Shown here: piece by piece, positions 1-54,682 of the stretch | Position numbering within the stretch: the first letter of the stretch is position 1 | Layout of the letters: every line of letters starts with the position of its first letter | Assembly (NCBI GenBank): GCA_030649895.1 | Contig: JAUSEX010000022.1 | Span: 1-54,682 of the forward strand | Length of the DNA: 54,682 bases | Source of the DNA: Candidatus Omnitrophota bacterium | GTDB lineage: Bacteria > Omnitrophota > Gorgyraeia > Gorgyraeales > Gorgyraeaceae | Reading direction: 5' to 3' | The notes under the pieces: model-generated | The model's database searches: none | Seen by the model: the letters and a program-made list of their open reading frames with translations, nothing else | Told to the model about the DNA's origin: nothing | Made by a program: the position numbers and the translations under genes

Positions 1-235
1 TATAACGCTTATGCACTATAGAATCGTATACTTTAAAAACCTTAACAAGCTTTTTTAACCTTAGAAAAGCTTCAAAACTAACCCTTTTAATCTTTCTAAT
101 ACCCTGAGGGGTGGGGGTACGATCTATCTTCCCATTCCCAATTATTATAATATTTCCTTTTGAAATTTTAGCATAACCGTGTATAATATATTTATGCGAA
201 AGATATTCGTCCTTGATACAAACGTGATTATTCAT
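1..235 (-). CDS. possible N-terminal part of an unidentified protein, truncated by the left window edge
   Basis: The minus-strand frame is stop-free for 78 codons, from its only in-frame ATG (complement of 233-235) to base 1 (..AKISKGNIIIIGNGKIDRTPTPQGIRKIKRVSFEAFLRLKK..). This is a roughly 30% GC stretch where stops should be frequent. It is absent from the ORF track because it is truncated. It would overlap the divergent phoH-like start by about 40 nt. No family recognised. Confidence 0.25.
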   Translation of the reverse strand, partial: MNNHVCIKDEYLSHKYIIHGYAKISKGNIIIIGNGKIDRTPTPQGIRKIKRVSFEAFLRLKKLVKVFKVYDSIVHKRY

Positions 236-1486
236 AACGCGGATGCGATAAATGCATTTGCGGATAATGAAGTGGTCCTGCCTATTGATGTAATCGAAGA
301 GCTGGATATATTCAAAAAAGATACTGATGAAAAAGGCAGAAATGCCCGCGCAGCAATAAGGATGCTGGATGATTTGAGGGAGCATGGCAAGCTTGGCGCA
401 GGCGTGCCTCTCCTTAATGGCGGGGTTTTGCGCATTGTAATGCATGTTGATTCCAAGGGTATCTTGAACGTAGCGCCTAATGAACGTGATAATAGAATTT
501 TAATGGTTGCGTATGATCTGCAGCAAAAAGGCAATCATGTGATTTTCGTTTCAAAAGATATAAATGCGAGAGTAAAGGCAGACGCATTAGGCGTCAAGGC
601 AGTTGACTTTGAAAAACAAAAAGTGGACATGGATAGCCTGTACAGCGGCTGGAAGGAAATAGAAGTCAGCTCAAAAGAGATAGATGGTTTTTATGAAAAG
701 AAATTTTTCGTAACTAAAGAAAACAATTTATTTCCGAATCAGTATATATTATTAAAAGACGGTTCGGCCGGCAAGCACTCTGCCATGGGAAGATATGACG
801 CAAAACAAAAGAGGGCGGTGCTTTTAAAATCAGACCAGGGAGATGCGTGGGGAATAAAGCCGAGAAATAAGGAGCAGGCTATAGCCCTTGACCTTCTGCT
901 GGACGACAATATAAAACTTGTAACGCTTGTCGGCGCGGCAGGGACAGGCAAAACTCTTCTTGCCCTTGCAACAGGATTGAAAAAGACGGTAGATGATCAT
1001 GGCTATAAAAGGATGCTTGTTTCAAGGCCTGTAATCCCAATGGGGAAAGATATAGGTTATCTGCCAGGCACAAAAGAGGAGAAGCTGGTGAACTGGATGC
1101 AGCCTATTTACGATAACCTGGAATATATTCTTACTATAAGAAAAAGAAAAGAGCACGTGGAAGATTTGATTGACTGCGACCTTTTGCAGCTTGAAGCCCT
1201 TACCTATATGAGAGGCAGAAGCATTCCTAACCAATTTATAATAATAGATGAAGCGCAAAATCTTACACCTCATGAAATCAAGACAGTTGTAAGTCGCGCC
1301 GGAAACAACACAAAGATGGTTCTTACGGGAGACCCTTACCAGATAGACAGCCCCTACCTCGATTCATCTTCAAATGGACTTAGTTACGCAGTTGAGCGAA
1401 TGAAAGGCCAGGAAATGTTCGGGCATGTTACTCTTACCAAGAACGAGCGCTCTGGGCTCGCATCATTAGCAGCAGAACTTTTATAG
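194..1486 (+). CDS. PIN-domain / PhoH-like ATPase (YlaK type)
   Basis: N-terminal PIN fold (KIFVLDTNVIIH). C-terminal PhoH P-loop with Walker A GAAGTGKT and Walker B IIIDEAQN. Start moved from GTG 179 to ATG 194 (MRKIFVLDTN). Confidence 0.9.
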   Translation: MRKIFVLDTNVIIHNADAINAFADNEVVLPIDVIEELDIFKKDTDEKGRNARAAIRMLDDLREHGKLGAGVPLLNGGVLRIVMHVDSKGILNVAPNERDNRILMVAYDLQQKGNHVIFVSKDINARVKADALGVKAVDFEKQKVDMDSLYSGWKEIEVSSKEIDGFYEKKFFVTKENNLFPNQYILLKDGSAGKHSAMGRYDAKQKRAVLLKSDQGDAWGIKPRNKEQAIALDLLLDDNIKLVTLVGAAGTGKTLLALATGLKKTVDDHGYKRMLVSRPVIPMGKDIGYLPGTKEEKLVNWMQPIYDNLEYILTIRKRKEHVEDLIDCDLLQLEALTYMRGRSIPNQFIIIDEAQNLTPHEIKTVVSRAGNNTKMVLTGDPYQIDSPYLDSSSNGLSYAVERMKGQEMFGHVTLTKNERSGLASLAAELL

Positions 1487-1516
1487 GTTCTAGGCTCTAG
1501 GCTCCAGCCTAGAACC
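1486..1516 (+). terminator. stem-loop directly after the phoH-like stop codon
   Basis: Perfect 11-bp stem GGTTCTAGGCT / AGCCTAGAACC with a 9-nt loop. The T-run comes only about 15 nt later (1532-1537), so activity is uncertain. Confidence 0.4.
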
Positions 1517-1572
1517 TTGAGCCAACCTTGATTTTTTCTATTTCTGTGGCATACTTATTCATAGAGACAACT

Positions 1573-1708
1573 GAATAGCATTACGACAAAGGCAAACCAT
1601 TCGAAAGAATGAGGCGCAAAGTCAACAGGCCTAAAGCCCTAAAGGGCAACGGCGGCTGGATTACCGAAATTAAAAACCTATTCTGCCACAAGGCCGAATA
1701 GGTTTTTT
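1573..1708 (+). promoter_or_regulatory. c-di-GMP-I (GEMM-I) riboswitch: aptamer about 1588-1670 plus terminator expression platform
   Basis: 1591-1668 reads GGCAAACCATTCGAAAGAATGAGGCGCAAAGTCAACAGGCCTAAAGCCCTAAAGGGCAACGGCGGCTGGATTACCGAA. This matches the remembered conserved core of the Vc2 aptamer: GAAA-capped hairpin, CGCAAAG junction, second hairpin, and a ..TTACCGA 3' strand. It lies in the 5' leader of the gene starting at 1725. Confidence 0.8.
1673..1708 (+). terminator. intrinsic terminator forming the riboswitch expression platform
   Basis: AAAACCTATTC (1673-1683) pairs with GAATAGGTTTT (1696-1706). The inner GCC/GGC extension closes on an ACAA loop. A T6 run follows, 17 nt before the ATG. 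Confidence 0.8.
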
Positions 1709-1724
1709 ATTCGAGGGTCTCAAA

Positions 1725-2096
1725 ATGAAGAAAGCTGCAGTTATGCTGATAATTTTGATAACTGTGGCTTTTTCTCTAAAAGAGGCAGGCACCAGCTCTA
1801 TTATTATTAAAGGTAAAGCATCCTGGTATTCTCAAAACGACCCCGGAATCCTGTTAACTACAGCCAATATGGAGAGATTTGACGATTCTGAGCTCACCTG
1901 CGCTATGTGGGATATGCCATTTAACGCTATATTAAAGGTAACAAACCTTGAAAACGGCAAATCTGTTATTGTCCGAGTTAATGACAGGGGCCCGGCCAAA
2001 AGATTAAACCGCGCAATAGACCTCACCAAAGCTGCCTTTTCCAGGATAGCTGATCTGGACAAAGGTCTCGCAGATGTTTCCGTAGAAATAATATAA
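1725..2096 (+). CDS. secreted RlpA-like double-psi beta-barrel (DPBB) protein, lytic transglycosylase family
   Basis: Signal peptide, then GKASWYS..TANMERFD..AILKVTNLENGKSVIVRVNDRGP...IDLTKAAFSRIA, typical of the RlpA DPBB domain. Confidence 0.85.
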   Translation: MKKAAVMLIILITVAFSLKEAGTSSIIIKGKASWYSQNDPGILLTTANMERFDDSELTCAMWDMPFNAILKVTNLENGKSVIVRVNDRGPAKRLNRAIDLTKAAFSRIADLDKGLADVSVEII

Positions 2097-2191
2097 AGCT
2101 TACCTAATTATACCTAGGTACAATTGATTTTATTTTGACTTACCCTTATAGTATGAACAGATTTTAAAATGAAGATGAAAAGGAGGGCGTT

Positions 2192-2332
2192 ATGAAAAAA
2201 AATCTTTTATTAATCGTTACAGCTTTATTCTTGGCTATCTCTATTTTGGGCTGTAATACTTTTAGAGGCGCTGGAAAAGACATGGAAAGCGGAGGGAAAA
2301 GTATTCAAAGAGCTGTGGATAAAAATGATTAA
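2192..2332 (+). CDS. entericidin EcnA/EcnB-family small lipoprotein (46 aa, not in the ORF track)
   Basis: Hand translation: MKKNLLLIVTALFLAISILGCNTFRGAGKDMESGGKSIQRAVDKND. Lipobox ILGC followed by the entericidin pattern CNT-RG-GKD..GG..I. GGAGG at 2182-2186, 5 nt before the ATG. Confidence 0.8.
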   Translation: MKKNLLLIVTALFLAISILGCNTFRGAGKDMESGGKSIQRAVDKND

Positions 2333-2354
2333 GTTCAAGTCAAAGTATTTTTTA

Positions 2355-2383
2355 TTGACAAATGAATTAATATAATTTATAAT
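2355..2383 (+). promoter_or_regulatory. consensus sigma70-type promoter for the PKD-repeat gene
   Basis: TTGACA (2355-2360), 17-nt spacer, TATAAT (2378-2383), with a T-rich tract upstream. Confidence 0.7.
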
Positions 2384-2417
2384 ACTTATTAATAAACTTT
2401 TAAAAGAGAGATGCACA

Positions 2418-4985
2418 ATGCACAAGAAAACCTTATTTTTAGCAATCATAGCTATTGTATTTCTATCGTTAGTATTGGTAAGGCAGGGATTATGTTACAG
2501 AGTTCCTACGGAGCAGAGCAATGTTGAGTATTTTTATGTATTTGGAGCAGACGGCAAAAAAACATATGGGGCAATGAGGAATGAACCTCAAGTAGTATTT
2601 ATAAAAGTTCCGGTAAGTTATAAAGGGAGCGTCCAGATATCTGTTTATGACCCAGAATGCAGCGGTTCGATAGATGAAAAGAGCGACCAGTGGGATACTG
2701 TTACAAAGTTTTCTATTTTAGGAGGAAAAGGAGCATATACTTCTTTGGCTGAAATGGACGAATCTCATATAATTAACAATAAAGAAGATATAAATTTTAT
2801 TGATTATTACGAAGGAGATCTTTTAACCGCAAAGACATTCGGTGAAGATCCGCAGTACAACAAGGCGTTTTACAGCTTTCGTCCCATAGATGCATCAATG
2901 GGTGAAGAATTAGACGGATACAGGTATTTTAAAATAGTCATAGAAGGTCTTGCAGGAGACGATGACAACCTCTTCTCGCTGGATGTTTCTCCTAACGATT
3001 CAGAAGCATTTAGTTTTTCGCCTGCCATAAGGCTTACTGAGGCAAGAGGCGCGAAGATGGCGCTTTATCCTGCAATACCTTCTGATGTGGCAAAAGTTAT
3101 GGAATATAATTACGATTTAGATCCTACAGGCGGGAGCATAGAGCTTATAAGCCCGACTAGATTTTTCAGGATAAACGGCTCCAAGACCGGGATGTGGGCA
3201 AAGACAGAAATTAATGTTCCCAGTGAGGATTCCGGAAGAACATGGGTCTATGAAATAACAAAGGGTAGCCAGAAACAGGGCAATATGGCGTTGACTATGT
3301 TGACAGATAAAGGCAGGTCGATACCTATATATTTTACTCCTGGAAAAGCTGCTCCAAAAATGGTATTCGTAGAAAAACCTAAAGAAACGCCTGCGCCAAC
3401 GGGACAGCCTCTTTCGTGCAACACTTTTACATTTGACGGCTCAAAGTCGTATGATCCGGATAATACCAAACTTACGTATTTCTGGGATTTTGGCGATGGT
3501 ACTACTGGCATAGATATTAGGTCAATTCATACATATAAAGATGCAGGCAAGTATCTTGTTAAATTGACAGTAAAAGACGCTTCAGATGCAAAATGCAACA
3601 CAGCTACGACTCAACAGTTTGTAAAAGTAAACCAGCCTCCATGCGCTATTGCAGATGGCCCCGATATGGCATGTTTGAATGAAGAGATTGCATTTGACGG
3701 TTCTCAGACAACAGACAGTCCAAATGACAAACTTACTTATAGATGGGATTTTGGCGATGGCCAGGTAGCTGATGGAATAAAGATAAAACATAAATATGAA
3801 AAAGGCGGGAATTATCAGGTCATTCTGACGGTAACGGATGATTCCGAAACGATATGCGACACAGGCGCTGATAAATTAAATGTAGTGGTTAATACGCCTC
3901 CTATTGCAGATGCGGAGAAAGACGTATTTTTATGCAAATCAAATCCCAGCGATCCTCTGGAAGTCACGTTTAACGGTTCTGGCTCAAGGGATATGGATGG
4001 AGACAAGCTTTCGTACGCGTGGGATTTTGGAGATGGCCAGACCGCCGACGGCAAAGTCGTAAAACACGATTATGAAAAAGGCGGAGAATACATAGCAAAG
4101 CTTATAGTTACAGACAATACAAGCGCAAAATGTGATAAATCTATAACTACAAAAACTGTTATACTTAACAGGGCTCCCATGGCAAGCGCTGGAAGCGATC
4201 TTAAGATTTGTGCGGGAGACAACGCGGACTTTGACGGATCCAAATCAATTGATAGCGACGGAGATGTTTTAAGTTATTCATGGGATTTCGGAGACGGGGA
4301 AAAAGGAGAAGGCAAGACGGTTTCTCATAAATATGAAAAAGGCGGGCTATACCAGGCAAAACTTTCTGTGGATGACGGCACAAAAACAGATTGTTCCAGC
4401 GCTTATGATACGATTTTAGTAAACGTAAATTCTGCTCCAAATGCAATCATAGCCTCAAAAGACGCCGCTTCAGTAGGCCAGATTGTTAATTTTGACGGTT
4501 CTGACTCAGCTGATCTTGACGGAGATAAACTTGATCATGTATGGGATTTTGGAGATGGGACTAGCGGAAACGGGAATCTAGTAGAACATAGCTATGCAAA
4601 AGGCGGGCTTTATAAGGTTACATTGGTTGTTGATGATAACAGGAGAGCAAATTGTTCGTCATCCGTTGAGACTCATTATTTAAAAGTGAACACGCCTCCT
4701 GTAGCGAATACAGGGCCGAACCAGGTCTGCTGCGTGAATGATGATGTGGAGTTTGACGGGTCTAGATCTATTGACGCGGACGAAGACAAGCTTACTTATA
4801 GGTGGGATTTTGGGGACGGGGAAATGGCCGAAGGCATAAAAGTAAAACACGCTTATAAAAATATAGGAAAATACAAGGTTAGCCTTACGGTTACAGATGA
4901 TTCCGGAGTCGAAGGGAATTCGTCAACGTCCAGTTTTGCCGCAACTGTAAACGCAGAGCCCGTTTCTAAAATAGAAGTAATATAA
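2418..4985 (+). CDS. secreted protein: unassigned ~330-aa N-terminal region plus six tandem PKD domains
   Basis: Signal/anchor helix. Six repeats of about 87 aa, each with FDGS..D.D...L.Y.WDFGDG...G....H.Y..GG.Y.V.L.V.D. Confidence 0.9.
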   Translation: MHKKTLFLAIIAIVFLSLVLVRQGLCYRVPTEQSNVEYFYVFGADGKKTYGAMRNEPQVVFIKVPVSYKGSVQISVYDPECSGSIDEKSDQWDTVTKFSILGGKGAYTSLAEMDESHIINNKEDINFIDYYEGDLLTAKTFGEDPQYNKAFYSFRPIDASMGEELDGYRYFKIVIEGLAGDDDNLFSLDVSPNDSEAFSFSPAIRLTEARGAKMALYPAIPSDVAKVMEYNYDLDPTGGSIELISPTRFFRINGSKTGMWAKTEINVPSEDSGRTWVYEITKGSQKQGNMALTMLTDKGRSIPIYFTPGKAAPKMVFVEKPKETPAPTGQPLSCNTFTFDGSKSYDPDNTKLTYFWDFGDGTTGIDIRSIHTYKDAGKYLVKLTVKDASDAKCNTATTQQFVKVNQPPCAIADGPDMACLNEEIAFDGSQTTDSPNDKLTYRWDFGDGQVADGIKIKHKYEKGGNYQVILTVTDDSETICDTGADKLNVVVNTPPIADAEKDVFLCKSNPSDPLEVTFNGSGSRDMDGDKLSYAWDFGDGQTADGKVVKHDYEKGGEYIAKLIVTDNTSAKCDKSITTKTVILNRAPMASAGSDLKICAGDNADFDGSKSIDSDGDVLSYSWDFGDGEKGEGKTVSHKYEKGGLYQAKLSVDDGTKTDCSSAYDTILVNVNSAPNAIIASKDAASVGQIVNFDGSDSADLDGDKLDHVWDFGDGTSGNGNLVEHSYAKGGLYKVTLVVDDNRRANCSSSVETHYLKVNTPPVANTGPNQVCCVNDDVEFDGSRSIDADEDKLTYRWDFGDGEMAEGIKVKHAYKNIGKYKVSLTVTDDSGVEGNSSTSSFAATVNAEPVSKIEVI
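3405..4962 (+). repeat. six tandem PKD-domain coding repeats (period about 260-277 nt)
   Basis: The TGGGATTT(T/C)GG(N)GA(T/C)GG (WDFGDG) motif recurs near 3484, 3744, 4021, 4281, 4542 and 4803. Confidence 0.85.
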
Positions 4986-5013
4986 TCTTTGGAATAGATA
5001 TAAGAAAGAGATA

Positions 5014-5057
5014 GGCCTCGTCAAAACCTTGAAAAATGTTTTGTCGGGGCCTTTTTT
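5014..5057 (+). terminator. intrinsic terminator after the PKD gene
   Basis: Imperfect stem GGCCTCGTCAAAAC / GTTTTGTCGGGGCC followed by TTTTTT. Confidence 0.6.
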
Positions 5058-5076
5058 GTAGTATAATTAATTAAAT

Positions 5077-7206
5077 ATGAGAAAATATACGTCATTTTTA
5101 TTGCTGATAGTCCTGATGTCTTTTGTCAGGCCTTGTTTTGCCGAAACCAAAAAACTTACAATTGTCTTTACCGGCGACAGCCGAGGAGAATTGGTAAATT
5201 GCCACTGCCCCAAGGATGACTTTGGCGGACTTGAGCGAAGGTCTAATTATATAAAGGAGGTCAGGGGAGATACGGATGAGATTCTTCTTCTTGACGCAGG
5301 AGATGTTTTACCGTTATTTAACCAGGAATTTACAAAAAAAACAATAACCTATAACGCTTTTATAGCCCTGAAGGCAATGGACATGATGGAGTATAGCGCT
5401 ATGAATGCGGGCGAAAGCGATCTTATTCTGGGAGAGAGATTTTTACAGGGAAAAGCTGAAAATCTGAGTTTTCCTTTAATATCCGCAAATATTGTATATA
5501 AATCTCAGGGCCAGACTGTTTTTGAGCCATATATCATAAAGACGATGAAGAACGGCCTTAAAGTAGGGATAATCGGGATTACTAACGAGCGCTACGTGGT
5601 TAATTCTAAAAATATTGACGTAATGCCGAACAGGGAAATGATCGCTAAATATGTAGGCCAGATACGAGGCCAGGTGGATTTGGTAATAGTTTTAGCGCAT
5701 GTAGGAGTTCCATATTCTATAGATCTGGCAAATAATGTGAGCGGGATAGATGTGATACTCAGCGGACATTGGGACGCTCAGACACAGGAACCCGTAATAA
5801 TTGGAAAGACAATAATTATGTCGAGCGGATATCATTCAAGGAAGGTCGGGAGGCTTGACCTGGAAGTAAAGAGCGAAGGCGCAGTTTCTTCTTATGAATG
5901 GTGGTCTACTCAGCTTGATGAAAAATATGAAGGAGATAGTTTTGTTGAAAAGCTTGCCCTAAAGATGCCCGCTGTAAAAAATCAGGAAAAAGATATCTCT
6001 GGGTCGCCTGTTGCCATCGCTAGGAAGGCTATAAAAGAGCAAAAACCTATACTGGCTGACGCTGATAATAGCGTTGCGGCTGGCAAGCCTTTAAGGGTCC
6101 TTGTTTTTTACGCGATCGGCTGCAGGGCTTGCATGGAAGTGGAAAGAGATATACTGCCTGGCATAGAAGAAAAATACGGGGAAAGAATAATAATAGAAAA
6201 ATACGACATCGGCATTTCAAGGAATTATGGCCAAATGACGCGTCTTGAGAAATTATACGGCGCAGAAGGCGGATACGTGCCTGAAATAATAGTTTCAAGA
6301 TACGTGCTAATGGGGGAGAAGGAAATAAAGGCGGGCTTGGATAAGGTGATAGAAAAAGCGCTGGCTGAACCGGAAGGCGCAGAAGCGGGCAGCCTGACGA
6401 AAGAAGATGTCGCTGCGTACCAGGCGCCTGGCGCAGCAGATTCTGTTATCCTTTCAAGATTTGCGTCTTTCAGCGCTTTTACAGTAGGCGCGGCAGGATT
6501 TATTGACGGTATAAATCCATGCGCTTTCACGACGATAGTATTTTTTATATCGTTTCTGGCTTTTGTGGGATACAGAAAACGCGAAATGATTTTAGCGGGA
6601 AGTGTTTTTACAGCAGCTGTTTTTATAGCGTATTTTTTAATAGGCCTGGGGATATTTAAATTTTTAAGATCCATGAGCGCTTTTAGCTATGTGGCGCTTG
6701 CGATCAATATTGTTATAGGAAGCCTTGCTTTTATACTGGGCGTATTAAGCCTGGTAGATTATTTTAAGTTCAGAAAAACTCACGATGCAAAGGGAAGCGT
6801 ATTGCAGCTCCCCCGGTCAATAAAAAGCAGGATCCATTCTATCATCGGGGGGGATTTCAGGCAGGATCAAAAAAGCGGGAGAAAGGCCTTGCTGAAAATA
6901 GCCTGGGTTGCGTTTACAGCTGGTTTTATGGTTTCTATTCTGGAATCTGTTTGTACCGGCCAGGTATATTTGCCTACTATTGCTTATGTCCTCAGGATGC
7001 CGGATAAACATATGTCAGCCTTGTCGTATCTATTGGTTTACAATCTTGCTTTCATAGCTCCGCTTGTAATCGTGTTTATCTTCGGTCTTTTCGGCGCTAC
7101 TTCCGGCGCGTTTTCCAAGTTCATGCAAAGGCACTTCGGCCTTGTCAAGCTATCCACGGCAGCCCTGTTTTTCGTCCTCGCGGCAGTTCTTATAATACTC
7201 AAATAA
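5077..7206 (+). CDS. fusion protein: calcineurin-like phosphoesterase/5'-nucleotidase-like domain + thioredoxin-fold CxxC + DsbD/CcdA-like membrane domain
   Basis: Signal peptide. Phosphoesterase-like blocks IVFTGDSRGEL, LLLDAGD, MNAGESD and VLAHVG. CRAC thioredoxin-like segment at about aa 345-430. Multi-pass C-terminus with GINPCAF and ESVCTGQVYLP. Confidence 0.75.
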   Translation: MRKYTSFLLLIVLMSFVRPCFAETKKLTIVFTGDSRGELVNCHCPKDDFGGLERRSNYIKEVRGDTDEILLLDAGDVLPLFNQEFTKKTITYNAFIALKAMDMMEYSAMNAGESDLILGERFLQGKAENLSFPLISANIVYKSQGQTVFEPYIIKTMKNGLKVGIIGITNERYVVNSKNIDVMPNREMIAKYVGQIRGQVDLVIVLAHVGVPYSIDLANNVSGIDVILSGHWDAQTQEPVIIGKTIIMSSGYHSRKVGRLDLEVKSEGAVSSYEWWSTQLDEKYEGDSFVEKLALKMPAVKNQEKDISGSPVAIARKAIKEQKPILADADNSVAAGKPLRVLVFYAIGCRACMEVERDILPGIEEKYGERIIIEKYDIGISRNYGQMTRLEKLYGAEGGYVPEIIVSRYVLMGEKEIKAGLDKVIEKALAEPEGAEAGSLTKEDVAAYQAPGAADSVILSRFASFSAFTVGAAGFIDGINPCAFTTIVFFISFLAFVGYRKREMILAGSVFTAAVFIAYFLIGLGIFKFLRSMSAFSYVALAINIVIGSLAFILGVLSLVDYFKFRKTHDAKGSVLQLPRSIKSRIHSIIGGDFRQDQKSGRKALLKIAWVAFTAGFMVSILESVCTGQVYLPTIAYVLRMPDKHMSALSYLLVYNLAFIAPLVIVFIFGLFGATSGAFSKFMQRHFGLVKLSTAALFFVLAAVLIILK

Positions 7207-7327
7207 ATAGATTTTTAGTTCTCCCGGCTGACAGATTTTCGAAAAGACGCTCGACTGCCCTAGCGAAGCAGCTATGATTTTTTTGAACCCGCCAGCCGTT
7301 ACGGTTTACGGCCCATTTTTCAATAAT

Positions 7328-7374
7328 TACGCTTCGTAAGCGGGTCAGCTAAGATGACACGCTTACGAAGCGTA
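7328..7374. repeat. perfect 15-bp inverted repeat inside a mosaic intergenic region
   Basis: TACGCTTCGTAAGCG (7328-7342) and its exact reverse complement CGCTTACGAAGCGTA (7360-7374), 17 nt apart. Confidence 0.7.
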
Positions 7375-7462
7375 TATGGTTTTAGAAAAACTCTATTACG
7401 CCGAAACCTCTCAAGTGCGCCTCAGGCTTCAGCTGGTTCAACAAAAGTATATTAAAATATAT

Positions 7463-7491
7463 TTGACGATATATGATTTTTAGCATAAACT
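7463..7491 (+). promoter_or_regulatory. possible promoter of the M48 peptidase gene
   Basis: TTGACG, 17-nt spacer, TAAACT; ends 9 nt before the ATG at 7500. Confidence 0.35.
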
Positions 7492-7499
7492 GATTCCAT

Positions 7500-8285
7500 A
7501 TGAAGAATAGCGCCATTATTTTTATATTGTTTATAATAAGCATTGCGTCTGGTTGCGTGACGCAGGAATATAATACTGCCACTGGCAAAGAAGACATCAT
7601 GTTTGTAGGGACGGATAAGGAAGTGAATATCGGTAAAAGCATTGCGCAGAGTATCGAGAAGAGCAAAGAGATAAAACTTGATCCGGACCCGTTGATGACA
7701 GAGCGTGTCAGCGAAGTCGGACGGAAAATCGCGTCTGTCAGCGACAGAAAAGAAGTAAAATACACATTCAGGGTCATAGATGAGGATGATGTTAATGCAT
7801 TTGCGCTTCCGGGCGGATACGTTTTTGTCTTTAAGGGCCTTGTCGATAAGGTTTCCAAAGACGATGAGTTGGCAGCAGTTATTGCGCACGAAATAGCGCA
7901 TGTTGTTGCCAGGCATTCGATAAAAAGGCTACAGGGAGGCGTTGGATATGATATACTTATGATACTGATGGCTACCACTGGAGCTGGCAGGCAGGACGCA
8001 GGCCGCATTAACGCTGCGTTTGGCCAGCTGATTATGGCGTATTCAAGAGAAGACGAGGCCATGGCTGACAAGCTTGCAATTAAATATTTAAAAGAAGCAG
8101 GTTATGACCCATGGGCGGTAGTAAGCCTTCTTAAAAAACTTCAGGAGGCGGATAAAGCCGCTCCTATAAGGCCATATACCAATTACCGCTCTCATCCTTA
8201 TGTCGCAGACCGGATACGTATGGTAAAACAGGAGCTTTCAGGCGAAGTGGATTTTAATGACTATATGAATAAGGCGATAGAATAA
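7500..8285 (+). CDS. M48-family zinc metallopeptidase lipoprotein
   Basis: Lipobox IASGC, HEIAHVVARH (HExxH), and a downstream E..AD motif. Confidence 0.85.
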   Translation: MKNSAIIFILFIISIASGCVTQEYNTATGKEDIMFVGTDKEVNIGKSIAQSIEKSKEIKLDPDPLMTERVSEVGRKIASVSDRKEVKYTFRVIDEDDVNAFALPGGYVFVFKGLVDKVSKDDELAAVIAHEIAHVVARHSIKRLQGGVGYDILMILMATTGAGRQDAGRINAAFGQLIMAYSREDEAMADKLAIKYLKEAGYDPWAVVSLLKKLQEADKAAPIRPYTNYRSHPYVADRIRMVKQELSGEVDFNDYMNKAIE

Positions 8286-8345
8286 TGTCGCGGGGCTGAT
8301 GCATAAATTCCGCATACAGTCCCGCTGTCAACAAGGAGGTTTTAG

Positions 8346-8990
8346 ATGTTAATAAAGAGAGACGATTTTACTGCACAGGACCCGTGGCGGATATTCAGGA
8401 TTATGGCTGAGTTTGTGGAAGGATTTGAGGAGCTATCCCAGATAGGCCCTGCAGTTACTGTGTTTGGTTCAGCCAGGACAAAGGCGAGTGACAGGTATTA
8501 TAAGTTAGCAGAAGAAATCGCTTTTTTACTGGCCAAGGACGGTTATGCAATAATTACAGGCGCCGGTCCAGGCATAATGGAGGCAGCTAATAAAGGCGCT
8601 AAAAAAGCGGGCGTTACTTCAATAGGCCTTAATATACAGGTGCCTGTCGCTCAGAAACCTAACAGGTTTATAACAAAATTGCTGGATTTCAGGTATTTTT
8701 TCTGCAGGAAAGTGATGTTTTTAAAATACGCAAAGGCGTCCGTGATATTTCCGGGCGGATTCGGCACTATGGATGAATTCTTTGAAACCATAACCCTTAT
8801 TCAGACAGATCGGATAGACAGGTTTCCCGTGGTGCTGGTGGGGAGCGAGTACTGGAAAGGTCTGGCGGATTGGATCAAAAAAGCAATGCTTAATACCGGC
8901 CGGATCTCGGAAGGAGACCCTGACATGTTCTCTATAGTAGATGAGCCTGAGCAGGTTGTTTCTATTATAAAGAAGTTTTACTCTAAATAA
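8346..8990 (+). CDS. LOG-family (TIGR00730) nucleotide phosphoribohydrolase
   Basis: GAGPGIMEAANKGA and PGGFGTMDEFFE motifs. AGGAGG RBS. Confidence 0.85.
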   Translation: MLIKRDDFTAQDPWRIFRIMAEFVEGFEELSQIGPAVTVFGSARTKASDRYYKLAEEIAFLLAKDGYAIITGAGPGIMEAANKGAKKAGVTSIGLNIQVPVAQKPNRFITKLLDFRYFFCRKVMFLKYAKASVIFPGGFGTMDEFFETITLIQTDRIDRFPVVLVGSEYWKGLADWIKKAMLNTGRISEGDPDMFSIVDEPEQVVSIIKKFYSK

Positions 8991-9069
8991 ATTGCAGTTA
9001 GCTTGTCCGGGCCGGACATTAGCTATATTTTTAGTTGAAAACAGATTATGTTAGGTATATAATTTAAAC

Positions 9070-10041
9070 ATGGCTCACAGATTTATCAACGATCTAAAAG
9101 AAGGGGAAACGGTAGAGTCTGTTTATTTGGTAAGAGAAAAATCTTTTGATATCACCAAAAAAGGCGATCCGTATATAGCGCTCGAACTTGCCGATAAAAC
9201 AGGTATGGTGGATTGCAGGAAGTGGGATGCCTTAAAATCGTTATTTGACTCTTTTAGCGTGGATGATTTTGTTAAGGTGAAGGCGAAGGTAGAATTCTTC
9301 AGGAATTATCCCCAGTTAAAAATAGATTCAATAGAAAAAGCGGATGATAAATCAGTAGATATTTCGCTTTACATGCCTGTTTCGGATAAAAATAGAGACA
9401 AGATGTTTGAGGATTTTTTATCTGAAATGGAGTCGGTCAAAAACCCTTATCTGAAAACCCTGGTAAACAATCTATTCGCAGATAAAGATGTTGCTGAAAA
9501 ATTCAGGACTGCTCCAGCTGCCAGCGATTTTCATCACCCGTACATAGGAGGCCTGATTGATCACACATTAGCTTGCGTTGAGCTCGCAAGGCTCCTGGCT
9601 TCAAAATACAGAGACATAAACCTTGACCTGCTTTTATGCGGCACTGCGTTGCATGACATAGGCAAGATAGAAGAGCTTTCGTACAAGAGGAGTTTTTATT
9701 ATACGGATAAAGGCAGGCTGATAGGGCATATTGTCCTTGGAGTGAATATTGTAAGCGCTGCCATTGATAATATCCCGGAATTTCCCGAAGAATTGAAGAA
9801 TCTCATACTTCATATAATACTTAGCCATCACGGAGAGCAGGAATGGGGGTCGCCTAAAAGGCCGATGTGTTTCGAGGCTATTATATTGCATCATATTGAT
9901 AATCTGGATGCAAAAATAAACGGGTTCAGGCATTTTGTAAAGACATATAACGACCCTGATTCCAGCTGGACAAAACATAGCAAGATGTTCGGGGAGTTTT
10001 TATATAAGGCAAAGATTTCTAGCGACAATATGGGAACATAG
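9070..10041 (+). CDS. YhaM-like 3'-5' exoribonuclease (OB-fold + HD domain)
   Basis: N-terminal OB-fold segment. HD domain with HHPYIGGLIDH and LHDIGK. Confidence 0.75.
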   Translation: MAHRFINDLKEGETVESVYLVREKSFDITKKGDPYIALELADKTGMVDCRKWDALKSLFDSFSVDDFVKVKAKVEFFRNYPQLKIDSIEKADDKSVDISLYMPVSDKNRDKMFEDFLSEMESVKNPYLKTLVNNLFADKDVAEKFRTAPAASDFHHPYIGGLIDHTLACVELARLLASKYRDINLDLLLCGTALHDIGKIEELSYKRSFYYTDKGRLIGHIVLGVNIVSAAIDNIPEFPEELKNLILHIILSHHGEQEWGSPKRPMCFEAIILHHIDNLDAKINGFRHFVKTYNDPDSSWTKHSKMFGEFLYKAKISSDNMGT

Positions 10042-10087
10042 AGCCGTTCGGGATCAAATCCGCTTAGGCGGATTATGGAGGTGAAAG

Positions 10088-10468
10088 ATGAAGAAAAAAA
10101 AGGTTAAGAAGGCAGTTAAGAAGCCCGTAAAAAAAGTAAAAAAGAAAGTAACCGTTAAAAAACCGGCAGCCAAGGTAAAAAAGAAAAAGGCCGCATCTAT
10201 ACCAGCTGGCGCATCTCTTGAGGAAGCGGGCGTTATAACTCATTATTTTCCAAAAGTAGGCGCAGCTGTTGTAAAACTTACAAAGACAGGGCTTTCCGTA
10301 GGAGATAGTATTGTTATAAAAGGCCACACGTCTGATTTTAAAGAAAAAGTAGGGTCTATTCAGCTGGACCATGCGCCTATCCAGAATGCGGAAAAGAATA
10401 TGGAGATAGGTCTTGAGGTGAAGTCAAAGGTCAGGGAGCACGATGTTGTGTACAAGATCGTAAGGTAA
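10088..10468 (+). CDS. small protein: lysine-rich histone-H1-like tail + translation-factor domain-2-like beta-barrel
   Basis: MKKKKVKKAVKKPVKKVKKKVTVKKPAAKVKKKKAA, followed by GVITHYFPKVGAAVVKLTKTGLSVGDSIVIKG. GGAGG RBS. Confidence 0.7.
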   Translation: MKKKKVKKAVKKPVKKVKKKVTVKKPAAKVKKKKAASIPAGASLEEAGVITHYFPKVGAAVVKLTKTGLSVGDSIVIKGHTSDFKEKVGSIQLDHAPIQNAEKNMEIGLEVKSKVREHDVVYKIVR

Positions 10469-10512
10469 GGTCCCTGCTTGAATTTGTTGAAAAATGTGCT
10501 ATACTTTCTAAT

Positions 10513-10598
10513 GAAGCCGATAAAGTTAAAGAAGAATGCCTGATACAGGGCTAAGCCGGGTCGCGCAAGGCGATCAATCTTTATCGGCTTCTTTTTTT
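10513..10598 (+). terminator. long-loop hairpin with T7 tail (GCCGATAAAG inverted repeat)
   Basis: GAAGCCGATAAAG (10513-10525) pairs perfectly with CTTTATCGGCTTC (10579-10591). TTTTTTT follows. The loop is 53 nt. Confidence 0.5.
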
Positions 10599-11507
10599 AT
10601 GGAAAACACTGAAAATAAAAATATGATAGGTCTTGCCCTTGGTTCAGGAGCTGCCTTCGGGCTTGCGCACATAGGCGTATTAAAGATACTGGAAAGAGAA
10701 GAAATACCTATAGGCGTTGTTTCGGGCGCGAGTATAGGCGCGCTTATTGCTACGATGTGGGGCATCGGCCTCAGTTCTCACGAGATACAGAAGATTTCGG
10801 AGAGATTAAAAATAAAACTTAATATCCTCAGGCTTCTGGATTTTACATTTCCTATAACAGGGCTGCTTGCAGGCAAGAGGTTGAGAAGATTTTTAAGGGC
10901 CATACTTGGAGACAGCACGTTTGAAGATCTAAAGGTGCCGGTTAAGATAATAGTTTGCGACCTTGCGAATAGAGAAACAATAGTAATTGATAAGGGCATG
11001 CTTCTGGACGCTGTTTACAAGAGCATCGCTGTGCCTGGAATTTTTCAGCCTATAGTGGAAGACGGAAGGATACTTGTGGATGGAGGAATCATGGACCCTG
11101 TGCCGGTTGACATCCTTTTTAGAAGCGGCGCAAAAAAGATTATAGCGGTAAATGTTCTCCCCGGGCCAAAGAATATATACGAAAGAAACATGGCTTTAAA
11201 AGAAGCGGCAAAGGAAGAGGAGAATGTACTGAGACAGGGTTCTCTGGGCGAAAAAATAGGCGTTCATCTCCTGAGATTTTTTAGAAAGATGTTTACGCCT
11301 AATATATTCGACGTGATAATGACAAGCATGCAGGCAATGGAATATAGCATAGCGGAAATAAATTGTTGCAGAGCTGACGTAAATCTTCACCCTGTTTTAA
11401 GCAATGCGACTTCTATAGATTTTCATCTTGTGAAGCAGTTTGTGAAAATAGGGGAAGAAGAGGCCTTGAGGCATATAGATAAGATAAGGGCATTGAAGGC
11501 GGGATAA
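10599..11507 (+). CDS. patatin-like phospholipase
   Basis: GSGAAFG oxyanion loop, GASIGA (GxSxG) and a DGG motif. Start moved to ATG 10599, because the upstream part of the ORF covers the hairpin and T-run. Confidence 0.85.
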   Translation: MENTENKNMIGLALGSGAAFGLAHIGVLKILEREEIPIGVVSGASIGALIATMWGIGLSSHEIQKISERLKIKLNILRLLDFTFPITGLLAGKRLRRFLRAILGDSTFEDLKVPVKIIVCDLANRETIVIDKGMLLDAVYKSIAVPGIFQPIVEDGRILVDGGIMDPVPVDILFRSGAKKIIAVNVLPGPKNIYERNMALKEAAKEEENVLRQGSLGEKIGVHLLRFFRKMFTPNIFDVIMTSMQAMEYSIAEINCCRADVNLHPVLSNATSIDFHLVKQFVKIGEEEALRHIDKIRALKAG

Positions 11508-11512
11508 AAAGT

Positions 11513-12661
11513 ATGGAAAAGCAGGTTATAAAAATATTGGTAGTGGATTTTGTGCCAGCCAATATAAATAAAATAAAGAATGCGTTCTCCAAAATATTAG
11601 ACACCTCTTATGATATATCCTGGCCTAAGATAGGAGAGAACATCCTGAAAAAGGTTGAAGAAGAGAAATTTGATGTTATTATTCTATCCTATGATCTGCC
11701 TGACTTGAACGGCCTTGAGATGCTGGTTGATTTACAATATAAAGAACTTTCCGGGCCTGTTATAATGACTGCAGGCGTAAGGGATAAGGAATTTGCGTCC
11801 CAGGCAATGCGTGAAGGCGCATATGATTATGTAATACGGGAAAAGGGTTTTGAAGAAGGGCTCCCTGTTGTTGTATATAATGCCATGGCAGCGTTTCATG
11901 CTGTAAAAGAAAGAGAGCGGCTGCAAAAAGAAATAGCTGCCAAAAAAGTAGAGTTAGAAGCTGCAAATACGAAATTGCAGCAGCTGGATAAGCTAAAGTC
12001 GGGCTTTGTAGCAAACGTAGCGCATGAATTCAGGACCCCTCTCACGGTAATAAAAGGTAACATAGACCTTGTAAGTAAAGGAGGGCTCGGAGGCGTTACG
12101 CCAGCTCAAAAAGAGATGTTGGACGGCGCTATAAATATAGTCAACAGGCTGGCAAGATTGGTAAACGATCTTTTGGACATATCTAAGATAGAGTCAGGAA
12201 AAATGGAATTAAGGAAAGAGCCTGTTGAGATAAATAAGATAATAGAAGAAAATCTTGCGATTTTTGATAAGATAATAAAGGATAAAAAACAAAAGATACT
12301 GAAAGGCCTTGCTGGCAACATGCCAAAGATCAGCGCTGACAAAGATAAGGCGACCCAGTTGTTCATAAATCTTCTGAGCAATGCTATAAAATATACGCCT
12401 GAGTCAGGCACTATTACAATAAGAACCGTTAATCTGGAAACGGAAATAATGGTAGAGATAGCTGATACGGGAGAAGGATTGTCGCAGGACAGCCTGGATA
12501 AGGTGTTTGATAAGTTTATACGCGTCACAGCTGAAAAAAAAGAAGGCACCGGGTTAGGCCTTCCAATAGCAAAGGATATAGTCATCTTGCATAAAGGCAG
12601 GATATGGGTAAAGAGCGAATTAGGCAAAGGAAGCCAGTTTTATTTTACGCTGCCTAAGTAA
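11513..12661 (+). CDS. hybrid sensor histidine kinase (atypical receiver + HisKA + HATPase_c)
   Basis: H-box VAHEFRTPLT, N-box LLSNAIKYT, and G-boxes DTGEGL and GTGLGL. N-terminal receiver-like fold. Confidence 0.85.
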   Translation: MEKQVIKILVVDFVPANINKIKNAFSKILDTSYDISWPKIGENILKKVEEEKFDVIILSYDLPDLNGLEMLVDLQYKELSGPVIMTAGVRDKEFASQAMREGAYDYVIREKGFEEGLPVVVYNAMAAFHAVKERERLQKEIAAKKVELEAANTKLQQLDKLKSGFVANVAHEFRTPLTVIKGNIDLVSKGGLGGVTPAQKEMLDGAINIVNRLARLVNDLLDISKIESGKMELRKEPVEINKIIEENLAIFDKIIKDKKQKILKGLAGNMPKISADKDKATQLFINLLSNAIKYTPESGTITIRTVNLETEIMVEIADTGEGLSQDSLDKVFDKFIRVTAEKKEGTGLGLPIAKDIVILHKGRIWVKSELGKGSQFYFTLPK

Positions 12662-12668
12662 TTATAGA

Positions 12669-12790
12669 AGTTCTCGACTTGGCCTTTGGCCTCGCTCGAA
12701 CAACATGTCCTGAACTTGTCGAAGGATATTCTTCGAGCGAACGAGCCCCTCGACATTGCTCTGGGTAAACTTCGCGAGTGAGTCGAAAAG
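12669..12790. repeat. nested palindromic intergenic repeat, copy A
   Basis: AGTTCTCGAC ... CTCGCTCGAAC ... ATTCTTCGAGCGAACGAG ... AGTCGAAAAG. Begins 8 nt after the kinase stop codon. Confidence 0.7.
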
Positions 12791-12808
12791 ATAAAGCAGG
12801 AGTAAATT

Positions 12809-13525
12809 ATGTTTTTAGATAGAATAACGGAAGACATAAAATCTGCGATGGAAAAAGATCCTGCGGCAAAGAGCGCGCTGGAAATAGCGCTCTGCTATTC
12901 AGGCGTTCACGCGCTTTGGTTCCATAGGATTGCGCATTTTTTCTATAACAGAAAAATGTACTTAATCGCGAGGGTAATTTCCCATTTTGCTAGATTTGTC
13001 ACTGGGGTTGAGATCCATCCGGGCGCAAATATAGGCAGGCGCGTATTTATAGACCATGGCATGGGCGTTGTTGTAGGCGAGACTTCAGAAATAGGAGACG
13101 ATAGTCTTATCTATAAAGGCGTCGTGCTGGGCGGAACGAGCCTTGAGAAAGGCAAGCGTCATCCCACGCTTGGAAAAAATGTTGTTGTGGGGTCCAATTC
13201 CTGCGTGCTGGGCCCTATAAAAATAGGAGACGGGGCTAAGGTAGGTTCCGGATCAGTTGTTATAAAGGATGTGCCGAGCGGGGCAACTGTAGTCGGAGTG
13301 CCTGGCAAGATAGTCGAAAAGAAAACCGCTGAAAAATTAGAATTGGATTTTGAGCACGGGAACCTGCCCGATCCGGTGGCGGATGTAGTTAAGATAATAC
13401 TAAAGATGCAGCACGAGTTAGAGCAGAGGCTCGTGACTATCGAAAAAGACCATAACATAAAAGCCAGGTCTATTTTTCATGATTACGAAGAAAAAGCGAC
13501 AGAAGAGCTTCCTGACGACAAATAA
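12809..13525 (+). CDS. cysE: serine O-acetyltransferase
   Basis: SAT N-terminal helix region plus left-handed hexapeptide repeats (GVEIHPGANIGRRVFIDHGMGVVVGETSEIGDD). Confidence 0.85.
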   Translation: MFLDRITEDIKSAMEKDPAAKSALEIALCYSGVHALWFHRIAHFFYNRKMYLIARVISHFARFVTGVEIHPGANIGRRVFIDHGMGVVVGETSEIGDDSLIYKGVVLGGTSLEKGKRHPTLGKNVVVGSNSCVLGPIKIGDGAKVGSGSVVIKDVPSGATVVGVPGKIVEKKTAEKLELDFEHGNLPDPVADVVKIILKMQHELEQRLVTIEKDHNIKARSIFHDYEEKATEELPDDK

Positions 13526-13537
13526 CCCCGGGCAGTA

Positions 13538-13566
13538 TTGACAAAATAGATGTCGTGGTGTATAAT
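13538..13566 (+). promoter_or_regulatory. consensus sigma70-type promoter of the cold-shock gene
   Basis: TTGACA, 17-nt spacer, TATAAT. Confidence 0.7.
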
Positions 13567-13598
13567 TGAACAAAATTTATGGAAGGAGGGCAGCATAA

Positions 13599-13802
13599 GT
13601 GCCGAAAGGAAAGGTGAAGTGGTTCAGCAATCAAAAAGGCTACGGCTTCATTACTCCTGAAGATGGCAAAGATGTCTTTGTGCATCATACAGCCATACAG
13701 GGAGAAGGTTACAAGACCCTGCAAGAAGGGCAAGAAGTGGAGTTTGAGATTGTCCAGGGACCAAAAGGAGAACAGGCAGCTAATGTAACCAAGTTGTCAT
13801 AA
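13599..13802 (+). CDS. cold-shock protein, CspA family
   Basis: [16 protein letters not shown] and VFVHH RNP motifs. GTG start 9 nt after GGAGGG. Confidence 0.9.
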
Positions 13803-13824
13803 ACTTGACCAAGTAGCTATCTTT

Positions 13825-13859
13825 GCCCCCTCGTCATTTTTATGGCGAGGGGGCTTTTT
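13825..13859 (+). terminator. intrinsic terminator after csp
   Basis: GCCCCCTCGTC / GGCGAGGGGGC stem (one G-T pair), 8-nt loop, then TTTTT. Confidence 0.85.
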
Positions 13860-13870
13860 AATTAAACATT

Positions 13871-14158
13871 ATGACGGATCTTATAAGAGTCTGGAAAGAA
13901 ATGGATGTTAGCGACATAGAGAAGCACCTTCTGGTAGTCGGCGAGGTTGCAGGGGATTGCTCCAGCTGCAGGGAGCTAGGCATAAATTATTCATCAGCAA
14001 AGTCCTGCCCGAAATGCGGAAATGAATTCAAATATATCGCAACCAGGTTTCATGAGATAAAGAAAATAAAACAAAAAAGGCCGGACTTGATATTCATAGA
14101 TTTTGAGGATTACAAAAAAGCAACAGGCAAGATAAAGGCAAAAGGCCTATTTTTCTAA
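13871..14158 (+). CDS. small zinc-ribbon protein of unknown function
   Basis: CSSC ... CPKC pair of CxxC motifs. Basic C-terminus. Confidence 0.6.
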   Translation: MTDLIRVWKEMDVSDIEKHLLVVGEVAGDCSSCRELGINYSSAKSCPKCGNEFKYIATRFHEIKKIKQKRPDLIFIDFEDYKKATGKIKAKGLFF

Positions 14159-14160
14159 AC

Positions 14161-15807
14161 ATGCCAAAAACTGCTAAATTATTTATACTGCTTATAATTT
14201 TAGCGGCGATTTTTTCCTACCTGAATTCGCTCAATAACGAGTTTATCTGGGACGATGAGGATTTTGTCCTGAAAAATTCCACGATCAAAGACTGGCATAA
14301 ATGGCCGCATGTTTTTACGGAAAACATGATACACGGCGCCAGGAAAGGCAGCAATTTTTACAGGCCCGCGCAATCCCTGACGCACGGGGTTGACTATATC
14401 CTCTGGAAAGATAAGCCCGCCGGCCATCACGTTACCAATATAATTTTTCATATTCTAGCTAGCATTACTGCGTACCTGCTGCTTAGAAAGATATTCTCAA
14501 ATAACCTGTCGTTTTTAGCTGCTTTATTTTTCGCAGTCCACCCCGTGCAGACAGAAGTGGTTACTTATATTTCCGGCAGGTCAGATTCCATGGCCGCGTT
14601 TTTTATGATGCTTGCCCTGTTGTTATTCGAGAGGAATATTATCCTGGCGTCTTTGTCTTTTGTCCTGGCGGTTCTATCGAAAGAAAGCGCCATGATAATG
14701 CCTTTTCTTTTGATAATTTATCTTTTATTCAAAGATGGAACTGTAAAGCAGCAAATGAAACCTACTCGGGCTAAAGCCCGGGGTTCCTTGGGCGGAATAC
14801 CGAGCCCAGATTGCAATCTTGGCGAATGTATAAAAAAAATAGCCCCATTCATAGCGATATTGCTCATTTACGGTGCATTGAGACTGACGGTCTTGAACTT
14901 TTCAAAAACAGTCGGGGAAAACCTTCCTCAACCGTTTTTTTATGTGCCGCTGTATATAAGACTTTTGACATTTTTAAAGGCCTTGCCTGCGTATTTCAGC
15001 ATCCTGGCGTGGCCTTTCGGGCTTCATATGGAAAGGCAGATGAGCCTGGCCAGGTCTATTTTTGAACCGCAGGTATTTTCCGGGCTCCTGCTGCTTTTGT
15101 GCTTATTCTTTATTGCCTGTAAATTGAAGAGATTTGACAAGGCTATGCTATTTTCAGTCTGCTGGTTTTTTATTGCGATATTTCCCAATTCCAATATCAT
15201 ACCTATAAATGCGCTTATTTACGAACATTGGCTTTACTTGCCGTCTCTGGGATTTTTTATAACCATTGCATGGCTACTGGAAAAATTATTAAAACGAGGA
15301 AATATATTTAAATGCGCTACTGTTTTGATCGCGATAGCCATAGCGCTCTTTTATATCTGGCGGACGCATGAAAGGAACAGGGAATGGCGTGATCACATAT
15401 CTTTTTACGAAAGCACTATAAGACATGTGCCTGATTCCGGAAGGCTGCATAATAATCTTGCGATGGCTTATTCAGATAAAGGCAGAATAGAAGATGCTGT
15501 CATGGAATACGAAAAAGCCATCAGCCTGGGAGATTATTACCCGCAGATCCACTTTAATCTTTCAAATATATATATAGGTAGGGGCGACTACGAAAAAGCT
15601 GTAAAGGAGCTCATAAGAAGCATCGAGATAGATAATAATTTTTTATATTCCCACGAGAGTTTGTCTGTATTGTATTTCAATCAGGGTAAGTTCAGAGAGG
15701 CCGGAAGCGAAGCGGAGCTCATTCTCAAGTTTGAGCCGGATAATAAAGTTGCCGGGGAGATTTTGAGGAAACTTTCAGAAAAGGGAATATTTTATTACCG
15801 CCCATAG
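14161..15807 (+). CDS. polytopic membrane protein with C-terminal TPR repeats (PMT/ArnT-like glycosyltransferase architecture)
   Basis: About 10 predicted TM helices, then TPR repeats (NNLAMAYSDKGRIEDAVMEYEKAI..). Confidence 0.7.
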   Translation: MPKTAKLFILLIILAAIFSYLNSLNNEFIWDDEDFVLKNSTIKDWHKWPHVFTENMIHGARKGSNFYRPAQSLTHGVDYILWKDKPAGHHVTNIIFHILASITAYLLLRKIFSNNLSFLAALFFAVHPVQTEVVTYISGRSDSMAAFFMMLALLLFERNIILASLSFVLAVLSKESAMIMPFLLIIYLLFKDGTVKQQMKPTRAKARGSLGGIPSPDCNLGECIKKIAPFIAILLIYGALRLTVLNFSKTVGENLPQPFFYVPLYIRLLTFLKALPAYFSILAWPFGLHMERQMSLARSIFEPQVFSGLLLLLCLFFIACKLKRFDKAMLFSVCWFFIAIFPNSNIIPINALIYEHWLYLPSLGFFITIAWLLEKLLKRGNIFKCATVLIAIAIALFYIWRTHERNREWRDHISFYESTIRHVPDSGRLHNNLAMAYSDKGRIEDAVMEYEKAISLGDYYPQIHFNLSNIYIGRGDYEKAVKELIRSIEIDNNFLYSHESLSVLYFNQGKFREAGSEAELILKFEPDNKVAGEILRKLSEKGIFYYRP

Positions 15808-16470
15808 TACGCCCAGAGAATAAATCCTTTTAAATTTTTTCCCCTCCTTGAATGTCCTTGCTTTATAGGGGATAGCCACTTCTTTTATCTTGAATCCGGC
15901 CTTGCTTATTTTAGCTGTTAATTCAGACTCTATCCCAAAACCTTTGCATTCAAGAGTAACTCCTTTTAAGGCATGTTTTTTAAAAATCTTGAAACATGTC
16001 ATGCAGTCTGTGAGTGATGTCTTACATAGGATATTTGTCAGAAAATTTCCAAAACGATTCGCCAGAAAATAAGACATTTTCATGCCTGCAGGATGCGGGT
16101 TTGCCAGGAATCTTGAGCCATAGACCACGTCCACATTTTCCTGTGTTACGGGTTTCAAGAGCGCAGGGTAAAGAGACGGGCTGTATTCCAGGTCAGCGTC
16201 CTGGATTATGATCACATCTCCTGTCGCGTGCGCAATTCCTGATATAAGGCCGGCGCCTTTGCCCTGGTTTTTCACATGCCTAATAACTCTTGCGGAGGGC
16301 ATTACAGCCGTAGCCTTTTCCACGGTCCTGTCAGTAGAACCATCGTCTATAAGTATAACCTCTTTTTCAGATATTCCGCAGGAAATTAGATTTAGCGATT
16401 TTATTTCCTGCATTACCTGGCTGATCGATCTTTCTTCATTATAAGCCGGAATCAAAATAGAAAGTTTCAT
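15775..16470 (-). CDS. family-2 glycosyltransferase (dolichyl/polyprenyl-phosphate sugar synthase-like)
   Basis: LSILIPAYNEE, DDGSTD and QDADLEY motifs. Start placed at MKLSILIP (16470) rather than 16506. The 3' end overlaps the convergent gene by 33 nt. Confidence 0.8.
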   Translation of the reverse strand: MKLSILIPAYNEERSISQVMQEIKSLNLISCGISEKEVILIDDGSTDRTVEKATAVMPSARVIRHVKNQGKGAGLISGIAHATGDVIIIQDADLEYSPSLYPALLKPVTQENVDVVYGSRFLANPHPAGMKMSYFLANRFGNFLTNILCKTSLTDCMTCFKIFKKHALKGVTLECKGFGIESELTAKISKAGFKIKEVAIPYKARTFKEGKKFKRIYSLGVLWAVIKYSLF

Positions 16471-16614
16471 AGGAGGTAGTATATCCGAAAACACGCCCTT
16501 TTGCAAATATATTTACGATATATTTTATGCTAATTGTAATACTTTCGATATTAGGTAACACTATAATGAGCTCTTGCCAGGGTTGGCGCTTACGTAATAT
16601 TTTATGCTATTTGA

Positions 16615-16643
16615 TTGACCATGATATGCTTCTGAGATATAAT
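16615..16643 (+). promoter_or_regulatory. near-consensus promoter of the REC-GGDEF gene (predicts a leaderless mRNA)
   Basis: TTGACC, 17-nt spacer, TATAAT. The -10 ends 8 nt before the ATG at 16652 and no SD lies in between. Confidence 0.6.
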
Positions 16644-16651
16644 AAATTTAA

Positions 16652-18100
16652 ATGGTTGCTGTAAAAAAGAAGGTCTTATTAGCTGAGCACGAGGCTGGCA
16701 TTGCGGAGATAATACAGTATCTCCTCAAGGCGTGGGATTATGAAATAATTACTATCGCCAAAGGTTTCGCTGTTTTAGACGCAGTAAGACGGGAGCAGCC
16801 TGATATTATTATAATAGACTGGGGCTTGCCTGACATGGACGGCCTTAAGGTCTCCAAGGCCCTGAAAGAAGATTTTCTCACCGCGCATATCCCGATAATA
16901 GTCCTTATAGACAAAAAACAGATAAGAAAAAAGATGCTAGAGATAGAGCAGGGGGTGGACGACTATATTGCCAATCCCCCTGACCCCATAGACCTGGAAA
17001 TTCGCATGGAACTTGCCTTGCGCAGGACCAGCCACCAGCTTTACGCGAACGCCCTTACAAAGCTCCCGGGAAACAGGCAGATAGAGAAGGCAATATATTC
17101 CAGGATGGGCGAGAAAAAGCTTTTCTCGGTAGCCTATTATGACATAGATAATTTTAAATCGTTCAATGACAAATACGGCTATATGAAAGGCGATAGCGTC
17201 ATAAGGCATGTCGCTTATATTATATCCACTACAACCAAAAGATACGGCAATCCGCATGATTTTGTAGGCCATATAGGGGGCGATGATTTTGTGGTAGTTA
17301 CAACGCCTGATAAAGACAGGCTGATTGCGTCTGAGTCAATACTAGCCTTTAACAGGGCAATGCATTTTCATTATTCAAAAGAAGACAGGGAGAGGACCTA
17401 CATAGTTTCAAAAGACAGGCGCGGGAACGTGATGAATATGCCTCTTATGAGCGTCTCCATAGCCATAGCTAACAATAAATATTTTCCCATAAAAAATATG
17501 GTGGAATTGATGGAAACAATCACGGAGATAAAAAGTTATTTAAAGACATTGCCGGGCAGTAATTTTCTCGTGAACCGCAGGCAGATAGAGAAGAAACTAT
17601 TTATTGACGAACCGGTTAAAGCAGAATCTGCTGAAGCTAGCAAAGAAGAGAGGTTAAGGCATAAGCCGCTTGGTCAGATATTGCTGGAGTCTCAGGTGAT
17701 TACGCCTGAACAGCTTGAACTGGCGCTTAACAGGCACTGGAACACAGGCCAGAGAATAGGCCAGAGCGTTATAAGCCTTGGACTGGCAAGTTCCGGGGAT
17801 ATCGCAAGGGCTTTGGAATCGCAGTTCAATATCCCGCATTTTGATATCAGAAATTTGAGCGAAAACGGGGAACTGAAAGAGATAGTATCTAAAATATCTT
17901 TTGATATAATGAAAGATTACGGGGTTTTGCCTGTAAGAAAAGATAAAAACGTATTGCTTTTGGCAATGTTAGACCCTAAGAATATGGAAGCCCTGGCTAA
18001 AATAAAAAGCCTCACGGGTTGCAGCGTAACGCCTTTGTTTGTCCTGGAAAACGAATTTACCGAGATACTTGATAGGATAATCGTAAGATCAAAGGCATGA
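16652..18100 (+). CDS. response-regulator receiver + GGDEF-family domain (GGDDF) + MshEN/T2SS-E N-terminal c-di-GMP-binding-type domain
   Basis: DIIIIDWGLPDMDG receiver. DIDNFKSFNDKYGYMKGD ... HIGGDDFVV. The C-terminus carries two tandem MshEN-like motifs, PLGQILLESQVITPEQLELALNRH and RIGQSVISLGLASSGDIARALESQ. Confidence 0.85.
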   Translation: MVAVKKKVLLAEHEAGIAEIIQYLLKAWDYEIITIAKGFAVLDAVRREQPDIIIIDWGLPDMDGLKVSKALKEDFLTAHIPIIVLIDKKQIRKKMLEIEQGVDDYIANPPDPIDLEIRMELALRRTSHQLYANALTKLPGNRQIEKAIYSRMGEKKLFSVAYYDIDNFKSFNDKYGYMKGDSVIRHVAYIISTTTKRYGNPHDFVGHIGGDDFVVVTTPDKDRLIASESILAFNRAMHFHYSKEDRERTYIVSKDRRGNVMNMPLMSVSIAIANNKYFPIKNMVELMETITEIKSYLKTLPGSNFLVNRRQIEKKLFIDEPVKAESAEASKEERLRHKPLGQILLESQVITPEQLELALNRHWNTGQRIGQSVISLGLASSGDIARALESQFNIPHFDIRNLSENGELKEIVSKISFDIMKDYGVLPVRKDKNVLLLAMLDPKNMEALAKIKSLTGCSVTPLFVLENEFTEILDRIIVRSKA

Positions 18101-18104
18101 AAAA

Positions 18105-18274
18105 GGCCGATAAAGGCTTACAGCTTCAGCTTTTCATCGCTTGGCAACCCAGCCGCCATATTATTCCTAACTGCCTCACTAACCCTTTGCATTCGCTGGG
18201 GTTACGGCTTGTCAGAATAACTTAGGCCCGTAGGCTTTGCGCCCCCTGATTTCTCAGGGTTTGCCCTTATCGGC
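18105..18274. repeat. 170-bp element bounded by GGCCGATAAAGG / CCCTTATCGGC inverted repeats
   Basis: Terminal inverted repeats match 10 of 11. It starts 5 nt after the stop codon. It contains the hairpin CCCTGA-TTTC-TCAGGG (18244-18259). The end motif is the same as at 10513-10591. Confidence 0.5.
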
Positions 18275-18331
18275 TATAATAAGTATACCATATAAAAACG
18301 GTTTTTTCAAGACAAGGAGGAGGTAAGTAGA

Positions 18332-19387
18332 TTGAAAAGATATAACATCCAAGGCGCGCTTATCCTGGTTTTATTATTATTTTTTGTAGCCAATGCTCTT
18401 GCAAAAACCGGGCCTGAGCCGCTTGCTTCGCTCGGGTACAGGGCAGGGCCAATAACAATCCGTAATCAGATGCCTCTCTATCTATTTTATCTGCAGATGG
18501 AGCCTGATAAGGCAGATACAATAGAGCAGAATAAATTTTATATCAATGCAGACTACACTGTTTCAAATATTACGGTCAGTTCTTTTACCCCCGCTTCTTC
18601 GTTATATAATATAAATATCGACGCGGAGGTTTCCAGGATGACGCTGGATCTTAGGTACGGAATTTATGAAAATACGGAAATCGGGCTGGAGATTCCGTAT
18701 CTGAGCTTGTCGGCCGGATATCTGGACGGCTTTGTTGAGGAATTCGAAAAGACCGTAGGCGCGACTACCCCGCGCTCCAGAATAAGGCAGGGCTCTTACA
18801 ATTTTAACTACTCATTCATTTATAATAATGAGAATTTAATAAAAAGAACTAACGCCTCGGATGGTTTAGGCGATGTTGTATTGAAGGCGAAACACCAGCT
18901 ATTGGAAGAAGACAGGTATGGTTTTTTGCCGAACATGTCTTTCCGGGCATCGGCTAAATTTCCAACAGGGGAAAAGAGTTCTTTGCTGGGAAGCGGAGAA
19001 TTCGATTACGGATTCGGTGTGCTTTTAGATAAGACGTTTTCGGAAAAGATAACAGTGTACGCCGGCTGCAATTTTATAGTCATAGAAAAACCGGATTTTT
19101 TCAGCGTATTGAATTTAAAACGGAATATGATTTCAGGGATGATGGGGATAGAATACCTTTTGACGCAAAGATTCTCTCTGGTTACGCAAATTATGGGAAA
19201 CTCAACGCCTTATCCATCCAGCGGCACCAATGTTTTAGATGAATCTGCAATTGACGTGGGGCTGGGGTTTAATTATATCTGGAAGGAAAAGCAGAATGTG
19301 TCCTGGCATTTTGCATTTACTGAAAATATCAATTCCGCAGCTAGCCCGGACGTCAGCCTTAACACAGGATGGAATGTGGGGTTTTAA
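18332..19387 (+). CDS. putative outer-membrane beta-barrel protein (DUF3187-like)
   Basis: Signal peptide, alternating beta-strand pattern, C-terminal ..NTGWNVGF. TTG start after a GGAGGAGG RBS. Confidence 0.65.
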   Translation: MKRYNIQGALILVLLLFFVANALAKTGPEPLASLGYRAGPITIRNQMPLYLFYLQMEPDKADTIEQNKFYINADYTVSNITVSSFTPASSLYNINIDAEVSRMTLDLRYGIYENTEIGLEIPYLSLSAGYLDGFVEEFEKTVGATTPRSRIRQGSYNFNYSFIYNNENLIKRTNASDGLGDVVLKAKHQLLEEDRYGFLPNMSFRASAKFPTGEKSSLLGSGEFDYGFGVLLDKTFSEKITVYAGCNFIVIEKPDFFSVLNLKRNMISGMMGIEYLLTQRFSLVTQIMGNSTPYPSSGTNVLDESAIDVGLGFNYIWKEKQNVSWHFAFTENINSAASPDVSLNTGWNVGF

Positions 19388-19392
19388 CCAAT

Positions 19393-20352
19393 ATGAAAAA
19401 AATCCTTATAATAATCACGGTTATTTTTATTTTACTGGTTGTCGGGATAGCTGTATTCGCGCTTACCTTTGACGCTAATCGGTATAAAGCTGTTCTTATA
19501 ACAAAGCTGGAAGAATCTATGGACAGGGACGTAGCGATAGACAGCATTTCCGTTAACCTTCTGAGCGGAATTGGGCTGGAAGCGAAAGGCGTGGCGATAA
19601 AAGACAGGAATAAGACGTGGAGCGATTTTCTGTTAAAGGCAGATAGATTGAATGTTAGCTTGGAAATCCTGCCGCTTTTCAAAAAGGATATCCGGGTAAA
19701 AAAACTATTTATACCTGAATTGGAAATAAATGCCGGCTCCGGGGCCAATAGTCCCGTGTTCAAGACCACGGTCGATATGGATATGCGAATTCTGATCGAC
19801 GGTTCGTCTCAGCAGGAGGATATGCTTAAAACATTGAGCGCAAAAGGGAACGCGAGGCTTACGAATGTAATCTTGGATAAAATGAATGTCTTAAAAACCG
19901 CCCTGGATCAGTTGAATATGCTGCCAAACATTGTTCAAAAATTAAAAAACAATCTGCCTGAGAAATACAGCGCGCTTTTGAATCAAAGTTATACGCCATT
20001 TAAACCTATAAATGCGGATTTCGAGATAAGAGACGGCAGTATTTATTTTGATAACCTATTGGTAGAAGCAGAGGCCTTTTATCTTGTGAGCAAAGGGTCT
20101 GTGGGCATGATAGACCAGAGCCTGCAGATCAGCTCAAATTTCTTTATCCCGAAGGATCTTTCCGTTGTTTTTTCCGGCGTTGTGCCTGAGCTTAAGCTGA
20201 TTGCGGATAAAGATGGCTTAATAACAATGCCTTTGGAAATAAAAGGCAAGATTCCCAACGTATCAATAATGCCAGACCTTAACTATGTGTTGCAGAAATT
20301 GATAGCATCGAAAGGCCAGGAACTTTTGAATAAGCTATTTAAAGGCAGATGA
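19393..20352 (+). CDS. AsmA-like membrane-anchored protein
   Basis: N-terminal anchor plus FDANRYKAVLITKLEESMDRDVAIDSISVNLLSGIGLEAKGVAIKD, typical of AsmA N-termini. Start set at ATG 19393. Confidence 0.65.
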   Translation: MKKILIIITVIFILLVVGIAVFALTFDANRYKAVLITKLEESMDRDVAIDSISVNLLSGIGLEAKGVAIKDRNKTWSDFLLKADRLNVSLEILPLFKKDIRVKKLFIPELEINAGSGANSPVFKTTVDMDMRILIDGSSQQEDMLKTLSAKGNARLTNVILDKMNVLKTALDQLNMLPNIVQKLKNNLPEKYSALLNQSYTPFKPINADFEIRDGSIYFDNLLVEAEAFYLVSKGSVGMIDQSLQISSNFFIPKDLSVVFSGVVPELKLIADKDGLITMPLEIKGKIPNVSIMPDLNYVLQKLIASKGQELLNKLFKGR

Positions 20353-20852
20353 GAAAGGTCTTTATTTTTCTTGGAATTTTTCTTATGGCTGGCCGGCTGA
20401 TAGCGGCAGGAGAAGATATTGTCATGAAATTAAAAAGTTCTGAATTTGAAAATAATGAATATATACCTAAAAGGTTTACCTGTCTCGGAGAAAATATTAA
20501 CCCCGCTTTAATTATAGAAGACATTCCCGCTGGAACCGTAAGCCTCGCTGTTATATTAGATGACCCTGACGCTCCAGGCGGAGACTGGGTTCACTGGGTT
20601 ATGTTTGACATGCCTGTTGTTTCAAAAATAGAGGAGAATTCAGCGCCCGGGAGGCAGGGTATAAATGATTCCGGTAGAATGAGATATGACGGGCCATGCC
20701 CTCCGTTTGGCATTCACCGATATGTATTTAAACTGTACGCTCTCGATATAAACCTTAACTTGGCAGAAGGAGTTACTAAGGCTGATCTGGAAAAAGCTAT
20801 GAGCGGCCGTATTTTAGCCAAAGCTGAGCTAACAGGGCTTTTCAAGAAATAA
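20349..20852 (+). CDS. YbhB/YbcL-family PEBP (Raf kinase inhibitor-like) protein
   Basis: DDPDAPGGDWVHW and HRYVFKLYALD motifs, with a signal peptide. Confidence 0.85.
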   Translation: MRKVFIFLGIFLMAGRLIAAGEDIVMKLKSSEFENNEYIPKRFTCLGENINPALIIEDIPAGTVSLAVILDDPDAPGGDWVHWVMFDMPVVSKIEENSAPGRQGINDSGRMRYDGPCPPFGIHRYVFKLYALDINLNLAEGVTKADLEKAMSGRILAKAELTGLFKK

Positions 20853-20960
20853 TAGCTTTCAAGGTTATCTTTATTTCCTGCACCTGAAAAAGTAAATGTT
20901 TTTCTGTCGTATCCTTAAGTTGTTGAGGCGCTGATGAAGGCGCCGAGAAAAAAGGAAGGT

Positions 20961-21305
20961 TTAAAATTTTATACTGAAGGTATATTTTGCTTCGTTACTT
21001 TTGAATTCCGGCTTACCTTTTATTTTAAAGACTCTTACGCTGGTTTTTTCTCTTACTTTTGTTTCAATTTCTTTTGCTTTAAAATAAGGATAAAAGATAT
21101 CTATCCCAAGCTGTTTTTCCCATTGCTCCCTTATGAGAATTTTTTCCGCAGCTTCGTCGGGCGTATTATTGTTTGGCTTTGTGTTAACCCATTCAGAAAA
21201 AGAGCCGGATATTACGCCTGCGGTAAGGCCTGAATCTGCGCCTGCGTATGCGCATACAGGTATAATAATAAAACCGGCTATTAGGAGCACAGCTGTCTTA
21301 AGCAT
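20961..21305 (-). CDS. secreted hypothetical protein (114 aa)
   Basis: Signal peptide. AGGAGG lies 7 nt upstream on the minus strand. Preferred over the overlapping F-rich + ORF at 20934-21233. Confidence 0.6.
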   Translation of the reverse strand: MLKTAVLLIAGFIIIPVCAYAGADSGLTAGVISGSFSEWVNTKPNNNTPDEAAEKILIREQWEKQLGIDIFYPYFKAKEIETKVREKTSVRVFKIKGKPEFKSNEAKYTFSIKF

Positions 21306-21507
21306 CTTGCCCTCCTACTATAACTATACCATATTTAAGGGCATTATTCAAATTTGGTAGCGCCTATAACTTTAATAGTTATAATATGTTATAACTATGA
21401 GCTTAATTTGTATTTAGCGGTCCATGGCTAAGAAGAACATAAAAATGTAAATATAATTTCCTTGATTTTATGTAAAATAATGTTAATATTATTAAAAAGG
21501 AGGGGAT

Positions 21508-21699
21508 ATGAGCATAAAGATAAAAAGCGCGGCGTTAATTATTCTTGGGATCCTGGGAGCTATATTTATATTTATGTTTGATACGATAATGGGAAAGCCT
21601 AGAAATTATATAGGCTATAAATCCATAATAGCGATTATATTCTGCGTTTTTTTAATAATACGGGGCATTGTTGCCTTATTGAAAAAACCAAAAGCCTGA
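21508..21699 (+). CDS. small two-helix membrane protein (63 aa)
   Basis: GGAGGGG RBS and two hydrophobic helices. Confidence 0.55.
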   Translation: MSIKIKSAALIILGILGAIFIFMFDTIMGKPRNYIGYKSIIAIIFCVFLIIRGIVALLKKPKA

Positions 21700-21779
21700 T
21701 CTTTATGCCTGCTAGGCATAATTATGTGAATCTTTGGTTCTTGATTGCTTTTTTGCCTGCGTAGTATACTGCTTGCATC

Positions 21780-22772
21780 TTGTCAAATACCTGCAAAATA
21801 TCCTTTCTGTTGCTAAGTTCGTTTGTTATATTTAATTTCACTGCTTATGGTTTTTGCGATGATGACTGGGAATTGATATCCGGCCTTTTTGGCTCGGGTT
21901 TGAATGAGGTTTGCGCTGATAACAAAGGAACTATTTATGCGGCAGGCGAAAAGGCGCTATACAGGACAGAAGATGGCGGGAATATTTGGGCAGTTGTCTT
22001 TTCTACGCAGGCAAAGGATGACAGGATTAATTTTGTCAGGGCCCTGGAGCAGGCTATTTTTGTTTGCACAAAGAATGGAGTGTTTGTAAGCGATGACGGC
22101 AAAACAGGCTGGAAAAATATATTTAAAGGCATCGGAAGCAAGGAAAACAATGTATCGCATATTGCGTTTTCAAAAAATAAGAGGATATGTCTTGCTACAG
22201 GCGCAGGACTTTTAATAAGTAGCGATAACGGTCCTGGATGGACAAAGGATGATATAGGTGGCATGGGGCTTAATTTAAAATGGGTGGAGTTTTTGGATGA
22301 TGCGATATTTGTTGCAGCGGAAAAAGGTGTATATGAAAATTCAGGAACGGGCTGGAGAAGAACTTTTGTAACCAACAGAGAAGGCGTGGAATACGATGCG
22401 GATGTCACAGATGAGTCGCTTAAGGCAGCAAAGCCGGTAAACAGCATAGCTGTTTACCTGGATAAGATATTTCTTGCAGCTGATTCCGGGGTTTTTATAA
22501 GCGAGGATAAGGGCGAGACATGGAAGAGGTTTATTGACGCTGGGCTTATGTCTCTAGGCGTAAAACGGATTTTGTTTGAAGATGTTTTGTACGCAATAAC
22601 AGATAAAGGCGTTTTTGTTTTTTCAGATAAGGATAGGCTGTGGCATGGTTTATACAAAGGGCTGGCAACAAAACAAATAAATTCTATAGCGATAGATTCC
22701 AATGGAAATGCCTGGATAGCTACAAGAAAAGGTTTGTACCGAAAGGTACGGGGACGTCTCACTGCGCTATAA
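21780..22772 (+). CDS. secreted BNR/Ycf48-like beta-propeller protein
   Basis: Repeated SxDxGxTW-type motifs: TEDGGNIW, SDDGKTGW, SSDNGPGW, SEDKGETW. TTG start with no clear RBS. Confidence 0.7.
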   Translation: MSNTCKISFLLLSSFVIFNFTAYGFCDDDWELISGLFGSGLNEVCADNKGTIYAAGEKALYRTEDGGNIWAVVFSTQAKDDRINFVRALEQAIFVCTKNGVFVSDDGKTGWKNIFKGIGSKENNVSHIAFSKNKRICLATGAGLLISSDNGPGWTKDDIGGMGLNLKWVEFLDDAIFVAAEKGVYENSGTGWRRTFVTNREGVEYDADVTDESLKAAKPVNSIAVYLDKIFLAADSGVFISEDKGETWKRFIDAGLMSLGVKRILFEDVLYAITDKGVFVFSDKDRLWHGLYKGLATKQINSIAIDSNGNAWIATRKGLYRKVRGRLTAL

Positions 22773-22940
22773 GATTATTAAAGACAATGAGTTGCAACTG
22801 CTACGATTCCAGTTTAGCGCTTACATATAGTTTTTTGGAATCACTGCTATTGTAACTTGTTGGCTTGTAATGAGTTAAGCCTGCGTAAGACGTCCCTATT
22901 CCTAGTGCCTTCCGGGCATTATTATCTGCCTTATTTCTTC

Positions 22941-22970
22941 TTGATATAATAATTTTCGAAAAGGTATACT
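22941..22970 (+). promoter_or_regulatory. possible promoter of the 205-aa orphan gene
   Basis: TTGATA, 18-nt spacer, TATACT. Confidence 0.4.
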
Positions 22971-23038
22971 AGTCTATAATTGTTTAATATAGATATTTTC
23001 CTCATGTGTGTTTATCTTATCCGGCAAAGGAGGTTTTT

Positions 23039-23653
23039 GTGAAACATGCAATTCTATCTGTAATGGTTTTTGCCCTTATTATTCGGTCTAACCAAATTAC
23101 TTTTGCTGATGAGAATGCCAGCTCTCTCGAAATCCAAAAGCAAGACGTTTTAAAAAAATTCGAAGGTGAGCCTACTATCAATGATGTGCAAAACGCAGCT
23201 TGTGAATACGCGGAGGTTCATCCTGATAAGATAAAGGAATGGAGAAAATTTGCAAACAAAAAAGCCATACTGCCAAATGTCTCGGTAGGATTAGACAGGT
23301 ATGTTACTGATTACTGGCACTGGGATTCCGGCACTAGCCCTGACACATTGCAAAAAGGAAAAGACACAGTCAGCTGGGATATTGCCATGAGCTGGGATTT
23401 GGGAGACCTTATGTGGAGCAGCGACCAGACAGCCATTGATGTGAGGTCGAAGCTCATGGTTGAACTGAGAGACGATATAATGAACGAGATTACAAGGACG
23501 TATTTTGAAAGAAGGCGTCTTCAGATAGAAATGCTAGCTTCGCCTCCCAAGGATTTAAGGCTTAGTCTTGAAAAAGAACTACGGCTTCAGGAACTGACCG
23601 CAGACATTGATGCCCTGACCGGCAATTACTTTTCCACCCATATAAAAAAATAA
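23039..23653 (+). CDS. secreted hypothetical protein (205 aa)
   Basis: GTG start 5 nt after AAGGAGG. Signal peptide. Conserved-looking block VSWDIAMSWDLGDLMWSSDQTAIDVRSKLMVELRDDIMNEITRTYFERRRLQ. No family recognised. Confidence 0.65.
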   Translation: MKHAILSVMVFALIIRSNQITFADENASSLEIQKQDVLKKFEGEPTINDVQNAACEYAEVHPDKIKEWRKFANKKAILPNVSVGLDRYVTDYWHWDSGTSPDTLQKGKDTVSWDIAMSWDLGDLMWSSDQTAIDVRSKLMVELRDDIMNEITRTYFERRRLQIEMLASPPKDLRLSLEKELRLQELTADIDALTGNYFSTHIKK

Positions 23654-23728
23654 CTTTCTCATAAGCTTACAAAATTAGCATGACTTGATTTGTCAGTTAG
23701 TGGGCAAAAAACTTTGTTGAATTTTTTA

Positions 23729-23756
23729 TTGACAAATTATAAATAAATGATATACT
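23729..23756 (+). promoter_or_regulatory. near-consensus promoter of the 608-aa orphan gene
   Basis: TTGACA, 16-nt spacer, TATACT. The 17-mer ATTTTTTATTGACAAAT (23721-23737) is identical to 2347-2363. Confidence 0.6.
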
Positions 23757-23798
23757 TTTATAAAGTATTTAAAACATATGTAATTTATAGGAGGGATT

Positions 23799-25625
23799 AT
23801 GAATACCAAAAAATTAATAAATAAAATCTTATCGTTACTGCTTGTCTTTATTTTTATAGGTGTAAATACAGCTTATTCTTTAGACAGGACATTGAGAGTG
23901 CCATTACAAACAACAAAAGAAGGAACTGCGCAACGCTTGAAAGATGCTATGAAAGAAGCTGGTGGAGCCACAGGAATGACGGATGCAATAAGAACCACAA
24001 CTGCAATGGCGGATAGAGCCATTGCCTTAGATACTAGCAAAGCAATTGAAGCTATAATAGGTATGCTTAGTAAGATTCATTATCCAGTAACAACCAAAGA
24101 ACAGATTGTCAAAAAACAGATTGCCACACACCTTTCCGATCTTAAAGCAGGTCTTGAGCTTAAATCAGGGGTTGTCAGCAGTAAAGAATTGGATGATTGT
24201 CTTACTCTTTTTTGCAAGACATACAGTATGGCGATAAATGTGAGGGATTATGGCGGCATAGGTACTAATACATACTTGGAGCTTTTGCATGATGTTTTTA
24301 GGGATATAGCTCAGTTTACGGCATATGTGTTGTCAAAAAATCAAAAACTTATTCAGGATGAAAAGGGAGACAAACTTTATCTTGTATTGGATTTAATAGT
24401 TAACTCCAAGCCAAAGCCACACGGTGAAGTAAGCATTGCAAGCAATGTTTTTGCTATGATGCAAGGTGATCCTCCAGCGAGAAGAGGAGAGGAAGATAGG
24501 CGGGATGAATATGGATTCAGGTACAATATCAGAGTGACAGGCGACTATGCCAGGGAGGCGATAAGATTGCTGGCAGGGAAAATATCCATTGTTCAGCTTG
24601 GCAATTATCTTAATAGAAATTTTACTGACGAGCAAAGAGAAGCGCTTGTAAACAGCACTTTATATGTTTTGTTTGAGCAAGCTATCAATGCTTCTCGCGG
24701 AAAAAAAGTTGTTTATAAAGCTTTAACATCTTTTATGCTTTATGAGGGAAAAGGCACAACGTATTCTGTTAAGCCCGGATGGGAACAAGTATTTAATATG
24801 GCAAAAAAGGCAGTAGCAGCAGATATAGCAGCAGCTATACCGGAAGATTCTAATGTGAGCGTCCTGGGAGCGAAAAAAGATTTTAAAGCAAAGGAACTTC
24901 TGTATGCGTTTAAACATGGGTATGTGCAGTATGATTTTGAAGGAGGCAAATGGGTATGGAACCCAGGGGGAAGTATGGAGTTCTGGAAACTGAAAGCTAT
25001 AGCCTATCTTGCGAATCGGCTTGATGGTCGCTTAAGCTGGTTTTACAAGTATCAAGATAGCATAAGCGAAAAATATAAAGTACGAGTGACTAAATTTGCC
25101 GGGACAGAAACTGAAAAGACAGCGAAGGCATTATATGCTTGGATACTTTTAGAGGCTAGGCCGGACACGATAAAGGAAATAACTTCTTTTCTGGAAGGGC
25201 TTGAGAAAGATGCAGCGCAAGAAGCTGATCGGTTAAGTAGTCAAAATGAGCCGATGTTAGTTATGCGTAGCGATACTTTTAGCATAGGTGTTAAATCTGC
25301 GCAGGAATTCAGCAAAGGCAAGTTTTATTACCTCAAGGAATCAGGCCTGTTTGTGTACGACGTGGTGGAAGCGTATTTAGACCCATTACTGGATATGTTG
25401 AAGGATAGCGAGCATGGCAGTGATTGGTGGGTACGTAAGCAAGCAGATGACCTTTTTTACAGGATACATTGGCGCAGAAACCCTGTAGATACTCTTGAAG
25501 CAATGGCATTTATTGATTCACTGGATAATCAAATGAAAGATTTCAAAAAACCTAAAGCAGGCGATGATATAAATGCTGTGGTCAGAACTTTGGACAGTAG
25601 AAGGCAACTCAATGGAGCGTTATAA
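23799..25625 (+). CDS. large secreted hypothetical protein (608 aa), no recognisable domain
   Basis: AGGAGGG RBS and signal peptide. Visibly more AT-rich than neighbouring genes. Confidence 0.75.
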   Translation: MNTKKLINKILSLLLVFIFIGVNTAYSLDRTLRVPLQTTKEGTAQRLKDAMKEAGGATGMTDAIRTTTAMADRAIALDTSKAIEAIIGMLSKIHYPVTTKEQIVKKQIATHLSDLKAGLELKSGVVSSKELDDCLTLFCKTYSMAINVRDYGGIGTNTYLELLHDVFRDIAQFTAYVLSKNQKLIQDEKGDKLYLVLDLIVNSKPKPHGEVSIASNVFAMMQGDPPARRGEEDRRDEYGFRYNIRVTGDYAREAIRLLAGKISIVQLGNYLNRNFTDEQREALVNSTLYVLFEQAINASRGKKVVYKALTSFMLYEGKGTTYSVKPGWEQVFNMAKKAVAADIAAAIPEDSNVSVLGAKKDFKAKELLYAFKHGYVQYDFEGGKWVWNPGGSMEFWKLKAIAYLANRLDGRLSWFYKYQDSISEKYKVRVTKFAGTETEKTAKALYAWILLEARPDTIKEITSFLEGLEKDAAQEADRLSSQNEPMLVMRSDTFSIGVKSAQEFSKGKFYYLKESGLFVYDVVEAYLDPLLDMLKDSEHGSDWWVRKQADDLFYRIHWRRNPVDTLEAMAFIDSLDNQMKDFKKPKAGDDINAVVRTLDSRRQLNGAL

Positions 25626-25725
25626 AAAAATCGCCACGAATCTTTCAAAGCAGAGTTCTTTTTTATAGCATATGATTTTTGTTCCCGATTTTTGTTTAAT
25701 TTTTTCTTGACGCAATAAGGAGCGT

Positions 25726-26787
25726 ATGATAAACTTATGGGCAATGGAGAGAATAGATCGCAAGAGATTTATAAGATTCGGCTTGATTTGTCTGGTAGTT
25801 TTATTTTCCCTATTATTTTTAAGCACCTCCTATATATACGCTGGTAAGGCAGAAGGCGTGTCTGGTAATGCAGAGGCTTACAGGATAAAAGGATACGATG
25901 CGCAACAGCGCGGAGACATAGATACTGCGATTGAGTGGTATCAGAAGGCGGCCAATCTGATGCCGGATTACGCAGCGCCTCACAATGACCTTGGAATTTT
26001 ATTTGAGACAAAGGGATGGTTAGACAGGGCAGAGGCGGAATACGAAAAGGCCATTGCTATAGACCCTAACTATAAAGAGGTTCATACAAATTTGGCGCTT
26101 CTTTATGAAAGAAAAGGCGAATTGGAAAAGGCTGCTTTGCACTGGATGAGAAGGTATAAATTGGGCAGCCCTGAAGATCCGTGGACTCAAGAAGCAAAAA
26201 ATAGATTAGAGAAGCTGGGGCTAATCGATAAGGCTGCGGTAAAAACTTTGCAAAATCCAGAAAAGAAACAGTTGCCAGTTAAAAAGCGCGTTGAAAAAAA
26301 ACAAAAACCAAAACCTGTAGTAAGAAAAGCCTCTGATTGGACCAGGGTAGGGGCTGAAAAAAATAAAAAACCAGCGATAGTTTCCGAAGAAAATAGAGAC
26401 CTTGACAAAGAACTTCAGGAGTCGCTTAGACTGGCTGAAGAAAGGCTTAAGAGAGAAAAAAGCGGTAAAATAAATACCGCCGCATCTTTAAGTAAGCTGC
26501 CCGCGGTAGATACTGTAACCAGCAGCGAAACAAGCACCTCTTATGGAAAGGCAAGGGACTATTACAATAGAGGTGAATATGCGAAGGCGCTGGATACGAT
26601 AAGGATCGCCAAACAGCGTTCTCCGGACAATAACCAGCTTTTAGAACTGGAGGAAACGATAAAGTTTAAGATGAAGGAGGAGAGGATAGACGATCATTAC
26701 AAAGAAGGCATGATACGCTACCGCCAGAAAGAATTTGCAGGCGCAAGAAAAGAAATCGAAGCCATATTGAGCATTTTACCGGAATAG
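25726..26787 (+). CDS. membrane-anchored TPR-repeat protein with lysine-rich linker
   Basis: N-terminal anchor. TPR repeats (AIEWYQKAANLMPDYAAPHNDLGILF..). AAGGAG RBS. Confidence 0.75.
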   Translation: MINLWAMERIDRKRFIRFGLICLVVLFSLLFLSTSYIYAGKAEGVSGNAEAYRIKGYDAQQRGDIDTAIEWYQKAANLMPDYAAPHNDLGILFETKGWLDRAEAEYEKAIAIDPNYKEVHTNLALLYERKGELEKAALHWMRRYKLGSPEDPWTQEAKNRLEKLGLIDKAAVKTLQNPEKKQLPVKKRVEKKQKPKPVVRKASDWTRVGAEKNKKPAIVSEENRDLDKELQESLRLAEERLKREKSGKINTAASLSKLPAVDTVTSSETSTSYGKARDYYNRGEYAKALDTIRIAKQRSPDNNQLLELEETIKFKMKEERIDDHYKEGMIRYRQKEFAGARKEIEAILSILPE

Positions 26788-26849
26788 AACCGCCTGTTTT
26801 ATGCAGAAACATACCCTTCCTATTTTAGGAAATCCCTGATAAATAATGA

Positions 26850-29534
26850 ATGACTAAAAAAGAAAAACTTTTTTTGATTGATGGAAACTCTTATTGCTAT
26901 AGGGCTTTTTATGCCATAAAAGAGCTCAGGAACTCAAAAGGCAAGCCTACGAACGCTGTATACGGGTTCCTTTTGATGCTTAAGAAGCTATTAGAGAAGG
27001 AAAAACCGTCTTACCTGGCTGTTGCATTTGACCTGAAAGGCCCCACCTTCAGGCACGAACAATTTGAGGACTACAAGGTTCATAGAAAACCTATGCCGGA
27101 TGATCTAGTGAGCCAAATGGGGTTGATAAAGGAAACTATATTAGCGTATAACATACCTATTTTTGAAAAGCAGGGTTTCGAGGCAGATGATATCCTGGCC
27201 ACAGTTGCTAAAAAAATATCTCAACAGGCTATAGACGTATATATAGTCACAGGCGATAAGGATATGTTTCAGATAGTCGATAAAAATATAAAGGTTTACA
27301 GCACGCATAAAGATGGCCTTATCTATGACAGCGATACGGTGAAAGAGAGATTTTCCGGTCTTGGGCCTGAAAGCATAACTGATTTTATAGCGCTTGCCGG
27401 GGACGCTACTGATAATATCCCTGGCGTGCGGGGCATAGGAGAAAAAATAGCCATAGAGCTTATTAAGGAATTTGGCAGCCTGGATAGTCTTTATAAAAAT
27501 CTTGATAAGATAAAAAGCGAGTCGAGGAGAAAGATGTTATGTGAACAGGAAGATAACGCGAGGATGTCAAAAGAGTTGGCAACCGTGGATGCAGATGTCT
27601 CCCTGGAAATAGATATTGAAAATATGCGCGTAAAAGAGCCTGATTCAGAAAAACTGCTGGAGATCTTTAAAGAGCTGGAATTTAAAACCTTAGCAAGGGA
27701 GATTACGTCCTTGAATTCAGCTGTTCATAAAGAGGCTCGCTATAAGACAATCTCCGGCCAGGGAGACTTCGAGAATTTTATTAAAGAATTAAGAACAAAA
27801 AAAGAATTTGTCCTGGATATTGAAACCACAAGCGAGCAGCCTATGGAGGCAAAGCTTGTTGGGATATCGTTTTGCTGGAAAGAAGGCGAGGCGTATTATG
27901 TGGCTTTAGGCTCAAGACTGAAGGCTGAAGGCGTAGATTTAGAGAAGGCTATTAAAGAATTAAAGCCTATTTTAGAAGACGAGAAGATAAGGAAGATAGG
28001 GCAGAATATAAAATACGATAAGCTGGTGCTGTCAAACTATGGCGTAGAGGTCAAGGGCATAGCTCACGATACAATGATAGCGTCGTATCTATTGAACCCT
28101 TCCAGGATGAGCCATGGGCTGGATGACATAGCATTTGAATATCTTGACCATAAAATGACGCCTATAAACGAGCTTTTAGGCGCAGGCAAAAAAAAGGTTA
28201 CTATGGATATGGTGGACGTGGAGAAAGTTTCCATGTATTCGTGCGGAGACAGCGATGTCACGATGCGGCTTAAGAACATATTCGAGAAAGAGCTTTTAAA
28301 AAAGGAGCTGGATTCGCTTTTTAATGATATAGAGCTGCCGCTCGTGGATGTCTTAAGCGATATGGAAAAAAACGGGGTAAAGATAGATGTTGATTTTCTA
28401 AAAGAAACATCATGCAAGATGGAAAAAGAGCTTTCTGGGCTAATTCAAGCTATTTACGGGATAGCGGGCGAAGAGTTTAATATTAATTCTCCGAAACAGC
28501 TCAGCAAGATTTTATTTGAAAAACTAGGACTACCTATTGTAAAAAAAACAAAGACAGGGGCATCTACGGATGTGGAGGTTCTCGAAAGGCTTTCCTTTTT
28601 ACATATTCTGCCCAAAGAGCTTTTGAGGTACAGGGAATTATCCAAACTGAAGTCCACTTATGTCGACGCGCTTCCGGAGCTTATTAATAAAAAAACAGGG
28701 AGAGTTCACACCTCTTTCAACCAGGCGGTTACAGCTACCGGAAGACTTTCATCTTCCAATCCGAATATTCAAAATATACCGGTAAAAACAGAAGAAGGCA
28801 GGAGAGTAAGAAAGGCGTTTGTAGGAGAAAAAGACAATTTTATAATGTCAGCTGATTACTCTCAGATAGAACTCAGGATCCTGGCTCACTTATCAAAGGA
28901 TAAGGAGCTAATAGCTGCTTTTGAAAAAGACAGGGACGTGCATAATCACACAGCATCTCTTATCTTTGAGGTGGAAGAAAAAGACGTAACTCCTGAAATG
29001 AGGGCAAACGCCAAGACGGTGAATTTTGGGATTATTTACGGGATTAGCGCTTTTGGGTTAGGCAAGGGCCTTGGCATAGATCCCGGGAGCGCCCAGCAAT
29101 TTATAGATTCGTATTTCGAAAGATATCCGGCTGTAAAGGTTTACATGGAGGATAAAATTGAAGAAGCCAGAAGCGCGGGATACGTGACAACCCTTTTTAA
29201 CAGGCGAAGATATATCCCGGAAATAAAAACAGGCGGGATGAGGGAACAGCAGCAAGCGGAAAGAATCTCTATCAATACGCCTGTCCAGGGATCAGCAGCT
29301 GACCTGATAAAGATAGCAATGATAAATATTCACAGAAAAATGAAAGAAAAAAAAATAAAATCGCTAATGACTTTACAGGTTCACGATGAGCTTGTTTTTG
29401 AAGTGCCTAGGGTTGAATTGGATAAGATGAAAGAGCTGGTAAGAGAAGAAATGGAAGGTGCGGTAAAACTGTTGGTGCCCGTAAAGGTAAGCGTGCGATA
29501 CGGGAAAAATTGGCTGGAGATGAAGGAAGTATAA
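26850..29534 (+). CDS. polA: DNA polymerase I
   Basis: 5' nuclease, 3'-5' exonuclease-like and polymerase domains. Motifs RANAKTVNFGIIYG and QVHDELVFE. Confidence 0.95.
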   Translation: MTKKEKLFLIDGNSYCYRAFYAIKELRNSKGKPTNAVYGFLLMLKKLLEKEKPSYLAVAFDLKGPTFRHEQFEDYKVHRKPMPDDLVSQMGLIKETILAYNIPIFEKQGFEADDILATVAKKISQQAIDVYIVTGDKDMFQIVDKNIKVYSTHKDGLIYDSDTVKERFSGLGPESITDFIALAGDATDNIPGVRGIGEKIAIELIKEFGSLDSLYKNLDKIKSESRRKMLCEQEDNARMSKELATVDADVSLEIDIENMRVKEPDSEKLLEIFKELEFKTLAREITSLNSAVHKEARYKTISGQGDFENFIKELRTKKEFVLDIETTSEQPMEAKLVGISFCWKEGEAYYVALGSRLKAEGVDLEKAIKELKPILEDEKIRKIGQNIKYDKLVLSNYGVEVKGIAHDTMIASYLLNPSRMSHGLDDIAFEYLDHKMTPINELLGAGKKKVTMDMVDVEKVSMYSCGDSDVTMRLKNIFEKELLKKELDSLFNDIELPLVDVLSDMEKNGVKIDVDFLKETSCKMEKELSGLIQAIYGIAGEEFNINSPKQLSKILFEKLGLPIVKKTKTGASTDVEVLERLSFLHILPKELLRYRELSKLKSTYVDALPELINKKTGRVHTSFNQAVTATGRLSSSNPNIQNIPVKTEEGRRVRKAFVGEKDNFIMSADYSQIELRILAHLSKDKELIAAFEKDRDVHNHTASLIFEVEEKDVTPEMRANAKTVNFGIIYGISAFGLGKGLGIDPGSAQQFIDSYFERYPAVKVYMEDKIEEARSAGYVTTLFNRRRYIPEIKTGGMREQQQAERISINTPVQGSAADLIKIAMINIHRKMKEKKIKSLMTLQVHDELVFEVPRVELDKMKELVREEMEGAVKLLVPVKVSVRYGKNWLEMKEV

Positions 29535-29710
29535 TTTTGTCAGGCCTAACAGGCCTACGAAAAGACGTCCGGACGCTCCAGCGAGGCGCCTTGGTGATTT
29601 ACCGTATGCGACGAGGGAATTTCTGCAAATTTGCGAGCTGTAAGCCGTAGCGGACCGCTAAAATTTTTCAGTGCCAAACGGCCTGTCCGACAGAACACCA
29701 TGCCCGCTTT
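29535..29710. repeat. mosaic intergenic region sharing blocks with 7207-7380 and 18105-18274
   Basis: CGAAAAGACG..AGCGA(G/A)GC block (29558-29587 versus 7240-7269, 22 of 30 identical). AGCTGTAAGCC is the reverse complement of GGCTTACAGCT at 18115. Duplicated AGGCCTA. Confidence 0.35.
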
Positions 29711-29774
29711 AATCGATGAGGCTTTTCTTTAGGTCAACTAGGCCTGACAAGATAATTTGACAAAGGTGTTTTAC

Positions 29775-30356
29775 ATGATCATAGGCATAACAGGAAGCTT
29801 TGGAAGCGGAAAGACAACAGTAGCAAAGATGTTTGCTAAGCTTGGAGCTTATACGGTCGATGCGGACAAGATCTATCACTCGCTCATAAAGCCCGGCAAA
29901 AGCTGTTATAAGAAAATAGTCGGGCACTTCGGTAAAGGCATACTGGGAAGGACTGGTCATGTAGACAGGAAAAAACTCGGGAAGATTGTTTTTAAAGACA
30001 AAGCGAAACTTAGAATCTTGAATGAGCTTACCCACCCGGAAATTATAAAAGAGGTAAAAAGGATTATAAGGGTGGGCAAAGGCAAGGCTATAGTAATCGA
30101 GGCGTCCCTATTAATAGAATCTAGTTTTTACAAACAGATGGATAGGATAATATTGGTAGCCAGCGATAAAGAAGGGCAGGTTAAAAGGATAAGGGAAAGC
30201 AGGGGAATATCCGCTAAAGAAGTTTTGAAGAGAATAAGGGCGCAAATGCCTTTTAAGAAAAAACTTGTCTTTGCGGATTTTATCATAGATAATAGCGGCT
30301 CAAAAACAAGTACATTAAACCAGGTCAAGGAGATCTGGAAACAAAAGGGAGTATAA
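29775..30356 (+). CDS. coaE: dephospho-CoA kinase
   Basis: [16 protein letters not shown]-loop. Start moved to ATG 29775. Confidence 0.9.
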
Positions 30357-30357
30357 T

Positions 30358-31623
30358 ATGGACGTAAAAGAAAAGCTGGATATTGAAAAATTGAAATCAA
30401 TGAAAATATCAGAGCTGAATAAGATTGCGCATGAACTGAATGTAAATAGCGTAGGCGGCCTCAAAAAACAAGATCTTATATTCAAGGTGCTTCAGGCTCA
30501 GACAGAAAAAGACGGGCTTATATTCGGAGAAGGCGTGCTGGAGATATTGCCGGACGGGTTTGGGTTTCTTCGTTCTCCGAACTACAACTATCTGCCGTGC
30601 CCGGACGATATCTACATATCGCCTTCGCAAATCAGGAAATTTGAACTAAGAACAGGCGATACGGTAAGCGGCCAGATACGGCCTCCCAAAGAAGGGGAAA
30701 GGTATTTTGCCTTGTTAAAAGTAGAGGCTGTTAACTTTGAAAGCCCCGAGGCGGCAAAAGATAAGGTGCTTTTTGACAACCTGACCCCGATATATCCTAA
30801 CGTAAGATACAAGTTGGAGACAAAGACCGTAGATACGTCGATGCGTATAATAGATTTGCTGGCCCCCGTGGGAAAAGGCCAGAGAGGCATGATAGTCGCG
30901 CCTCCTTATAGCGGCAAAACCATAATAATGCAAAAGATGGCCAATAGCATTGCGACTAATTTTCCGGAAACTATTATTATGGTATTATTGATAGATGAAC
31001 GGCCCGAAGAAGTTACCGATATGCAGAGATCCGTAAAAGGGGAGGTCATTAGCTCCACTTTTGACGAACCAGCTGAAAGACACGTCCAGGTAGCTGAGAT
31101 GGTTCTGGAAAAAGCAAAGAGGCTGGTGGAGCACAAGAAAGACGTTGTTGTTCTTTTGGACAGCATAACAAGGTTAGCCAGGGCATATAACACCGTAGTT
31201 CCTCATTCAGGAAAAATACTTTCAGGAGGCGTGGATTCGAACGCGCTTCATAAACCGAAGAGGTTTTTCGGGGCGGCCAGAAACATAGAAGAAGGCGGGA
31301 GTCTCACCATTATAGCGACAGCGCTCGTGGACACAGGCTCAAGAATGGATGAGGTTATTTTTGAAGAATTTAAAGGCACGGGTAATATGGAATTACAGCT
31401 AGACAGGACGCTTTTCCAGAGAAGGGTTTATCCGGCAATAGATATCAAAAGGTCTAATACCAGAAAGGAAGAGCTGCTGGTAGATCCAAAGGAGCTGCAG
31501 AGGATATGGCTCTTAAGAAAAGTCCTTAACGAGTTGAACAGCGTAGAAGCCATGGAGCTTCTTATAGAGAAGATCTCTAAAACCAAGACAAATGAAGATT
31601 TCTTGGACAGCATGAACAAATAA
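30358..31623 (+). CDS. rho: transcription termination factor Rho
   Basis: GFGFLR RNA-binding motif and [15 protein letters not shown] Walker A. Confidence 0.95.
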
Positions 31624-31634
31624 AGGGGGATAAA

Positions 31635-31832
31635 ATGAAGGAAAAAATTCATCCGGAATACAAAGAAACAACGATCACGTGCGCATGCGGAGAGGTTATT
31701 CATACGCGCTCCACAAAACAAAACGTGCGTGTGGAAATATGCTCTAAGTGCCACCCGTTCTTTACCGGCAAGCAGAAATTCGTAGATTCCGCAGGCAGGG
31801 TGGAGAAGTTTTTGAAGAAGTATAAGAAATAG
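31635..31832 (+). CDS. rpmE: 50S ribosomal protein L31 (Cys-containing type A)
   Basis: [26 protein letters not shown]. Confidence 0.95.
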
Positions 31833-31842
31833 GTGAAAATAG

Positions 31843-31908
31843 AAAATAGGGACAGCGACCTATTTTCTAGCTACATTAAGTAGAAAAATAGGTCGCTGTC
31901 CCTATTTT
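31843..31908 (+). terminator. very long hairpin after rpmE
   Basis: AAAATAGGGACAGCGACCTATTTTCTA pairs with TAGAAAAATAGGTCGCTGTCCCTATTTT: about 27 bp with a one-base bulge and an 11-nt loop. The A-run and T-run at the ends give it a bidirectional-terminator shape. Confidence 0.6.
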
Positions 31909-31928
31909 AACAATGCCGGAATATCGTT

Positions 31929-32999
31929 ATGTTAGAAAAATTAGATTCTTTGTTGAAGCGGTACGATGAGCTGCATGTGTTGATGGCGGACCCTGGCGTA
32001 GCAGGCAATCCTGACAGCTATCAGAAGCTGGCCAAAGAGATGTCGTCGCTTCAGGACATCGTGAAAAAATACAGGGCGTACCGAAAGGTCTTGGTCGAAC
32101 TGGAAGGCGCAAAACATCTTTTAGAAAAAGAATCTCACGAAGAACTGGTGGAAATGGCGAGAGGAGAAATCGCTGAGCTTGAAAAAAGAGAAGGCATACT
32201 TAAGGCTGAATTAGAGGAGATGATACTCGAAGAAGACCCTGACGCAAATAAAGATGTTATCGTGGAGATCAGGGCAGGGACAGGCGGGGCAGAGGCTTCG
32301 CTGTTCGCAGGCGATCTTTTTAGGATGTATTCCAAGTATGCCGCGAAAAATAACTGGAAAGTGGAGATAATGGACAGTCATGTTGCGGAAGCGGGCGGTT
32401 TTAAAGAAGTCATATTTGCGGTTAAAGGCAAGGGCGTTTATAAAAGATTAAAATATGAAAAAGGCGCTCACAGGGTTCAGCGGGTTCCCGCGACAGAGGC
32501 TTCCGGCAGGATTCATACCTCAGCTGTTACTGTGGCAGTTCTGGCTGAAGCAGAGGATGTGGAGGTTCAGATAACCCCGCAAGACATCAGATTGGATGTT
32601 TTCAGGGCGTCAGGCGCAGGAGGGCAGGGAGTCAATAAGATTGAATCAGCTGTGCGCATTACCCATATACCTTCAGGCATGGTAGTTACCTGTCAGGACG
32701 AAAGGTCGCAGAATAAAAATAAAGAAAAGGCTATGAGAGTATTGAGGGCAAGGCTTTTGGAATATATCAGAAAAAAGCATGACGATAAAATAGCAAAAGA
32801 CAGGCGCGCGCAGGTAGGTTCAGGAGACAGGAGCGAGAAAATCAGGACTTATAATTTTCCAGATCGCCGGGTTACGGATCACAGAATAGGCTTTACAATA
32901 CATGACCTGCCTAATGTAATGGAAGGCGATATGGATAAAATCATAGACGCGTTGATACAGGCAGAGAGGAAGATGAGACTAGGGAAACAAGGTTCATGA
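31929..32999 (+). CDS. prfA: peptide chain release factor 1
   Basis: PAT tripeptide (RVPATE) and GGQ motif (SGAGGQGVNK). Confidence 0.95.
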   Translation: MLEKLDSLLKRYDELHVLMADPGVAGNPDSYQKLAKEMSSLQDIVKKYRAYRKVLVELEGAKHLLEKESHEELVEMARGEIAELEKREGILKAELEEMILEEDPDANKDVIVEIRAGTGGAEASLFAGDLFRMYSKYAAKNNWKVEIMDSHVAEAGGFKEVIFAVKGKGVYKRLKYEKGAHRVQRVPATEASGRIHTSAVTVAVLAEAEDVEVQITPQDIRLDVFRASGAGGQGVNKIESAVRITHIPSGMVVTCQDERSQNKNKEKAMRVLRARLLEYIRKKHDDKIAKDRRAQVGSGDRSEKIRTYNFPDRRVTDHRIGFTIHDLPNVMEGDMDKIIDALIQAERKMRLGKQGS

Positions 33000-33919
33000 T
33001 AACAAAAATAGCCGGTTCAAAAAAAGATATTTTTTACTTGATGAATAAACATTCCAAGGCCATTGCCAAAGTGGAAGCGGAAATGCTATTGGAATATTTA
33101 TTTAACTGCACAAAGCTGGATTTATATATCAGAGATTTTGCCGTAGACGAAACAATAGAAGAATTGTATGATTCCCTGGTCAGCCGCAGGCTGAATAAAG
33201 AGCCTGTGCAGTATATGACAGGATGCGCAGAATTCATGGGGCTGGATTTTATAGTAACAAGGGATGTGTTAATTCCGCGTCCGGAGACGGAGATATTGGT
33301 TAATGAGATTATAAATAGTTCTCAATTCGGCTGCTTTCAGCAGCCTCATTCGAACGCTATAAAATATTCTTCGAGCGAGGCAACGAAGTTTCCGAATCGA
33401 GAAGTTAAGATATTGGATCTTTGTACGGGGTCCGGGAATATAGCTGTAAGTTTGGCCAGATTAATGCCGCAGGCTGAAATAGTTGCAACCGATATATCCG
33501 AAGGCGCCCTGAAGATAGCGAAAAAAAATGCAATCCGGAATCAAGCGGGCGACAGGGTAAAATTTTACAAAGGAAATCTTTTTAATGCTTTAGTGTTTGC
33601 GAAAAATCCGAAATTTGATATAATAGTCTGCAACCCGCCTTATATAAAGGAGGGTGATTTTCCTTTTTTGCAGAAGGAGGTCAGGGAAGAGCCTGAAATA
33701 GCCCTGAACGGCGGGAAAGACGGCCTTGATTTTTACAGGATTATAGCGAAAGATTCGCACAGGTTTCTGGAAAAAGGCGGAAAGATTTTATTGGAAATAG
33801 GCTTCGGCCAAAGAAAGGCTGTAGAAGATATATTTTTATCATATAGCATATTTGATGTATATAAGGTGATTAAGGATTTTTCAGGGACTGAAAGGGCGGT
33901 ATGGATAAATTTATTATAG
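32996..33919 (+). CDS. prmC: release-factor glutamine N5-methyltransferase PrmC/HemK, carrying an in-frame repeat insertion
   Basis: RPETE, DLCTGSG and NPPY motifs. ATGA overlap with prfA. Confidence 0.9.
   Translation: MITKIAGSKKDIFYLMNKHSKAIAKVEAEMLLEYLFNCTKLDLYIRDFAVDETIEELYDSLVSRRLNKEPVQYMTGCAEFMGLDFIVTRDVLIPRPETEILVNEIINSSQFGCFQQPHSNAIKYSSSEATKFPNREVKILDLCTGSGNIAVSLARLMPQAEIVATDISEGALKIAKKNAIRNQAGDRVKFYKGNLFNALVFAKNPKFDIIVCNPPYIKEGDFPFLQKEVREEPEIALNGGKDGLDFYRIIAKDSHRFLEKGGKILLEIGFGQRKAVEDIFLSYSIFDVYKVIKDFSGTERAVWINLL
33317..33406. repeat. nested palindromic repeat, copy E, inside the prmC reading frame
   Basis: AGTTCTCAAT ... CCTCATTCGAACGCTAT ... AATATTCTTCGAGCGAGG ... TCGAGAAGT. Same module order as intergenic copy D. 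Confidence 0.7.
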
Positions 33920-35166
33920 AAGGCGGAGTGAGATTAAAAGGCGCCGTGCAGATAAGCGGCGCAAAAAATGCAGCGCTTCCTATACTCGCAGCTACGCTTC
34001 TTACGGATGAAAAATGCGTTATAAAAAATATCCCGCCCTTGCAGGATGTGTACAATATGCTCAGGATACTCAGGAACATGGGTGTCAGGGCTGACATGGA
34101 GGATGAGGTAGTTATTATTCATCCAAATGGATACAGTAATTATGTTGCTCCTTATAAGCTTGTCAGTAAGATGAGGGCGTCTGTGTGCGTGCTGGGGCCT
34201 GTGCTTGGAAAACTAAAACACGCAGAGGTGTCAATGCCCGGAGGCTGCGTAATAGGCCCGAGGCCGATAGATTTGCACATAAAAGGCCTTAATGCGCTTG
34301 GCGCAAATATAAAAGTGGAACATGGATACCTGATCGCAGACGCGAAAAATCTTACGGGCGGCAGGGTTTATCTGGGTGGAAAGTTCGGATCAAGCGTTCT
34401 AGCTACTGCAAATGTTATGATGGCTGCGACCCTCGCAAAGGGGAAAACAGTTATTGAAAATGCGGCGTGCGAGCCAGAGGTTTGCGACTTGGCTGATTTT
34501 CTTGTTAAAATGGGGGCTAAGATAAAAGGTCAAAGGACTCCAATATTAGAGATAGAAGGCGTGAAGTCTCTTCATGGCGCGGAATATTCAATAATAAACG
34601 ACAGGATAGAGGCCGGTACTTTCATGATAGCCGCCGCGATTACTGGCGGAGACGTGTTGATAAAGGGCGCAAACATAGAACATCTCGGGGCTGTTATAGA
34701 TAAGCTAAAAGACGTAGGCGTGAGAATCACAAATACAAAAGACGGGCTCAGGGTTGTTAAGACAGGCTCCGTAAAACCGGTTGACGTTACCACGCTGCCT
34801 TATCCAGGATTTCCTACGGATATGCAGGCGCAGATGACAGCGCTCATGTGCATAACCAAAGGTATCAGCGTAATAACAGAAAAAATATATCCGGAAAGAT
34901 TTATGCATATAAGCGAACTCGCCAGGATGGGCGCGCATATAATACTGGAAGGCTCTAGCGCAATAGTAAAAGGCGTTTCAAGGCTTAGCGCAGCCCCTGT
35001 AATGGCTTCTGATTTAAGGGCAAGCGCGGGGCTGGTGCTGGCTGGGCTTGTAGCGAAAGGCAAGACAGAGATATCAAGGATATACCACCTTGACAGGGGA
35101 TATCATCACATAGAGGAAAAATTAGAAAAGTTAGGCGTAAGGATAAAAAGAGAGAAAGAAGATTAG
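33901..35166 (+). CDS. murA: UDP-N-acetylglucosamine 1-carboxyvinyltransferase
   Basis: ISGAKNAALP and catalytic-Cys loop PGGCVIGPRPIDLH. Confidence 0.95.
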   Translation: MDKFIIEGGVRLKGAVQISGAKNAALPILAATLLTDEKCVIKNIPPLQDVYNMLRILRNMGVRADMEDEVVIIHPNGYSNYVAPYKLVSKMRASVCVLGPVLGKLKHAEVSMPGGCVIGPRPIDLHIKGLNALGANIKVEHGYLIADAKNLTGGRVYLGGKFGSSVLATANVMMAATLAKGKTVIENAACEPEVCDLADFLVKMGAKIKGQRTPILEIEGVKSLHGAEYSIINDRIEAGTFMIAAAITGGDVLIKGANIEHLGAVIDKLKDVGVRITNTKDGLRVVKTGSVKPVDVTTLPYPGFPTDMQAQMTALMCITKGISVITEKIYPERFMHISELARMGAHIILEGSSAIVKGVSRLSAAPVMASDLRASAGLVLAGLVAKGKTEISRIYHLDRGYHHIEEKLEKLGVRIKREKED

Positions 35167-35181
35167 TCGCATAACAAAAAC

Positions 35182-35255
35182 AATATTCTTCGAGCGAACC
35201 TGCGAAGCAGCTGAGCCGAGAAGTTCTCGACCCGCTTTATTCGCTCGAACAATAG
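35182..35255. repeat. nested palindromic repeat, copy B (permuted module order)
   Basis: AATATTCTTCGAGCGAAC ... GAGCCGAGAAGTTCTCGAC ... ATTCGCTCGAACAATAG. Confidence 0.7.
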
Positions 35256-35276
35256 TTGCTTACATGGAGGTAATTA

Positions 35277-35519
35277 ATGGCTGTTAGGATAAGATTGAAA
35301 AGATTTGGGACAAAGAAAAAACCGCACTGCAGGATCGTTGTCTGCGACATAAGGCGCGCGAGAGACGGAAAGACCTTGGAAGAATTAGGCTATTATGACC
35401 CGTCTAAAAAACCGACCTTTATAAGCATAGACAAGGAAAGGGCGAAATTCTGGCTGTCAAAAGGCGCTACGCCTACAGAAATAATAAAAAGTCTTTTCAA
35501 AAAACAAGGCGTAATTTAG
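35277..35519 (+). CDS. rpsP: 30S ribosomal protein S16
   Basis: MAVRIRLKRFGTKKKPHCRIVV.. Confidence 0.95.
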   Translation: MAVRIRLKRFGTKKKPHCRIVVCDIRRARDGKTLEELGYYDPSKKPTFISIDKERAKFWLSKGATPTEIIKSLFKKQGVI

Positions 35520-35523
35520 TAAC

Positions 35524-35548
35524 CTATCCGGCTCACGGAGCCGGATAG
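35524..35548 (+). other. perfect 11-bp stem-loop between rpsP and trmD
   Basis: CTATCCGGCTC-ACG-GAGCCGGATAG, with no T-run after it. Confidence 0.6.
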
Positions 35549-35572
35549 CGAACCGCATAGGTTAAAGTGGTT

Positions 35573-36262
35573 ATGCTGATAGATGTCCTGACGATATTCC
35601 CAAAGATGTTTGATGCGGTCATGGGAGAGTCTATTATAAAGCGGGCTCAGGAAAAGAAAGTTGTTGAAATAAACATAATAGACCTGAGGTTGTTTTCAAA
35701 AGACAAGCATCGAAAGGTGGACGATAAGCCTTTTGGCGGCGGACCTGGCATGGTAATGAACGCCGAGCCATTTTTCGAAGCGGTTAGTTACATACGAAGA
35801 AAAACAAAGGATCGCCGGCTAAAAACAAGGACAATACTCCTTAGCCCGAAGGGTAAAAAGTTTAGCCAGGCCCTTGCTGTAAAATTATCAAAATACGAAC
35901 ACATGGTGTTATTGTGCGGCCATTACGAAGGTATAGACAATAGGGTGGCTGAGCACCTTGCGGACGATGAAATATCAATAGGGGATTTCATATTGACCGG
36001 CGGGGAATTACCGGCAATGGCGATAATTGACAGCGTTGTAAGGCTCGTGCCCGGAGTGCTCGGAGACGAGAATTCCTGCAAAGATGAATCTTTTTCAGGA
36101 AATCTTTTGGAGTATCCGCATTACACAAGGCCCGCTGATTATAGCGGCATGAAGGTTCCTGACGTGCTTTTATCAGGGAATCACGGGAAAATAGAAGAAT
36201 GGAGAAGAAAGGAAGCGATAAAAGCAACAAAAAAGAAAAGGCCTGATTTGTTGAAACATTAA
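35573..36262 (+). CDS. trmD: tRNA (guanine37-N1)-methyltransferase
   Basis: MLIDVLTIFPKMF.. and LLCGHYEGIDNRV. Start at ATG 35573. Confidence 0.95.
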   Translation: MLIDVLTIFPKMFDAVMGESIIKRAQEKKVVEINIIDLRLFSKDKHRKVDDKPFGGGPGMVMNAEPFFEAVSYIRRKTKDRRLKTRTILLSPKGKKFSQALAVKLSKYEHMVLLCGHYEGIDNRVAEHLADDEISIGDFILTGGELPAMAIIDSVVRLVPGVLGDENSCKDESFSGNLLEYPHYTRPADYSGMKVPDVLLSGNHGKIEEWRRKEAIKATKKKRPDLLKH

Positions 36263-36264
36263 AT

Positions 36265-36360
36265 AGTTCTCGACTCACGAAGTTTACCCCAAGCGAAGTC
36301 GAGAGGCTCACTCGAACGCTATTATTTTTCAGGGCGTGGCCGAAGAGCCGAGTCGAGAAA
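36265..36360. repeat. nested palindromic repeat, copy C
   Basis: AGTTCTCGAC sits 3 nt after the trmD stop, followed by ... GTCGAGAGGCTCACTCGAACGCTATT ... GAGCCGAGTCGAGAA. Confidence 0.7.
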
Positions 36361-36374
36361 TTAAAGGAGGAATA

Positions 36375-36767
36375 ATGGATATTATCGGAGAATTGGAAAA
36401 AGATTTTATGAAAAAAGATGTAACTAATTTTAAAGTAGGGGATACCGTCAAGGTGGCAGTCAAGATAAAAGAAGGCGATAAGATAAGGAATCAGGCCTTT
36501 GAAGGGATTGTGATCGCCAGAAAAGGTTCGGGCGTAAAAGAGACCTTTACGGTAAGGCACATATCTTTCGGGGAAGGCGTAGAGAGGGTGTTTTTTGTTC
36601 ATTCTCCGCAAATAGACTCGATAAAGGTCATTAAAAAAGGCAAGGTTAACAGGGCAAGGCTTTATTATCTGAGGAAAAGAGTTGGCAAAAGCACATCGGT
36701 CGAAGAAGAAAGAGAAATTGCAAAACCCCAGGCAAATGCTGGCGTGGGAGAAAAAGGCGTTTCTTGA
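36375..36767 (+). CDS. rplS: 50S ribosomal protein L19
   Basis: FKVGDTVKV..KEGDKIRNQAFEGIVIARKG. ATG 36375 follows AAGGAGG. The GTG 36336 in the track would read through the repeat. Confidence 0.9.
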   Translation: MDIIGELEKDFMKKDVTNFKVGDTVKVAVKIKEGDKIRNQAFEGIVIARKGSGVKETFTVRHISFGEGVERVFFVHSPQIDSIKVIKKGKVNRARLYYLRKRVGKSTSVEEEREIAKPQANAGVGEKGVS

Positions 36768-37416
36768 CGGGGCTTCTGTCGTAATAGGCGTTGACGAGGC
36801 GGGCAGAGGGCCTCTCGCAGGCCCTGTTGTGGCAGGCGCCGTGATCCTCAAAGACCTTAAATACAAATCCAGGATAGATGATTCAAAAAAGCTGAGCCCT
36901 GCGCAGAGAGAGATGGCGTTCAGAGAGATATCGAAGAAAGCGGTTTTCGGCATAGGCGTCAAAGATAATAAATACATAGATAGAGAAAATATACACGTGG
37001 CAACGCTTGCAGCAATGAAGCAGGCGGTTAAAAAGCTGGTATCCAAATTTTGCCGCTTGTCTGATAAAAAAGAAAAAAATATCAGAAAAAATATCTGCGT
37101 TCTTGTGGATGGCGTATTTGGCGGGTTTCTCCCTTATAAAACAATCCCGATTGTAAAAGGCGACTCTAAAAGCTTTTCTATAGCAGCTGCGTCAATAGTG
37201 GCAAAGGTAACGCGTGACGCGATCATGAATGAGTATGATAAAAAATACCCTCTTTATAGTTTCTCAAAACACAAAGGATATGGCACAAGATTGCACCTGC
37301 AGGCTATTGAGCAATACGGGCCATGCTCGATACACAGAAAAAGTTTCGCACCTATTAAAATAACCGACCTTCGTCCCAGGGGCGGAGGTGATAATAATGA
37401 CATTCGCAAGGATTAA
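36736..37416 (+). CDS. rnhB: ribonuclease HII
   Basis: IGVDEAGRGPLAGPVV and DSKKLS motifs. Start set at ATG 36736. Confidence 0.9.
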   Translation: MLAWEKKAFLDGASVVIGVDEAGRGPLAGPVVAGAVILKDLKYKSRIDDSKKLSPAQREMAFREISKKAVFGIGVKDNKYIDRENIHVATLAAMKQAVKKLVSKFCRLSDKKEKNIRKNICVLVDGVFGGFLPYKTIPIVKGDSKSFSIAAASIVAKVTRDAIMNEYDKKYPLYSFSKHKGYGTRLHLQAIEQYGPCSIHRKSFAPIKITDLRPRGGGDNNDIRKD

Positions 37417-37777
37417 CTCGGGAAGAAAAGGGGAAGAGCAGGCTATAGCTTGCTTGCGCAAAAACGGCTATAAAATAATAGAAAAGAATTACAGGACAAA
37501 ACTCGGGGAAATAGATATAATAGCTGATGACAAGGGCGTTATTTCTTTTGTGGAGGTACGGTCTAAAAATAGCCCCGGATTTGGCCTGCCTGAAGAAACC
37601 ATAAATAAAAAGAAAAAAGCGCAAATTTCAAAGATAGCCCTGGCGTATATAAAGCAATGCAATTTAATGGATAAAAGCTGCAGGTTTGACGTAGTTTGCA
37701 TTCAGGGCGTTGACAGTCCAGAGCCAGAAATAAAATTGATTAAGGATGCGTTTGAGCTGGATGATAAGTGGAGGTAA
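37388..37777 (+). CDS. YraN-family (UPF0102) endonuclease-like protein
   Basis: GRKGEEQAIACLRKNGYKIIEKNYRTKLGEIDIIA. Confidence 0.85.
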   Translation: MIIMTFARINSGRKGEEQAIACLRKNGYKIIEKNYRTKLGEIDIIADDKGVISFVEVRSKNSPGFGLPEETINKKKKAQISKIALAYIKQCNLMDKSCRFDVVCIQGVDSPEPEIKLIKDAFELDDKWR

Positions 37778-39489
37778 AATTGAAAAGCGTCCCAAGCGAT
37801 CTTGAGATAGCCCAGGCTGCAAAACTGAAACCTATTATTGAGATTGCAAAAAACTTAGGCATAAGAGAAAACGAATTGGAGTTATACGGAAAGTATAAAG
37901 CCAAGATCTCGCTTTCCATACTCGATCGCCTTAAAAATAAACCCTTTGGAAAATACATAGATGTAACAGCTATTACGCCAACGCCTTTAGGAGAAGGAAA
38001 AACAGTTACGACTATAGGTTTGAGCTTAGGGCTGGCAAAACTCAGAAAAAAAGTTATAACAACGCTCAGGCAGCCATCGATGGGGCCTGTATTTGGCATA
38101 AAAGGCGGAGCTGCGGGAGGCGGTTATTCCCAGGTATTGCCGATGGAAGATATTAATCTTCATTTTACGGGCGATATACATGCGGTAGGCGCGGCAAATA
38201 ATCTTTTAGCCGCATTTATAGACAACAGCATTGTAAAGGGCAATAAACTGAACATAGATCCAGATACCATTATTACGCGCAGGGTAGTGGATATAAGCGA
38301 TAGGGCCTTGCGGCATATAAAAACCGGGCTGGGCGGAGAGGACAACGGAATCCCGAGAGATACAGGTTTTGACATAACAGTTGCGAGCGAAGTTATGGCA
38401 ATACTCGCGCTTTCAAACAGCCTCCTTGATTTAAGACAGCGCATAGGAAAGATGATAGCAGCTTTTACTTATGATGGGAAACCCGTCACATCGGAGAATC
38501 TGAAATGCGCAGGCGCCATGACGGTCCTTTTAAAAGACGCTATTAAGCCTAACCTTATTCAGACCACAGAGAACACCCCGTGCATTATGCACGCAGGGCC
38601 TTTTGCAAATATCGCGCACGGCAACAATTCAATATTGGCGGATATGATAGCTTTAAGATCGGCGGATTACGTGGTTACTGAGAGCGGTTTTGGGGCAGAC
38701 TGCGGGCTAGAAAAATTTATGGATATAAAATGCCGGATACCGGGACTTAAGCCGCCCGATAGCGTGGTTATCGTTTGCAGCGTGAGGGCGCTAAAGATGC
38801 ATGGTGGCGCATTTAAGGCAGCGCCTGGCAAAAAGATAGACGAAGAGGCCTTAAGAAGAGAAGACGTGGAGGCTGTTAAAAGAGGCGCCAGCAACCTTGA
38901 AAAGCATATTGAGAATATAAAATTATTCGGCGTGCCTGTAGTAGTCGCGATAAACAGGTTTTTATACGATACGGATAAAGAAATTGCCGTGATAAAAGAA
39001 ATAGCTGTGAAAGCAGGCGCAGAGGACGCTGTTTTAAGCGAGGTATGGGAAAAAGGCGGCGAAGGCGGCGTAGATTTAGCTAAAGCCGTAATAAAGGCGT
39101 GCGAGAAAAAATCAAACTTCAAGTACCTGTATCCTCTGGATCTGCCGATCAAAGAAAAGATAGAGCTGATAGCAAAAAATATTTATGGCGCGAAAGACGT
39201 AAGCTATGCGGCGGAAGCTGAAAGAAAGATAGAGTTTTACGCAAAATTAGGCTATGATAAATTACCAATATGCATGGCAAAGACCCATCTATCGCTCTCG
39301 CATGATCCGGAGCTAAAGGCCAGGCCAAGGGATTTTACTTTACCTGTAAGGGATATAAGGATTTCAGCAGGCGCCGGGTTTTTATATCCATTATGCGGAG
39401 ATATGCGCACGATGCCGGGCCTGCCGTCAGTACCAGCCGGCACTAAAGTGGATATTGATAAAAATGGAAGAGTGGTAGGGTTATTTTGA
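37768..39489 (+). CDS. fhs: formate--tetrahydrofolate ligase
   Basis: SDLEIAQ.., P-loop TPTPLGEGKTVTT, and GFGADCGLEKF. Confidence 0.95.
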   Translation: MEVKLKSVPSDLEIAQAAKLKPIIEIAKNLGIRENELELYGKYKAKISLSILDRLKNKPFGKYIDVTAITPTPLGEGKTVTTIGLSLGLAKLRKKVITTLRQPSMGPVFGIKGGAAGGGYSQVLPMEDINLHFTGDIHAVGAANNLLAAFIDNSIVKGNKLNIDPDTIITRRVVDISDRALRHIKTGLGGEDNGIPRDTGFDITVASEVMAILALSNSLLDLRQRIGKMIAAFTYDGKPVTSENLKCAGAMTVLLKDAIKPNLIQTTENTPCIMHAGPFANIAHGNNSILADMIALRSADYVVTESGFGADCGLEKFMDIKCRIPGLKPPDSVVIVCSVRALKMHGGAFKAAPGKKIDEEALRREDVEAVKRGASNLEKHIENIKLFGVPVVVAINRFLYDTDKEIAVIKEIAVKAGAEDAVLSEVWEKGGEGGVDLAKAVIKACEKKSNFKYLYPLDLPIKEKIELIAKNIYGAKDVSYAAEAERKIEFYAKLGYDKLPICMAKTHLSLSHDPELKARPRDFTLPVRDIRISAGAGFLYPLCGDMRTMPGLPSVPAGTKVDIDKNGRVVGLF

Positions 39490-39510
39490 ATCGCGCGACT
39501 ACGCGAAAGC

Positions 39511-39622
39511 AGTTCTCGACTAGGCTTATATGTATAGCCGCAGTGTCCGCTCGAACGATATTGCGATAATATTCTTCGAACGATCATTAGAGTATTATTG
39601 TGCGAGCAGAGAGTCGAGAAGC
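39511..39622. repeat. nested palindromic repeat, copy D (most complete)
   Basis: AGTTCTCGAC ... CCGCTCGAACGATATT-GCGAT-AATATTCTTCGAACGATC ... GAGTCGAGAAGC. Confidence 0.75.
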
Positions 39623-39647
39623 AAAAGACAGAAGTTTGTAGAATTAT

Positions 39648-40247
39648 ATGTACATCAATAAACCTTTAAAAGTATATATAGATGATCTTGCCGCAAAACA
39701 GCCTACGCCGGGCGGCGGAAGCGCAGCTGGCTTGGCAGGAGCGTTAGGCGCAGCGTTGCTGGAGATGGTTTGCAACTTCACCATCGGTAATAAAAAGTAT
39801 AAAGACATAGAAGACGCCGTAAGCGGTTATTTTCTGGTAATTAAAAAAATAAGAGAGGATTTCCTTGTTTTAGTAGACGAGGATACGGAGGTGTATTCTT
39901 CCATATGCGCTGCATTTAAAACAAAAGATGAAAAAATCATTGATAAAGCGCTGAAAGACGGATATTATGTTTCTTTAAAAATGTGCGAGACGGCGAAATC
40001 TGGCATGAAAGTCTCGTCAGGTCTGGCTGAGAAATCGAATGTCAATCTGATAACAGATGTGGGATGCGGTTCAGAGCTTTTAAAGGCCAGTTTTAATTCA
40101 GGCGTATTTAACGCGGAGATAAATCTTAAGGGAATAAAGGACGCGCCTTTCGTGGAAAAGGAAAGACTGGTTTTAAGCGCCCTCGAAAAAGATACGATCG
40201 AGCTGTACGAAAAGGCGATTTCTAAAACAAAAGAAAGGATGTTGTAA
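39648..40247 (+). CDS. fchA: methenyl-THF cyclohydrolase / formimino-THF cyclodeaminase family protein
   Basis: FTCD_C-type N-terminus LAAKQPTPGGGSAAGLAGALGAALLEMV. Confidence 0.85.
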   Translation: MYINKPLKVYIDDLAAKQPTPGGGSAAGLAGALGAALLEMVCNFTIGNKKYKDIEDAVSGYFLVIKKIREDFLVLVDEDTEVYSSICAAFKTKDEKIIDKALKDGYYVSLKMCETAKSGMKVSSGLAEKSNVNLITDVGCGSELLKASFNSGVFNAEINLKGIKDAPFVEKERLVLSALEKDTIELYEKAISKTKERML

Positions 40248-40249
40248 TT

Positions 40250-41110
40250 ATGCCCGCTAAATTACTGGAAGGCAAGAGCGTTGCCTTGAAGATAAAGGAA
40301 AACATAAGAGCGGAAATAGAAACTTTAAAAAGTAAATACGGATTCGGGCCTAAGCTTGTCAGCGTACAGGTTGGAGAGAATTCCGCTTCGGAGATATATA
40401 TCAAGTCCCAGGAGAAAACAGCCAGGGACCTGGGAATAGACTATGAACTTAAAAAAATAGCGGCTGATATCAAGCAAGACGAACTTATAAAGGCAATAGA
40501 ACTGCTGAACAAAGGTAAATCAGTAAACGGGATTATAATCCAGATGCCGTTGCCTCAGCACATAGACGCAAAACTTATTTCCAGGTATATATCTCCCTTA
40601 AAAGACATAGAGGCGGTTCATCCCCAGAACATGGGCGAGATTATTTTTGGAACAGCTAAAGTTTTACCGTGCACGGCAGCCGCGTGCATGGAGCTTTTGA
40701 ATTCAGTGCCTGAGCTTGAGCTATACGGTAAAGAAGCTGTCGTGGTGGGCCACAGTGAAATCGTAGGGAAGCCATTGGCTCTATTGTTATTGAATAAATT
40801 CGTAACTACCACGGTCTGCCATATAGCTACGGGCAAAAGAGGAACGCTTCCAGAATTTGTAAAAAAGGCTGAGATTTTGATAGTAGCCGTAGGAAAGGCA
40901 GGCCTTGTAAAAGGCGATTGGATAAAAGAAGGCGCTATAGTGATTGATGTCGGGATTAACCGGGTGGAAGGCAAGATAGTTGGAGACGTGGAATTTGACA
41001 GGGCAGCTGAAAAGGCGTCTTATATTACGCCTGTCCCGGGCGGGGTAGGGCCTTTAACAGTAACAATCTTAATGCGGAATGTAGTCGAAGCGTTTAAACA
41101 GCAGGCGTAA
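40250..41110 (+). CDS. folD: bifunctional methylene-THF dehydrogenase / methenyl-THF cyclohydrolase
   Basis: QVGENSASEIYIKSQ, IIIQMPLP and VVVGHSEIVGKP. Confidence 0.95.
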   Translation: MPAKLLEGKSVALKIKENIRAEIETLKSKYGFGPKLVSVQVGENSASEIYIKSQEKTARDLGIDYELKKIAADIKQDELIKAIELLNKGKSVNGIIIQMPLPQHIDAKLISRYISPLKDIEAVHPQNMGEIIFGTAKVLPCTAAACMELLNSVPELELYGKEAVVVGHSEIVGKPLALLLLNKFVTTTVCHIATGKRGTLPEFVKKAEILIVAVGKAGLVKGDWIKEGAIVIDVGINRVEGKIVGDVEFDRAAEKASYITPVPGGVGPLTVTILMRNVVEAFKQQA

Positions 41111-41134
41111 CCGGCGCGTGGCGCCATTTTTATT

Positions 41135-42001
41135 ATGAGATTATACGATAAGATAAAATCCGGAAAATTTATAATCACGTCGGAAATAGCTCCGCCGAAA
41201 GGCATTGACGTGGAAGAGATTCTCAAAGATGCCGATCTTGTAAAAGGCAGGGTGGACGCGATAAACGTGACAGACCTGCAGAGTTCTGTTATGCGTACCG
41301 GATCCCTGGCGATATGCAAGCTTTTAATAGAGCGCGGGCTGGAGCCCGTGTTTCAGATTACATGCAGGGATAGAAATAGATTGGCGCTTCAGTCAGACCT
41401 TCTGTCAGCAGCTGTTTTCGGGATAGAGAACGTGCTGGCTTTGACCGGGGATCATCCTGCGCTTGGGGATCATCCTGGCGCGAAGCCGGTTTTTGATCTA
41501 GATTCAATGCAGCTGCTGGAGGCTATCAGGGGCCTACAGTCAGGCAAAGATATGGCTGGCAAGGAATTGAAGGGCAGCCCTAAATTTTGCGTAGGCGCTG
41601 TTGTAAATCCTGGCGCAGATCCGATAGAGCCGGAGATTATAAAAATGGAGAAAAAAATACAAGCGGGCGCGCAATTTTTTCAAACCCAGGCTATTTACGA
41701 GATGCATCTTTTTGAGAAATTTCTAAAGGCTTCCTCTCATTTGAAGACGACTATCATAGCGGGCATAGTGCTTTTAAAATCAGCCGGCATGGCAAAATAT
41801 ATGAATAAAAATGTAGCCGGAGTATTCGTGCCTGATAATCTGATTGAAGAGATAGACAAGGCAAAGGATAAAAGCGAAAAATCAATAGAGATAGCCGCAA
41901 GGCTCATTAAGGAGCTTAAGCCTATGTGCCAGGGCGTTCATATTATGCCAATAGGATGGGATAAAAAAGTCCCATTGGTTCTGGACGCAGCTGGCTTATG
42001 A
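41135..42001 (+). CDS. metF: methylenetetrahydrofolate reductase (acetogen-type MetF)
   Basis: SEIAPPKG.., INVTD, and ITCRDRNR..LALTGD. Confidence 0.9.
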   Translation: MRLYDKIKSGKFIITSEIAPPKGIDVEEILKDADLVKGRVDAINVTDLQSSVMRTGSLAICKLLIERGLEPVFQITCRDRNRLALQSDLLSAAVFGIENVLALTGDHPALGDHPGAKPVFDLDSMQLLEAIRGLQSGKDMAGKELKGSPKFCVGAVVNPGADPIEPEIIKMEKKIQAGAQFFQTQAIYEMHLFEKFLKASSHLKTTIIAGIVLLKSAGMAKYMNKNVAGVFVPDNLIEEIDKAKDKSEKSIEIAARLIKELKPMCQGVHIMPIGWDKKVPLVLDAAGL

Positions 42002-42036
42002 TTGGGCCTATCCCGGTCTTTGATCGGGAGCTAAAT

Positions 42037-42789
42037 ATGAAGATAGCGGTAAGCGGAAAAGGCGGGGTGGGAAAGACCTCCGTGGCGGCCGGGCTGGTTT
42101 TATTTTTTAAAAAACAGGGGAAGAAAGTAATCGCCATAGATGCTGACCCTGACGCAAACCTTGCGGCCACTCTTGGATTTTCAGATTCAGAAAGGCCCGC
42201 GCCTGTATCAGAATTGAAAAAGATTATTCTTGAGCGCACAGGCGAAGTAGGCGCGTTTTTTAAATTAAACCCAAAGGTAGACGATATACCTGATAAATAT
42301 TCCGCCAGGCAGGACAATGTCATGCTCATGGAAATGGGCACCGTAAAAAAAGGCGGGGCAGGTTGTGTTTGCCCGGAAAGCGCTTTTTTAAAAGCGTTAT
42401 TGAGCCATATCTTTTTAAACAGGGATGAAGTTGTGGTTGTGGACATGGAGGCAGGGATAGAGCACCTGGGAAGGGGCACTGCGCAATCGGTTGAAAAATT
42501 TTTAATAGTCGTGGAGCCGAATAACACGTCGCTCGATACGGCGAGAAAAATAAAAACTCTCGCGGAAGGCCTTGGGATTAAGGAAATTTCAGTCATAGGA
42601 AATAAGATCAGGTCTGACAAAGACAAAGATTTTATAAATAAAAGATTAAAAGACATTAATGTGTTGGGGTTCATAGGCATGGACGAGGCGCTTTTAAATT
42701 CGAGGGGCATATTGCCCGAGGATTCTGAATTTATAAAAAATTTGGCGGAGGTATTTAATGGCAAAATCAACGGGCAATCCTATCAATGA
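42037..42789 (+). CDS. cooC: CODH/ACS nickel-insertion ATPase (CooC/AcsF family)
   Basis: MKIAVSGKGGVGKT P-loop and GCVCPE CxC motif. Start set at ATG 42037. Confidence 0.9.
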   Translation: MKIAVSGKGGVGKTSVAAGLVLFFKKQGKKVIAIDADPDANLAATLGFSDSERPAPVSELKKIILERTGEVGAFFKLNPKVDDIPDKYSARQDNVMLMEMGTVKKGGAGCVCPESAFLKALLSHIFLNRDEVVVVDMEAGIEHLGRGTAQSVEKFLIVVEPNNTSLDTARKIKTLAEGLGIKEISVIGNKIRSDKDKDFINKRLKDINVLGFIGMDEALLNSRGILPEDSEFIKNLAEVFNGKINGQSYQ

Positions 42790-44662
42790 TAAATTACTGG
42801 AGATAGCCAGGCAAAATAACATTTCTACCATATGGGACCGCTTTGCGGAGCAGGAGCCTCATTGCGGATTCGGGGAGCTCGGGGTCTGCTGCAAGATCTG
42901 TAATCTTGGCCCATGCAGAATAGATCCGTTCGGGGAAGGCGCCCAGAAAGGCGCATGCGGGGCGGACGCAGATACTATAAGCGCAAGGAACTTAACGCGA
43001 AACGCAGCGGCAGGCGCTGCCTGTCATTCTGACCATGGCAGATCCATGGCAAAGATCCTCGCGGATACGGGAAGAGGCGTGGTAAAAGATTATTCAATAA
43101 AGGATGTTAAAAAACTAAAAAGGCTAGCCGTTGAGTACGGCATAAAAATAGAGGGTAAAAACGACTTAAAGATAGCTGAAGAACTAGGCGAGGCTATTCT
43201 AAAAGAATTCGGACAGCAGGAAGGCGAATTAACGCTGACAAAAAGGGCCCCCAAGAAACAGCAGGAGACGTGGAAAAAAACAAATGTCAATCCCAGAGGG
43301 ATTGACATAGAGGTTGTCCAGGCGTTTTCCAGGACTCATATCGGGTGCGATAATGAATACAAGCATGTCCTGGAGGCAGCTATAAGGGCTTCGCTTGTAG
43401 ATGGATGGGGCGGGTCCATGATAGCTACGGAACTTAGCGATATATTATTCGGCTCTCCGCAGCCTATTCGCGCAGAGATAAATTTAGGCGTGCTGAAAGA
43501 AGATGAGGTGAATATTCTTTTGCATGGCCACGAGCCGTTGCTTTCTGACATTATAGTTACTGCAAGCCAGGACAAAGAGATTCAGGAGCTTGTCAGGAAA
43601 ACCGGGGCAAAAGGAATTAATTTATCCGGGATTTGCTGCACCGCGGCAGAGGTCCTGATGAGGCATGGCGTTCCAATGGCTGGGAATTTTCTTCAACAAG
43701 AGCTGGCTATAGTCACAGGCGCTGTTGAAGCAATGATCGTGGATGTGCAATGTATTATGCCCAGCCTGAGCGAAGTGGCGAAGTCTTTTCATACAAAGCT
43801 TATTTCTACTTCTCCGAAAGCGAAATTTGTAGGCATGGAACATATAGAATTTCATGAAAAAGAAGCATTGCTAACAGCAAAAAAGATTTTAAGAATCGCT
43901 ATAGAAAATTATAAAAACAGAGATCGTTCAAAAGTAAATATACCCAAGGAAAAGATGACCCTTGTAGCGGGTTTTACAATGGAGAATGTTTTTTATAATC
44001 TGGGCGGAAGCTTTAGGCCGTCATACAGGCCTTTAAACGACGCGATTATGAGCGGCAGGATACGGGGAGTGGCTGGCGTAGTAGGTTGCGATAACCCAAA
44101 AAACGAGTCAGGCATGTGTCACGCAGATATGGTTAAAGAGCTTATAAAAAATGATGTCCTGGTTGTTCAGACAGGATGTTCGGGAGGGGCGTGCGCAAAG
44201 GCCGGGCTTTTAACGCCAGAAGCTGCATTCAAATTTGCCGGAGAAGGCTTAAAAGAGATATGCGAGACAGTCGGCATCCCTCCGGTGCTGCATACGGGTT
44301 CATGCGTGGATAATACAAGGATTTTAACAGCGTGCTGCGAAATGGTAAAAGAAGGTGGCATAGGAAACAGTATCGACGAACTTCCTGTCGCAGGGGCTGC
44401 CCCGGAGTGGATGTCAGAAAAGGCGATCGCAATAGGCTGGTATTTTGTAACATCGGGAATATTCGTGGTCATTGGGTCTCCTTTGAGAGTGCTTGGAAGT
44501 AAAAATGTCACAAATTATATCTGTAATGAAATAGAGCCGATATACGGGGGAAAATGGGCGTTCGAAGCAGACCCGATAAAAGCAGCTCATTTAATGATAG
44601 AACATATTGACAAAAAGCGCGAAGCGCTAAAACTTAAGCCATTGATGTATTCAAAAGTATAA
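42758..44662 (+). CDS. acsA: anaerobic carbon-monoxide dehydrogenase catalytic subunit
   Basis: N-terminal Cys cluster CGFGELGVCCKICNLGPC. Full-length CooS-like protein (634 aa). Confidence 0.95.
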   Translation: MAKSTGNPINDKLLEIARQNNISTIWDRFAEQEPHCGFGELGVCCKICNLGPCRIDPFGEGAQKGACGADADTISARNLTRNAAAGAACHSDHGRSMAKILADTGRGVVKDYSIKDVKKLKRLAVEYGIKIEGKNDLKIAEELGEAILKEFGQQEGELTLTKRAPKKQQETWKKTNVNPRGIDIEVVQAFSRTHIGCDNEYKHVLEAAIRASLVDGWGGSMIATELSDILFGSPQPIRAEINLGVLKEDEVNILLHGHEPLLSDIIVTASQDKEIQELVRKTGAKGINLSGICCTAAEVLMRHGVPMAGNFLQQELAIVTGAVEAMIVDVQCIMPSLSEVAKSFHTKLISTSPKAKFVGMEHIEFHEKEALLTAKKILRIAIENYKNRDRSKVNIPKEKMTLVAGFTMENVFYNLGGSFRPSYRPLNDAIMSGRIRGVAGVVGCDNPKNESGMCHADMVKELIKNDVLVVQTGCSGGACAKAGLLTPEAAFKFAGEGLKEICETVGIPPVLHTGSCVDNTRILTACCEMVKEGGIGNSIDELPVAGAAPEWMSEKAIAIGWYFVTSGIFVVIGSPLRVLGSKNVTNYICNEIEPIYGGKWAFEADPIKAAHLMIEHIDKKREALKLKPLMYSKV

Positions 44663-44682
44663 TGCAACCATGGTAAAGCAAT

Positions 44683-45147
44683 ATGAAAAAAATTTACTGC
44701 AATATTAAAAAATGTCTTGGGTGCGGAAGCTGCGAAATAGCGTGCGCAGTTGAGCATTCCAGATCCAAAAAGCTGGATAGCGCTATTTCAGAAAATCCGT
44801 TGCCAATTAAACGGCGCAAGGCAGAATTTATTGAAGAAGGTATTTCTGTATCTACGGGGTGCCAGCATTGCGATAACGCAGCCTGCGTTGCAGCGTGCAT
44901 GTCCGGCGCAATGTACAAAGAAGCGAAAACAGGGCTGACGCAACACAGTAGGGATAAATGCGTCGGCTGCTGGATGTGCATCATGTCTTGTCCCTTCGGA
45001 GCTATTACCAGAGAGAAGCTGGAAAAACAGGTTGTAAAATGCGACCTCTGCCCGGACAGGAATAAGCCTGCCTGCGTAGAAGCGTGCCCCACGAAGGCGT
45101 TGTCTTTAGGTACTTTTAAGGAGTTTAAACAGCTATGCAATATGTAA
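44683..45147 (+). CDS. CooF-like polyferredoxin (four 4Fe-4S motifs)
   Basis: CLGCGSCEIAC, CQHCDNAACVAAC, CVGCWMCIMSCP and CDLCPD..ACVEACP. Confidence 0.9.
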   Translation: MKKIYCNIKKCLGCGSCEIACAVEHSRSKKLDSAISENPLPIKRRKAEFIEEGISVSTGCQHCDNAACVAACMSGAMYKEAKTGLTQHSRDKCVGCWMCIMSCPFGAITREKLEKQVVKCDLCPDRNKPACVEACPTKALSLGTFKEFKQLCNM

Positions 45148-46424
45148 TCATCGGATCCAGCGCAGCAGGGATAAGCGCAGTGGAAGCCATAAGGACCAAG
45201 GATAAAGACTCGAAGATAACCGTTATTAGCGACGAGAAGAAGCCGCTTTATTCAAGATGCCTTATTTCTTATTTATTGGCCGGGACCATAGATGAGAAAA
45301 AAATATGGTATAGAAAAGATAGCTTCTTTAAAGATAATAAAGTGGACGCTCTTCTGGGCGTGAGGGTCAGAGAGATAAACGCAAAGAATAAAGAGGTCAT
45401 TCTTAATAACAAAGAAAAGGTTAAATTCGACAAGCTGCTTATCGCAACCGGAGCTTCCCCGAAATTAGAGGATATACCGGGGATAGATAAAAAAGGCGTT
45501 TTTCCTCTAAGGACTATTGATCATACCATTGAAGTTCAGGCTATGCTGGACAGAGTAAAAAGCGTGGCTGTATTTGGCGGCGGACTGATAGGCCTTCGCG
45601 CTGCGTACGCTTTGAAGATCAGAGGCAAAGATGTAAGCGTTTTTGTAAAATCGGAGTCCATACTTTCTCAAATAGCTGATAAAGGCGCTGCCGGGATCAT
45701 GCAGAGGCGCCTGGAAGAGAAAGGCATAAAGATATTTATAGGCGTAGCCGCAAAGGAGATTACTGGCGACAAGTCAGTAAAAGGCGCGGTACTTGACAAT
45801 GGTTCGAAATATGCTTGCGAACTTGTGATTATAGGTAAAGGAGTTTCGCCTAATATTGAAATAGCAAAGGATGCCGGGATAAAAACAAACTGGGGTATCT
45901 TAACAAACGATTATCTGGAGACGAATGTTAAAGATATATTTGCCGCAGGGGACGCGTCGGAGACAAATGATATCGCATTGGGAGAAAGCTCTGTAAACGC
46001 TATCTGGCCTGCTGCGTGCGAACAGGGCAGAATCGCAGGATTGAATATGGCTGGAGAAAAAGAAAAATACCAGGGCTCTCTGGCGATGAATTCTATAGAA
46101 TTTTTCGGGCTTCCTGTTATATCAGTAGGCATAACAAGGCCCAAGAGCAGCGCTTATGAAGAGCTTGTAAAAAAAGATACGGCTATGAATATTTACAAAA
46201 AGGTGGTATTAAAAGACGGCGTTATCGTAGGGGTTGTATTCGTGAATTCAATAGAAAATATAGGCGTTATCGGAGCCTTGATCAGGAATAAGGCGGATAT
46301 TACGGGAATTAAAGAAATAATCTTAGACGATTATTTCGATTACGGAAAAGCGATACCCTTGATAAAAAAATCTAAAACAGGCTTTAAGGAGCAGGAATTT
46401 AAAGAGACGGTAATGACTTTATAG
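45135..46424 (+). CDS. FAD-dependent pyridine-nucleotide-disulfide-family oxidoreductase
   Basis: Two Rossmann motifs, IIGSSAAG and VFGGGLIG. AAGD motif. Confidence 0.85.
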   Translation: MQYVIIGSSAAGISAVEAIRTKDKDSKITVISDEKKPLYSRCLISYLLAGTIDEKKIWYRKDSFFKDNKVDALLGVRVREINAKNKEVILNNKEKVKFDKLLIATGASPKLEDIPGIDKKGVFPLRTIDHTIEVQAMLDRVKSVAVFGGGLIGLRAAYALKIRGKDVSVFVKSESILSQIADKGAAGIMQRRLEEKGIKIFIGVAAKEITGDKSVKGAVLDNGSKYACELVIIGKGVSPNIEIAKDAGIKTNWGILTNDYLETNVKDIFAAGDASETNDIALGESSVNAIWPAACEQGRIAGLNMAGEKEKYQGSLAMNSIEFFGLPVISVGITRPKSSAYEELVKKDTAMNIYKKVVLKDGVIVGVVFVNSIENIGVIGALIRNKADITGIKEIILDDYFDYGKAIPLIKKSKTGFKEQEFKETVMTL

Positions 46425-46437
46425 CGAAGGAGAGGCG

Positions 46438-48615
46438 ATGTCAAAGATAATTGCGTCATGCGCCATAAGAGGCGCGAGAGAAATCTACAAGCAGGCAGAG
46501 GAATTTTTGGAAAAAGCTATCAAGGAAAAAGGCGAATCCTGCGAGGTAAAATTCCCTGATACAGCTTTTTATTTCCCAATGGCCTATGCCTTACTCGGAG
46601 AAGAGGTAAAAAAACTCGACGATGCGAAAAGGGTTTTGTTGTCTGCAAAAACACTTTTACACGACGATCCTTCTGAAAAAATATGGCTGCCTTATCTGGG
46701 CAATACGCTTGATTCCGGCGTATCAGCGCTTTTGTGCGAAGAGATAGTAATGGCCTTAAGGTATTTATACGGCCAGGAACCGCAAAAGGATTGTAATGGA
46801 TTTTTTTCAGACACGATTCTCCGCACGTTGGGCATTCAGCTTGTAGACGGGAGAATACCCGGGTTTGCCGCGATATTGGGGGCTGCGCCAGATAACAAAA
46901 CAGCCGTACATATTGTGCGCGAACTGCAGAAACGCAGCATAATGACATTTGTAGGCAGCAGTGTAAACGGAAAGAGTATAATTGACCAGCTTATTGAAGA
47001 AAAGGTAGAGATGGGATGGGATACCTATATAATACCGTATGGAAGAGATACTTTAAGCGCGATATACCCTTTGAACTGGGCGATAAGAGGCGCGCTTACT
47101 TTCGGAGGGCATAAAAAAGGCGAGGCCCTTAAATGCCTTAAATACTGCCAGAATAGGGTGTTTGCATTCGGAATGGTCTTAGGGGAATTAGATGATATTA
47201 AATACGCAACAGGCGCAGGCGCTATTAATATGGGTTTTCCTATAATAGCGGATACGAATATACCTGAAATAAGACCTAGCGGCATATGTACGTATGAACA
47301 TGTGGTGAAAGAGCTTGATCATAAAAGAATAGTCCCACGCTCAATAGAGGTAAGAGGCTTGAAGATAAAGGTTACGGAAATAGACATACCGGTAGCTTAT
47401 TCGCCGGCTTTTGAAGGCGAAAGAGTAAGGCGCGAGCAGATGTTTGCGCAATTTGGCGGAAAATATTCAGATGCGTTCGAGTATGTGAAAATGGTGAAGC
47501 CAGATGAGATAGAGGACGGAAAAATAGAAGTAATAGGCGCGGAACTTGATAAAATAGCAGAAGGCGGGGCAACCCCTTTGGGGATATACGTGGAAGTGGC
47601 AGGAAGAAAGATGCAAAAAGATTTTGAGCCTATATTGGAAAGGCAGATACATAGCTTTTTGAACGAAGCAATGGGCGTATTCCACATGGGCCAGAGGGAC
47701 ATGTGCTGGATAAGAGTATCGAAAGATGCCAGGGCGAAAGGATTTTTATTAAAGCATTTCGGCGTAATTTTACACGCGAAGTTTCATGACGTGTTCAGCG
47801 CTATCGTGGATAAAGCGCAAATCACAATATACACAAAACAGGAAGACGTTGAAAAGCTTATAAAAGAGGCTCAGGTTTCATATCAAGAAAGAGACGCCAG
47901 GGTTGAAAAGATGACGGATGAAAGCGTAGATCTGTTTTGGACGTGTACGCTTTGCCAGAGTTTCGCGCCAAATCATTTGTGTATTATCAAGCCGGAGAGG
48001 CTCGGATTATGCGGGGCGTATAACTGGCTGGATGCAAAGGCAGCGTATGAACTAAATCCTTCAGGCGCTAATCAGCCCATAGAAAAAGGCGCGTGCATAG
48101 ACCCTGTTAAGGGTGAATGGAGCGGCGTAAATGAAGTGGTTCTTCAAAAATCAAATCGCACACTGGAGAGATTCTGCGGTTATTCTATAATAGATGCGCC
48201 GGAGACAAGCTGCGGATGTTTTGAATGTATAATAGCGATAATTCCCGAGGCAAATGGTTTTATGGTGGTAAACAGGGAATATTCAGGAATGACGCCTGCG
48301 GGAATGACCTTTTCGACGCTTGCCGGCACAATAGGAGGCGGGCAGCAGACCCCGGGTTTTATGGGAGTAGGAAGGCTTTATATTGCCAGCAAAAAGTTTA
48401 TTTCTGCTGAAGGGGGGCTTAAAAGAGTAGTGTGGATGTCGAAGGAATTAAAGGAAGCATTGTCCGATAAGCTGAAGAAGAGATGTGAAGAAATGGGCGA
48501 TCCGGATTTTCTAAATAAAATTGCAGATGAGACAATAGCTACGACAACGGAGAAATTATTGCCGCATCTTGAAAAAATCGGCCACCCAGCACTCGCGATG
48601 GAGCCGGTAATGTGA
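46438..48615 (+). CDS. acsB: acetyl-CoA synthase (A-cluster subunit of CODH/ACS)
   Basis: Collinear with the remembered Moorella AcsB sequence. CQSFAPNH and the Cys-Gly-Cys bridge SCGCFEC. Confidence 0.95.
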   Translation: MSKIIASCAIRGAREIYKQAEEFLEKAIKEKGESCEVKFPDTAFYFPMAYALLGEEVKKLDDAKRVLLSAKTLLHDDPSEKIWLPYLGNTLDSGVSALLCEEIVMALRYLYGQEPQKDCNGFFSDTILRTLGIQLVDGRIPGFAAILGAAPDNKTAVHIVRELQKRSIMTFVGSSVNGKSIIDQLIEEKVEMGWDTYIIPYGRDTLSAIYPLNWAIRGALTFGGHKKGEALKCLKYCQNRVFAFGMVLGELDDIKYATGAGAINMGFPIIADTNIPEIRPSGICTYEHVVKELDHKRIVPRSIEVRGLKIKVTEIDIPVAYSPAFEGERVRREQMFAQFGGKYSDAFEYVKMVKPDEIEDGKIEVIGAELDKIAEGGATPLGIYVEVAGRKMQKDFEPILERQIHSFLNEAMGVFHMGQRDMCWIRVSKDARAKGFLLKHFGVILHAKFHDVFSAIVDKAQITIYTKQEDVEKLIKEAQVSYQERDARVEKMTDESVDLFWTCTLCQSFAPNHLCIIKPERLGLCGAYNWLDAKAAYELNPSGANQPIEKGACIDPVKGEWSGVNEVVLQKSNRTLERFCGYSIIDAPETSCGCFECIIAIIPEANGFMVVNREYSGMTPAGMTFSTLAGTIGGGQQTPGFMGVGRLYIASKKFISAEGGLKRVVWMSKELKEALSDKLKKRCEEMGDPDFLNKIADETIATTTEKLLPHLEKIGHPALAMEPVM

Positions 48616-48662
48616 ACTAGGCCCAGTTCTCCGAACGGGATAAGGTAACAAAGGAGCTTTTA

Positions 48663-50000
48663 ATGGCGCTATCAGGTTTAGATATATACAAATTATTACC
48701 AAAAACTAACTGTAAAAAATGCGGATCTCCTACGTGCCTTGCATTCGCGATGAAGCTCGCGATGAAAAAGGCGTCCCTGGACGAGTGTCCTGATATAACA
48801 GCTGAGGCTAAGAAAGCTTTGGAAGAATCTTCCAGGCCGCCAATTGCCCTGATAAAACTGGGATCGGGGGATAACGTTGTGGAAATCGGGGGAGAGACCG
48901 TTTTGTTCAGGCACGAAAAGACATTCTATCACCAGACAGCTATTGCGATAAGCGCGGATGATACGCTTGACGACTCTGCACTTTTGGCGAGGATAAAAGA
49001 AATAGAGAATATAAGTTTTGAAAGGGTCGGCCAGCATATATCAATCGATATGATAGCCCTTGTAAATAAAAGTTCTACCGCAGAGAAATTTCTGAGCGCC
49101 CTGGATAAAATTCTCCAGAATTCAAAGAAGCCCGTTATCTTGGTGAGCCCTGACCCCAAAACCATAGAAGCTGCTTTGAAAAAATGTTCGGATAGAAAAA
49201 CCCTTGTGCACGCCGCTGATTCTAAAAATTTAAAAGATATGTGCGCCGTGGCCAAAGCTTGCAAAGCCGTCCTTGCTTTGAAAGCTAAAAATTTAGAAGA
49301 ACTTGATAAAATGTCCCAAGAGGCAAATAGCCTGGGCATTGAAGAAATAGCGCTTGATCCTGGTTTTGAAACATTACACGGGTCGCTGAACGACCTGACG
49401 CAGATAAGGCGCCTGAGCCTTAAGCGCAATTACAGGCCTTTCGGTTTTCCTGTAATAATGTTTGTAAAAAATAACGATAAATATCAGACGGTTGTAGATT
49501 CCTGCACGTTTATTGCTAAATATGCGGGCGTAATTGTGCTTGACTCTACCGAAGAGGACGTGCTTCTGCCGATAGTAACTATGCGCCAGAATATCTATAC
49601 AGACCCGCAGAAGCCTGTTACAGTAGAACCAAAACTGTATAAATTCGGATCCCCGGATAAAAATTCTCCTATTATGGTGACCACTAATTTTTCTCTGACG
49701 TTTTACACTGTTGCCCCGGAAATAGAGGCAAGCGGCAATCCTGCGTATCTATTGGTTACTGATTCGGAAGGCATGAGCGTTTTGACCGCGTGGGCTGCAG
49801 AAAAATTTACTCCTGAAATAATAGCCGAGACTATGAAAAAAACAGAACTGGACAGCATTGTCTCTCATAAGAAAATAATAATACCAGGCTATGTGGCTGT
49901 TTTAAGCGGAAAATTGGAAGATGTTTCCGGGTGGCAGGTGCTTGTAGGGCCAAAAGAGGCGTCCGGGATACCGAAATACCTGAAAGAAATCTGGAAATAG
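48663..50000 (+). CDS. acsC: corrinoid iron-sulfur protein, large subunit
   Basis: N-terminus LSGLDIYKLLPKTNCKKCGSPTCLAFAMKLA..ECP matches AcsC. Confidence 0.95.
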   Translation: MALSGLDIYKLLPKTNCKKCGSPTCLAFAMKLAMKKASLDECPDITAEAKKALEESSRPPIALIKLGSGDNVVEIGGETVLFRHEKTFYHQTAIAISADDTLDDSALLARIKEIENISFERVGQHISIDMIALVNKSSTAEKFLSALDKILQNSKKPVILVSPDPKTIEAALKKCSDRKTLVHAADSKNLKDMCAVAKACKAVLALKAKNLEELDKMSQEANSLGIEEIALDPGFETLHGSLNDLTQIRRLSLKRNYRPFGFPVIMFVKNNDKYQTVVDSCTFIAKYAGVIVLDSTEEDVLLPIVTMRQNIYTDPQKPVTVEPKLYKFGSPDKNSPIMVTTNFSLTFYTVAPEIEASGNPAYLLVTDSEGMSVLTAWAAEKFTPEIIAETMKKTELDSIVSHKKIIIPGYVAVLSGKLEDVSGWQVLVGPKEASGIPKYLKEIWK

Positions 50001-50002
50001 AG

Positions 50003-50056
50003 AAAATCCACCTACGGGGTGAGCCAATTAATTGGCTCACCCCGTAGGTGGATTTT
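50003..50056. terminator. perfect 54-bp palindrome (27-bp arms, no spacer), probable bidirectional terminator
   Basis: AAAATCCACCTACGGGGTGAGCCAATT | AATTGGCTCACCCCGTAGGTGGATTTT. Starts 3 nt after the acsC stop. Confidence 0.65.
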
Positions 50057-50061
50057 GGGTT

Positions 50062-50619
50062 ATGAATCTAGCGAATAAAATTTCAGTATTACGCATATTG
50101 TTGATACCGTTTTTTATAGCGTGTATTCTGTATTACGGCGAAGGCAGAGAGTATCTTAGATTCGTTGGCCTTGGCATATTTTTACTGGCTACTATCAGCG
50201 ACGCTGTTGACGGGGGGATAGCGAGGTTGAAACATCAGGTCACGGAATTGGGCATGATATTGGACCCGATAGCGGACAAACTTTTAATAGTAAGCGCTTT
50301 TATATCCTTGTCCATGATAAAGGTTGTCCCTGAAAGCCTGCGTATCCCCGCATGGGCGGTTTTGACAGTCATAAGCAGGGATATAGTGATAGTGCTGGGC
50401 TCCATGATTATATATCTTATTAAAGGCGACTTGAAGATAAGGCCAAGCTGGCTCGGAAAGACTACAACGCTTTTCCAGATGTTAACAATACTTGTTTTCC
50501 TGGCCGCGTTCAGATACCACAGGTTTTTTCTTTATCCGGCAATCCTTTTTACAGTGCTTTCCGCGATAGATTATATCTGGCGCGGCTCAAAGCAACTCAA
50601 TGAAACCCACAAAATATAA
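50062..50619 (+). CDS. pgsA: CDP-diacylglycerol--glycerol-3-phosphate 3-phosphatidyltransferase
   Basis: CDP-alcohol phosphatidyltransferase motif DAVDGGIAR..G..LDPIADK. Start at ATG 50062, because the ORF-track start lies inside the palindrome. Confidence 0.9.
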   Translation: MNLANKISVLRILLIPFFIACILYYGEGREYLRFVGLGIFLLATISDAVDGGIARLKHQVTELGMILDPIADKLLIVSAFISLSMIKVVPESLRIPAWAVLTVISRDIVIVLGSMIIYLIKGDLKIRPSWLGKTTTLFQMLTILVFLAAFRYHRFFLYPAILFTVLSAIDYIWRGSKQLNETHKI

Positions 50620-51922
50620 TTTCCATAAAGTAGTTATTGTCGGAAGGCCTAATGTCGGTAAGTCTACGCTTTTTAACAGGATTCTGCAAAGACGCAAGGC
50701 CATAGTGGAAGAATTCGGACCCACTACCCGCGACAGAATCGGCGCTATTGTTAAATGGTCCGGCAAGACTTTCGAGCTGATAGATACCCCGGGCCTTAAT
50801 TTTGAAAAAAAAGAAAACCTCTCAATGCTTATAGAAAAACAAATAATGCTTGGCATAAAAGAGGCTGATCAGCTTATTTTTGTATGCGACGCTATTTCCG
50901 GGATCTTACAAATGGACTATAAGATATGCGAGATGCTTAGAAAAGCGGATAAAAACGTTATATTAGCCGTAAACAAGGTGGACAGTAGAAATTTAATGCA
51001 AAAGATGTCAAATTTTTATAGCTTGGGTTTTGGCGAACCAATGACCATATCCAGCTTGCATGGGTTAGGAATAGGGGACCTTTTAGATAAAGTCGTGACT
51101 AATATTGTTCGAGTGAGCGCCGACACCAAAAGTGCTGGTGCGAGTCGAGAACCTATAAAACTCGCTATTATCGGTAAACCAAACGTAGGAAAATCTTCTT
51201 TTGTTAACGGCATTCTAGATGAAGAAAGAATTACAGTTAGCGATATCCCTGGCACCACAAGAGACTCGATAGACACGTATTTTGAAAAAGATAAAAAATC
51301 TTTTACTATAATTGATACGGCGGGCATACGTTCGAAGGCTAAAATAAAAGACGCTGTCACGTATTTCAGCATATTGCGCACGGAAGAAACCATTAAAAGA
51401 AGCGACGTGGCAGTAATCCTAATAGACGCGCCGCTAGGCATAACAAAAGAAGAACACAGGATAATAGACATTGTGCAGAAAAATTTTAAACCGTTTATCT
51501 TGGCGATAAATAAATGGGACCTGGCGGAGAAAGAGGGCATAAAAAAAAGCGGGTACGAAAAAGTAATCCGCGAAAATATAAGATTTATGTATAACGCGCC
51601 TATTGTTTTTATGTCTGCGTTAAAAAAGTCAAATCTCGTAGAAGTAGTTGACAAGGCTTACGAACTGGCAGAAAAATCCAGAAAGAATTTTTCAACAAGC
51701 GACCTGAACAGCATTCTTAAGGCTGTGGATTTCAATCCAACAAAGCTTTACTCTATAAGACAAATGAGAAATTCTCCGCCTGATTTTGAGATCATCGTAA
51801 AGAACCCTGAAGACATAAAAAGCACGGAAAAAAGCCACCTGGTAAATATTTTCCGTAAAAAATTACGGTTAGAAGGAATTCCGGTCATTATAAAATTCAG
51901 AAAAAAAGAATTTAAGCTTTAA
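50600..51922 (+). CDS. der: ribosome-biogenesis GTPase Der (EngA)
   Basis: Two GTPase domains (GRPNVGKST, GKPNVGKSS) plus a KH-like C-terminus. Confidence 0.95.
   Translation: MKPTKYNFHKVVIVGRPNVGKSTLFNRILQRRKAIVEEFGPTTRDRIGAIVKWSGKTFELIDTPGLNFEKKENLSMLIEKQIMLGIKEADQLIFVCDAISGILQMDYKICEMLRKADKNVILAVNKVDSRNLMQKMSNFYSLGFGEPMTISSLHGLGIGDLLDKVVTNIVRVSADTKSAGASREPIKLAIIGKPNVGKSSFVNGILDEERITVSDIPGTTRDSIDTYFEKDKKSFTIIDTAGIRSKAKIKDAVTYFSILRTEETIKRSDVAVILIDAPLGITKEEHRIIDIVQKNFKPFILAINKWDLAEKEGIKKSGYEKVIRENIRFMYNAPIVFMSALKKSNLVEVVDKAYELAEKSRKNFSTSDLNSILKAVDFNPTKLYSIRQMRNSPPDFEIIVKNPEDIKSTEKSHLVNIFRKKLRLEGIPVIIKFRKKEFKL
51101..51153. repeat. half copy (F) of the nested palindromic repeat, inside the der inter-domain linker
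   Basis: AATATTGTTCGAGTGAGC ... GAGTCGAGAACC. Translated as NIVRVSADTKSAGASREP. Confidence 0.55.
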
Positions 51923-51925
51923 CGG

Positions 51926-51968
51926 CCGGATAAATCAACAATACCGGCTTATCCGGTTATTTTTAATT
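51926..51968 (+). terminator. terminator after der
   Basis: CCGGATAA / TTATCCGG stem with a 15-nt loop, followed by TTATTTTTAATTTT. Confidence 0.5.
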
Positions 51969-51990
51969 TTCAAGCTAAGGAGGGCAAGTA

Positions 51991-52617
51991 ATGGGATATT
52001 TTATATTATTTCTTGGTTTTGTAGCGGCTTATATAATAGGGTCAATCCCCACAGCGTATATATTTGGCAGGGTTCTCAAGGGTATAGATATACGAGAATA
52101 CGGAAGCGGAAACGTTGGCGCCACAAATGTATTCAGGGTAATAGGAAAGGCGCCCGGAATAATAGCCCTTATAATAGATATCATCAAAGGCTTTGTTTGC
52201 GCAACATACCTTGCTTCCGGATTTATGTACCTGGCTCCTGTTACGAGGCCTGAGCTTTACAGGATACTGGCAGGGCTTTTCGCGATAGTAGGCCATAACT
52301 GGACAATATTCCTTAAGTTCAAAGGCGGAAAAGGCGTTGCTACCAGCGCAGGCGTAGTGATAGGGCTTATTCCTAAGATATTCTGGCTAGGGTTTTTAGT
52401 ATGGCTGATAACATTTTTTATAACAGGCTTTGTATCTCTTGGGTCTATCGTAGGGGTTATTTCAGTTCCTATTTTTACGCTTGCATTCGGAGAACCCGCG
52501 GAAATAGTTGTCTTCATGTGCTTTTTATGCCTGATCATAGTTTACAAGCACAAGCCCAATATCAGGCGTTTAGCCAGGGGCGAAGAAAAACGAATCTCAC
52601 TATTTAAAAAGAAATAA
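51991..52617 (+). CDS. plsY: glycerol-3-phosphate acyltransferase PlsY
   Basis: GSGNVGATN and HNWTIFLKFKGGKGVAT. Confidence 0.95.
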   Translation: MGYFILFLGFVAAYIIGSIPTAYIFGRVLKGIDIREYGSGNVGATNVFRVIGKAPGIIALIIDIIKGFVCATYLASGFMYLAPVTRPELYRILAGLFAIVGHNWTIFLKFKGGKGVATSAGVVIGLIPKIFWLGFLVWLITFFITGFVSLGSIVGVISVPIFTLAFGEPAEIVVFMCFLCLIIVYKHKPNIRRLARGEEKRISLFKKK

Positions 52618-54566
52618 TGAAAAAGATTTTTGACGAGAATGGCCCTATAGCTAACGCCATGCCGGGATACGAGGTAAGGCACGAGCAGATAGAGATGGCT
52701 GAGGCTATAGAAAGCGCTATCAGTCATTCAGAACAATTGATCGTAGAAGCCGGGACAGGCATAGGCAAAAGCTTCGCTTATCTCGTGCCGCTTGCGGAAT
52801 ACGCGATTAAAAATAACTCCCTCGGAATAATTTCCACCAATACCATAAGCCTTCAGGAACAAATAATAAACAAGGATATCCCTTTTCTGGAAAAAGCGCT
52901 GGGCAAAGATTTCAAGGCAGTGCTCGTGAAGGGCAGGAATAATTATCTTTGCCTAAGGAAGCTGCGCAGGTCTGAATTTCTGCAGAAAGACCTTTTTTCT
53001 GACCAGTACGAATTGACAGAATTTACAAAAATCTTCGCCTGGTCATATAAGACGCAGGACGGCACGCTTTACGACTTAGAAGAAGAGCCGGATATGAAGG
53101 TATGGAGCATGGTTTCAACTGACTCAGAGACGTGCCTCGGCAAGAATTGCCAGCATTACAAGAAGTGTTTTTTTCAAAGAGCCAGAGAAAAAATAAGCGA
53201 GGCCAGGATGCTGGTTATAAACCATCACTTGTTTTTTTCAAACCAGGCGTTATTAAAAGAAGATAAAAGCGTGTTCCCTGAGTGGGGCGCGCTTGTATTT
53301 GACGAGGCGCACAGCATTGAAAGCGTGGCTACGGAACATCTTGGCGCAAATGTAACAAATACAGGCGCCAGGTATCTGCTGGACCTGTTGTTTAATCTAA
53401 AGAAACAAAAAGGTTTTTTGCTTACTGTAGGCGACCAGGATAGCATGGAATGCGTGGAACAGGTGCGGAGGCGATTAGATGTATTTTTCAAGGATATAAA
53501 AGACCATTTTGACGCAAATATCAAGAAAGAAGACTCTGACACGCTCAGGATCAGGCAGAAAAATTTTGTAGAAAACAACTTATCATCGTCTCTACGCGAC
53601 CTGGCAGAATCGCTTTTGGTTACAAAAAAGGGCGTAAAGGATAAGGAAGACGAGGTGGAGATAGCTAGCTTTATCAGGAAAATCAACGTACTAAAGGATT
53701 CTGTCGAGCTTATTCTTAACCAGTCCATGGAAAATCATGTATACTGGGTAGAATGCTCGAGGAATAAGAAGGCAAACAAGATCTCCATAAATACAGCGCC
53801 TGTGAATATAGGCGAAATATTAAAAGAAGAGCTTTTTGATGAAGAAAAGCCGATAATCCTGACAAGCGCAACGCTTTCAGTGGATAACGGCTCGTTTAAG
53901 TATTTTAAGGACAGGGTTGGCGCAAAAAAAGCCATAGAACTGAAGCTAGGGTCGCCATTTGACTACAAAAATCAAGTCAGGATGTATATAGCGAAAAATA
54001 TGCCTAGCCCTGACAACGTGACTGATTACGCTATTAAAGCAGCTGACAGGATAAAAAGATACCTGGACCTTACCAATGGAAGCGCGTTTGTGCTTTTTAC
54101 AAGCTATTCTCTGATGAATATTGTTTATGAGGAGCTTGAAGAATATCTTGCCCTGAAAGATTTTAATGTTTTAAGGCAAGGCAGTGGCTTAAGTAGAAAT
54201 AAAATGCTGGCCAGCTTTAAAAAAGAGTCAGGGTCTGTTCTTTTCGGGGTTGATACGTTCTGGCAGGGAATAGATGTCCAGGGTAAAGCGCTTTCCAATG
54301 TAATTATAACAAAACTGCCCTTTAGCGTTCCTGATCATCCTGTTATTGAAGCCAGGATAGACGATATACAAAAAAGAGGAGGGGACGCTTTTTTGGAGTA
54401 CAATCTGCCGGAAGCAGTGCTTAAATTCAAGCAGGGATTCGGAAGATTGATCCGCAGCAAAAACGATACAGGCGTAATAGCCATTCTTGACAGTCGCATA
54501 ATAAATAAATTTTACGGCAGAGCTTTTTTAAATTCCATACCTAAGTGCAATATAATCATTGAATAG
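52617..54566 (+). CDS. dinG: DinG/XPD-family ATP-dependent DNA helicase with Fe-S cluster cysteines
   Basis: AGTGIGKSFAY Walker A. Cys residues at CLRKL and C-LGKNCQHYKKC. DEAH box (FDEAHS). Helicase C-terminal motifs. Confidence 0.9.
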   Translation: MKKIFDENGPIANAMPGYEVRHEQIEMAEAIESAISHSEQLIVEAGTGIGKSFAYLVPLAEYAIKNNSLGIISTNTISLQEQIINKDIPFLEKALGKDFKAVLVKGRNNYLCLRKLRRSEFLQKDLFSDQYELTEFTKIFAWSYKTQDGTLYDLEEEPDMKVWSMVSTDSETCLGKNCQHYKKCFFQRAREKISEARMLVINHHLFFSNQALLKEDKSVFPEWGALVFDEAHSIESVATEHLGANVTNTGARYLLDLLFNLKKQKGFLLTVGDQDSMECVEQVRRRLDVFFKDIKDHFDANIKKEDSDTLRIRQKNFVENNLSSSLRDLAESLLVTKKGVKDKEDEVEIASFIRKINVLKDSVELILNQSMENHVYWVECSRNKKANKISINTAPVNIGEILKEELFDEEKPIILTSATLSVDNGSFKYFKDRVGAKKAIELKLGSPFDYKNQVRMYIAKNMPSPDNVTDYAIKAADRIKRYLDLTNGSAFVLFTSYSLMNIVYEELEEYLALKDFNVLRQGSGLSRNKMLASFKKESGSVLFGVDTFWQGIDVQGKALSNVIITKLPFSVPDHPVIEARIDDIQKRGGDAFLEYNLPEAVLKFKQGFGRLIRSKNDTGVIAILDSRIINKFYGRAFLNSIPKCNIIIE

Positions 54567-54682
54567 CTAGAAATCTATTAAAAAATAGGGACTGGAAGAC
54601 ACATCATATACCCCTATACTCTGAAAATCCATCTTTTTCCTCAAAAGCCATCGTAAATCCACAGGCGGAATCATAAGCACTT

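Follow-up and report, generated by a model that had tools for sequence, protein, structure and literature searches.

[quoted passage not shown] The riboswitch is real, is conserved across Omnitrophota and is an ordinary member of the c-di-GMP-I (GEMM-I) class. The DNA analyzed is a stretch of 54,682 nucleotides (contig JAUSEX010000022.1), hereafter called the window. Regarding the mode of action, we tentatively prefer, at a little under an even chance, a transcriptional OFF switch similar to Cd1, in which the 5′ arm of the terminator, CCUAUUCU, would be the switching strand; this choice rests on family-level parsimony. The aptamer, the terminator, the complementarities and the conservation of these are shown here, and polarity, event order and possible translational effects are inferred. 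Through the riboswitch, c-di-GMP would directly control a DPBB protein that is small, secreted and directed at peptidoglycan in many uncultivated Omnitrophota, and this offers a testable entry to the study of second-messenger signalling and of the cell envelope in a phylum for which genetics hardly exists.

Results

A class-I c-di-GMP aptamer precedes an RlpA-like gene

A cmscan search against Rfam 15 gave a match to the c-di-GMP-I model RF01051 of 77.9 bits (E=1.2e-13; gathering score, 35), which spans model positions 1-87, that is, the full model (Table 1). An earlier note on this DNA, made from the letters alone, had read the region as a c-di-GMP-I (GEMM-I) riboswitch with a Vc2-like core and had suggested running the Rfam c-di-GMP-I model; the significant match at 1581-1668 and the ligand-contact positions both agree with that reading. 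In the covariance-model alignment, these positions are occupied by G1591 (position 20), A1618 (position 47, a ligand-contact nucleotide in the Vc2 structures) and C1664 (position 92). Because all three nucleotides are present, the aptamer is of the canonical c-di-GMP type, and we predict that it binds c-di-GMP selectively and controls the gene in a ligand-dependent manner. In the ligand, G-alpha is recognized by G20 and G-beta forms a pair with C92, and the cGAMP-sensing relatives (GEMM-Ib) have A at position 20 (PMC6140456). A cGAMP riboswitch was rejected, since the window has G1591 at position 20 instead of A.

Several orthologous leaders score highest against another model, RF03167 (c-di-GMP-I-GGC). 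The consensus of RF03167 has G at position 47 (CGCGAAG), whereas the window and leader L004 have A (CGCAAAG). Because the nucleotide is A and not G, these matches reflect the shape of the model rather than a variant ligand pocket, and the c-di-GMP-I-GGC variant was rejected on the mismatch of the relatives' matches at the position-47 column. An RNAalifold analysis of 17 orthologous leaders revealed compensatory changes at 11 of the 19 consensus pairs and an invariant GAAA loop; the GAAA hairpin of the window contains a C.A mismatch. The aptamer resembles Vc2 (Vibrio cholerae tfoY) in its full-length match to the model, GAAA-capped hairpin, CGCAAAG junction, P2, short CG/CG P1, and G20, A47 and C92. 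It differs from Vc2 in belonging to another phylum (Candidatus Omnitrophota), in preceding another gene and in having a platform of the terminator type, and its receptor-like P2 segment appears to depart from the canonical 11-nt motif. The aptamer lies on the coding strand in the 5′ UTR, with 56 nt between its end and the ATG, and an expression platform is present.

Table 1. Features of the riboswitch locus in the window, with their coordinates.
Feature	Position	Strand	Basis or details
Candidate promoter	1528-1555	+	-35 TTGATT 1528-1533, 16-nt spacer, extended -10 TGG-CATACT 1547-1555
Invariant 5′ leader, AGAGACAACUGAAUAG	1563-1578	+	Conservation
Aptamer P1	1580-85/1665-70	+	Agrees with P1 annotated in RF03167
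c-di-GMP-I (GEMM-I) aptamer	1581-1668	+	RF01051 match, compensatory changes
Aptamer GAAA hairpin (P1b)	1597-1612	+	
Candidate antiterminator strand, AGAAUGAG	1606-1613	+	Last loop A, 3′ strand of the GAAA hairpin, first junction G
Aptamer P2	1620-1662	+	
Intrinsic terminator	1672-1708	+	A-tract, CCUAUUC-U-GCC, loop ACAA, GGC-C-GAAUAGG, U6
Switching strand (proposed), CCUAUUCU = terminator 5′ arm	1677-1684	+	CCUAUUC invariant in 43/43 leaders
Post-terminator/ribosome-binding region	1708-1724	+	UAUUCG 1708-13, SD GAGGG 1713-17, GUCUC 1717-21
Regulated rlpA-like gene, 123 aa	1725-2096	+	Pfam DPBB_1 (PF03330), 60.1 bits, cutoff 28.8
Entericidin-like lipoprotein ORF, 46 aa	2192-2332	+	Lipobox ILGC; Pfam Entericidin (PF08085), 29.7 bits, cutoff 23.3

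The product of the rlpA-like gene has an N-terminal signal peptide, and DPBB_1 is the only Pfam domain in its 123 aa. Among its 3684 homologs, the top matches are named RlpA family and come from Candidatus Omnitrophota, and the nearest solved structure is PA4485 (PDB 4avr, E=1.5e-15); the likeness to RlpA/PA4485-type DPBB proteins lies in DPBB_1 with the conserved ...ASWY...NDRGP... motifs. The Pfam score, the signal peptide and the 4avr match bear out the earlier description of the gene as encoding a secreted RlpA-like DPBB protein. In contrast to the RlpA proteins of E. coli and P. aeruginosa, which have a lipobox Cys and a C-terminal SPOR domain, the window protein has neither according to its translation and Pfam (its N-terminus, MKKAAVMLIILITVAFSLKEAGTSS, is free of Cys), and it is therefore not strictly a 'rare lipoprotein'. 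Its enzymatic activity is putative.

The entericidin-like ORF further downstream occurs in only five related loci, so that its membership of a conserved operon is unsupported. In related loci, the gene directly 3′ of rlpA is normally a PKD-repeat gene, and a promoter-like site (2124-2152; 9/12) precedes the entericidin-like ORF in the window. It is doubtful that this ORF belongs to the riboswitch-controlled transcript.

A single layout is shared by 43 distinct leaders

When each species was represented by a single genome, a scan yielded 80 rlpA-like loci in Omnitrophota. At 35 of these 80 species-level loci, a GEMM-I aptamer was placed by Rfam immediately 5′ of the gene; upstream sequence is missing at four additional loci. 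A pattern scan of metagenomes, anchored on the aptamer, contributed approximately 30 more leaders that share the layout, and pooling of the genome and metagenome leaders resulted in 43 distinct leaders with a single layout. In the 5′ to 3′ direction, the conserved order is a PIN-PhoH gene, promoter, leader, variable linker, aptamer, A-rich linker, terminator and the rlpA-like gene. The part that follows the A-rich linker consists of CCUAUUC, a loop, GAAUAGG, a U-run, UAUUY, a G-rich SD, GUCUC and AUG, and conservation extends to the order [UAUUY][G-rich SD][GUCUC] ahead of the start codon. The terminator is conserved in all core leaders.

The earlier note regarded an RlpA-like gene as an untypical target of GEMM-I, and this view holds in part. 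In the literature searched, we found no link between GEMM-I and RlpA (rare lipoprotein A, a lytic transglycosylase), and what we found on Omnitrophota together with c-di-GMP was only tangential. Against this view, the association is conserved at the 35 loci, and the original GEMM gene list contains cell-wall 'lysin domain' genes and lipoproteins (PMC1950547).

The candidate promoter is conserved at an equal distance in nearly all related leaders as CTTGTT/CTTGAT followed by TGTGGCATACT/TGGCATAAT, and its family form is CTTGTT, a spacer of 16-17 nt and TGGCATACT. In the window, it scores below the 9/12 threshold of a simple promoter scan. The implied transcription start is at approximately 1562-1563, and the conservation of the promoter suggests that the rlpA-like transcript has its own promoter and starts at approximately 1563. 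The leader at this start is invariant across the family as AGAGACAACUGAAUA, and AGAGA[C/U]AAC[U/C]GAAUA was found in all 43 distinct leaders. Leader L022 lacks the 5′ leader, the terminator and GUCUC, and the insertions between the leader and P1 in L014 and L028 are self-contained hairpins.

The terminator arm has three mutually exclusive partners

When region 1560-1715 was folded with RNAfold (z=-3.67), the hairpin at 1672-1708 comprised stems of 12 bp and 3 bp separated by one U/C mismatch, with ACAA as the loop, followed by U1703-U1708. The hairpin is absent from the list produced by a simple terminator scan because such a scan requires an uninterrupted stem, and this stem is interrupted. 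The last U of the run is position 1708, and the ATG begins at 1725; the intrinsic terminator that the earlier note had placed at 1673-1708, before the ATG, was recovered. The aptamer and the terminator occur together in the minimum-energy fold (MFE), and explicit evaluation yielded -30.5 kcal/mol for the aptamer, P1 and the terminator and -13.7 kcal/mol for the terminator stem. The terminator hairpin is present in 43 of 43 distinct related leaders, among which the upper stem differs. The 3′ arm of the terminator accepts a change of A to G (GGAUAGG), unlike the invariant CCUAUUC.

Three mutually exclusive partners are available to the terminator 5′ arm: the terminator 3′ arm (1696-1702), the antiterminator strand (1606-1613) and the leader (1573-1578). 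As read from the sequence, GAATAG occurs at 1573-1578 and 1696-1701, and CTATTC at 1678-1683; the earlier note had pointed out this repeat and its complement, and all three hexamers lie where it had placed them. What it described at this locus goes well past chance expectation.

The second of these partners lies within the aptamer itself, in that AGAAUGAG (1606-1613) is complementary to CCUAUUCU (1677-1684). Every leader was searched for sequences able to pair with the terminator 5′ arm. In 37 of 43 leaders, the best partner is AGARUGGG, which consists of the 3′ strand of the hairpin and the first junction G and forms 8-9 bp at -9 to -11 kcal/mol, and the 5′ leader as a partner reaches only -3 to -6 kcal/mol. 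In the window, the antiterminator duplex amounts to -7.0 kcal/mol over 7 bp; it is weaker because of an A1612xC1678 mismatch, and A1612 is mismatched twice, inside the hairpin and against C1678.

The complementarity is longest in a divergent subgroup, subgroup B (leader GAAUAU, arm CCUAUUCUU), in which it runs on through the terminator loop: of 17 positions, 15-16 pair between the arm plus loop and the whole hairpin (5′ strand, GAAA loop and 3′ strand). As long as the 3′ arm has yet to be transcribed, this antiterminator is the MFE, and the barriers from antiterminator to terminator are 15-25 kcal/mol. A like design is present in an independent lineage (L047; 15 of 17 positions, -20.4 kcal/mol), and L066 has a 7-bp antiterminator in its MFE, where GAAUGGG perfectly complements CCCAUUC although this leaves a C.A mismatch within its own hairpin. 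In subgroup B, hairpin position q13 remains U (forming G.U in the hairpin of L012/L013), which keeps the antiterminator pair.

In a fixed-register pseudo-alignment of the antiterminator, 87% of the cells are paired, versus 31-54% when the partner is slid, and compensatory changes (A-U/G-C, C-G/U-A and U-A/C-G) occur at three positions of the loop. Among 500 shuffles, the observed percentage paired was reached by 6, the covariation score by 10 and the three compensatory pairs by 82. The covariation, which is formally weak, is therefore suggestive, and the main evidence for the antiterminator is its length, its register and its recurrence in separate lineages. Neither kind of antiterminator is clear in another terminator-bearing lineage (L029, L024). 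The barriers to hairpin invasion, estimated as heuristic upper bounds with findpath, are 11-17 kcal/mol in both subgroups; they do not discriminate, and they give no evidence of timely antiterminator formation. Another candidate antiterminator, pairing of the P2 3′ strand GGCGG (1651-55) with CUGCC (1683-87), is in the MFE at 1690-1695 and was rejected because the substitutions are anti-correlated, five distinct sequences having both A at 1654 and C at 1684.

Three orthologs lack the terminator (L022, L023 and L041). In these, the start codon lies 2-4 nt past the 3′ strand of P1 and is followed by a good signal peptide, a placement that suggests an OFF-type geometry.

The platform of the window's own lineage

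In the lineage of the window (subgroup A), the antiterminator is only 7-8 bp long, and in the window it is approximately 6.7 kcal/mol less favored than the folded aptamer. A U to C change at the antiterminator centre, present in 5 of the 17 distinct subgroup-A sequences, is compensated within the hairpin and uncompensated in the terminator arm. Since it is uncompensated in the arm, selection on the antiterminator looks relaxed in subgroup A. The same subgroup has a GC clamp in its terminator and a sixth pair (G1578-C1678) in the helix between the leader and the terminator arm, which we call P0, and, until the 3′ arm emerges, P0 is favored by approximately 3 kcal/mol. The GC clamp and the sixth P0 pair fit an ON design that terminates by default, although the lack of coupling between P0 and P1, discussed below, persists as a problem.

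Discussion

How might this platform operate? For the OFF switch that we tentatively prefer, we propose that, without c-di-GMP, the arm CCUAUUCU would invade the GAAA hairpin and pair with AGAAUGAG; the aptamer would be unfolded, the terminator blocked and rlpA transcribed. With c-di-GMP, the hairpin and junction would be locked in the folded aptamer, the arm would be free for its 3′ partner, and transcription would end at the U-run. As a second layer, the invariant leader may hold the arm transiently via GAAUAG:CUAUUC, and in read-through RNA it would pair on either side of the Shine-Dalgarno sequence. Because the antiterminator unfolds the aptamer, the ligand should block the antiterminator and favor termination, which is OFF logic.

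Two known platforms provide points of comparison. In the OFF switch Cd1, the aptamer and terminator coexist and an antiterminator competes, whereas in the ON switch pilM the aptamer and terminator are mutually exclusive (PMC9262584); ON candidates in the original GEMM paper are terminators that overlap P2 (PMC1950547). The window shares with Cd1 (Clostridioides difficile flgB) the coexistence of aptamer and terminator and has a candidate antiterminator formed by the terminator 5′ strand and aptamer sequence, such that the ligand would favor termination. The antiterminator partner differs, being the P1 3′ strand in Cd1 and the GAAA hairpin with the junction here; moreover, an additional invariant 5′ leader competes for the same strand, and the polarity here is a prediction. 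As in pilM (a GEMM-Ib riboswitch of Geobacter metallireducens that is ON with cGAMP) and the original ON candidates, a GEMM-I fold in the window is followed by an intrinsic terminator. In those cases, however, the terminator overlaps the aptamer, whereas the window terminator begins past P1 and overlaps the distal leader helix only, and position 20 is A in pilM and G in the window. The mutually exclusive folds that characterize pilM were not found in the window, the platform of which resembles Cd1 more closely than pilM.

The earlier note had instead read an ON switch from the hexamers: closure of P1 by the ligand would juxtapose GAAUAG (1573-78) and CUAUUC (1678-83), the arm would be sequestered and transcription would read through, with termination as the default. 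We consider this rather unlikely; such ON logic has not been established, and for the family it is probably wrong. Its structural basis stands, in that P0 exists and both GAAUA and CCUAUUC are invariant in the 43 distinct leaders. P0 is nested just outside P1 with a 1x7 internal loop between them, and in all window-like leaders it is in the MFE or no more than 0.5 kcal/mol from it before the 3′ arm emerges, at which stage it beats the free arm by 2.5-3.4 kcal/mol. The sixth P0 pair is found only where the long antiterminator has been lost, the self-contained hairpin insertions in L014 and L028 keep the leader close to P1, L022 has neither the leader nor a terminator, and a terminator that is strong and nucleates fast, unopposed by a strong antiterminator, fits a design that is off by default. 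What is unsupported is the supposed readable ON logic. According to the nearest-neighbour model, the energy of P0 is -3.1 kcal/mol when P1 is absent and -2.9 kcal/mol when it is present; given such similar values, ligand-stabilized closure gives P0 no advantage, contrary to the expectation that closure of P1 should sequester the terminator 5′ arm. The terminator is approximately 10 kcal/mol more stable than P0 whether P1 is open or closed, the estimated barrier for refolding from P0 to the terminator is low (4.5-7.9 kcal/mol), and P0 lies away from the ligand pocket, with the identical GAAUAG strand of the terminator invading from its ligand-distal outer end. The coexistence of aptamer and terminator also differs from the ON switch pilM (PMC9262584) and from P2-overlapping terminators (PMC1950547). 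In half the family, P0 is just 5 bp (0 to -1.7 kcal/mol), and in the MFE of the read-through RNA the leader is never paired with the terminator arm. No covariation of P0 was found among the 43 distinct leaders, including those from the metagenome scan, because both of its strands are invariant. Finally, the sister lineages and the terminator-less orthologs favor OFF.

The leader may also act on translation. In the MFE of the read-through RNA, GAGAC (1564-68) pairs with GUCUC (1717-21) and UGAAUA (1572-77) with UAUUCG (1708-13), leaving the SD in an internal loop; in the read-through RNA, the leader would thus pair with both flanks of the Shine-Dalgarno sequence, and we infer that this pairing may provide a translational or stability layer. 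It is quite improbable that the terminator is mainly a ligand-insensitive attenuator in the window's lineage, with the leader clamping both SD flanks and compaction of the aptamer by c-di-GMP modulating the clamp so that translation or stability is regulated. Consistent with such a role, 34 of 36 read-through leaders have the leader-RBS pairs in their MFE (with at least 8 bp in 23), and the two exceptions (L084 and L090) are mis-trimmed because of MITE-like inserts; the GUCUC spacer between SD and AUG is unusually conserved, with variants GUCUU and GUUUC that still pair through G.U; the leader variant GAGAU of L117 also pairs; and in window-like leaders neither candidate antiterminator is strong. 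However, compared with shuffled leaders, the gain in stability is a modest 2-6 kcal/mol (mean z = -1.7), no compensatory double changes in this helix were found among the leaders, L016 and L019 disrupt it, large MITE-like inserts are tolerated between the U-tract and the SD, and the U-rich partner of the leader may be merely the terminator tail; we could show no ligand dependence of this helix in silico. Less credible still, and very improbable, is that the aptamer senses another ligand (3′3′-cGAMP or that of the 'GGC' variant) or is a decaying relic without a regulatory role. The best scores of several orthologous leaders against RF03167 and the C.A mismatch in the window's GAAA hairpin could be taken in its favor, but position 20 is G and not the cGAMP-type A (PMC6140456), position 47 is A in L004 and the window versus G in RF03167, the aptamer is strongly conserved across species with compensatory changes, and the window encodes a REC-GGDEF-MshEN protein.

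A combined scenario, which we regard as unlikely, is that the platform has been rewired between lineages. Deep lineages would have an OFF antiterminator of 15-16 bp, and the window lineage an antiterminator of 7-8 bp, a GC clamp and a 6-bp P0, with a polarity that is perhaps ON; throughout, the invariant 15-nt leader would switch among three partners, the terminator arm and both SD flanks, and so couple termination to translation. If this is true, the rewiring of the platform between sister lineages would provide a natural system for the study of the evolution of riboswitch logic. More generally, a single terminator strand has three conserved partners here, and the comparative data oppose the intuitive reading; caution is therefore needed, because a hexamer repeat beside a terminator does not give the polarity of a riboswitch.

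With regard to the organism itself, the same window that encodes the REC-GGDEF-MshEN protein also contains a second GEMM-I aptamer, detected by Rfam cmscan. Together, these two features make c-di-GMP signalling plausible in this organism.

A second GEMM-I aptamer in the window

The window contains a second GEMM-I aptamer, which matches the Rfam model, carries a 51-nt insert in its P2 loop and is served by a TGGTATACT-type promoter of its own. It lies convergent with the 3′ end of the REC-GGDEF(GGDDF)-MshEN gene, and a search for a credible ORF downstream of the aptamer found none. In the minimum-energy fold, a 12-bp long-range helix pairs GCCGAUAAGGGC (18274→18263) with GCCUUUAUCGGC (18117→18106); its first strand spans the equivalents of G20–C22, and the helix is followed, in the region 18100–18117, by U5, barely outside the stop codon of the REC-GGDEF-MshEN gene. 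The predicted folds thus describe an ON-type layout, in which the aptamer core and the terminator would be mutually exclusive. Read-through from this aptamer would yield RNA antisense to a gene of c-di-GMP signalling, and c-di-GMP riboswitches in antisense orientation are a documented class (PMC9943018). At the related Omnitrophota locus L031, an additional GEMM-I aptamer precedes a different gene, approximately 1.8 kb upstream of the rlpA-like gene. GEMM-I appears to be employed repeatedly in Omnitrophota genomes.

Features of the window and of two related loci
Feature	Position	Strand	Remarks
Palindrome GGTTCTAGGCTCTAGGCTCCAGCCTAGAACC	1487-1540		near-perfect, then T-run
Entericidin-like lipoprotein ORF	2192-2332		
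Sigma-70 promoter	2355-2383		TTGACA-17-TATAAT, perfect 12/12 consensus
PKD gene (ORF)	2418-4985		855 aa, six PKD domains
REC-GGDEF(GGDDF)-MshEN gene (ORF)	16652-18100	+	
Second GEMM-I aptamer	18140-18275	-	64.7 bits
L031, additional GEMM-I aptamer	1106-1222		
L070, group II intron	1007-1110 and 2775-2911	-	

Assignment and surroundings of the rlpA-associated riboswitch

Rfam places the orthologous aptamers of seven related loci (L004, L009, L011, L017, L018, L022 and L023) in RF03167 (c-di-GMP-I-GGC). Every one of these orthologs that was inspected, L004 by model alignment and L022, L023 and the others by their sequences, has the canonical A at position 47; therefore, canonical aptamers whose P2 stems are short or odd can be wrongly labelled ‘variants’ through clan competition.

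At the related loci L017/L082, L081, L084, L090, L100/L120, L101, L102, L117 and L119, structured MITE-like inserts of 60–150 nt separate the terminator U-tract from the SD of the rlpA-like gene. They belong to two or more families, one with the pattern TTCGACAG...GTCGAAGG and another with GTCCCTCGCC...GGGATCAAATTT...AAATTTGAGG. Because such elements have arrived repeatedly in the stretch from the terminator to the ribosome-binding site, the spacing there is evidently not critical. In L070, a group II intron adjoins the rlpA-like gene.

Upstream of the riboswitch, the palindrome lies immediately 3′ of the PIN-PhoH stop codon and, with its T-run, probably constitutes the terminator of that gene; this element also overlaps the riboswitch promoter's −35 region. 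Downstream, the PKD gene, preceded by the sigma-70 promoter, is a conserved neighbour of the rlpA-like gene in approximately 30 related loci. Only five related loci (L002, L006, L107, L113 and L119) have the entericidin-like ORF between these two genes; it is a patchy insertion and was rejected as a conserved operon member.

What the first reader, a model, noticed from the sequence alone, without database searches (positions are those of the whole stretch)
33317..33406. The palindromic repeat is inserted in frame inside prmC
A complete copy of the element (AGTTCTCAAT..CCTCATTCGAACGCTAT..AATATTCTTCGAGCGAGG..TCGAGAAGT) lies within the PrmC reading frame. It is translated as ..SSQFGCFQQPHSNAIKYSSSEATKFPNREVK.. 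It sits between the RPETE motif and the SAM-binding DLCTGSG motif. Other PrmC proteins that I remember (E. coli, Thermotoga) have only about 15-18 residues there, against 36 here. The extra roughly 30 codons equal the length of the element.

The insertion introduces no stop or frameshift, and the downstream NPPY catalytic motif is intact. This is the behaviour described for Rickettsia palindromic elements: selfish repeats tolerated as surface loops of essential proteins.
Basis: partly seen in the sequence, partly recalled or inferred. Interest (0 to 1): 0.7.

Follow-up and report, generated by a model that had tools for sequence, protein, structure and literature searches.

The report
Translated palindromic repeat inside PrmC
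A 90-base copy of a small palindromic repeat that litters this Omnitrophota genome sits in frame inside the essential-type gene prmC and is read as a floppy 30-residue loop, the same behaviour known from Rickettsia but here in a different phylum and a different repeat family.

Summary
Window 33317-33406 is exactly codons 108-137 of PrmC. A model built only from 79 copies in other genomes hits it at E=2.9e-13; simulated windows never exceed 12 bits. Most orthologues have 17-24 residues between RPETE and LDLCTGSG, against 41 here.

The repeat is a modular palindrome. Four TCGA-containing cores (AGTTCTCGA, CTCGAAC, TTCTTCGAG, TCGAGAAG) bracket interchangeable hairpin modules, 54-137 nt in total. 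I found about 150 copies in roughly ten Omnitrophota MAGs. Syntenic relatives have 0-14 nt spacers where the window has copies.

At least 16 copies lie in frame in verified housekeeping genes (MurE, AroA, GatB, MtnA and others), so the Rickettsia-palindromic-element comparison is apt.

The prmC insert is not a simple recent insertion. It is only +24 residues net. The same junctions occur in scattered PrmC lineages. Closely related filled and empty alleles differ by a diverged ~200-bp patch, which indicates an old allele moved by homologous recombination.

AlphaFold2 models the insert as a low-confidence loop before strand beta-1, and the catalytic motifs are intact.

No target-site duplication or transposase was found, so the mobilisation mechanism is unknown. 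Intergenic copies show a strong, unexplained orientation bias (44:4). This is a new family of a known kind.

The parts
33317..33406 (+). In-frame copy of the palindromic repeat, codons 108-137 of PrmC (SSQFGCFQQPHSNAIKYSSSEATKFPNREV)
   Evidence: external-only profile E=2.9e-13; pLDDT below 50 for residues 113-133
33317..33325 (+). Left terminal core AGTTCTCAA (family consensus AGTTCTCGA; the G>A change turns Arg into Gln)
   Evidence: P0003 keeps CGA/Arg
33326..33348 (+). Hairpin module v1 (GGCTGC-TTTCA-GCAGCC), a variant of a module seen in other copies (L059 ctcggctgcttcgcagcctcg)
33349..33375 (+). Central cores TTCGAAC (consensus CTCGAAC) and TTCTTCGAG with an 11-nt spacer; encodes ..SNAIKYSSS
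33376..33396 (+). Module v2 (variable slot)
33397..33404 (+). Right terminal core TCGAGAAG (encodes ..REV)
32996..33919 (+). prmC (release-factor glutamine N5-methyltransferase), 307 aa, host gene; lies between prfA (31929..32999) and murA (33901..35166)
12663..12792 (+). Intergenic family copy (full), 7 nt after the upstream stop and 18 nt before the next ATG
   Evidence: E=1.2e-14
35179..35254 (+). Intergenic copy between murA and rpsP with the two halves in reversed (R-L) order; the spacer is 110 nt here against 11-14 nt in L002 and L120
36254..36360 (+). Intergenic copy between trmD and rplS; the empty site in L002 reads AAAATTAAAGGGGG
   Evidence: E=3e-10
39507..39623 (+). Intergenic copy between fhs and the FTCD_C gene; relatives have 0-14 nt there
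   Evidence: E=3.3e-21
51101..51159 (-). Half element (reverse orientation) inside the Der/EngA inter-domain linker, read as NIVRVSADTKSAGASREP; old and partly decayed, about +5 aa over the shortest orthologues
   Evidence: E=6.7e-7

Best explanation
The segment is a copy of a dispersed, non-autonomous, modular palindromic DNA repeat of Candidatus Omnitrophota that has become part of the prmC coding sequence.

Anatomy. Four short cores each contain TCGA: AGTTCTCGA, CTCGAAC, TTCTTCGAG and TCGAGAAG. They pair as an outer and an inner stem. Between them are slots holding interchangeable hairpin modules.

Consequence. The cores contain no stop codon in any of the six frames. A copy whose length keeps the frame can therefore survive inside a gene if it lands in a permissive surface loop. 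In prmC it occupies the connector between the helix that starts at RPETE and strand beta-1 of the methyltransferase fold. That connector enters the sheet on the edge opposite the SAM and substrate site. The insert is most likely translated as a disordered 30-residue loop that leaves catalysis intact.

History. The allele is old. The same junctions are found in several PrmC lineages, and the element plus about 40-100 bp of coding flank on each side moves between related genomes as a patch by homologous recombination. The interior is remodelled by gain and loss of whole modules.

Shown: family membership; absence from most orthologues; loop position; intact motifs; many other in-frame copies; the recombination patch; a module-sized indel.

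Inferred: that the insert is translated and neutral; that the family spreads as selfish DNA; the enzyme that moves it, which is unknown.
For: Family membership:
- The external-only profile hits the prmC segment at E=2.9e-13; the best simulated-window score is 12.2 bits.
- Cores and module slots are aligned across 124 full elements. About 154 places were found in 857 kb from roughly ten Omnitrophota MAGs.

Insertion status:
- 97 of 105 orthologues lack the SSR..REV signature, and typical loops are 17-24 residues against 41 here.
- Syntenic relatives L002-L004 and L120 have compact spacers, and L002-L004 give no profile hits.
- A clean filled/empty pair at fhs-ftcd (L001 vs L120, about 95% identical) shows about 80 nt inserted between an overlapping stop and start codon.

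Tolerance in genes:
- The structure model has mean pLDDT 89.8 and pTM 0.85. Only residues 1-6 and 113-133 are below 50, and the insert lies between helix 96-107 and strand 138-141.
- The fold matches HemK/PrmC, including the RF1 complex 2b3t. NPPY and the GxGxG motif are invariant.
- The insert is present in three independent assemblies at 100, 98 and 88% protein identity.
- 16 strict in-frame copies were found, and MurE, AroA, MtnA/IF-2B, GatB, radical SAM, ComEC, DUF4416 and a heptosyltransferase were confirmed as hosts.
- The minimal element is open in all six frames, and 43% of elements have at least 4 open frames against 10% of length-matched controls.

Recombination and remodelling:
- P0004 (filled) and P0017 (empty) are 98.9% identical outside a patch of about 210 columns. 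Inside it the coding flanks are 58% and 75% identical.
- The same divergence spike appears on long contigs, L001 vs L120.
- Filled alleles are polyphyletic in the PrmC tree.
- P0004 differs from L001 by loss of exactly one 30-nt module.
Against: - No target-site duplication was detected in 111 oriented copies.
- No multi-copy transposase-like ORF was found in 857 kb, so mobility is inferred from distribution only.
- Translation of the insert was not observed.
- Cores are well conserved between the window and L001 prmC copies even though the proteins are only about 72% identical. This needs gene conversion or selection and is not what simple neutral decay predicts.
- Intergenic copies show a 44:4 orientation bias relative to transcription. 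That hints at some constraint or function beyond pure selfishness.
- Six-frame openness is not very improbable for a palindrome of this length: 8% of artificial palindromes show it.
- The PrmC tree is a rough neighbour-joining tree, and all data are metagenome assemblies.
Confidence: 0.78

Rival explanations
1. The repeat family is primarily a functional cis-acting element of transcripts or of single-stranded DNA in operon spacers, for example an mRNA-stabilising or processing hairpin or a protein-binding site. The prmC copy would then be an incidental or secondarily retained by-product. This is partly compatible with the main explanation.
For: - Intergenic copies between co-directional genes point the same way as transcription in 44 of 48 cases (p=1.5e-9), while coding copies split 10:6 (Fisher p=0.012).
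- The palindrome carries conserved strand asymmetries: terminal G..G and central C..C mismatches.
- Copies fill the space between a stop codon and the next ribosome-binding site.
- Folding z-scores are -2 to -3.7.
Against: - No Rfam family matches.
- Sense RNA is not more stable than antisense (mean +0.7 kcal/mol) and G-U pair counts are equal.
- Closely related genomes do without the copies at the same junctions.
- Modules and lengths vary freely.
- Gene strand and replication direction are confounded, so a strand-specific insertion mechanism could produce the same bias.
Confidence: 0.15
2. The insert has been domesticated: the extra loop gives PrmC a new function, such as a partner-binding surface, and is kept by selection on the peptide.
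For: - The allele persists in several lineages with the same junctions, and the core-encoded peptides SSR, HSN, YSSS and REV are conserved.
- The insert is retained at 88% overall protein identity (P0003).
Against: - Interior residues and length differ completely between lineages: 30, 34, 44, 42 and 32 codons.
- Filled and empty alleles alternate between genomes that are 95-99% identical.
- The loop is predicted to be disordered.
- The conserved residues are exactly those encoded by the DNA cores shared with intergenic copies, so the conservation is explained at the DNA level.
- The insert differs slightly more than the rest of the protein between P0001 and P0003: 6/30 against about 31/277 residues.
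Confidence: 0.07
3. The segment is not translated: it is removed from the mRNA or bypassed by the ribosome, so the frame is irrelevant.
For: The element folds into a stable hairpin (-30.4 kcal/mol, z=-3.65). No expression data exist.
Against: - All verified genic copies keep the host frame open in several different frames and orientations. That would be unnecessary if they were removed.
- Module indels in prmC are multiples of three (30 nt between P0004 and L001).
- There is no ribozyme or intron match in Rfam.
- Caveat: my screen for genic copies required an open frame, so frame-breaking copies would have been counted as intergenic.
Confidence: 0.04
4. The resemblance is coincidental, or an assembly artefact, and the segment is just a lineage-specific loop expansion.
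For: Within the window alone, single-sequence searches gave only E of about 1e-3. The loop is naturally variable in length.
Against: - The external-only profile gives E=2.9e-13, with simulated controls at 12 bits or less.
- All four cores occur in the right order and spacing.
- The same insert is present in independent assemblies P0002 and P0003.
- The L001 prmC insert is detected at E=7e-11 by a profile trained on window copies only.
Confidence: 0.01

Closest known systems
Rickettsia palindromic elements (RPE; Ogata et al. 2000 Science 290:347; Ogata et al. 2002; summarised in PMC10969869)
   Same: Both are short palindromic repeats found in intergenic DNA and also in frame inside unrelated housekeeping genes. 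Both are translated as extra peptide segments judged compatible with the fold. In both, the host has a small, compact genome and no associated transposase is known.
   Different: The phylum differs (Omnitrophota, not Alphaproteobacteria). The cores are TCGA-based; my judgement that they are unrelated to RPE sequences was not tested here. The elements are shorter (54-137 nt against roughly 100-150). They are a mosaic of four cores with exchangeable hairpin modules that also occur alone. Intergenic copies have a strong orientation bias. The prmC allele spreads or is removed as a recombination patch.
REP / REPIN / BIME elements of Proteobacteria
   Same: Both involve two inverted half-units separated by a short spacer (like a REPIN doublet), a mosaic combination of conserved motifs (like BIMEs), no target-site duplication, a location between co-transcribed genes, and conserved mismatches that make the two strands distinguishable.
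   Different: REPs are extragenic by definition and are tied to a RAYT (Y1 HUH) transposase gene flanked by REPs. No such gene was seen here, although only 857 kb was sampled. About one copy in seven here is inside a coding sequence. The 5' GTAG-type motif of REPs is absent.
Bacterial MITEs with intragenic in-frame copies (ERIC, Delihas 2007; Coxiella QMITE, PMC5896051; Correia/NEMIS; Nezha)
   Same: Both are small non-autonomous repeats with inverted termini that can be co-transcribed and occasionally create in-frame fusions or insertions.
   Different: Classical MITEs have target-site duplications and a parent IS with matching terminal inverted repeats. Here the duplication was tested and not found, and no parent IS was found. 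The fraction of in-frame genic copies is much higher than usual for MITEs and is comparable only to RPEs.

Membership tests
Rickettsia palindromic elements (as a behavioural class: 'protein-coding palindromes') | Multi-copy palindromic repeat present in both non-coding and coding DNA | tested here: met
   About 154 places were found. 16 strict genic copies and 95 others were counted among 113 oriented copies.
Rickettsia palindromic elements (as a behavioural class: 'protein-coding palindromes') | Genic copies keep the host reading frame and sit in otherwise intact conserved genes | tested here: met
   prmC. MurE, AroA, GatB, MtnA, radical SAM, ComEC, DUF4416 and GT9 were confirmed by Pfam with full-length domain matches.
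Rickettsia palindromic elements (as a behavioural class: 'protein-coding palindromes') | Insert lies at a surface position compatible with the fold | tested here: met
   The AlphaFold2 model has high confidence except residues 113-133. The insert lies between helix 96-107 and strand 138-141. The fold matches PrmC structures. Solvent exposure itself is inferred, because no coordinates were available.
Rickettsia palindromic elements (as a homologous family RPE-1..10) | Sequence homology to RPE consensus sequences; occurrence in Rickettsia | not tested
   No RPE sequences were available in the tools. The host is Omnitrophota. Homology is not expected but was not formally excluded.
MITE (classical) | Terminal inverted repeats | tested here: met
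   AGTTCTCGA and TCGAGAAG(T) match at 8 of 9 positions and are conserved across 124 elements.
MITE (classical) | Target-site duplication flanking the element | tested here: not met
   Direct-repeat matches of 2 to 5 nt between left and right flanks of 111 copies are within the permutation range. The clean filled/empty pair L001/L120 shows none.
MITE (classical) | Parent insertion sequence with the same termini encoding a transposase | tested here: inconclusive
   No multi-copy transposase-like ORF was found among 882 ORFs of at least 150 aa in 857 kb. Whole genomes were not searched.
REP/REPIN | Association with a RAYT (Y1 transposase) gene flanked by the repeats | tested here: inconclusive
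   None was seen in the sampled loci. No dedicated RAYT profile search was possible across the genomes.
REP/REPIN | Strictly extragenic location | tested here: not met
   At least 16 copies lie inside verified coding sequences.
REP/REPIN | Inverted doublet of two short imperfect palindromes separated by a short spacer | tested here: met
   The L half (GTTCTCGA-module-CTCGAAC) and R half (TTCTTCGAG-module-TCGAGAAG) are separated by AATA. Halves also occur alone or in reversed order (window 35179-35254 and 51101-51159).
Known structured RNA families (Rfam 15) | Match to a curated covariance model at gathering score | tested here: not met
   The only matches in the window are two c-di-GMP-I riboswitches; nothing matches at any repeat copy.
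PrmC/HemK (host protein) | PrmC_N domain plus class I methyltransferase domain with GxGxG and NPPY motifs; gene next to prfA | tested here: met
   Pfam PF17827 and PF05175. Motifs are invariant. The start codon overlaps the end of prfA by 4 nt. The structure matches 2b3t_A with TM-score 0.89.

The most novel reading that the evidence does not exclude
Omnitrophota carry a previously undescribed class of 'frame-neutral' modular palindromes. It consists of a TCGA-core scaffold plus autonomous mini-hairpin modules that are recognised strand-specifically as folded single strands. These elements have colonised both the 10-nt operon spacers and the surface loops of a sizeable part of the proteome of these ultra-small bacteria. 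Insert-bearing gene segments then travel between species as recombination cassettes. Under this reading the elements are a systematic source of new protein loops and of inter-species mosaicism, and the 44:4 orientation bias reflects a real function or a strand-specific (HUH-type or novel) mobilisation mechanism.
Probability: 0.25. Interest if true: 0.75.

Novelty: new member of a known kind. Interest (0 to 1): 0.55.

Why it matters
In-frame 'protein-coding palindromes' have been treated as a peculiarity of Rickettsia. Finding the same behaviour in a different repeat family, in an unrelated phylum of ultra-small and probably host-dependent bacteria with equally compact genomes, suggests a general rule. 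Where intergenic space is almost absent, selfish repeats persist only if they are harmless when translated, and they then become raw material for new protein loops.

Practical consequences:
- These inserts inflate protein lengths, create spurious 'low-complexity' loops, and break alignments. phmmer split PrmC in two at the insert.
- They mark recombination tracts between uncultivated lineages.
- The modular anatomy, the solo modules and the orientation bias give concrete handles for finding the unknown mobilising enzyme.

Tried and rejected
- Single-sequence blastn and nhmmer within the window gave only marginal E-values of about 1e-3. This was resolved by building profiles from many copies.
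- Target-site duplication: TAA/TTAA looked plausible at the trmD-rplS and prmC junctions, but it was not supported across 111 copies or in a clean filled/empty pair.
- Known RNA family or ribozyme: no Rfam match.
- RNA-level selection through G-U pairs: the sense strand is not more stable than the antisense.
- Restriction-site avoidance: TCGA is 16-fold enriched in elements, but its background frequency (3.0 per kb) is close to the compositional expectation, so the idea was dropped.
- Integron attC-like sites: the cores do not fit RYYYAAC/GTTRRRY, and the flanking genes are housekeeping operons. This was rejected by inspection.
- Autonomous partner: all-against-all clustering of 882 ORFs found only orthologous housekeeping genes.
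- Independent site-specific insertions as the reason for identical junctions: disfavoured, because the coding flanks co-vary with the insert as a diverged patch.
- Assembly chimera as the cause of the patch: disfavoured, because the pattern recurs on 16-kb and 51-kb contigs from different projects.
- Der/EngA as a second clean insertion: rejected. Orthologues have the same length, so it is an old, partly decayed half element.
- Six-frame openness as proof of selection: weakened, because 8% of artificial palindromes show it.
- Taxonomic spread beyond Omnitrophota (Stahlbacteria, and MAGs labelled 'Gammaproteobacteria' or Patescibacteria): unresolved. Only L062 could be shown to be Omnitrophota-like.

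Full report
**1. What is at the coordinates**

It lies inside ORF 32996..33919 (+, 307 aa). Because (33317-32996)/3 = 107, the segment is exactly codons 108-137 and is translated SSQFGCFQQPHSNAIKYSSSEATKFPNREV.

The ORF is PrmC/HemK:
- It has Pfam PrmC_N and MTS domains.
- It overlaps the end of prfA and is followed by murA.
- Its closest database relatives are release-factor glutamine methyltransferases of Candidatus Omnitrophota.

**2. Is it a copy of a repeat, beyond chance?**

Within the window I found related copies at about 12668, 35180, 36263 and 39509. They share four short blocks: AGTTCTCGA, CTCGAAC, (AATA)TTCTTCGAG and TCGAGAAG. Single-sequence searches inside the window were only marginal (E about 1e-3), so I enlarged the sample.

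Most stretches came from about ten Omnitrophota MAGs. A profile search then found about 154 places in 857 kb, and a regular-expression dissection gave 124 full elements.

The decisive test used a profile built only from 79 elements of other genomes. It hits the prmC segment at E=2.9e-13 (43.1 bits), and the other window copies at E=3e-21 to 4e-8. The best score in 100 simulated windows (5.5 Mb) is 12.2 bits.

**3. Anatomy of the family**

Every element has the following layout:

`(T)A-GTTCTCGA-[module]-CTCGAAC-AATA(+/- spacer module)-TTCTTCGAG-[module]-TCGAGAAG`

- Each core contains TCGA. TCGA density is 47 per kb in elements against 3 per kb outside.
- The modules are a limited set of recurrent hairpins, for example ctcgcttcgctcg, ctcggccttcggcctcg, a 30-nt pair, and cccgagcgaagtcgaggg.
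- Total length runs from 54 to about 137 nt.
- Halves can occur alone or in reversed order (window 35179-35254 and 51101-51159).
- Predicted folds are stable, with z-scores of -2 to -3.7.
- The palindrome is consistently imperfect, with a terminal G..G and a central C..C, so the two strands can be told apart.
- The minimal element has no stop codon in any of six frames. 43% of elements have at least four open frames, against 10% of length-matched random segments. However, 8% of artificial palindromes of that length are also six-frame open, so this is suggestive only.
- No Rfam family matches.

**4. Is it an insertion relative to orthologues?**

Among 105 aligned orthologues, the distance from E of RPETE to D of LDLCTGSG is usually 17-24 residues, against 41 in the window. 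Only 8 proteins carry the core-encoded signature SSR..REV. Against T. maritima HemK, phmmer breaks the alignment at the insert, with 35 residues opposite 13.

Relatives with a 283-aa PrmC (L002-L004) are fully syntenic. They give no profile hit, and their spacers are 10-14 nt where the window has 110-158 nt filled by elements. L120, which also has an empty prmC site, is equally compact.

A clean filled/empty pair at about 95% identity (L001 vs L120, fhs-ftcd) shows about 80 nt inserted exactly between an overlapping stop and start codon. A stop codon is recreated and there is no duplication.

One correction to the finding: the insert replaces most of the native 8-12-residue loop, so the net gain is about 24 residues.

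**5. Effect on the protein**

AlphaFold2, run with the 105-sequence alignment, gives mean pLDDT 89.8 and pTM 0.85. The only low-confidence stretches are residues 1-6 and 113-133. The insert lies between helix 96-107 and strand 138-141.

The model matches solved HemK/PrmC structures, including the E. coli PrmC-RF1 complex (TM-score 0.89). The GxGxG and NPPY motifs are invariant.

In Rossmann-type methyltransferases, ligands bind at the C-terminal edge of the sheet. A loop entering beta-1 is therefore on the far edge. This step is an inference from established fold knowledge, not a measurement.

The same insert is present in two further independent assemblies at 98% and 88% protein identity.

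**6. Generality**

Of the well-defined copies, 16 lie in long open frames after removing one chance hit and one spurious ORF. Pfam confirmed the hosts as intact conserved proteins:
- MurE, at the same site in two genomes
- AroA, with two copies in one gene
- MtnA/IF-2B
- GatB
- a radical-SAM enzyme
- ComEC
- DUF4416, at the same site in two genomes
- a heptosyltransferase

The encoded peptides recur: SSRL..LEQYSSSE..SRE in one orientation and STR..RSKNIVRA..ESRT in the other.

This is the behaviour described for Rickettsia palindromic elements (review PMC10969869). I found no paper describing it in Omnitrophota.

**7. History of the prmC allele**

Full inserts at exactly the same junctions occur in at least five PrmC lineages, each with an empty-site nearest neighbour in a rough neighbour-joining tree. 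Their interiors differ completely: 90 nt here against 132 nt in L001.

P0004 (filled) and P0017 (empty) are 98.9% identical outside a patch of about 210 columns. Inside the patch the coding flanks are only 58% and 75% identical. P0004's patch is about 97% identical to L001's, and P0017's equals that of P0021. The same divergence spike is seen between the long contigs L001 and L120, which makes an assembly chimera unlikely.

By contrast, a second, different insert at another PrmC site has clean edges.

I conclude that the site-1 insert is an old allele that is passed on, or replaced, by homologous recombination. Its interior changes by whole-module indels; P0004 lacks exactly one 30-nt module present in L001.

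The same loop also hosts a solo module. In L121, the residues TCPERSRG are encoded by TGTCCCGAGCGTAGTCGAGGGA.

**8. Mechanism of spread**

The mechanism is unknown.
- No target-site duplication was found.
- No transposase-like multi-copy ORF was found in the sample.
- Intergenic copies between co-directional genes are co-oriented with transcription 44:4 (p=1.5e-9), whereas genic copies split 10:6 (Fisher p=0.012).
- The bias is not explained by RNA-specific pairing.

The bias could reflect selection at the transcript level or a strand-specific single-strand mechanism. Gene and replication direction are confounded in these data. The counts also rest on ORF proxies for genes, and they may include orthologous copies in different genomes.

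**9. Verdict**

This is a new repeat family in a new phylum that shows a known kind of behaviour. It has three unusual features: a modular core-plus-module architecture, a strong orientation bias, and spread or removal as a recombination patch. All three deserve follow-up.

Noticed in passing
window 51101-51159 (- orientation), inside ORF 50600..51922 (Der/EngA): A half element in the linker between the two GTPase domains is read as NIVRVSADTKSAGASREP. Orthologues have the same overall length (435-443 aa). A few have longer element-like linkers (P0134, P0157), and the shortest lack it. It looks like an old, partly decayed copy rather than a net insertion.
   Followed up: yes
PrmC orthologues P0007, P0016, P0033, P0036, P0042, P0048, P0049, P0051, P0052, P0076, P0096; DNA at L001 9511-9579: A second in-frame insertion site lies between NLFNAL(V/I) and KNPKFDIIVCNPPY. 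It holds a different ~23-25-residue insert (FDTFGGKS..LSINTGI.KQE.VVKN). In L001 vs L120 it is a clean 69-nt indel with a possible TA duplication. Its hairpin CCCGCCACAGAAACAATGGCGGG recurs inside family-1 elements. The window's PrmC lacks this insert.
   Followed up: partly
L121 10334-10355 (prmC) and L001 5617-5634 (coaE): Solo copies of the hairpin module cccgagcg(a/t)agtcgaggg are inserted in frame (TCPERSRG in PrmC; ..SESSRAKSRGS.. in a C-terminally extended CoaE). The modules therefore exist independently of the four-core scaffold.
   Followed up: partly
window 1581-1668 (+) and 18140-18275 (-): Two c-di-GMP-I riboswitch aptamers (Rfam RF01051, 77.9 and 64.7 bits).
   Followed up: no
window 50003-50056: A perfect 27+27-nt palindrome (AAAATCCACCTACGGGGTGAGCCAATT / AATTGGCTCACCCCGTAGGTGGATTTT) lies between ORFs 48663..50000 and 50032..50619. 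It is unrelated in sequence to the TCGA-core family. It may be a terminator or another repeat.
   Followed up: no
window 3462-4897, inside ORF 2418..4985: Five to six tandem ~261/276-nt coding repeats share the motif ..L(T/S)Y.WDFGDG.., which looks like repeated PKD-type domains in a large secreted protein.
   Followed up: no
L001 7270-7441, 11265-11436, 12481-12652; L001 7660-7727, 11684-11765; L121 12133-12337: Other intergenic repeat families occur in related genomes: a 172-nt family with internal hairpins, and a TAGCG-rich palindrome. They occupy the same operon spacers (rho-rpmE, murA-rpsP, trmD-rplS) that hold TCGA-core elements in the window.
   Followed up: no
L044 1214-2656 (AroA of MAG PEUD01), also L115 ComEC: A further repeat-like peptide, (L/R)PLTLPSP(L/H)RGEGKGEG, occurs twice in frame in AroA, besides two TCGA-core copies. 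This suggests several repeat families invade coding sequence in these genomes.
   Followed up: no
PrmC orthologues P0030, P0031, P0042, P0049 (C-terminus): These share a C-terminal extension ..LQLVPGTICKVSALIP that replaces the usual ..WINLL end. It may be another repeat-derived or recombined segment.
   Followed up: no
loci L006, L009, L013, L020, L033, L036, L042, L053, L070, L073, L085, L088, L093, L108: Good matches to the family occur in MAGs labelled Stahlbacteria, 'uncultured Gammaproteobacteria' (binchicken bins, 40-47% GC) and Patescibacteria. It is unresolved whether this reflects mislabelled or misbinned Omnitrophota contigs or a wider distribution. One such copy is in frame in GatB (L036).
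   Followed up: partly

Follow-up and report, generated by a model that had tools for sequence, protein, structure and literature searches.

What is the long nested palindrome that fills the spacer between fhs and fchA, and why do related sequences recur at other gene junctions along the same DNA? The window, by which we mean the entire 54.7-kb contig analysed here, comes from a Candidatus Omnitrophota groundwater MAG. A first-pass annotation had proposed a dispersed repeat family with at least six copies in it, built from two short modules, M1 and M2, and their reverse complements. Both modules are strongly overrepresented: M1 (AGTTCTCGAC, with at most one mismatch) has 6 matches in the window where 1.44 are expected, M2 (CGCTCGAACRATATT, with at most two mismatches) has 9 where 0.27 are expected, and in neither case did any of 100 shuffles reach the observed count. 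A hidden Markov model (HMM) of the half unit, M1-hairpin-M2, detects 11 half units with E-values from 1e-8 to 2e-4, and nothing else in the window scores below E = 8. A covariance model (CM) of the full element, run over the window with filters off, matches exactly 12670-12790, 33318-33404, 36266-36360 and 39512-39621, each scoring higher on the + strand. Every copy also folds better than its own shuffles (z from -2.2 to -3.4). The modules thus hold up statistically, the shuffle tests and the HMM and CM E-values excluding chance, and all six copies lie where they had been placed. Four are full elements, one is a pair of halves in permuted order and one is a lone half unit; they are listed here with the parts of the fhs-fchA copy.

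39511..39622, + strand: full element of the long subfamily, fhs-fchA spacer (CM 73.7 bits, E = 1.5e-14)
39512..39521, + strand: M1, left terminal arm, sequence GTTCTCGACT, pairing with M1'
39522..39547, + strand: left variable module, of the recurrent type GGCTTAyAtGtATAGCC..ATGTC
39548..39556, + strand: M2, inner left arm, CGCTCGAA + C
39557..39574, + strand: central loop with AATATT, plus an extra 11-nt linker
39575..39582, + strand: M2', inner right arm, TTCGAACG (consensus TTCGAGCG)
39583..39611, + strand: right variable module, of the recurrent type GGTCAyGAgAgCATATCAyGnGAGCAG
39612..39621, + strand: M1', right terminal arm, AGTCGAGAAG, with terminal G, not C
33317..33406, + strand: full element inside prmC, in frame (CM 58.2 bits)
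12669..12790, + strand: full element, spacer between the genes for a hybrid histidine kinase and a hexapeptide transferase (CM 38.7 bits)
35182..35225, + strand: right half (M2'..M1') of the permuted pair, murA-rpsP spacer (HMM E = 9.6e-9, a - strand match)
35222..35256, + strand: left half (M1..M2) of the permuted pair (HMM E = 2.2e-4)
36265..36361, + strand: full element, trmD-rplS spacer (CM 35.5 bits, with HMM halves)
51101..51153, - strand: half unit, reversed, within der/engA (HMM E = 8.9e-7)

The family consensus runs from GTTCTCGACT through a variable hairpin to CGCTCGAAC-AATATT-CTTCGAGCG, and from there through another variable hairpin to AGTCGAGAAG. The outer inverted repeat, formed by the two ends, and the inner one, centred on AATATT, are conserved; the two variable slots and the variable loop hold interchangeable small hairpin modules, identical examples of which are found in either slot, in the loop, or by themselves. 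These mini-hairpins often carry GAA(G)/UUCG-type loops. Full elements measure 72-137 nt and have no ORF capacity, and the central loop ranges from CAATATTC to about 50 nt. TCGA flanked by C/G occurs in every conserved module (TTCTCGAC, GCTCGAAC, TTCGAGCG, GTCGAGAA) and likewise in the optional modules CCTTCGAC and CCCTCGAC. The fhs-fchA copy folds at -37.7 kcal/mol (z = -3.3); its left module type is also present at loci L002, L023, L030, L054, L058, L075, L111 and others, and its right module type recurs together with the long left one. The copy at 12669-12790, whose halves match the HMM at E = 4.8e-7 and 6.8e-5, has the loop module ACATGTCCTGAACTTGTCGAAGGATAT and a long right module, CCCTCGAC..GGGTAAACTTCGCG. 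At 36265-36361, M2' is degenerate and the element ends directly at the rplS Shine-Dalgarno sequence, while the permuted halves at 35182-35256 share a 4-nt overlap. Two proposed remnants, at 7217 and 48625, are 7-13-nt matches and are left unsupported because neither the HMM nor the CM detects them; AGTTCTCCGAACG at 48625, a very short sequence, could be a collapsed M1/M2 footprint.

Further copies are numerous and occur in many genomes. They were collected in two independent scans, one of a genome contig collection and one of a metagenome contig collection. The former gave at least 113 loci, most labelled Omnitrophota and several per MAG, with at least 209 half units in 756 kb; the latter, made with an independent 25-base left-half pattern, gave at least 120 loci and at least 282 half units. 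Many Omnitrophota MAGs contain frequent copies, and the family is also present in CPR/Patescibacteria MAGs, where some of the cross-phylum assignments could be binning errors, since all of these genomes are MAGs. About 40 pattern loci outside Omnitrophota (Ensifer, Kribbella, Acidobacteriota and others) are not matched by the CM and are ascribed to the approximately 67 chance matches estimated beforehand for the scan pattern. No element copy was found in a viral contig collection, whose two matches are chance hits in GC-rich coding DNA and lack M1.

The copies resemble one another most closely at their ends. Among the matches listed, 51 copies have terminal inverted repeats (TTCTCGACT / AGTCGAGAA) that are 98.7% paired, and columns 1-10, which make up M1, are invariant or almost so. 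A stem covariation test on these 51 copies showed almost no covariation; with arms so close to invariant in sequence, it carries no information. The ends follow a strand asymmetry, G...G with a terminal G rather than C, in 106 of the 110 full copies among the matches listed (53 of 55 in each scan), which we count as support for a family of single origin. Half units are mostly paired as inverted doublets: neighbouring units among the matches listed in the two scans are arranged left-to-right in 60 and 71 cases, right-to-left in 16 and 27, and directly in 5 and 2. Sub-units also form tandem arrays (L026, 1-290; L001, 4690-4800).

Searches for a known family were negative. Rfam 15 at gathering score reports only two c-di-GMP-I riboswitches, elsewhere in the window, and the fhs-fchA copy at E <= 10 draws only chance miRNA and snoRNA matches. 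We found no description of the family in the literature, and this nested-hairpin repeat family is apparently undescribed. A Rho-independent terminator was rejected, there being no U-tract, and no terminator-like site coincides with any element in 32900-40300. Integron attC sites are imperfect palindromes that lie after the stop of a promoterless cassette, carry R''/R' core sites (RYYYAAC / GTTRRRY) and are arrayed beside intI. That identity was also rejected: the neighbours here are syntenic housekeeping genes (prfA-prmC-murA-rpsP-trmD-rplS...fhs) whose order is kept in L115, and the element's ends, GTTCTCG / CGAGAAG, do not match GTTRRRY. A CRISPR reading was rejected as well.

The element is mostly oriented with transcription and sits where one gene stops and the next starts in tightly packed operons. 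Of the copies between co-directional genes among the matches listed, 41 point with the genes and 12 against them (p = 8e-5), and the element ends 7-17 nt before the next start; the orientation bias could reflect a function at the RNA level. Placement just after stop codons, as originally described, is borne out as a statistical tendency, the stop codon touching or overlapping the first base of the element in 15 of the 41 co-oriented intergenic cases among the matches listed. The distance of 3-22 nt given for three left ends in the window needs slight adjustment, to 7 nt (kinase gene), 2 nt (trmD) and 21 nt (fhs); the fhs-fchA copy ends 26 nt before the fchA start. Flanks are A/T-rich, the right one A-rich, and among the matches listed TA abuts the left end in 35 of 106 copies and the right end in 21 of 106, against a background of 7%. 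No clean target-site duplication was found in these 106 copies: TA on both flanks does not exceed the marginal prediction, identical 2-nt flanks number 11 against 6.7 expected from marginal frequencies, and identical 3-5-nt flanks occur once or not at all.

The family is multicopy, occurs in many genomes, and is present or absent between close relatives. A contig about 96% identical to the window joins 39469 to 39662, leaving the fhs-fchA site empty and the two genes overlapping as TAATG, and a contig of 88% identity lacks the copy in the murA-rpsP spacer. In L115 the fhs-fchA site is filled by a short element of 70 nt, and the r-protein spacers there hold a different repeat family at the same positions. 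At both the fhs-fchA site and the prmC codon site described below, internal modules and lengths differ between lineages. Filled sites depart from empty ones by more than the element alone, which leaves its exact ends undefined: the fhs-fchA spacer is 158 nt for an element of 112 nt, and the filled prmC site replaces 8-11 linker codons of the empty one.

Two of the window's copies lie inside genes, a correction to the first-pass annotation. The copy at 33317-33406 is in frame within prmC (32996-33919), where it contributes 30 extra codons, residues ~108-137, encoding the peptide SSQFGCFQQPHSNAIKYSSSEATKFPNREV. Codon-level comparison finds this site filled in the window, L115 and L116, and empty in L114 and L117. 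The insert is predicted to be a disordered loop (it is unstructured, with pLDDT < 50, in the AF2 model), and by protein alignment it evolves faster than the rest of PrmC. Between orthologous prmC copies, the core modules are 89-93% identical, compared with 41-68% for flanking third codon positions, which could mean functional constraint instead of selfish spread. The half copy at 51101-51153 falls within der/engA and encodes part of the linker between the two GTPase domains of Der (NIVRVSADTKSAGASREP). This linker is common to relatives at 85-88% identity and unrelated in other Omnitrophota; in P0157 it is longer, and element-derived.

Similar cases recur across the collections. Coding copies occur in PrmC, Der, YfhO (two copies), a radical-SAM/DUF6873 protein and Mur ligases, including a genuine Levybacteria MurF; PrmC, Der, YfhO and the Mur ligases are verified hosts, and the Der and radical-SAM copies are placed in inter-domain linkers. 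The peptide frames SSRL..LEQYSSS..SRE and VLDS..RSNNI recur. In-frame copies appear to occupy permissive loops or linkers and to be translated as extra peptide. Among the matches listed, 17 of 139 clusters lie deep within long ORFs, and full elements fall within gene proxies, a set that includes some spurious ORFs, in 16 of 53 and 11 of 53 cases in the two scans; we place the share of copies that are in-frame parts of real genes, among the matches listed, at about 10-20%. Stop codons are depleted in the element, which has 2.57 open frames of 6, compared with 1.25 for shuffles and 1.91 for random genomic windows.

A cognate transposase, suggested earlier as a possible partner, did not come to light in the genome fragments searched. 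ORFs from 113, and then 239, element-bearing loci were clustered, and those that were recurrent or flanked by elements were searched with Pfam. In some 1.5 Mb of element-bearing genome fragments, the ORFs beside or between elements turned up neither a transposase, REP-associated (RAYT) or otherwise, nor a parent autonomous insertion sequence with matching terminal repeats. Recurrent neighbours are housekeeping genes, pilins and one repeat-flanked, non-transposase family without a Pfam match, which by its N-terminus looks like an AbiEi-type regulator.

How should this family be explained? Chance similarity, low complexity or an assembly artefact might be suspected where contigs come from short-read metagenomes and repeats cause graph joins, but that account is effectively refuted by the shuffles and the HMM and CM E-values, by the reading frame that intragenic copies keep, and by the occurrence of the family across hundreds of assemblies made independently in different studies, one of them the single-cell genome SAG AM-312-B13. 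A host cis-acting RNA element, putatively a REP-like 3' stabiliser of the upstream cistron, a site of RNase III/E processing or a regulator of translational coupling, selected in operons and spread through its usefulness, would fit the 41:12 orientation with transcription among the matches listed, the position directly past stops and 7-17 nt before the next start, the stable folds with their frequent GAA(G)/UUCG-type loops, and core modules conserved far above synonymous sites. It would also fit L115, whose r-protein spacers carry another repeat family as if a structured spacer were needed. We nevertheless consider it unlikely: near relatives do without the element, their stop and start codons overlapping; a 3'-end stabiliser makes no sense for the 10-20% of copies in frame within ORFs; 12 of 53 intergenic copies among the matches listed are oppositely oriented; the stems, invariant in sequence, show almost no covariation; and there is no U-tract. 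Conservation of sequence rather than pairing, the TCGA in every conserved module and the tandem sub-unit arrays (L026, L001) would fit a DNA-level array of binding sites for a host protein (a nucleoid-associated protein, gyrase/IHF as at BIMEs, or a TCGA methyltransferase/restriction system) in which the TCGA modules are the functional units. Such an array seems very improbable, however, as no candidate protein was identified, strand asymmetry and a transcription-oriented bias are unexpected for a symmetric double-stranded site, and presence/absence polymorphism and cross-phylum spread fit a mobile element better.

The family is probably a non-autonomous, modular, nested-palindromic mobile repeat of about 70-135 nt, MITE/REPIN-like in kind, found in Omnitrophota and CPR/Patescibacteria and behaving like the Rickettsia palindromic elements. 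A trans-acting enzyme encoded outside the window, candidates being a single-strand HUH/RAYT-type enzyme or a TA-targeting DDE transposase, would copy the element into A/T-rich, often TA, sites. It would persist only where no gene is broken, which would account both for the copies that abut stop codons and for the stop-free core. Gene conversion or nested insertion may then homogenise copies and swap internal modules. Co-transcribed with its neighbours, the element would fold into a stable branched hairpin, with possible secondary effects on the decay or processing of the mRNA or on coupling to the gene downstream. We entertain more tentatively a bolder version, in which one modular 'protein-coding palindrome' family of about 100 nt extends across far-separated phyla of ultra-small groundwater organisms, namely Omnitrophota, several CPR/Patescibacteria classes and possibly DPANN, is kept homogeneous by ongoing transfer or gene conversion, and remodels essential proteins (loops, linkers, possibly gene fusions) and operon junctions with no transposase nearby. 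That version implies a mobilisation system acting in trans, or a vector, shared among co-occurring, possibly host-dependent cells.

Several known systems share parts of this behaviour. The first-pass comparison with REP/BIME or MITE elements stands as far as a dispersed family of inverted doublets with an unrecognised sequence is concerned, but not as a purely extragenic one. As in the REPINs of E. coli and Pseudomonas, half units of about 35-55 nt combine, mostly as inverted doublets, into a long hairpin, and as in BIMEs, linkers are variable and combinations mosaic. Clusters and tandem arrays, a position between co-directional genes just past stops, and the apparent lack of a clean target-site duplication are common to REP, BIME and REPIN elements and this family. 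In contrast to REPs, the half unit here consists of two conserved boxes around a variable hairpin and is no simple palindrome, the GTAG-type 5' tetranucleotide is absent, and no RAYT gene was found nearby in the genome fragments searched. With Correia elements (CREE, Neisseria) and other MITEs (ERIC/IRU, RUP, BOX, Nezha, Chunjie) the family shares size, terminal inverted repeats, a copy number in the hundreds (by extrapolation), strain variation in the presence or absence of copies and, putatively, co-transcription with neighbours as RNA hairpins. As expected of MITEs, the elements are multicopy and lie in the size range of about 50-500 bp, have no transposase gene of their own, and have filled and empty sites. 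Correia elements target TA, and the flanks here are TA-enriched; a TA duplication, however, is not demonstrable, the ~1.5 Mb of genome fragments yielded no parent insertion sequence whose terminal repeats match, and nested modular slots and a cross-phylum distribution are unusual for MITEs.

REPs are extragenic by definition, which the 10-20% of in-frame copies contradict, so that the Rickettsia palindromic elements are the better functional analogue. These elements, RPE-1 to RPE-10 (Ogata et al. 2000, 2002, as summarised in PMC10969869), are described in that summary as palindromic, roughly 100-150 nt long and present in many copies, with a substantial share in frame in unrelated housekeeping genes and read through as peptide, and with no associated transposase known as far as its account goes. 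Their insertions lie at positions compatible with the fold, to which the predicted PrmC loop and the Der and radical-SAM linkers correspond here. The likeness is one of behaviour; we claim no membership. According to the same summary their hosts are Rickettsia, a single genus, whereas the present family spans several phyla, Omnitrophota and CPR being unrelated to that genus. Its elements are also shorter and, through nested hairpin slots and the exchange of modules, strongly modular, and most of them are intergenic, at stop/start junctions and orientation-biased.

If Omnitrophota and CPR carry another such family, unrelated to that of Rickettsia, then 'selfish DNA inside proteins' would be a recurring feature of bacteria with small genomes and a possibly host-dependent life, and many of the insertions and differences in length that have gone unexplained in the housekeeping proteins of these bacteria would be easier to account for. 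To our knowledge, in-frame palindromic repeats have so far been regarded as a Rickettsia peculiarity. The family has a bearing on gene calling and orthology, on protein-length statistics and on MAG binning. As a non-autonomous element crossing phyla it would be a sensitive tracer of groundwater gene flow, and it offers a ready covariance-model target for genome-wide mobile-element dynamics in uncultivated lineages. Separately, contig-graph joins were seen at the repeats, as in contig paths running from 39563 to 33363, and the family fragments short-read assemblies.

The M1/M2 repeats, hairpins with the layout M1 - variable module - M2 - AATATT loop - M2' - variable module - M1', are a genuine family and apparently an undescribed one; full-text literature searches for such a family in Omnitrophota or Patescibacteria turned up no description. 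The source organism is a groundwater Candidatus Omnitrophota, and the window, an entire contig of 54,682 bp, has a GC content of about 42%, a GC skew that is positive along its entire length, and long ORFs with Pfam support on the + strand. Both modules claimed in the first-pass annotation are strongly over-represented in it: M1 (AGTTCTCGAC, at most one mismatch) has 6 matches against 1.44 expected, and M2 (CGCTCGAACRATATT, at most two mismatches) has 9 against 0.27. A half-unit profile (M1 - variable segment - M2), made from the copies in that annotation, detected 11 half units with E-values from 1e-8 to 2e-4, and no further match below E = 8. A covariance model built from 51 full elements drawn from many genomes, run on the window with all filters off, found exactly four full elements, each scoring 17-28 bits higher on the + strand than on the - strand. 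The copies are:

39512-39621, + strand, full element, 73.7 bits
33318-33404, + strand, full element, 58.2 bits
12670-12790, + strand, full element, 38.7 bits
36266-36360, + strand, full element, 35.5 bits
35182-35256, permuted form, right half adjoining left half
51101-51153, - strand, lone half unit

Every window copy folds better than its own shuffles (z from -2.2 to -3.4). The gene identities (hybrid histidine kinase, PrmC, MurA, S16, TrmD, L19, Fhs, cyclodeaminase domain protein, and Der) were upheld. Remnants proposed at 7217 and 48625 are detected by neither the half-unit HMM nor the covariance model. The sequence at 48625-48637, AGTTCTCCGAACG, lies 10 nt past the acsB stop and resembles M1 joined to M2 via their common CTCGA core; this very short sequence could be what an excision or deletion left behind.

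The consensus of the 51 aligned full elements is GTTCTCGACT - variable module - YCGCTCGAAC - AATATT - CTTCGAGCG - variable module - AGTCGAGAAG, with a linker of 0-45 nt accompanying the AATATT. Pairing holds in 98.7% of cells in the outer arms and in more than 90% in the inner-arm core. Because the stem arms are almost invariant, covariation is uninformative, only one stem pair varying freely (UA 16, CG 15, UG 12). The palindrome is imperfect, its symmetry broken by the end bases (G...G) and by the bases adjacent to AATATT (C...C). Full copies retain this orientation mark in 53/55 and 53/55 cases (genome and metagenome sets, among the matches listed), which points to a single-origin family of defined polarity. 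Most of the variable modules are GC-rich mini-hairpins with perfect stems and no sequence relationship to one another, and the others belong to a few recurrent longer modules; those on the left have a mean folding z of -2.2. A given module can occupy the left slot, the right slot, or the loop, or can stand alone elsewhere, as GCCCGCCACAGAAACAATGGCGGGC does. Half-unit pairs among the matches listed run left-then-right in 60 + 71 cases and right-then-left, as at 35182, in 16 + 27. Sub-units also form tandem arrays, at 1-290 of locus L026 (the left half repeated directly five times in 50-nt units, then one right half) and at 4690-4800 of L001, a contig labelled Doudnabacteria (repeated GAGTCGAGAAGTCGCAGATTTCGAGCC units).

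Scans for further copies, as the first-pass annotation had proposed, found many outside the window. A pattern of M2' plus six M1' bases only, applied to one representative genome per species with about 67 chance matches estimated beforehand, returned at least 113 loci. Most of the matches listed carry the label Candidatus Omnitrophota, many of the metagenome-assembled genomes (MAGs) contributing several loci each, and one locus is from a single-cell genome. The half-unit profile found at least 209 half units in the 756 kb of these loci. An independent scan of metagenome contigs, with a 25-base pattern from the left half only and well below one chance match estimated, returned at least 120 loci and at least 282 half units. 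About 40 of the other genome-scan loci have no covariance-model match, and we set them aside as the expected chance matches. Full elements by the covariance model occur in loci labelled Doudnabacteria (L001), Saccharibacteria (L064, L077), and Patescibacteria group (L006), and in MAGs labelled "Gammaproteobacteria" and "Pseudomonadota" (L017, L053); half units were detected in Levybacteria (L013, L045) and in one MAG each of Nanoarchaeia (L039) and Syntrophorhabdaceae (L089). The distribution appears to cross phyla. The Levybacteria case is based on a gene whose closest homologues are CPR proteins; the other assignments come from MAG labels, among which there could be binning errors. In groundwater, Omnitrophota and Patescibacteria have been reported to exchange genes (PMC12455944).

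Full elements between co-directional genes, among the matches listed, are co-oriented with transcription in 23 + 18 cases and opposed in 7 + 5 (41 vs 12, p = 8e-5). The placement just past stop codons noted earlier recurs across the family: in 15/41 co-oriented cases the upstream stop codon directly adjoins the element or consists of TA plus the element's first G. The right end is typically 7-17 nt from the next start codon, and TA is enriched immediately outside both ends. Duplicated flanks, as would mark a target-site duplication, are no commoner than chance, and no U-tract or terminator-like signature was found at the elements. Two copies in the window are not intergenic, a point that the first-pass annotation missed: 33317-33406 is inside prmC, and 51101-51153 is inside der.

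The prmC copy, 90 nt long, keeps the reading frame and makes up 30 codons, and the encoded PrmC has 307 aa, where 283 aa is typical in Omnitrophota. Relatives of 310-348 aa have insertions at the identical place with the peptide signature NSSR..HSN..YSSS..SREV, which is translated M1, M2, M2', and M1'. The element lies at the identical codon position in three genomes, those of the window, L115 (MNVP01000026, Omnitrophica CG1_02_40_15), and L116, with junction codons ATT ATx AAY / AGT TCT CGA ... CGA GAA GTT / AAG ATA TTR GAY, lengths of 30, 42-43, and 40 codons, respectively, and differing internal modules; in L115, 129 nt separate the flanking N and K codons. In L114 and L117 a short, unrelated linker takes its place. 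An AlphaFold2 model predicts residues 112-134 to be an unstructured loop (pLDDT <50) that follows helix 96-107 and precedes the first strand of the methyltransferase fold, and the insert is the fastest-evolving PrmC region among close relatives (P0001-P0003). A second PrmC insertion hot spot (alignment columns ~235-266; L115 9510-9585), NALVFD-[~25 aa]-KNPKFD, is seen in eight relatives. In L115 it holds the mini-hairpin GCCCGCCACAGAAACAATGGCGGGC; its occurrence both alone and within elements suggests independent insertion of mini-hairpins.

The family regularly includes coding copies. In Der, the half unit at 51101-51153 supplies NIVRVS...SREP within the linker that joins the two GTPase domains. 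Relatives at 85-88% identity have it too, and the linkers of other Omnitrophota are unrelated; one such Der protein, P0157, has a longer element-derived linker, ...FSTSSKNIRLSRE.... Among the matches listed, 17/139 element clusters are buried by more than 150 nt in long ORFs that Pfam identifies as real proteins: YfhO (two copies), Mur ligases, and a radical-SAM/DUF6873 protein whose domains flank the element. One element-bearing MurF, whose closest homologues are Levybacteria, Parcubacteria, and Patescibacteria proteins, has 572 aa vs the usual 450-470 aa. Two reading frames recur, SSRL..LEQYSSS..SRE and VLDS..RSNNI, and stop codons are depleted within the elements: 2.57 of six frames are open, vs 1.25 in shuffles and 1.91 in random windows of the same loci.

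Other insertions were seen in these proteins. The 572-aa MurF (P0241, Levybacteria; L013 927-2645) exceeds its homologues by ~100 aa through three insertions, one containing element halves; the other two, VIARSEVSPRADEATRQSH and RDPNGISP...RRNDK, look like other short repeat families in translation, and homologues P0242, P0244, and P0253 carry other inserts at the same hot spot. Further insertions, lineage-specific and not related to the M1/M2 family, occur in Omnitrophota Der proteins (alignment columns ~118-130 and ~262-278): PVGGGRGRPLQ (P0134, P0165), FAGDRHARPLQ (P0157, P0159), and NPVRESQSKSADFSNGV (P0127).

Occupancy differs between relatives, which speaks for mobility. In a groundwater-run contig ~96% identical to the window, 33 nt connect 39469 to 39662, with the fhs stop and fchA start overlapping as TAATG; the entire 158-nt fhs-fchA spacer, including the element, is missing. 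The murA-rpsP element is missing from an 88%-identical contig, and 12 kb of L114 has no copy. L115, a relative syntenic with the window, has a short 70-nt element with different modules at its fhs-fchA junction, and its murA-rpsP and trmD-rplS spacers hold a different, 172-nt repeat family and no M1/M2 copy. The three 172-nt copies (7270-7441, 11265-11436, 12481-12652) each lie directly 5' of an r-protein gene (rpmE, rpsP, rplS) and end at the Shine-Dalgarno sequence; two of the three spacers are those with an M1/M2 element in the window. A third L115 family consists of 68-nt palindromes (TTAGCGTAGAGCGGATAGCG...; 7660-7727 and 11684-11765). A ~99%-identical strain (sequencing run X2) has a 25-nt insertion, CTCCGTGAGTCGCCGAAGCTGGCGA, itself a mini-hairpin, behind window position 35531, in the loop of a hairpin (CTATCCGGCTCACGGAGCCGGATAG, 35524-35548) past the rpsP stop, making the strains polymorphic for a nested hairpin indel.

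The element is a polar, multicopy, polymorphic nested palindrome that occurs at operon junctions and in permissive protein loops and swaps its internal modules. We infer a non-autonomous, MITE/REPIN-type mobile element, which an enzyme encoded elsewhere would copy, with selection retaining only insertions that spare genes, at junctions by stop codons or as in-frame, stop-free copies in loops. The orientation bias, the GAA-type loops of the hairpin modules, and the absence of duplication would fit a single-strand, HUH/RAYT-like mechanism slightly better; the alternative, which would fit the TA-rich flanks, is a DDE transposase that targets TA, as with Correia elements. A search for the cognate transposase suggested earlier found no RAYT or parent insertion sequence in ~1.5 Mb of element-bearing DNA. 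A further process is needed for the orthologous prmC copies, whose core modules are 89-93% identical, vs 41-68% at third positions of the flanking highly conserved codons. Possible causes are recurrent insertion into a hot spot, gene conversion between copies (this would account for module swapping as well), and selection on the nucleotide sequence. The last of these would agree with an RNA-level role (stabilising the upstream cistron, processing, or coupling), an explanation that we keep alive beside that of a mobile element.

The earlier REP/BIME- or MITE-like reading holds in part. The element is built like the doublets of REP/BIME/REPIN systems and shares some features with Correia-type MITEs, but, unlike REPs, is not strictly extragenic. 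In behaviour it is closest to the Rickettsia palindromic elements, in-frame insertions in housekeeping genes at positions compatible with the fold (PMC10969869). Because of its intragenic copies, the lack of a RAYT or parent insertion sequence in the DNA searched, and the lack of a demonstrable duplication, we assign it to none of these three groups. Its interest is raised by in-frame colonisation of essential genes outside Rickettsia, by the nested modular architecture, and by the apparent cross-phylum distribution.

Elsewhere in the window are three hairpins unrelated to the M1/M2 family, probably terminators or hairpins of another kind: a spacerless, perfect 27-nt palindrome at 50003-50056, past an ORF that ends at 50000; perfect inverted repeats of 24 nt at 31843-31908, separated by a loop of 18 nt; and a 23-nt inverted repeat at 7328-7374. 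Two c-di-GMP-I riboswitch aptamers (Rfam RF01051) were found, at 1581-1668 (+, 77.9 bits), 5' of ORF 1725-2096, and at 18140-18275 (-, 64.7 bits), upstream of the neighbour of ORF 16652-18100. Within ORF 2418-4985 (855 aa), positions 3462-4897 encode diverged ~87-aa repeats with a WDFGDG motif, spaced mostly by 261 nt or near-multiples (276, 522 nt), which look like PKD-like domains.
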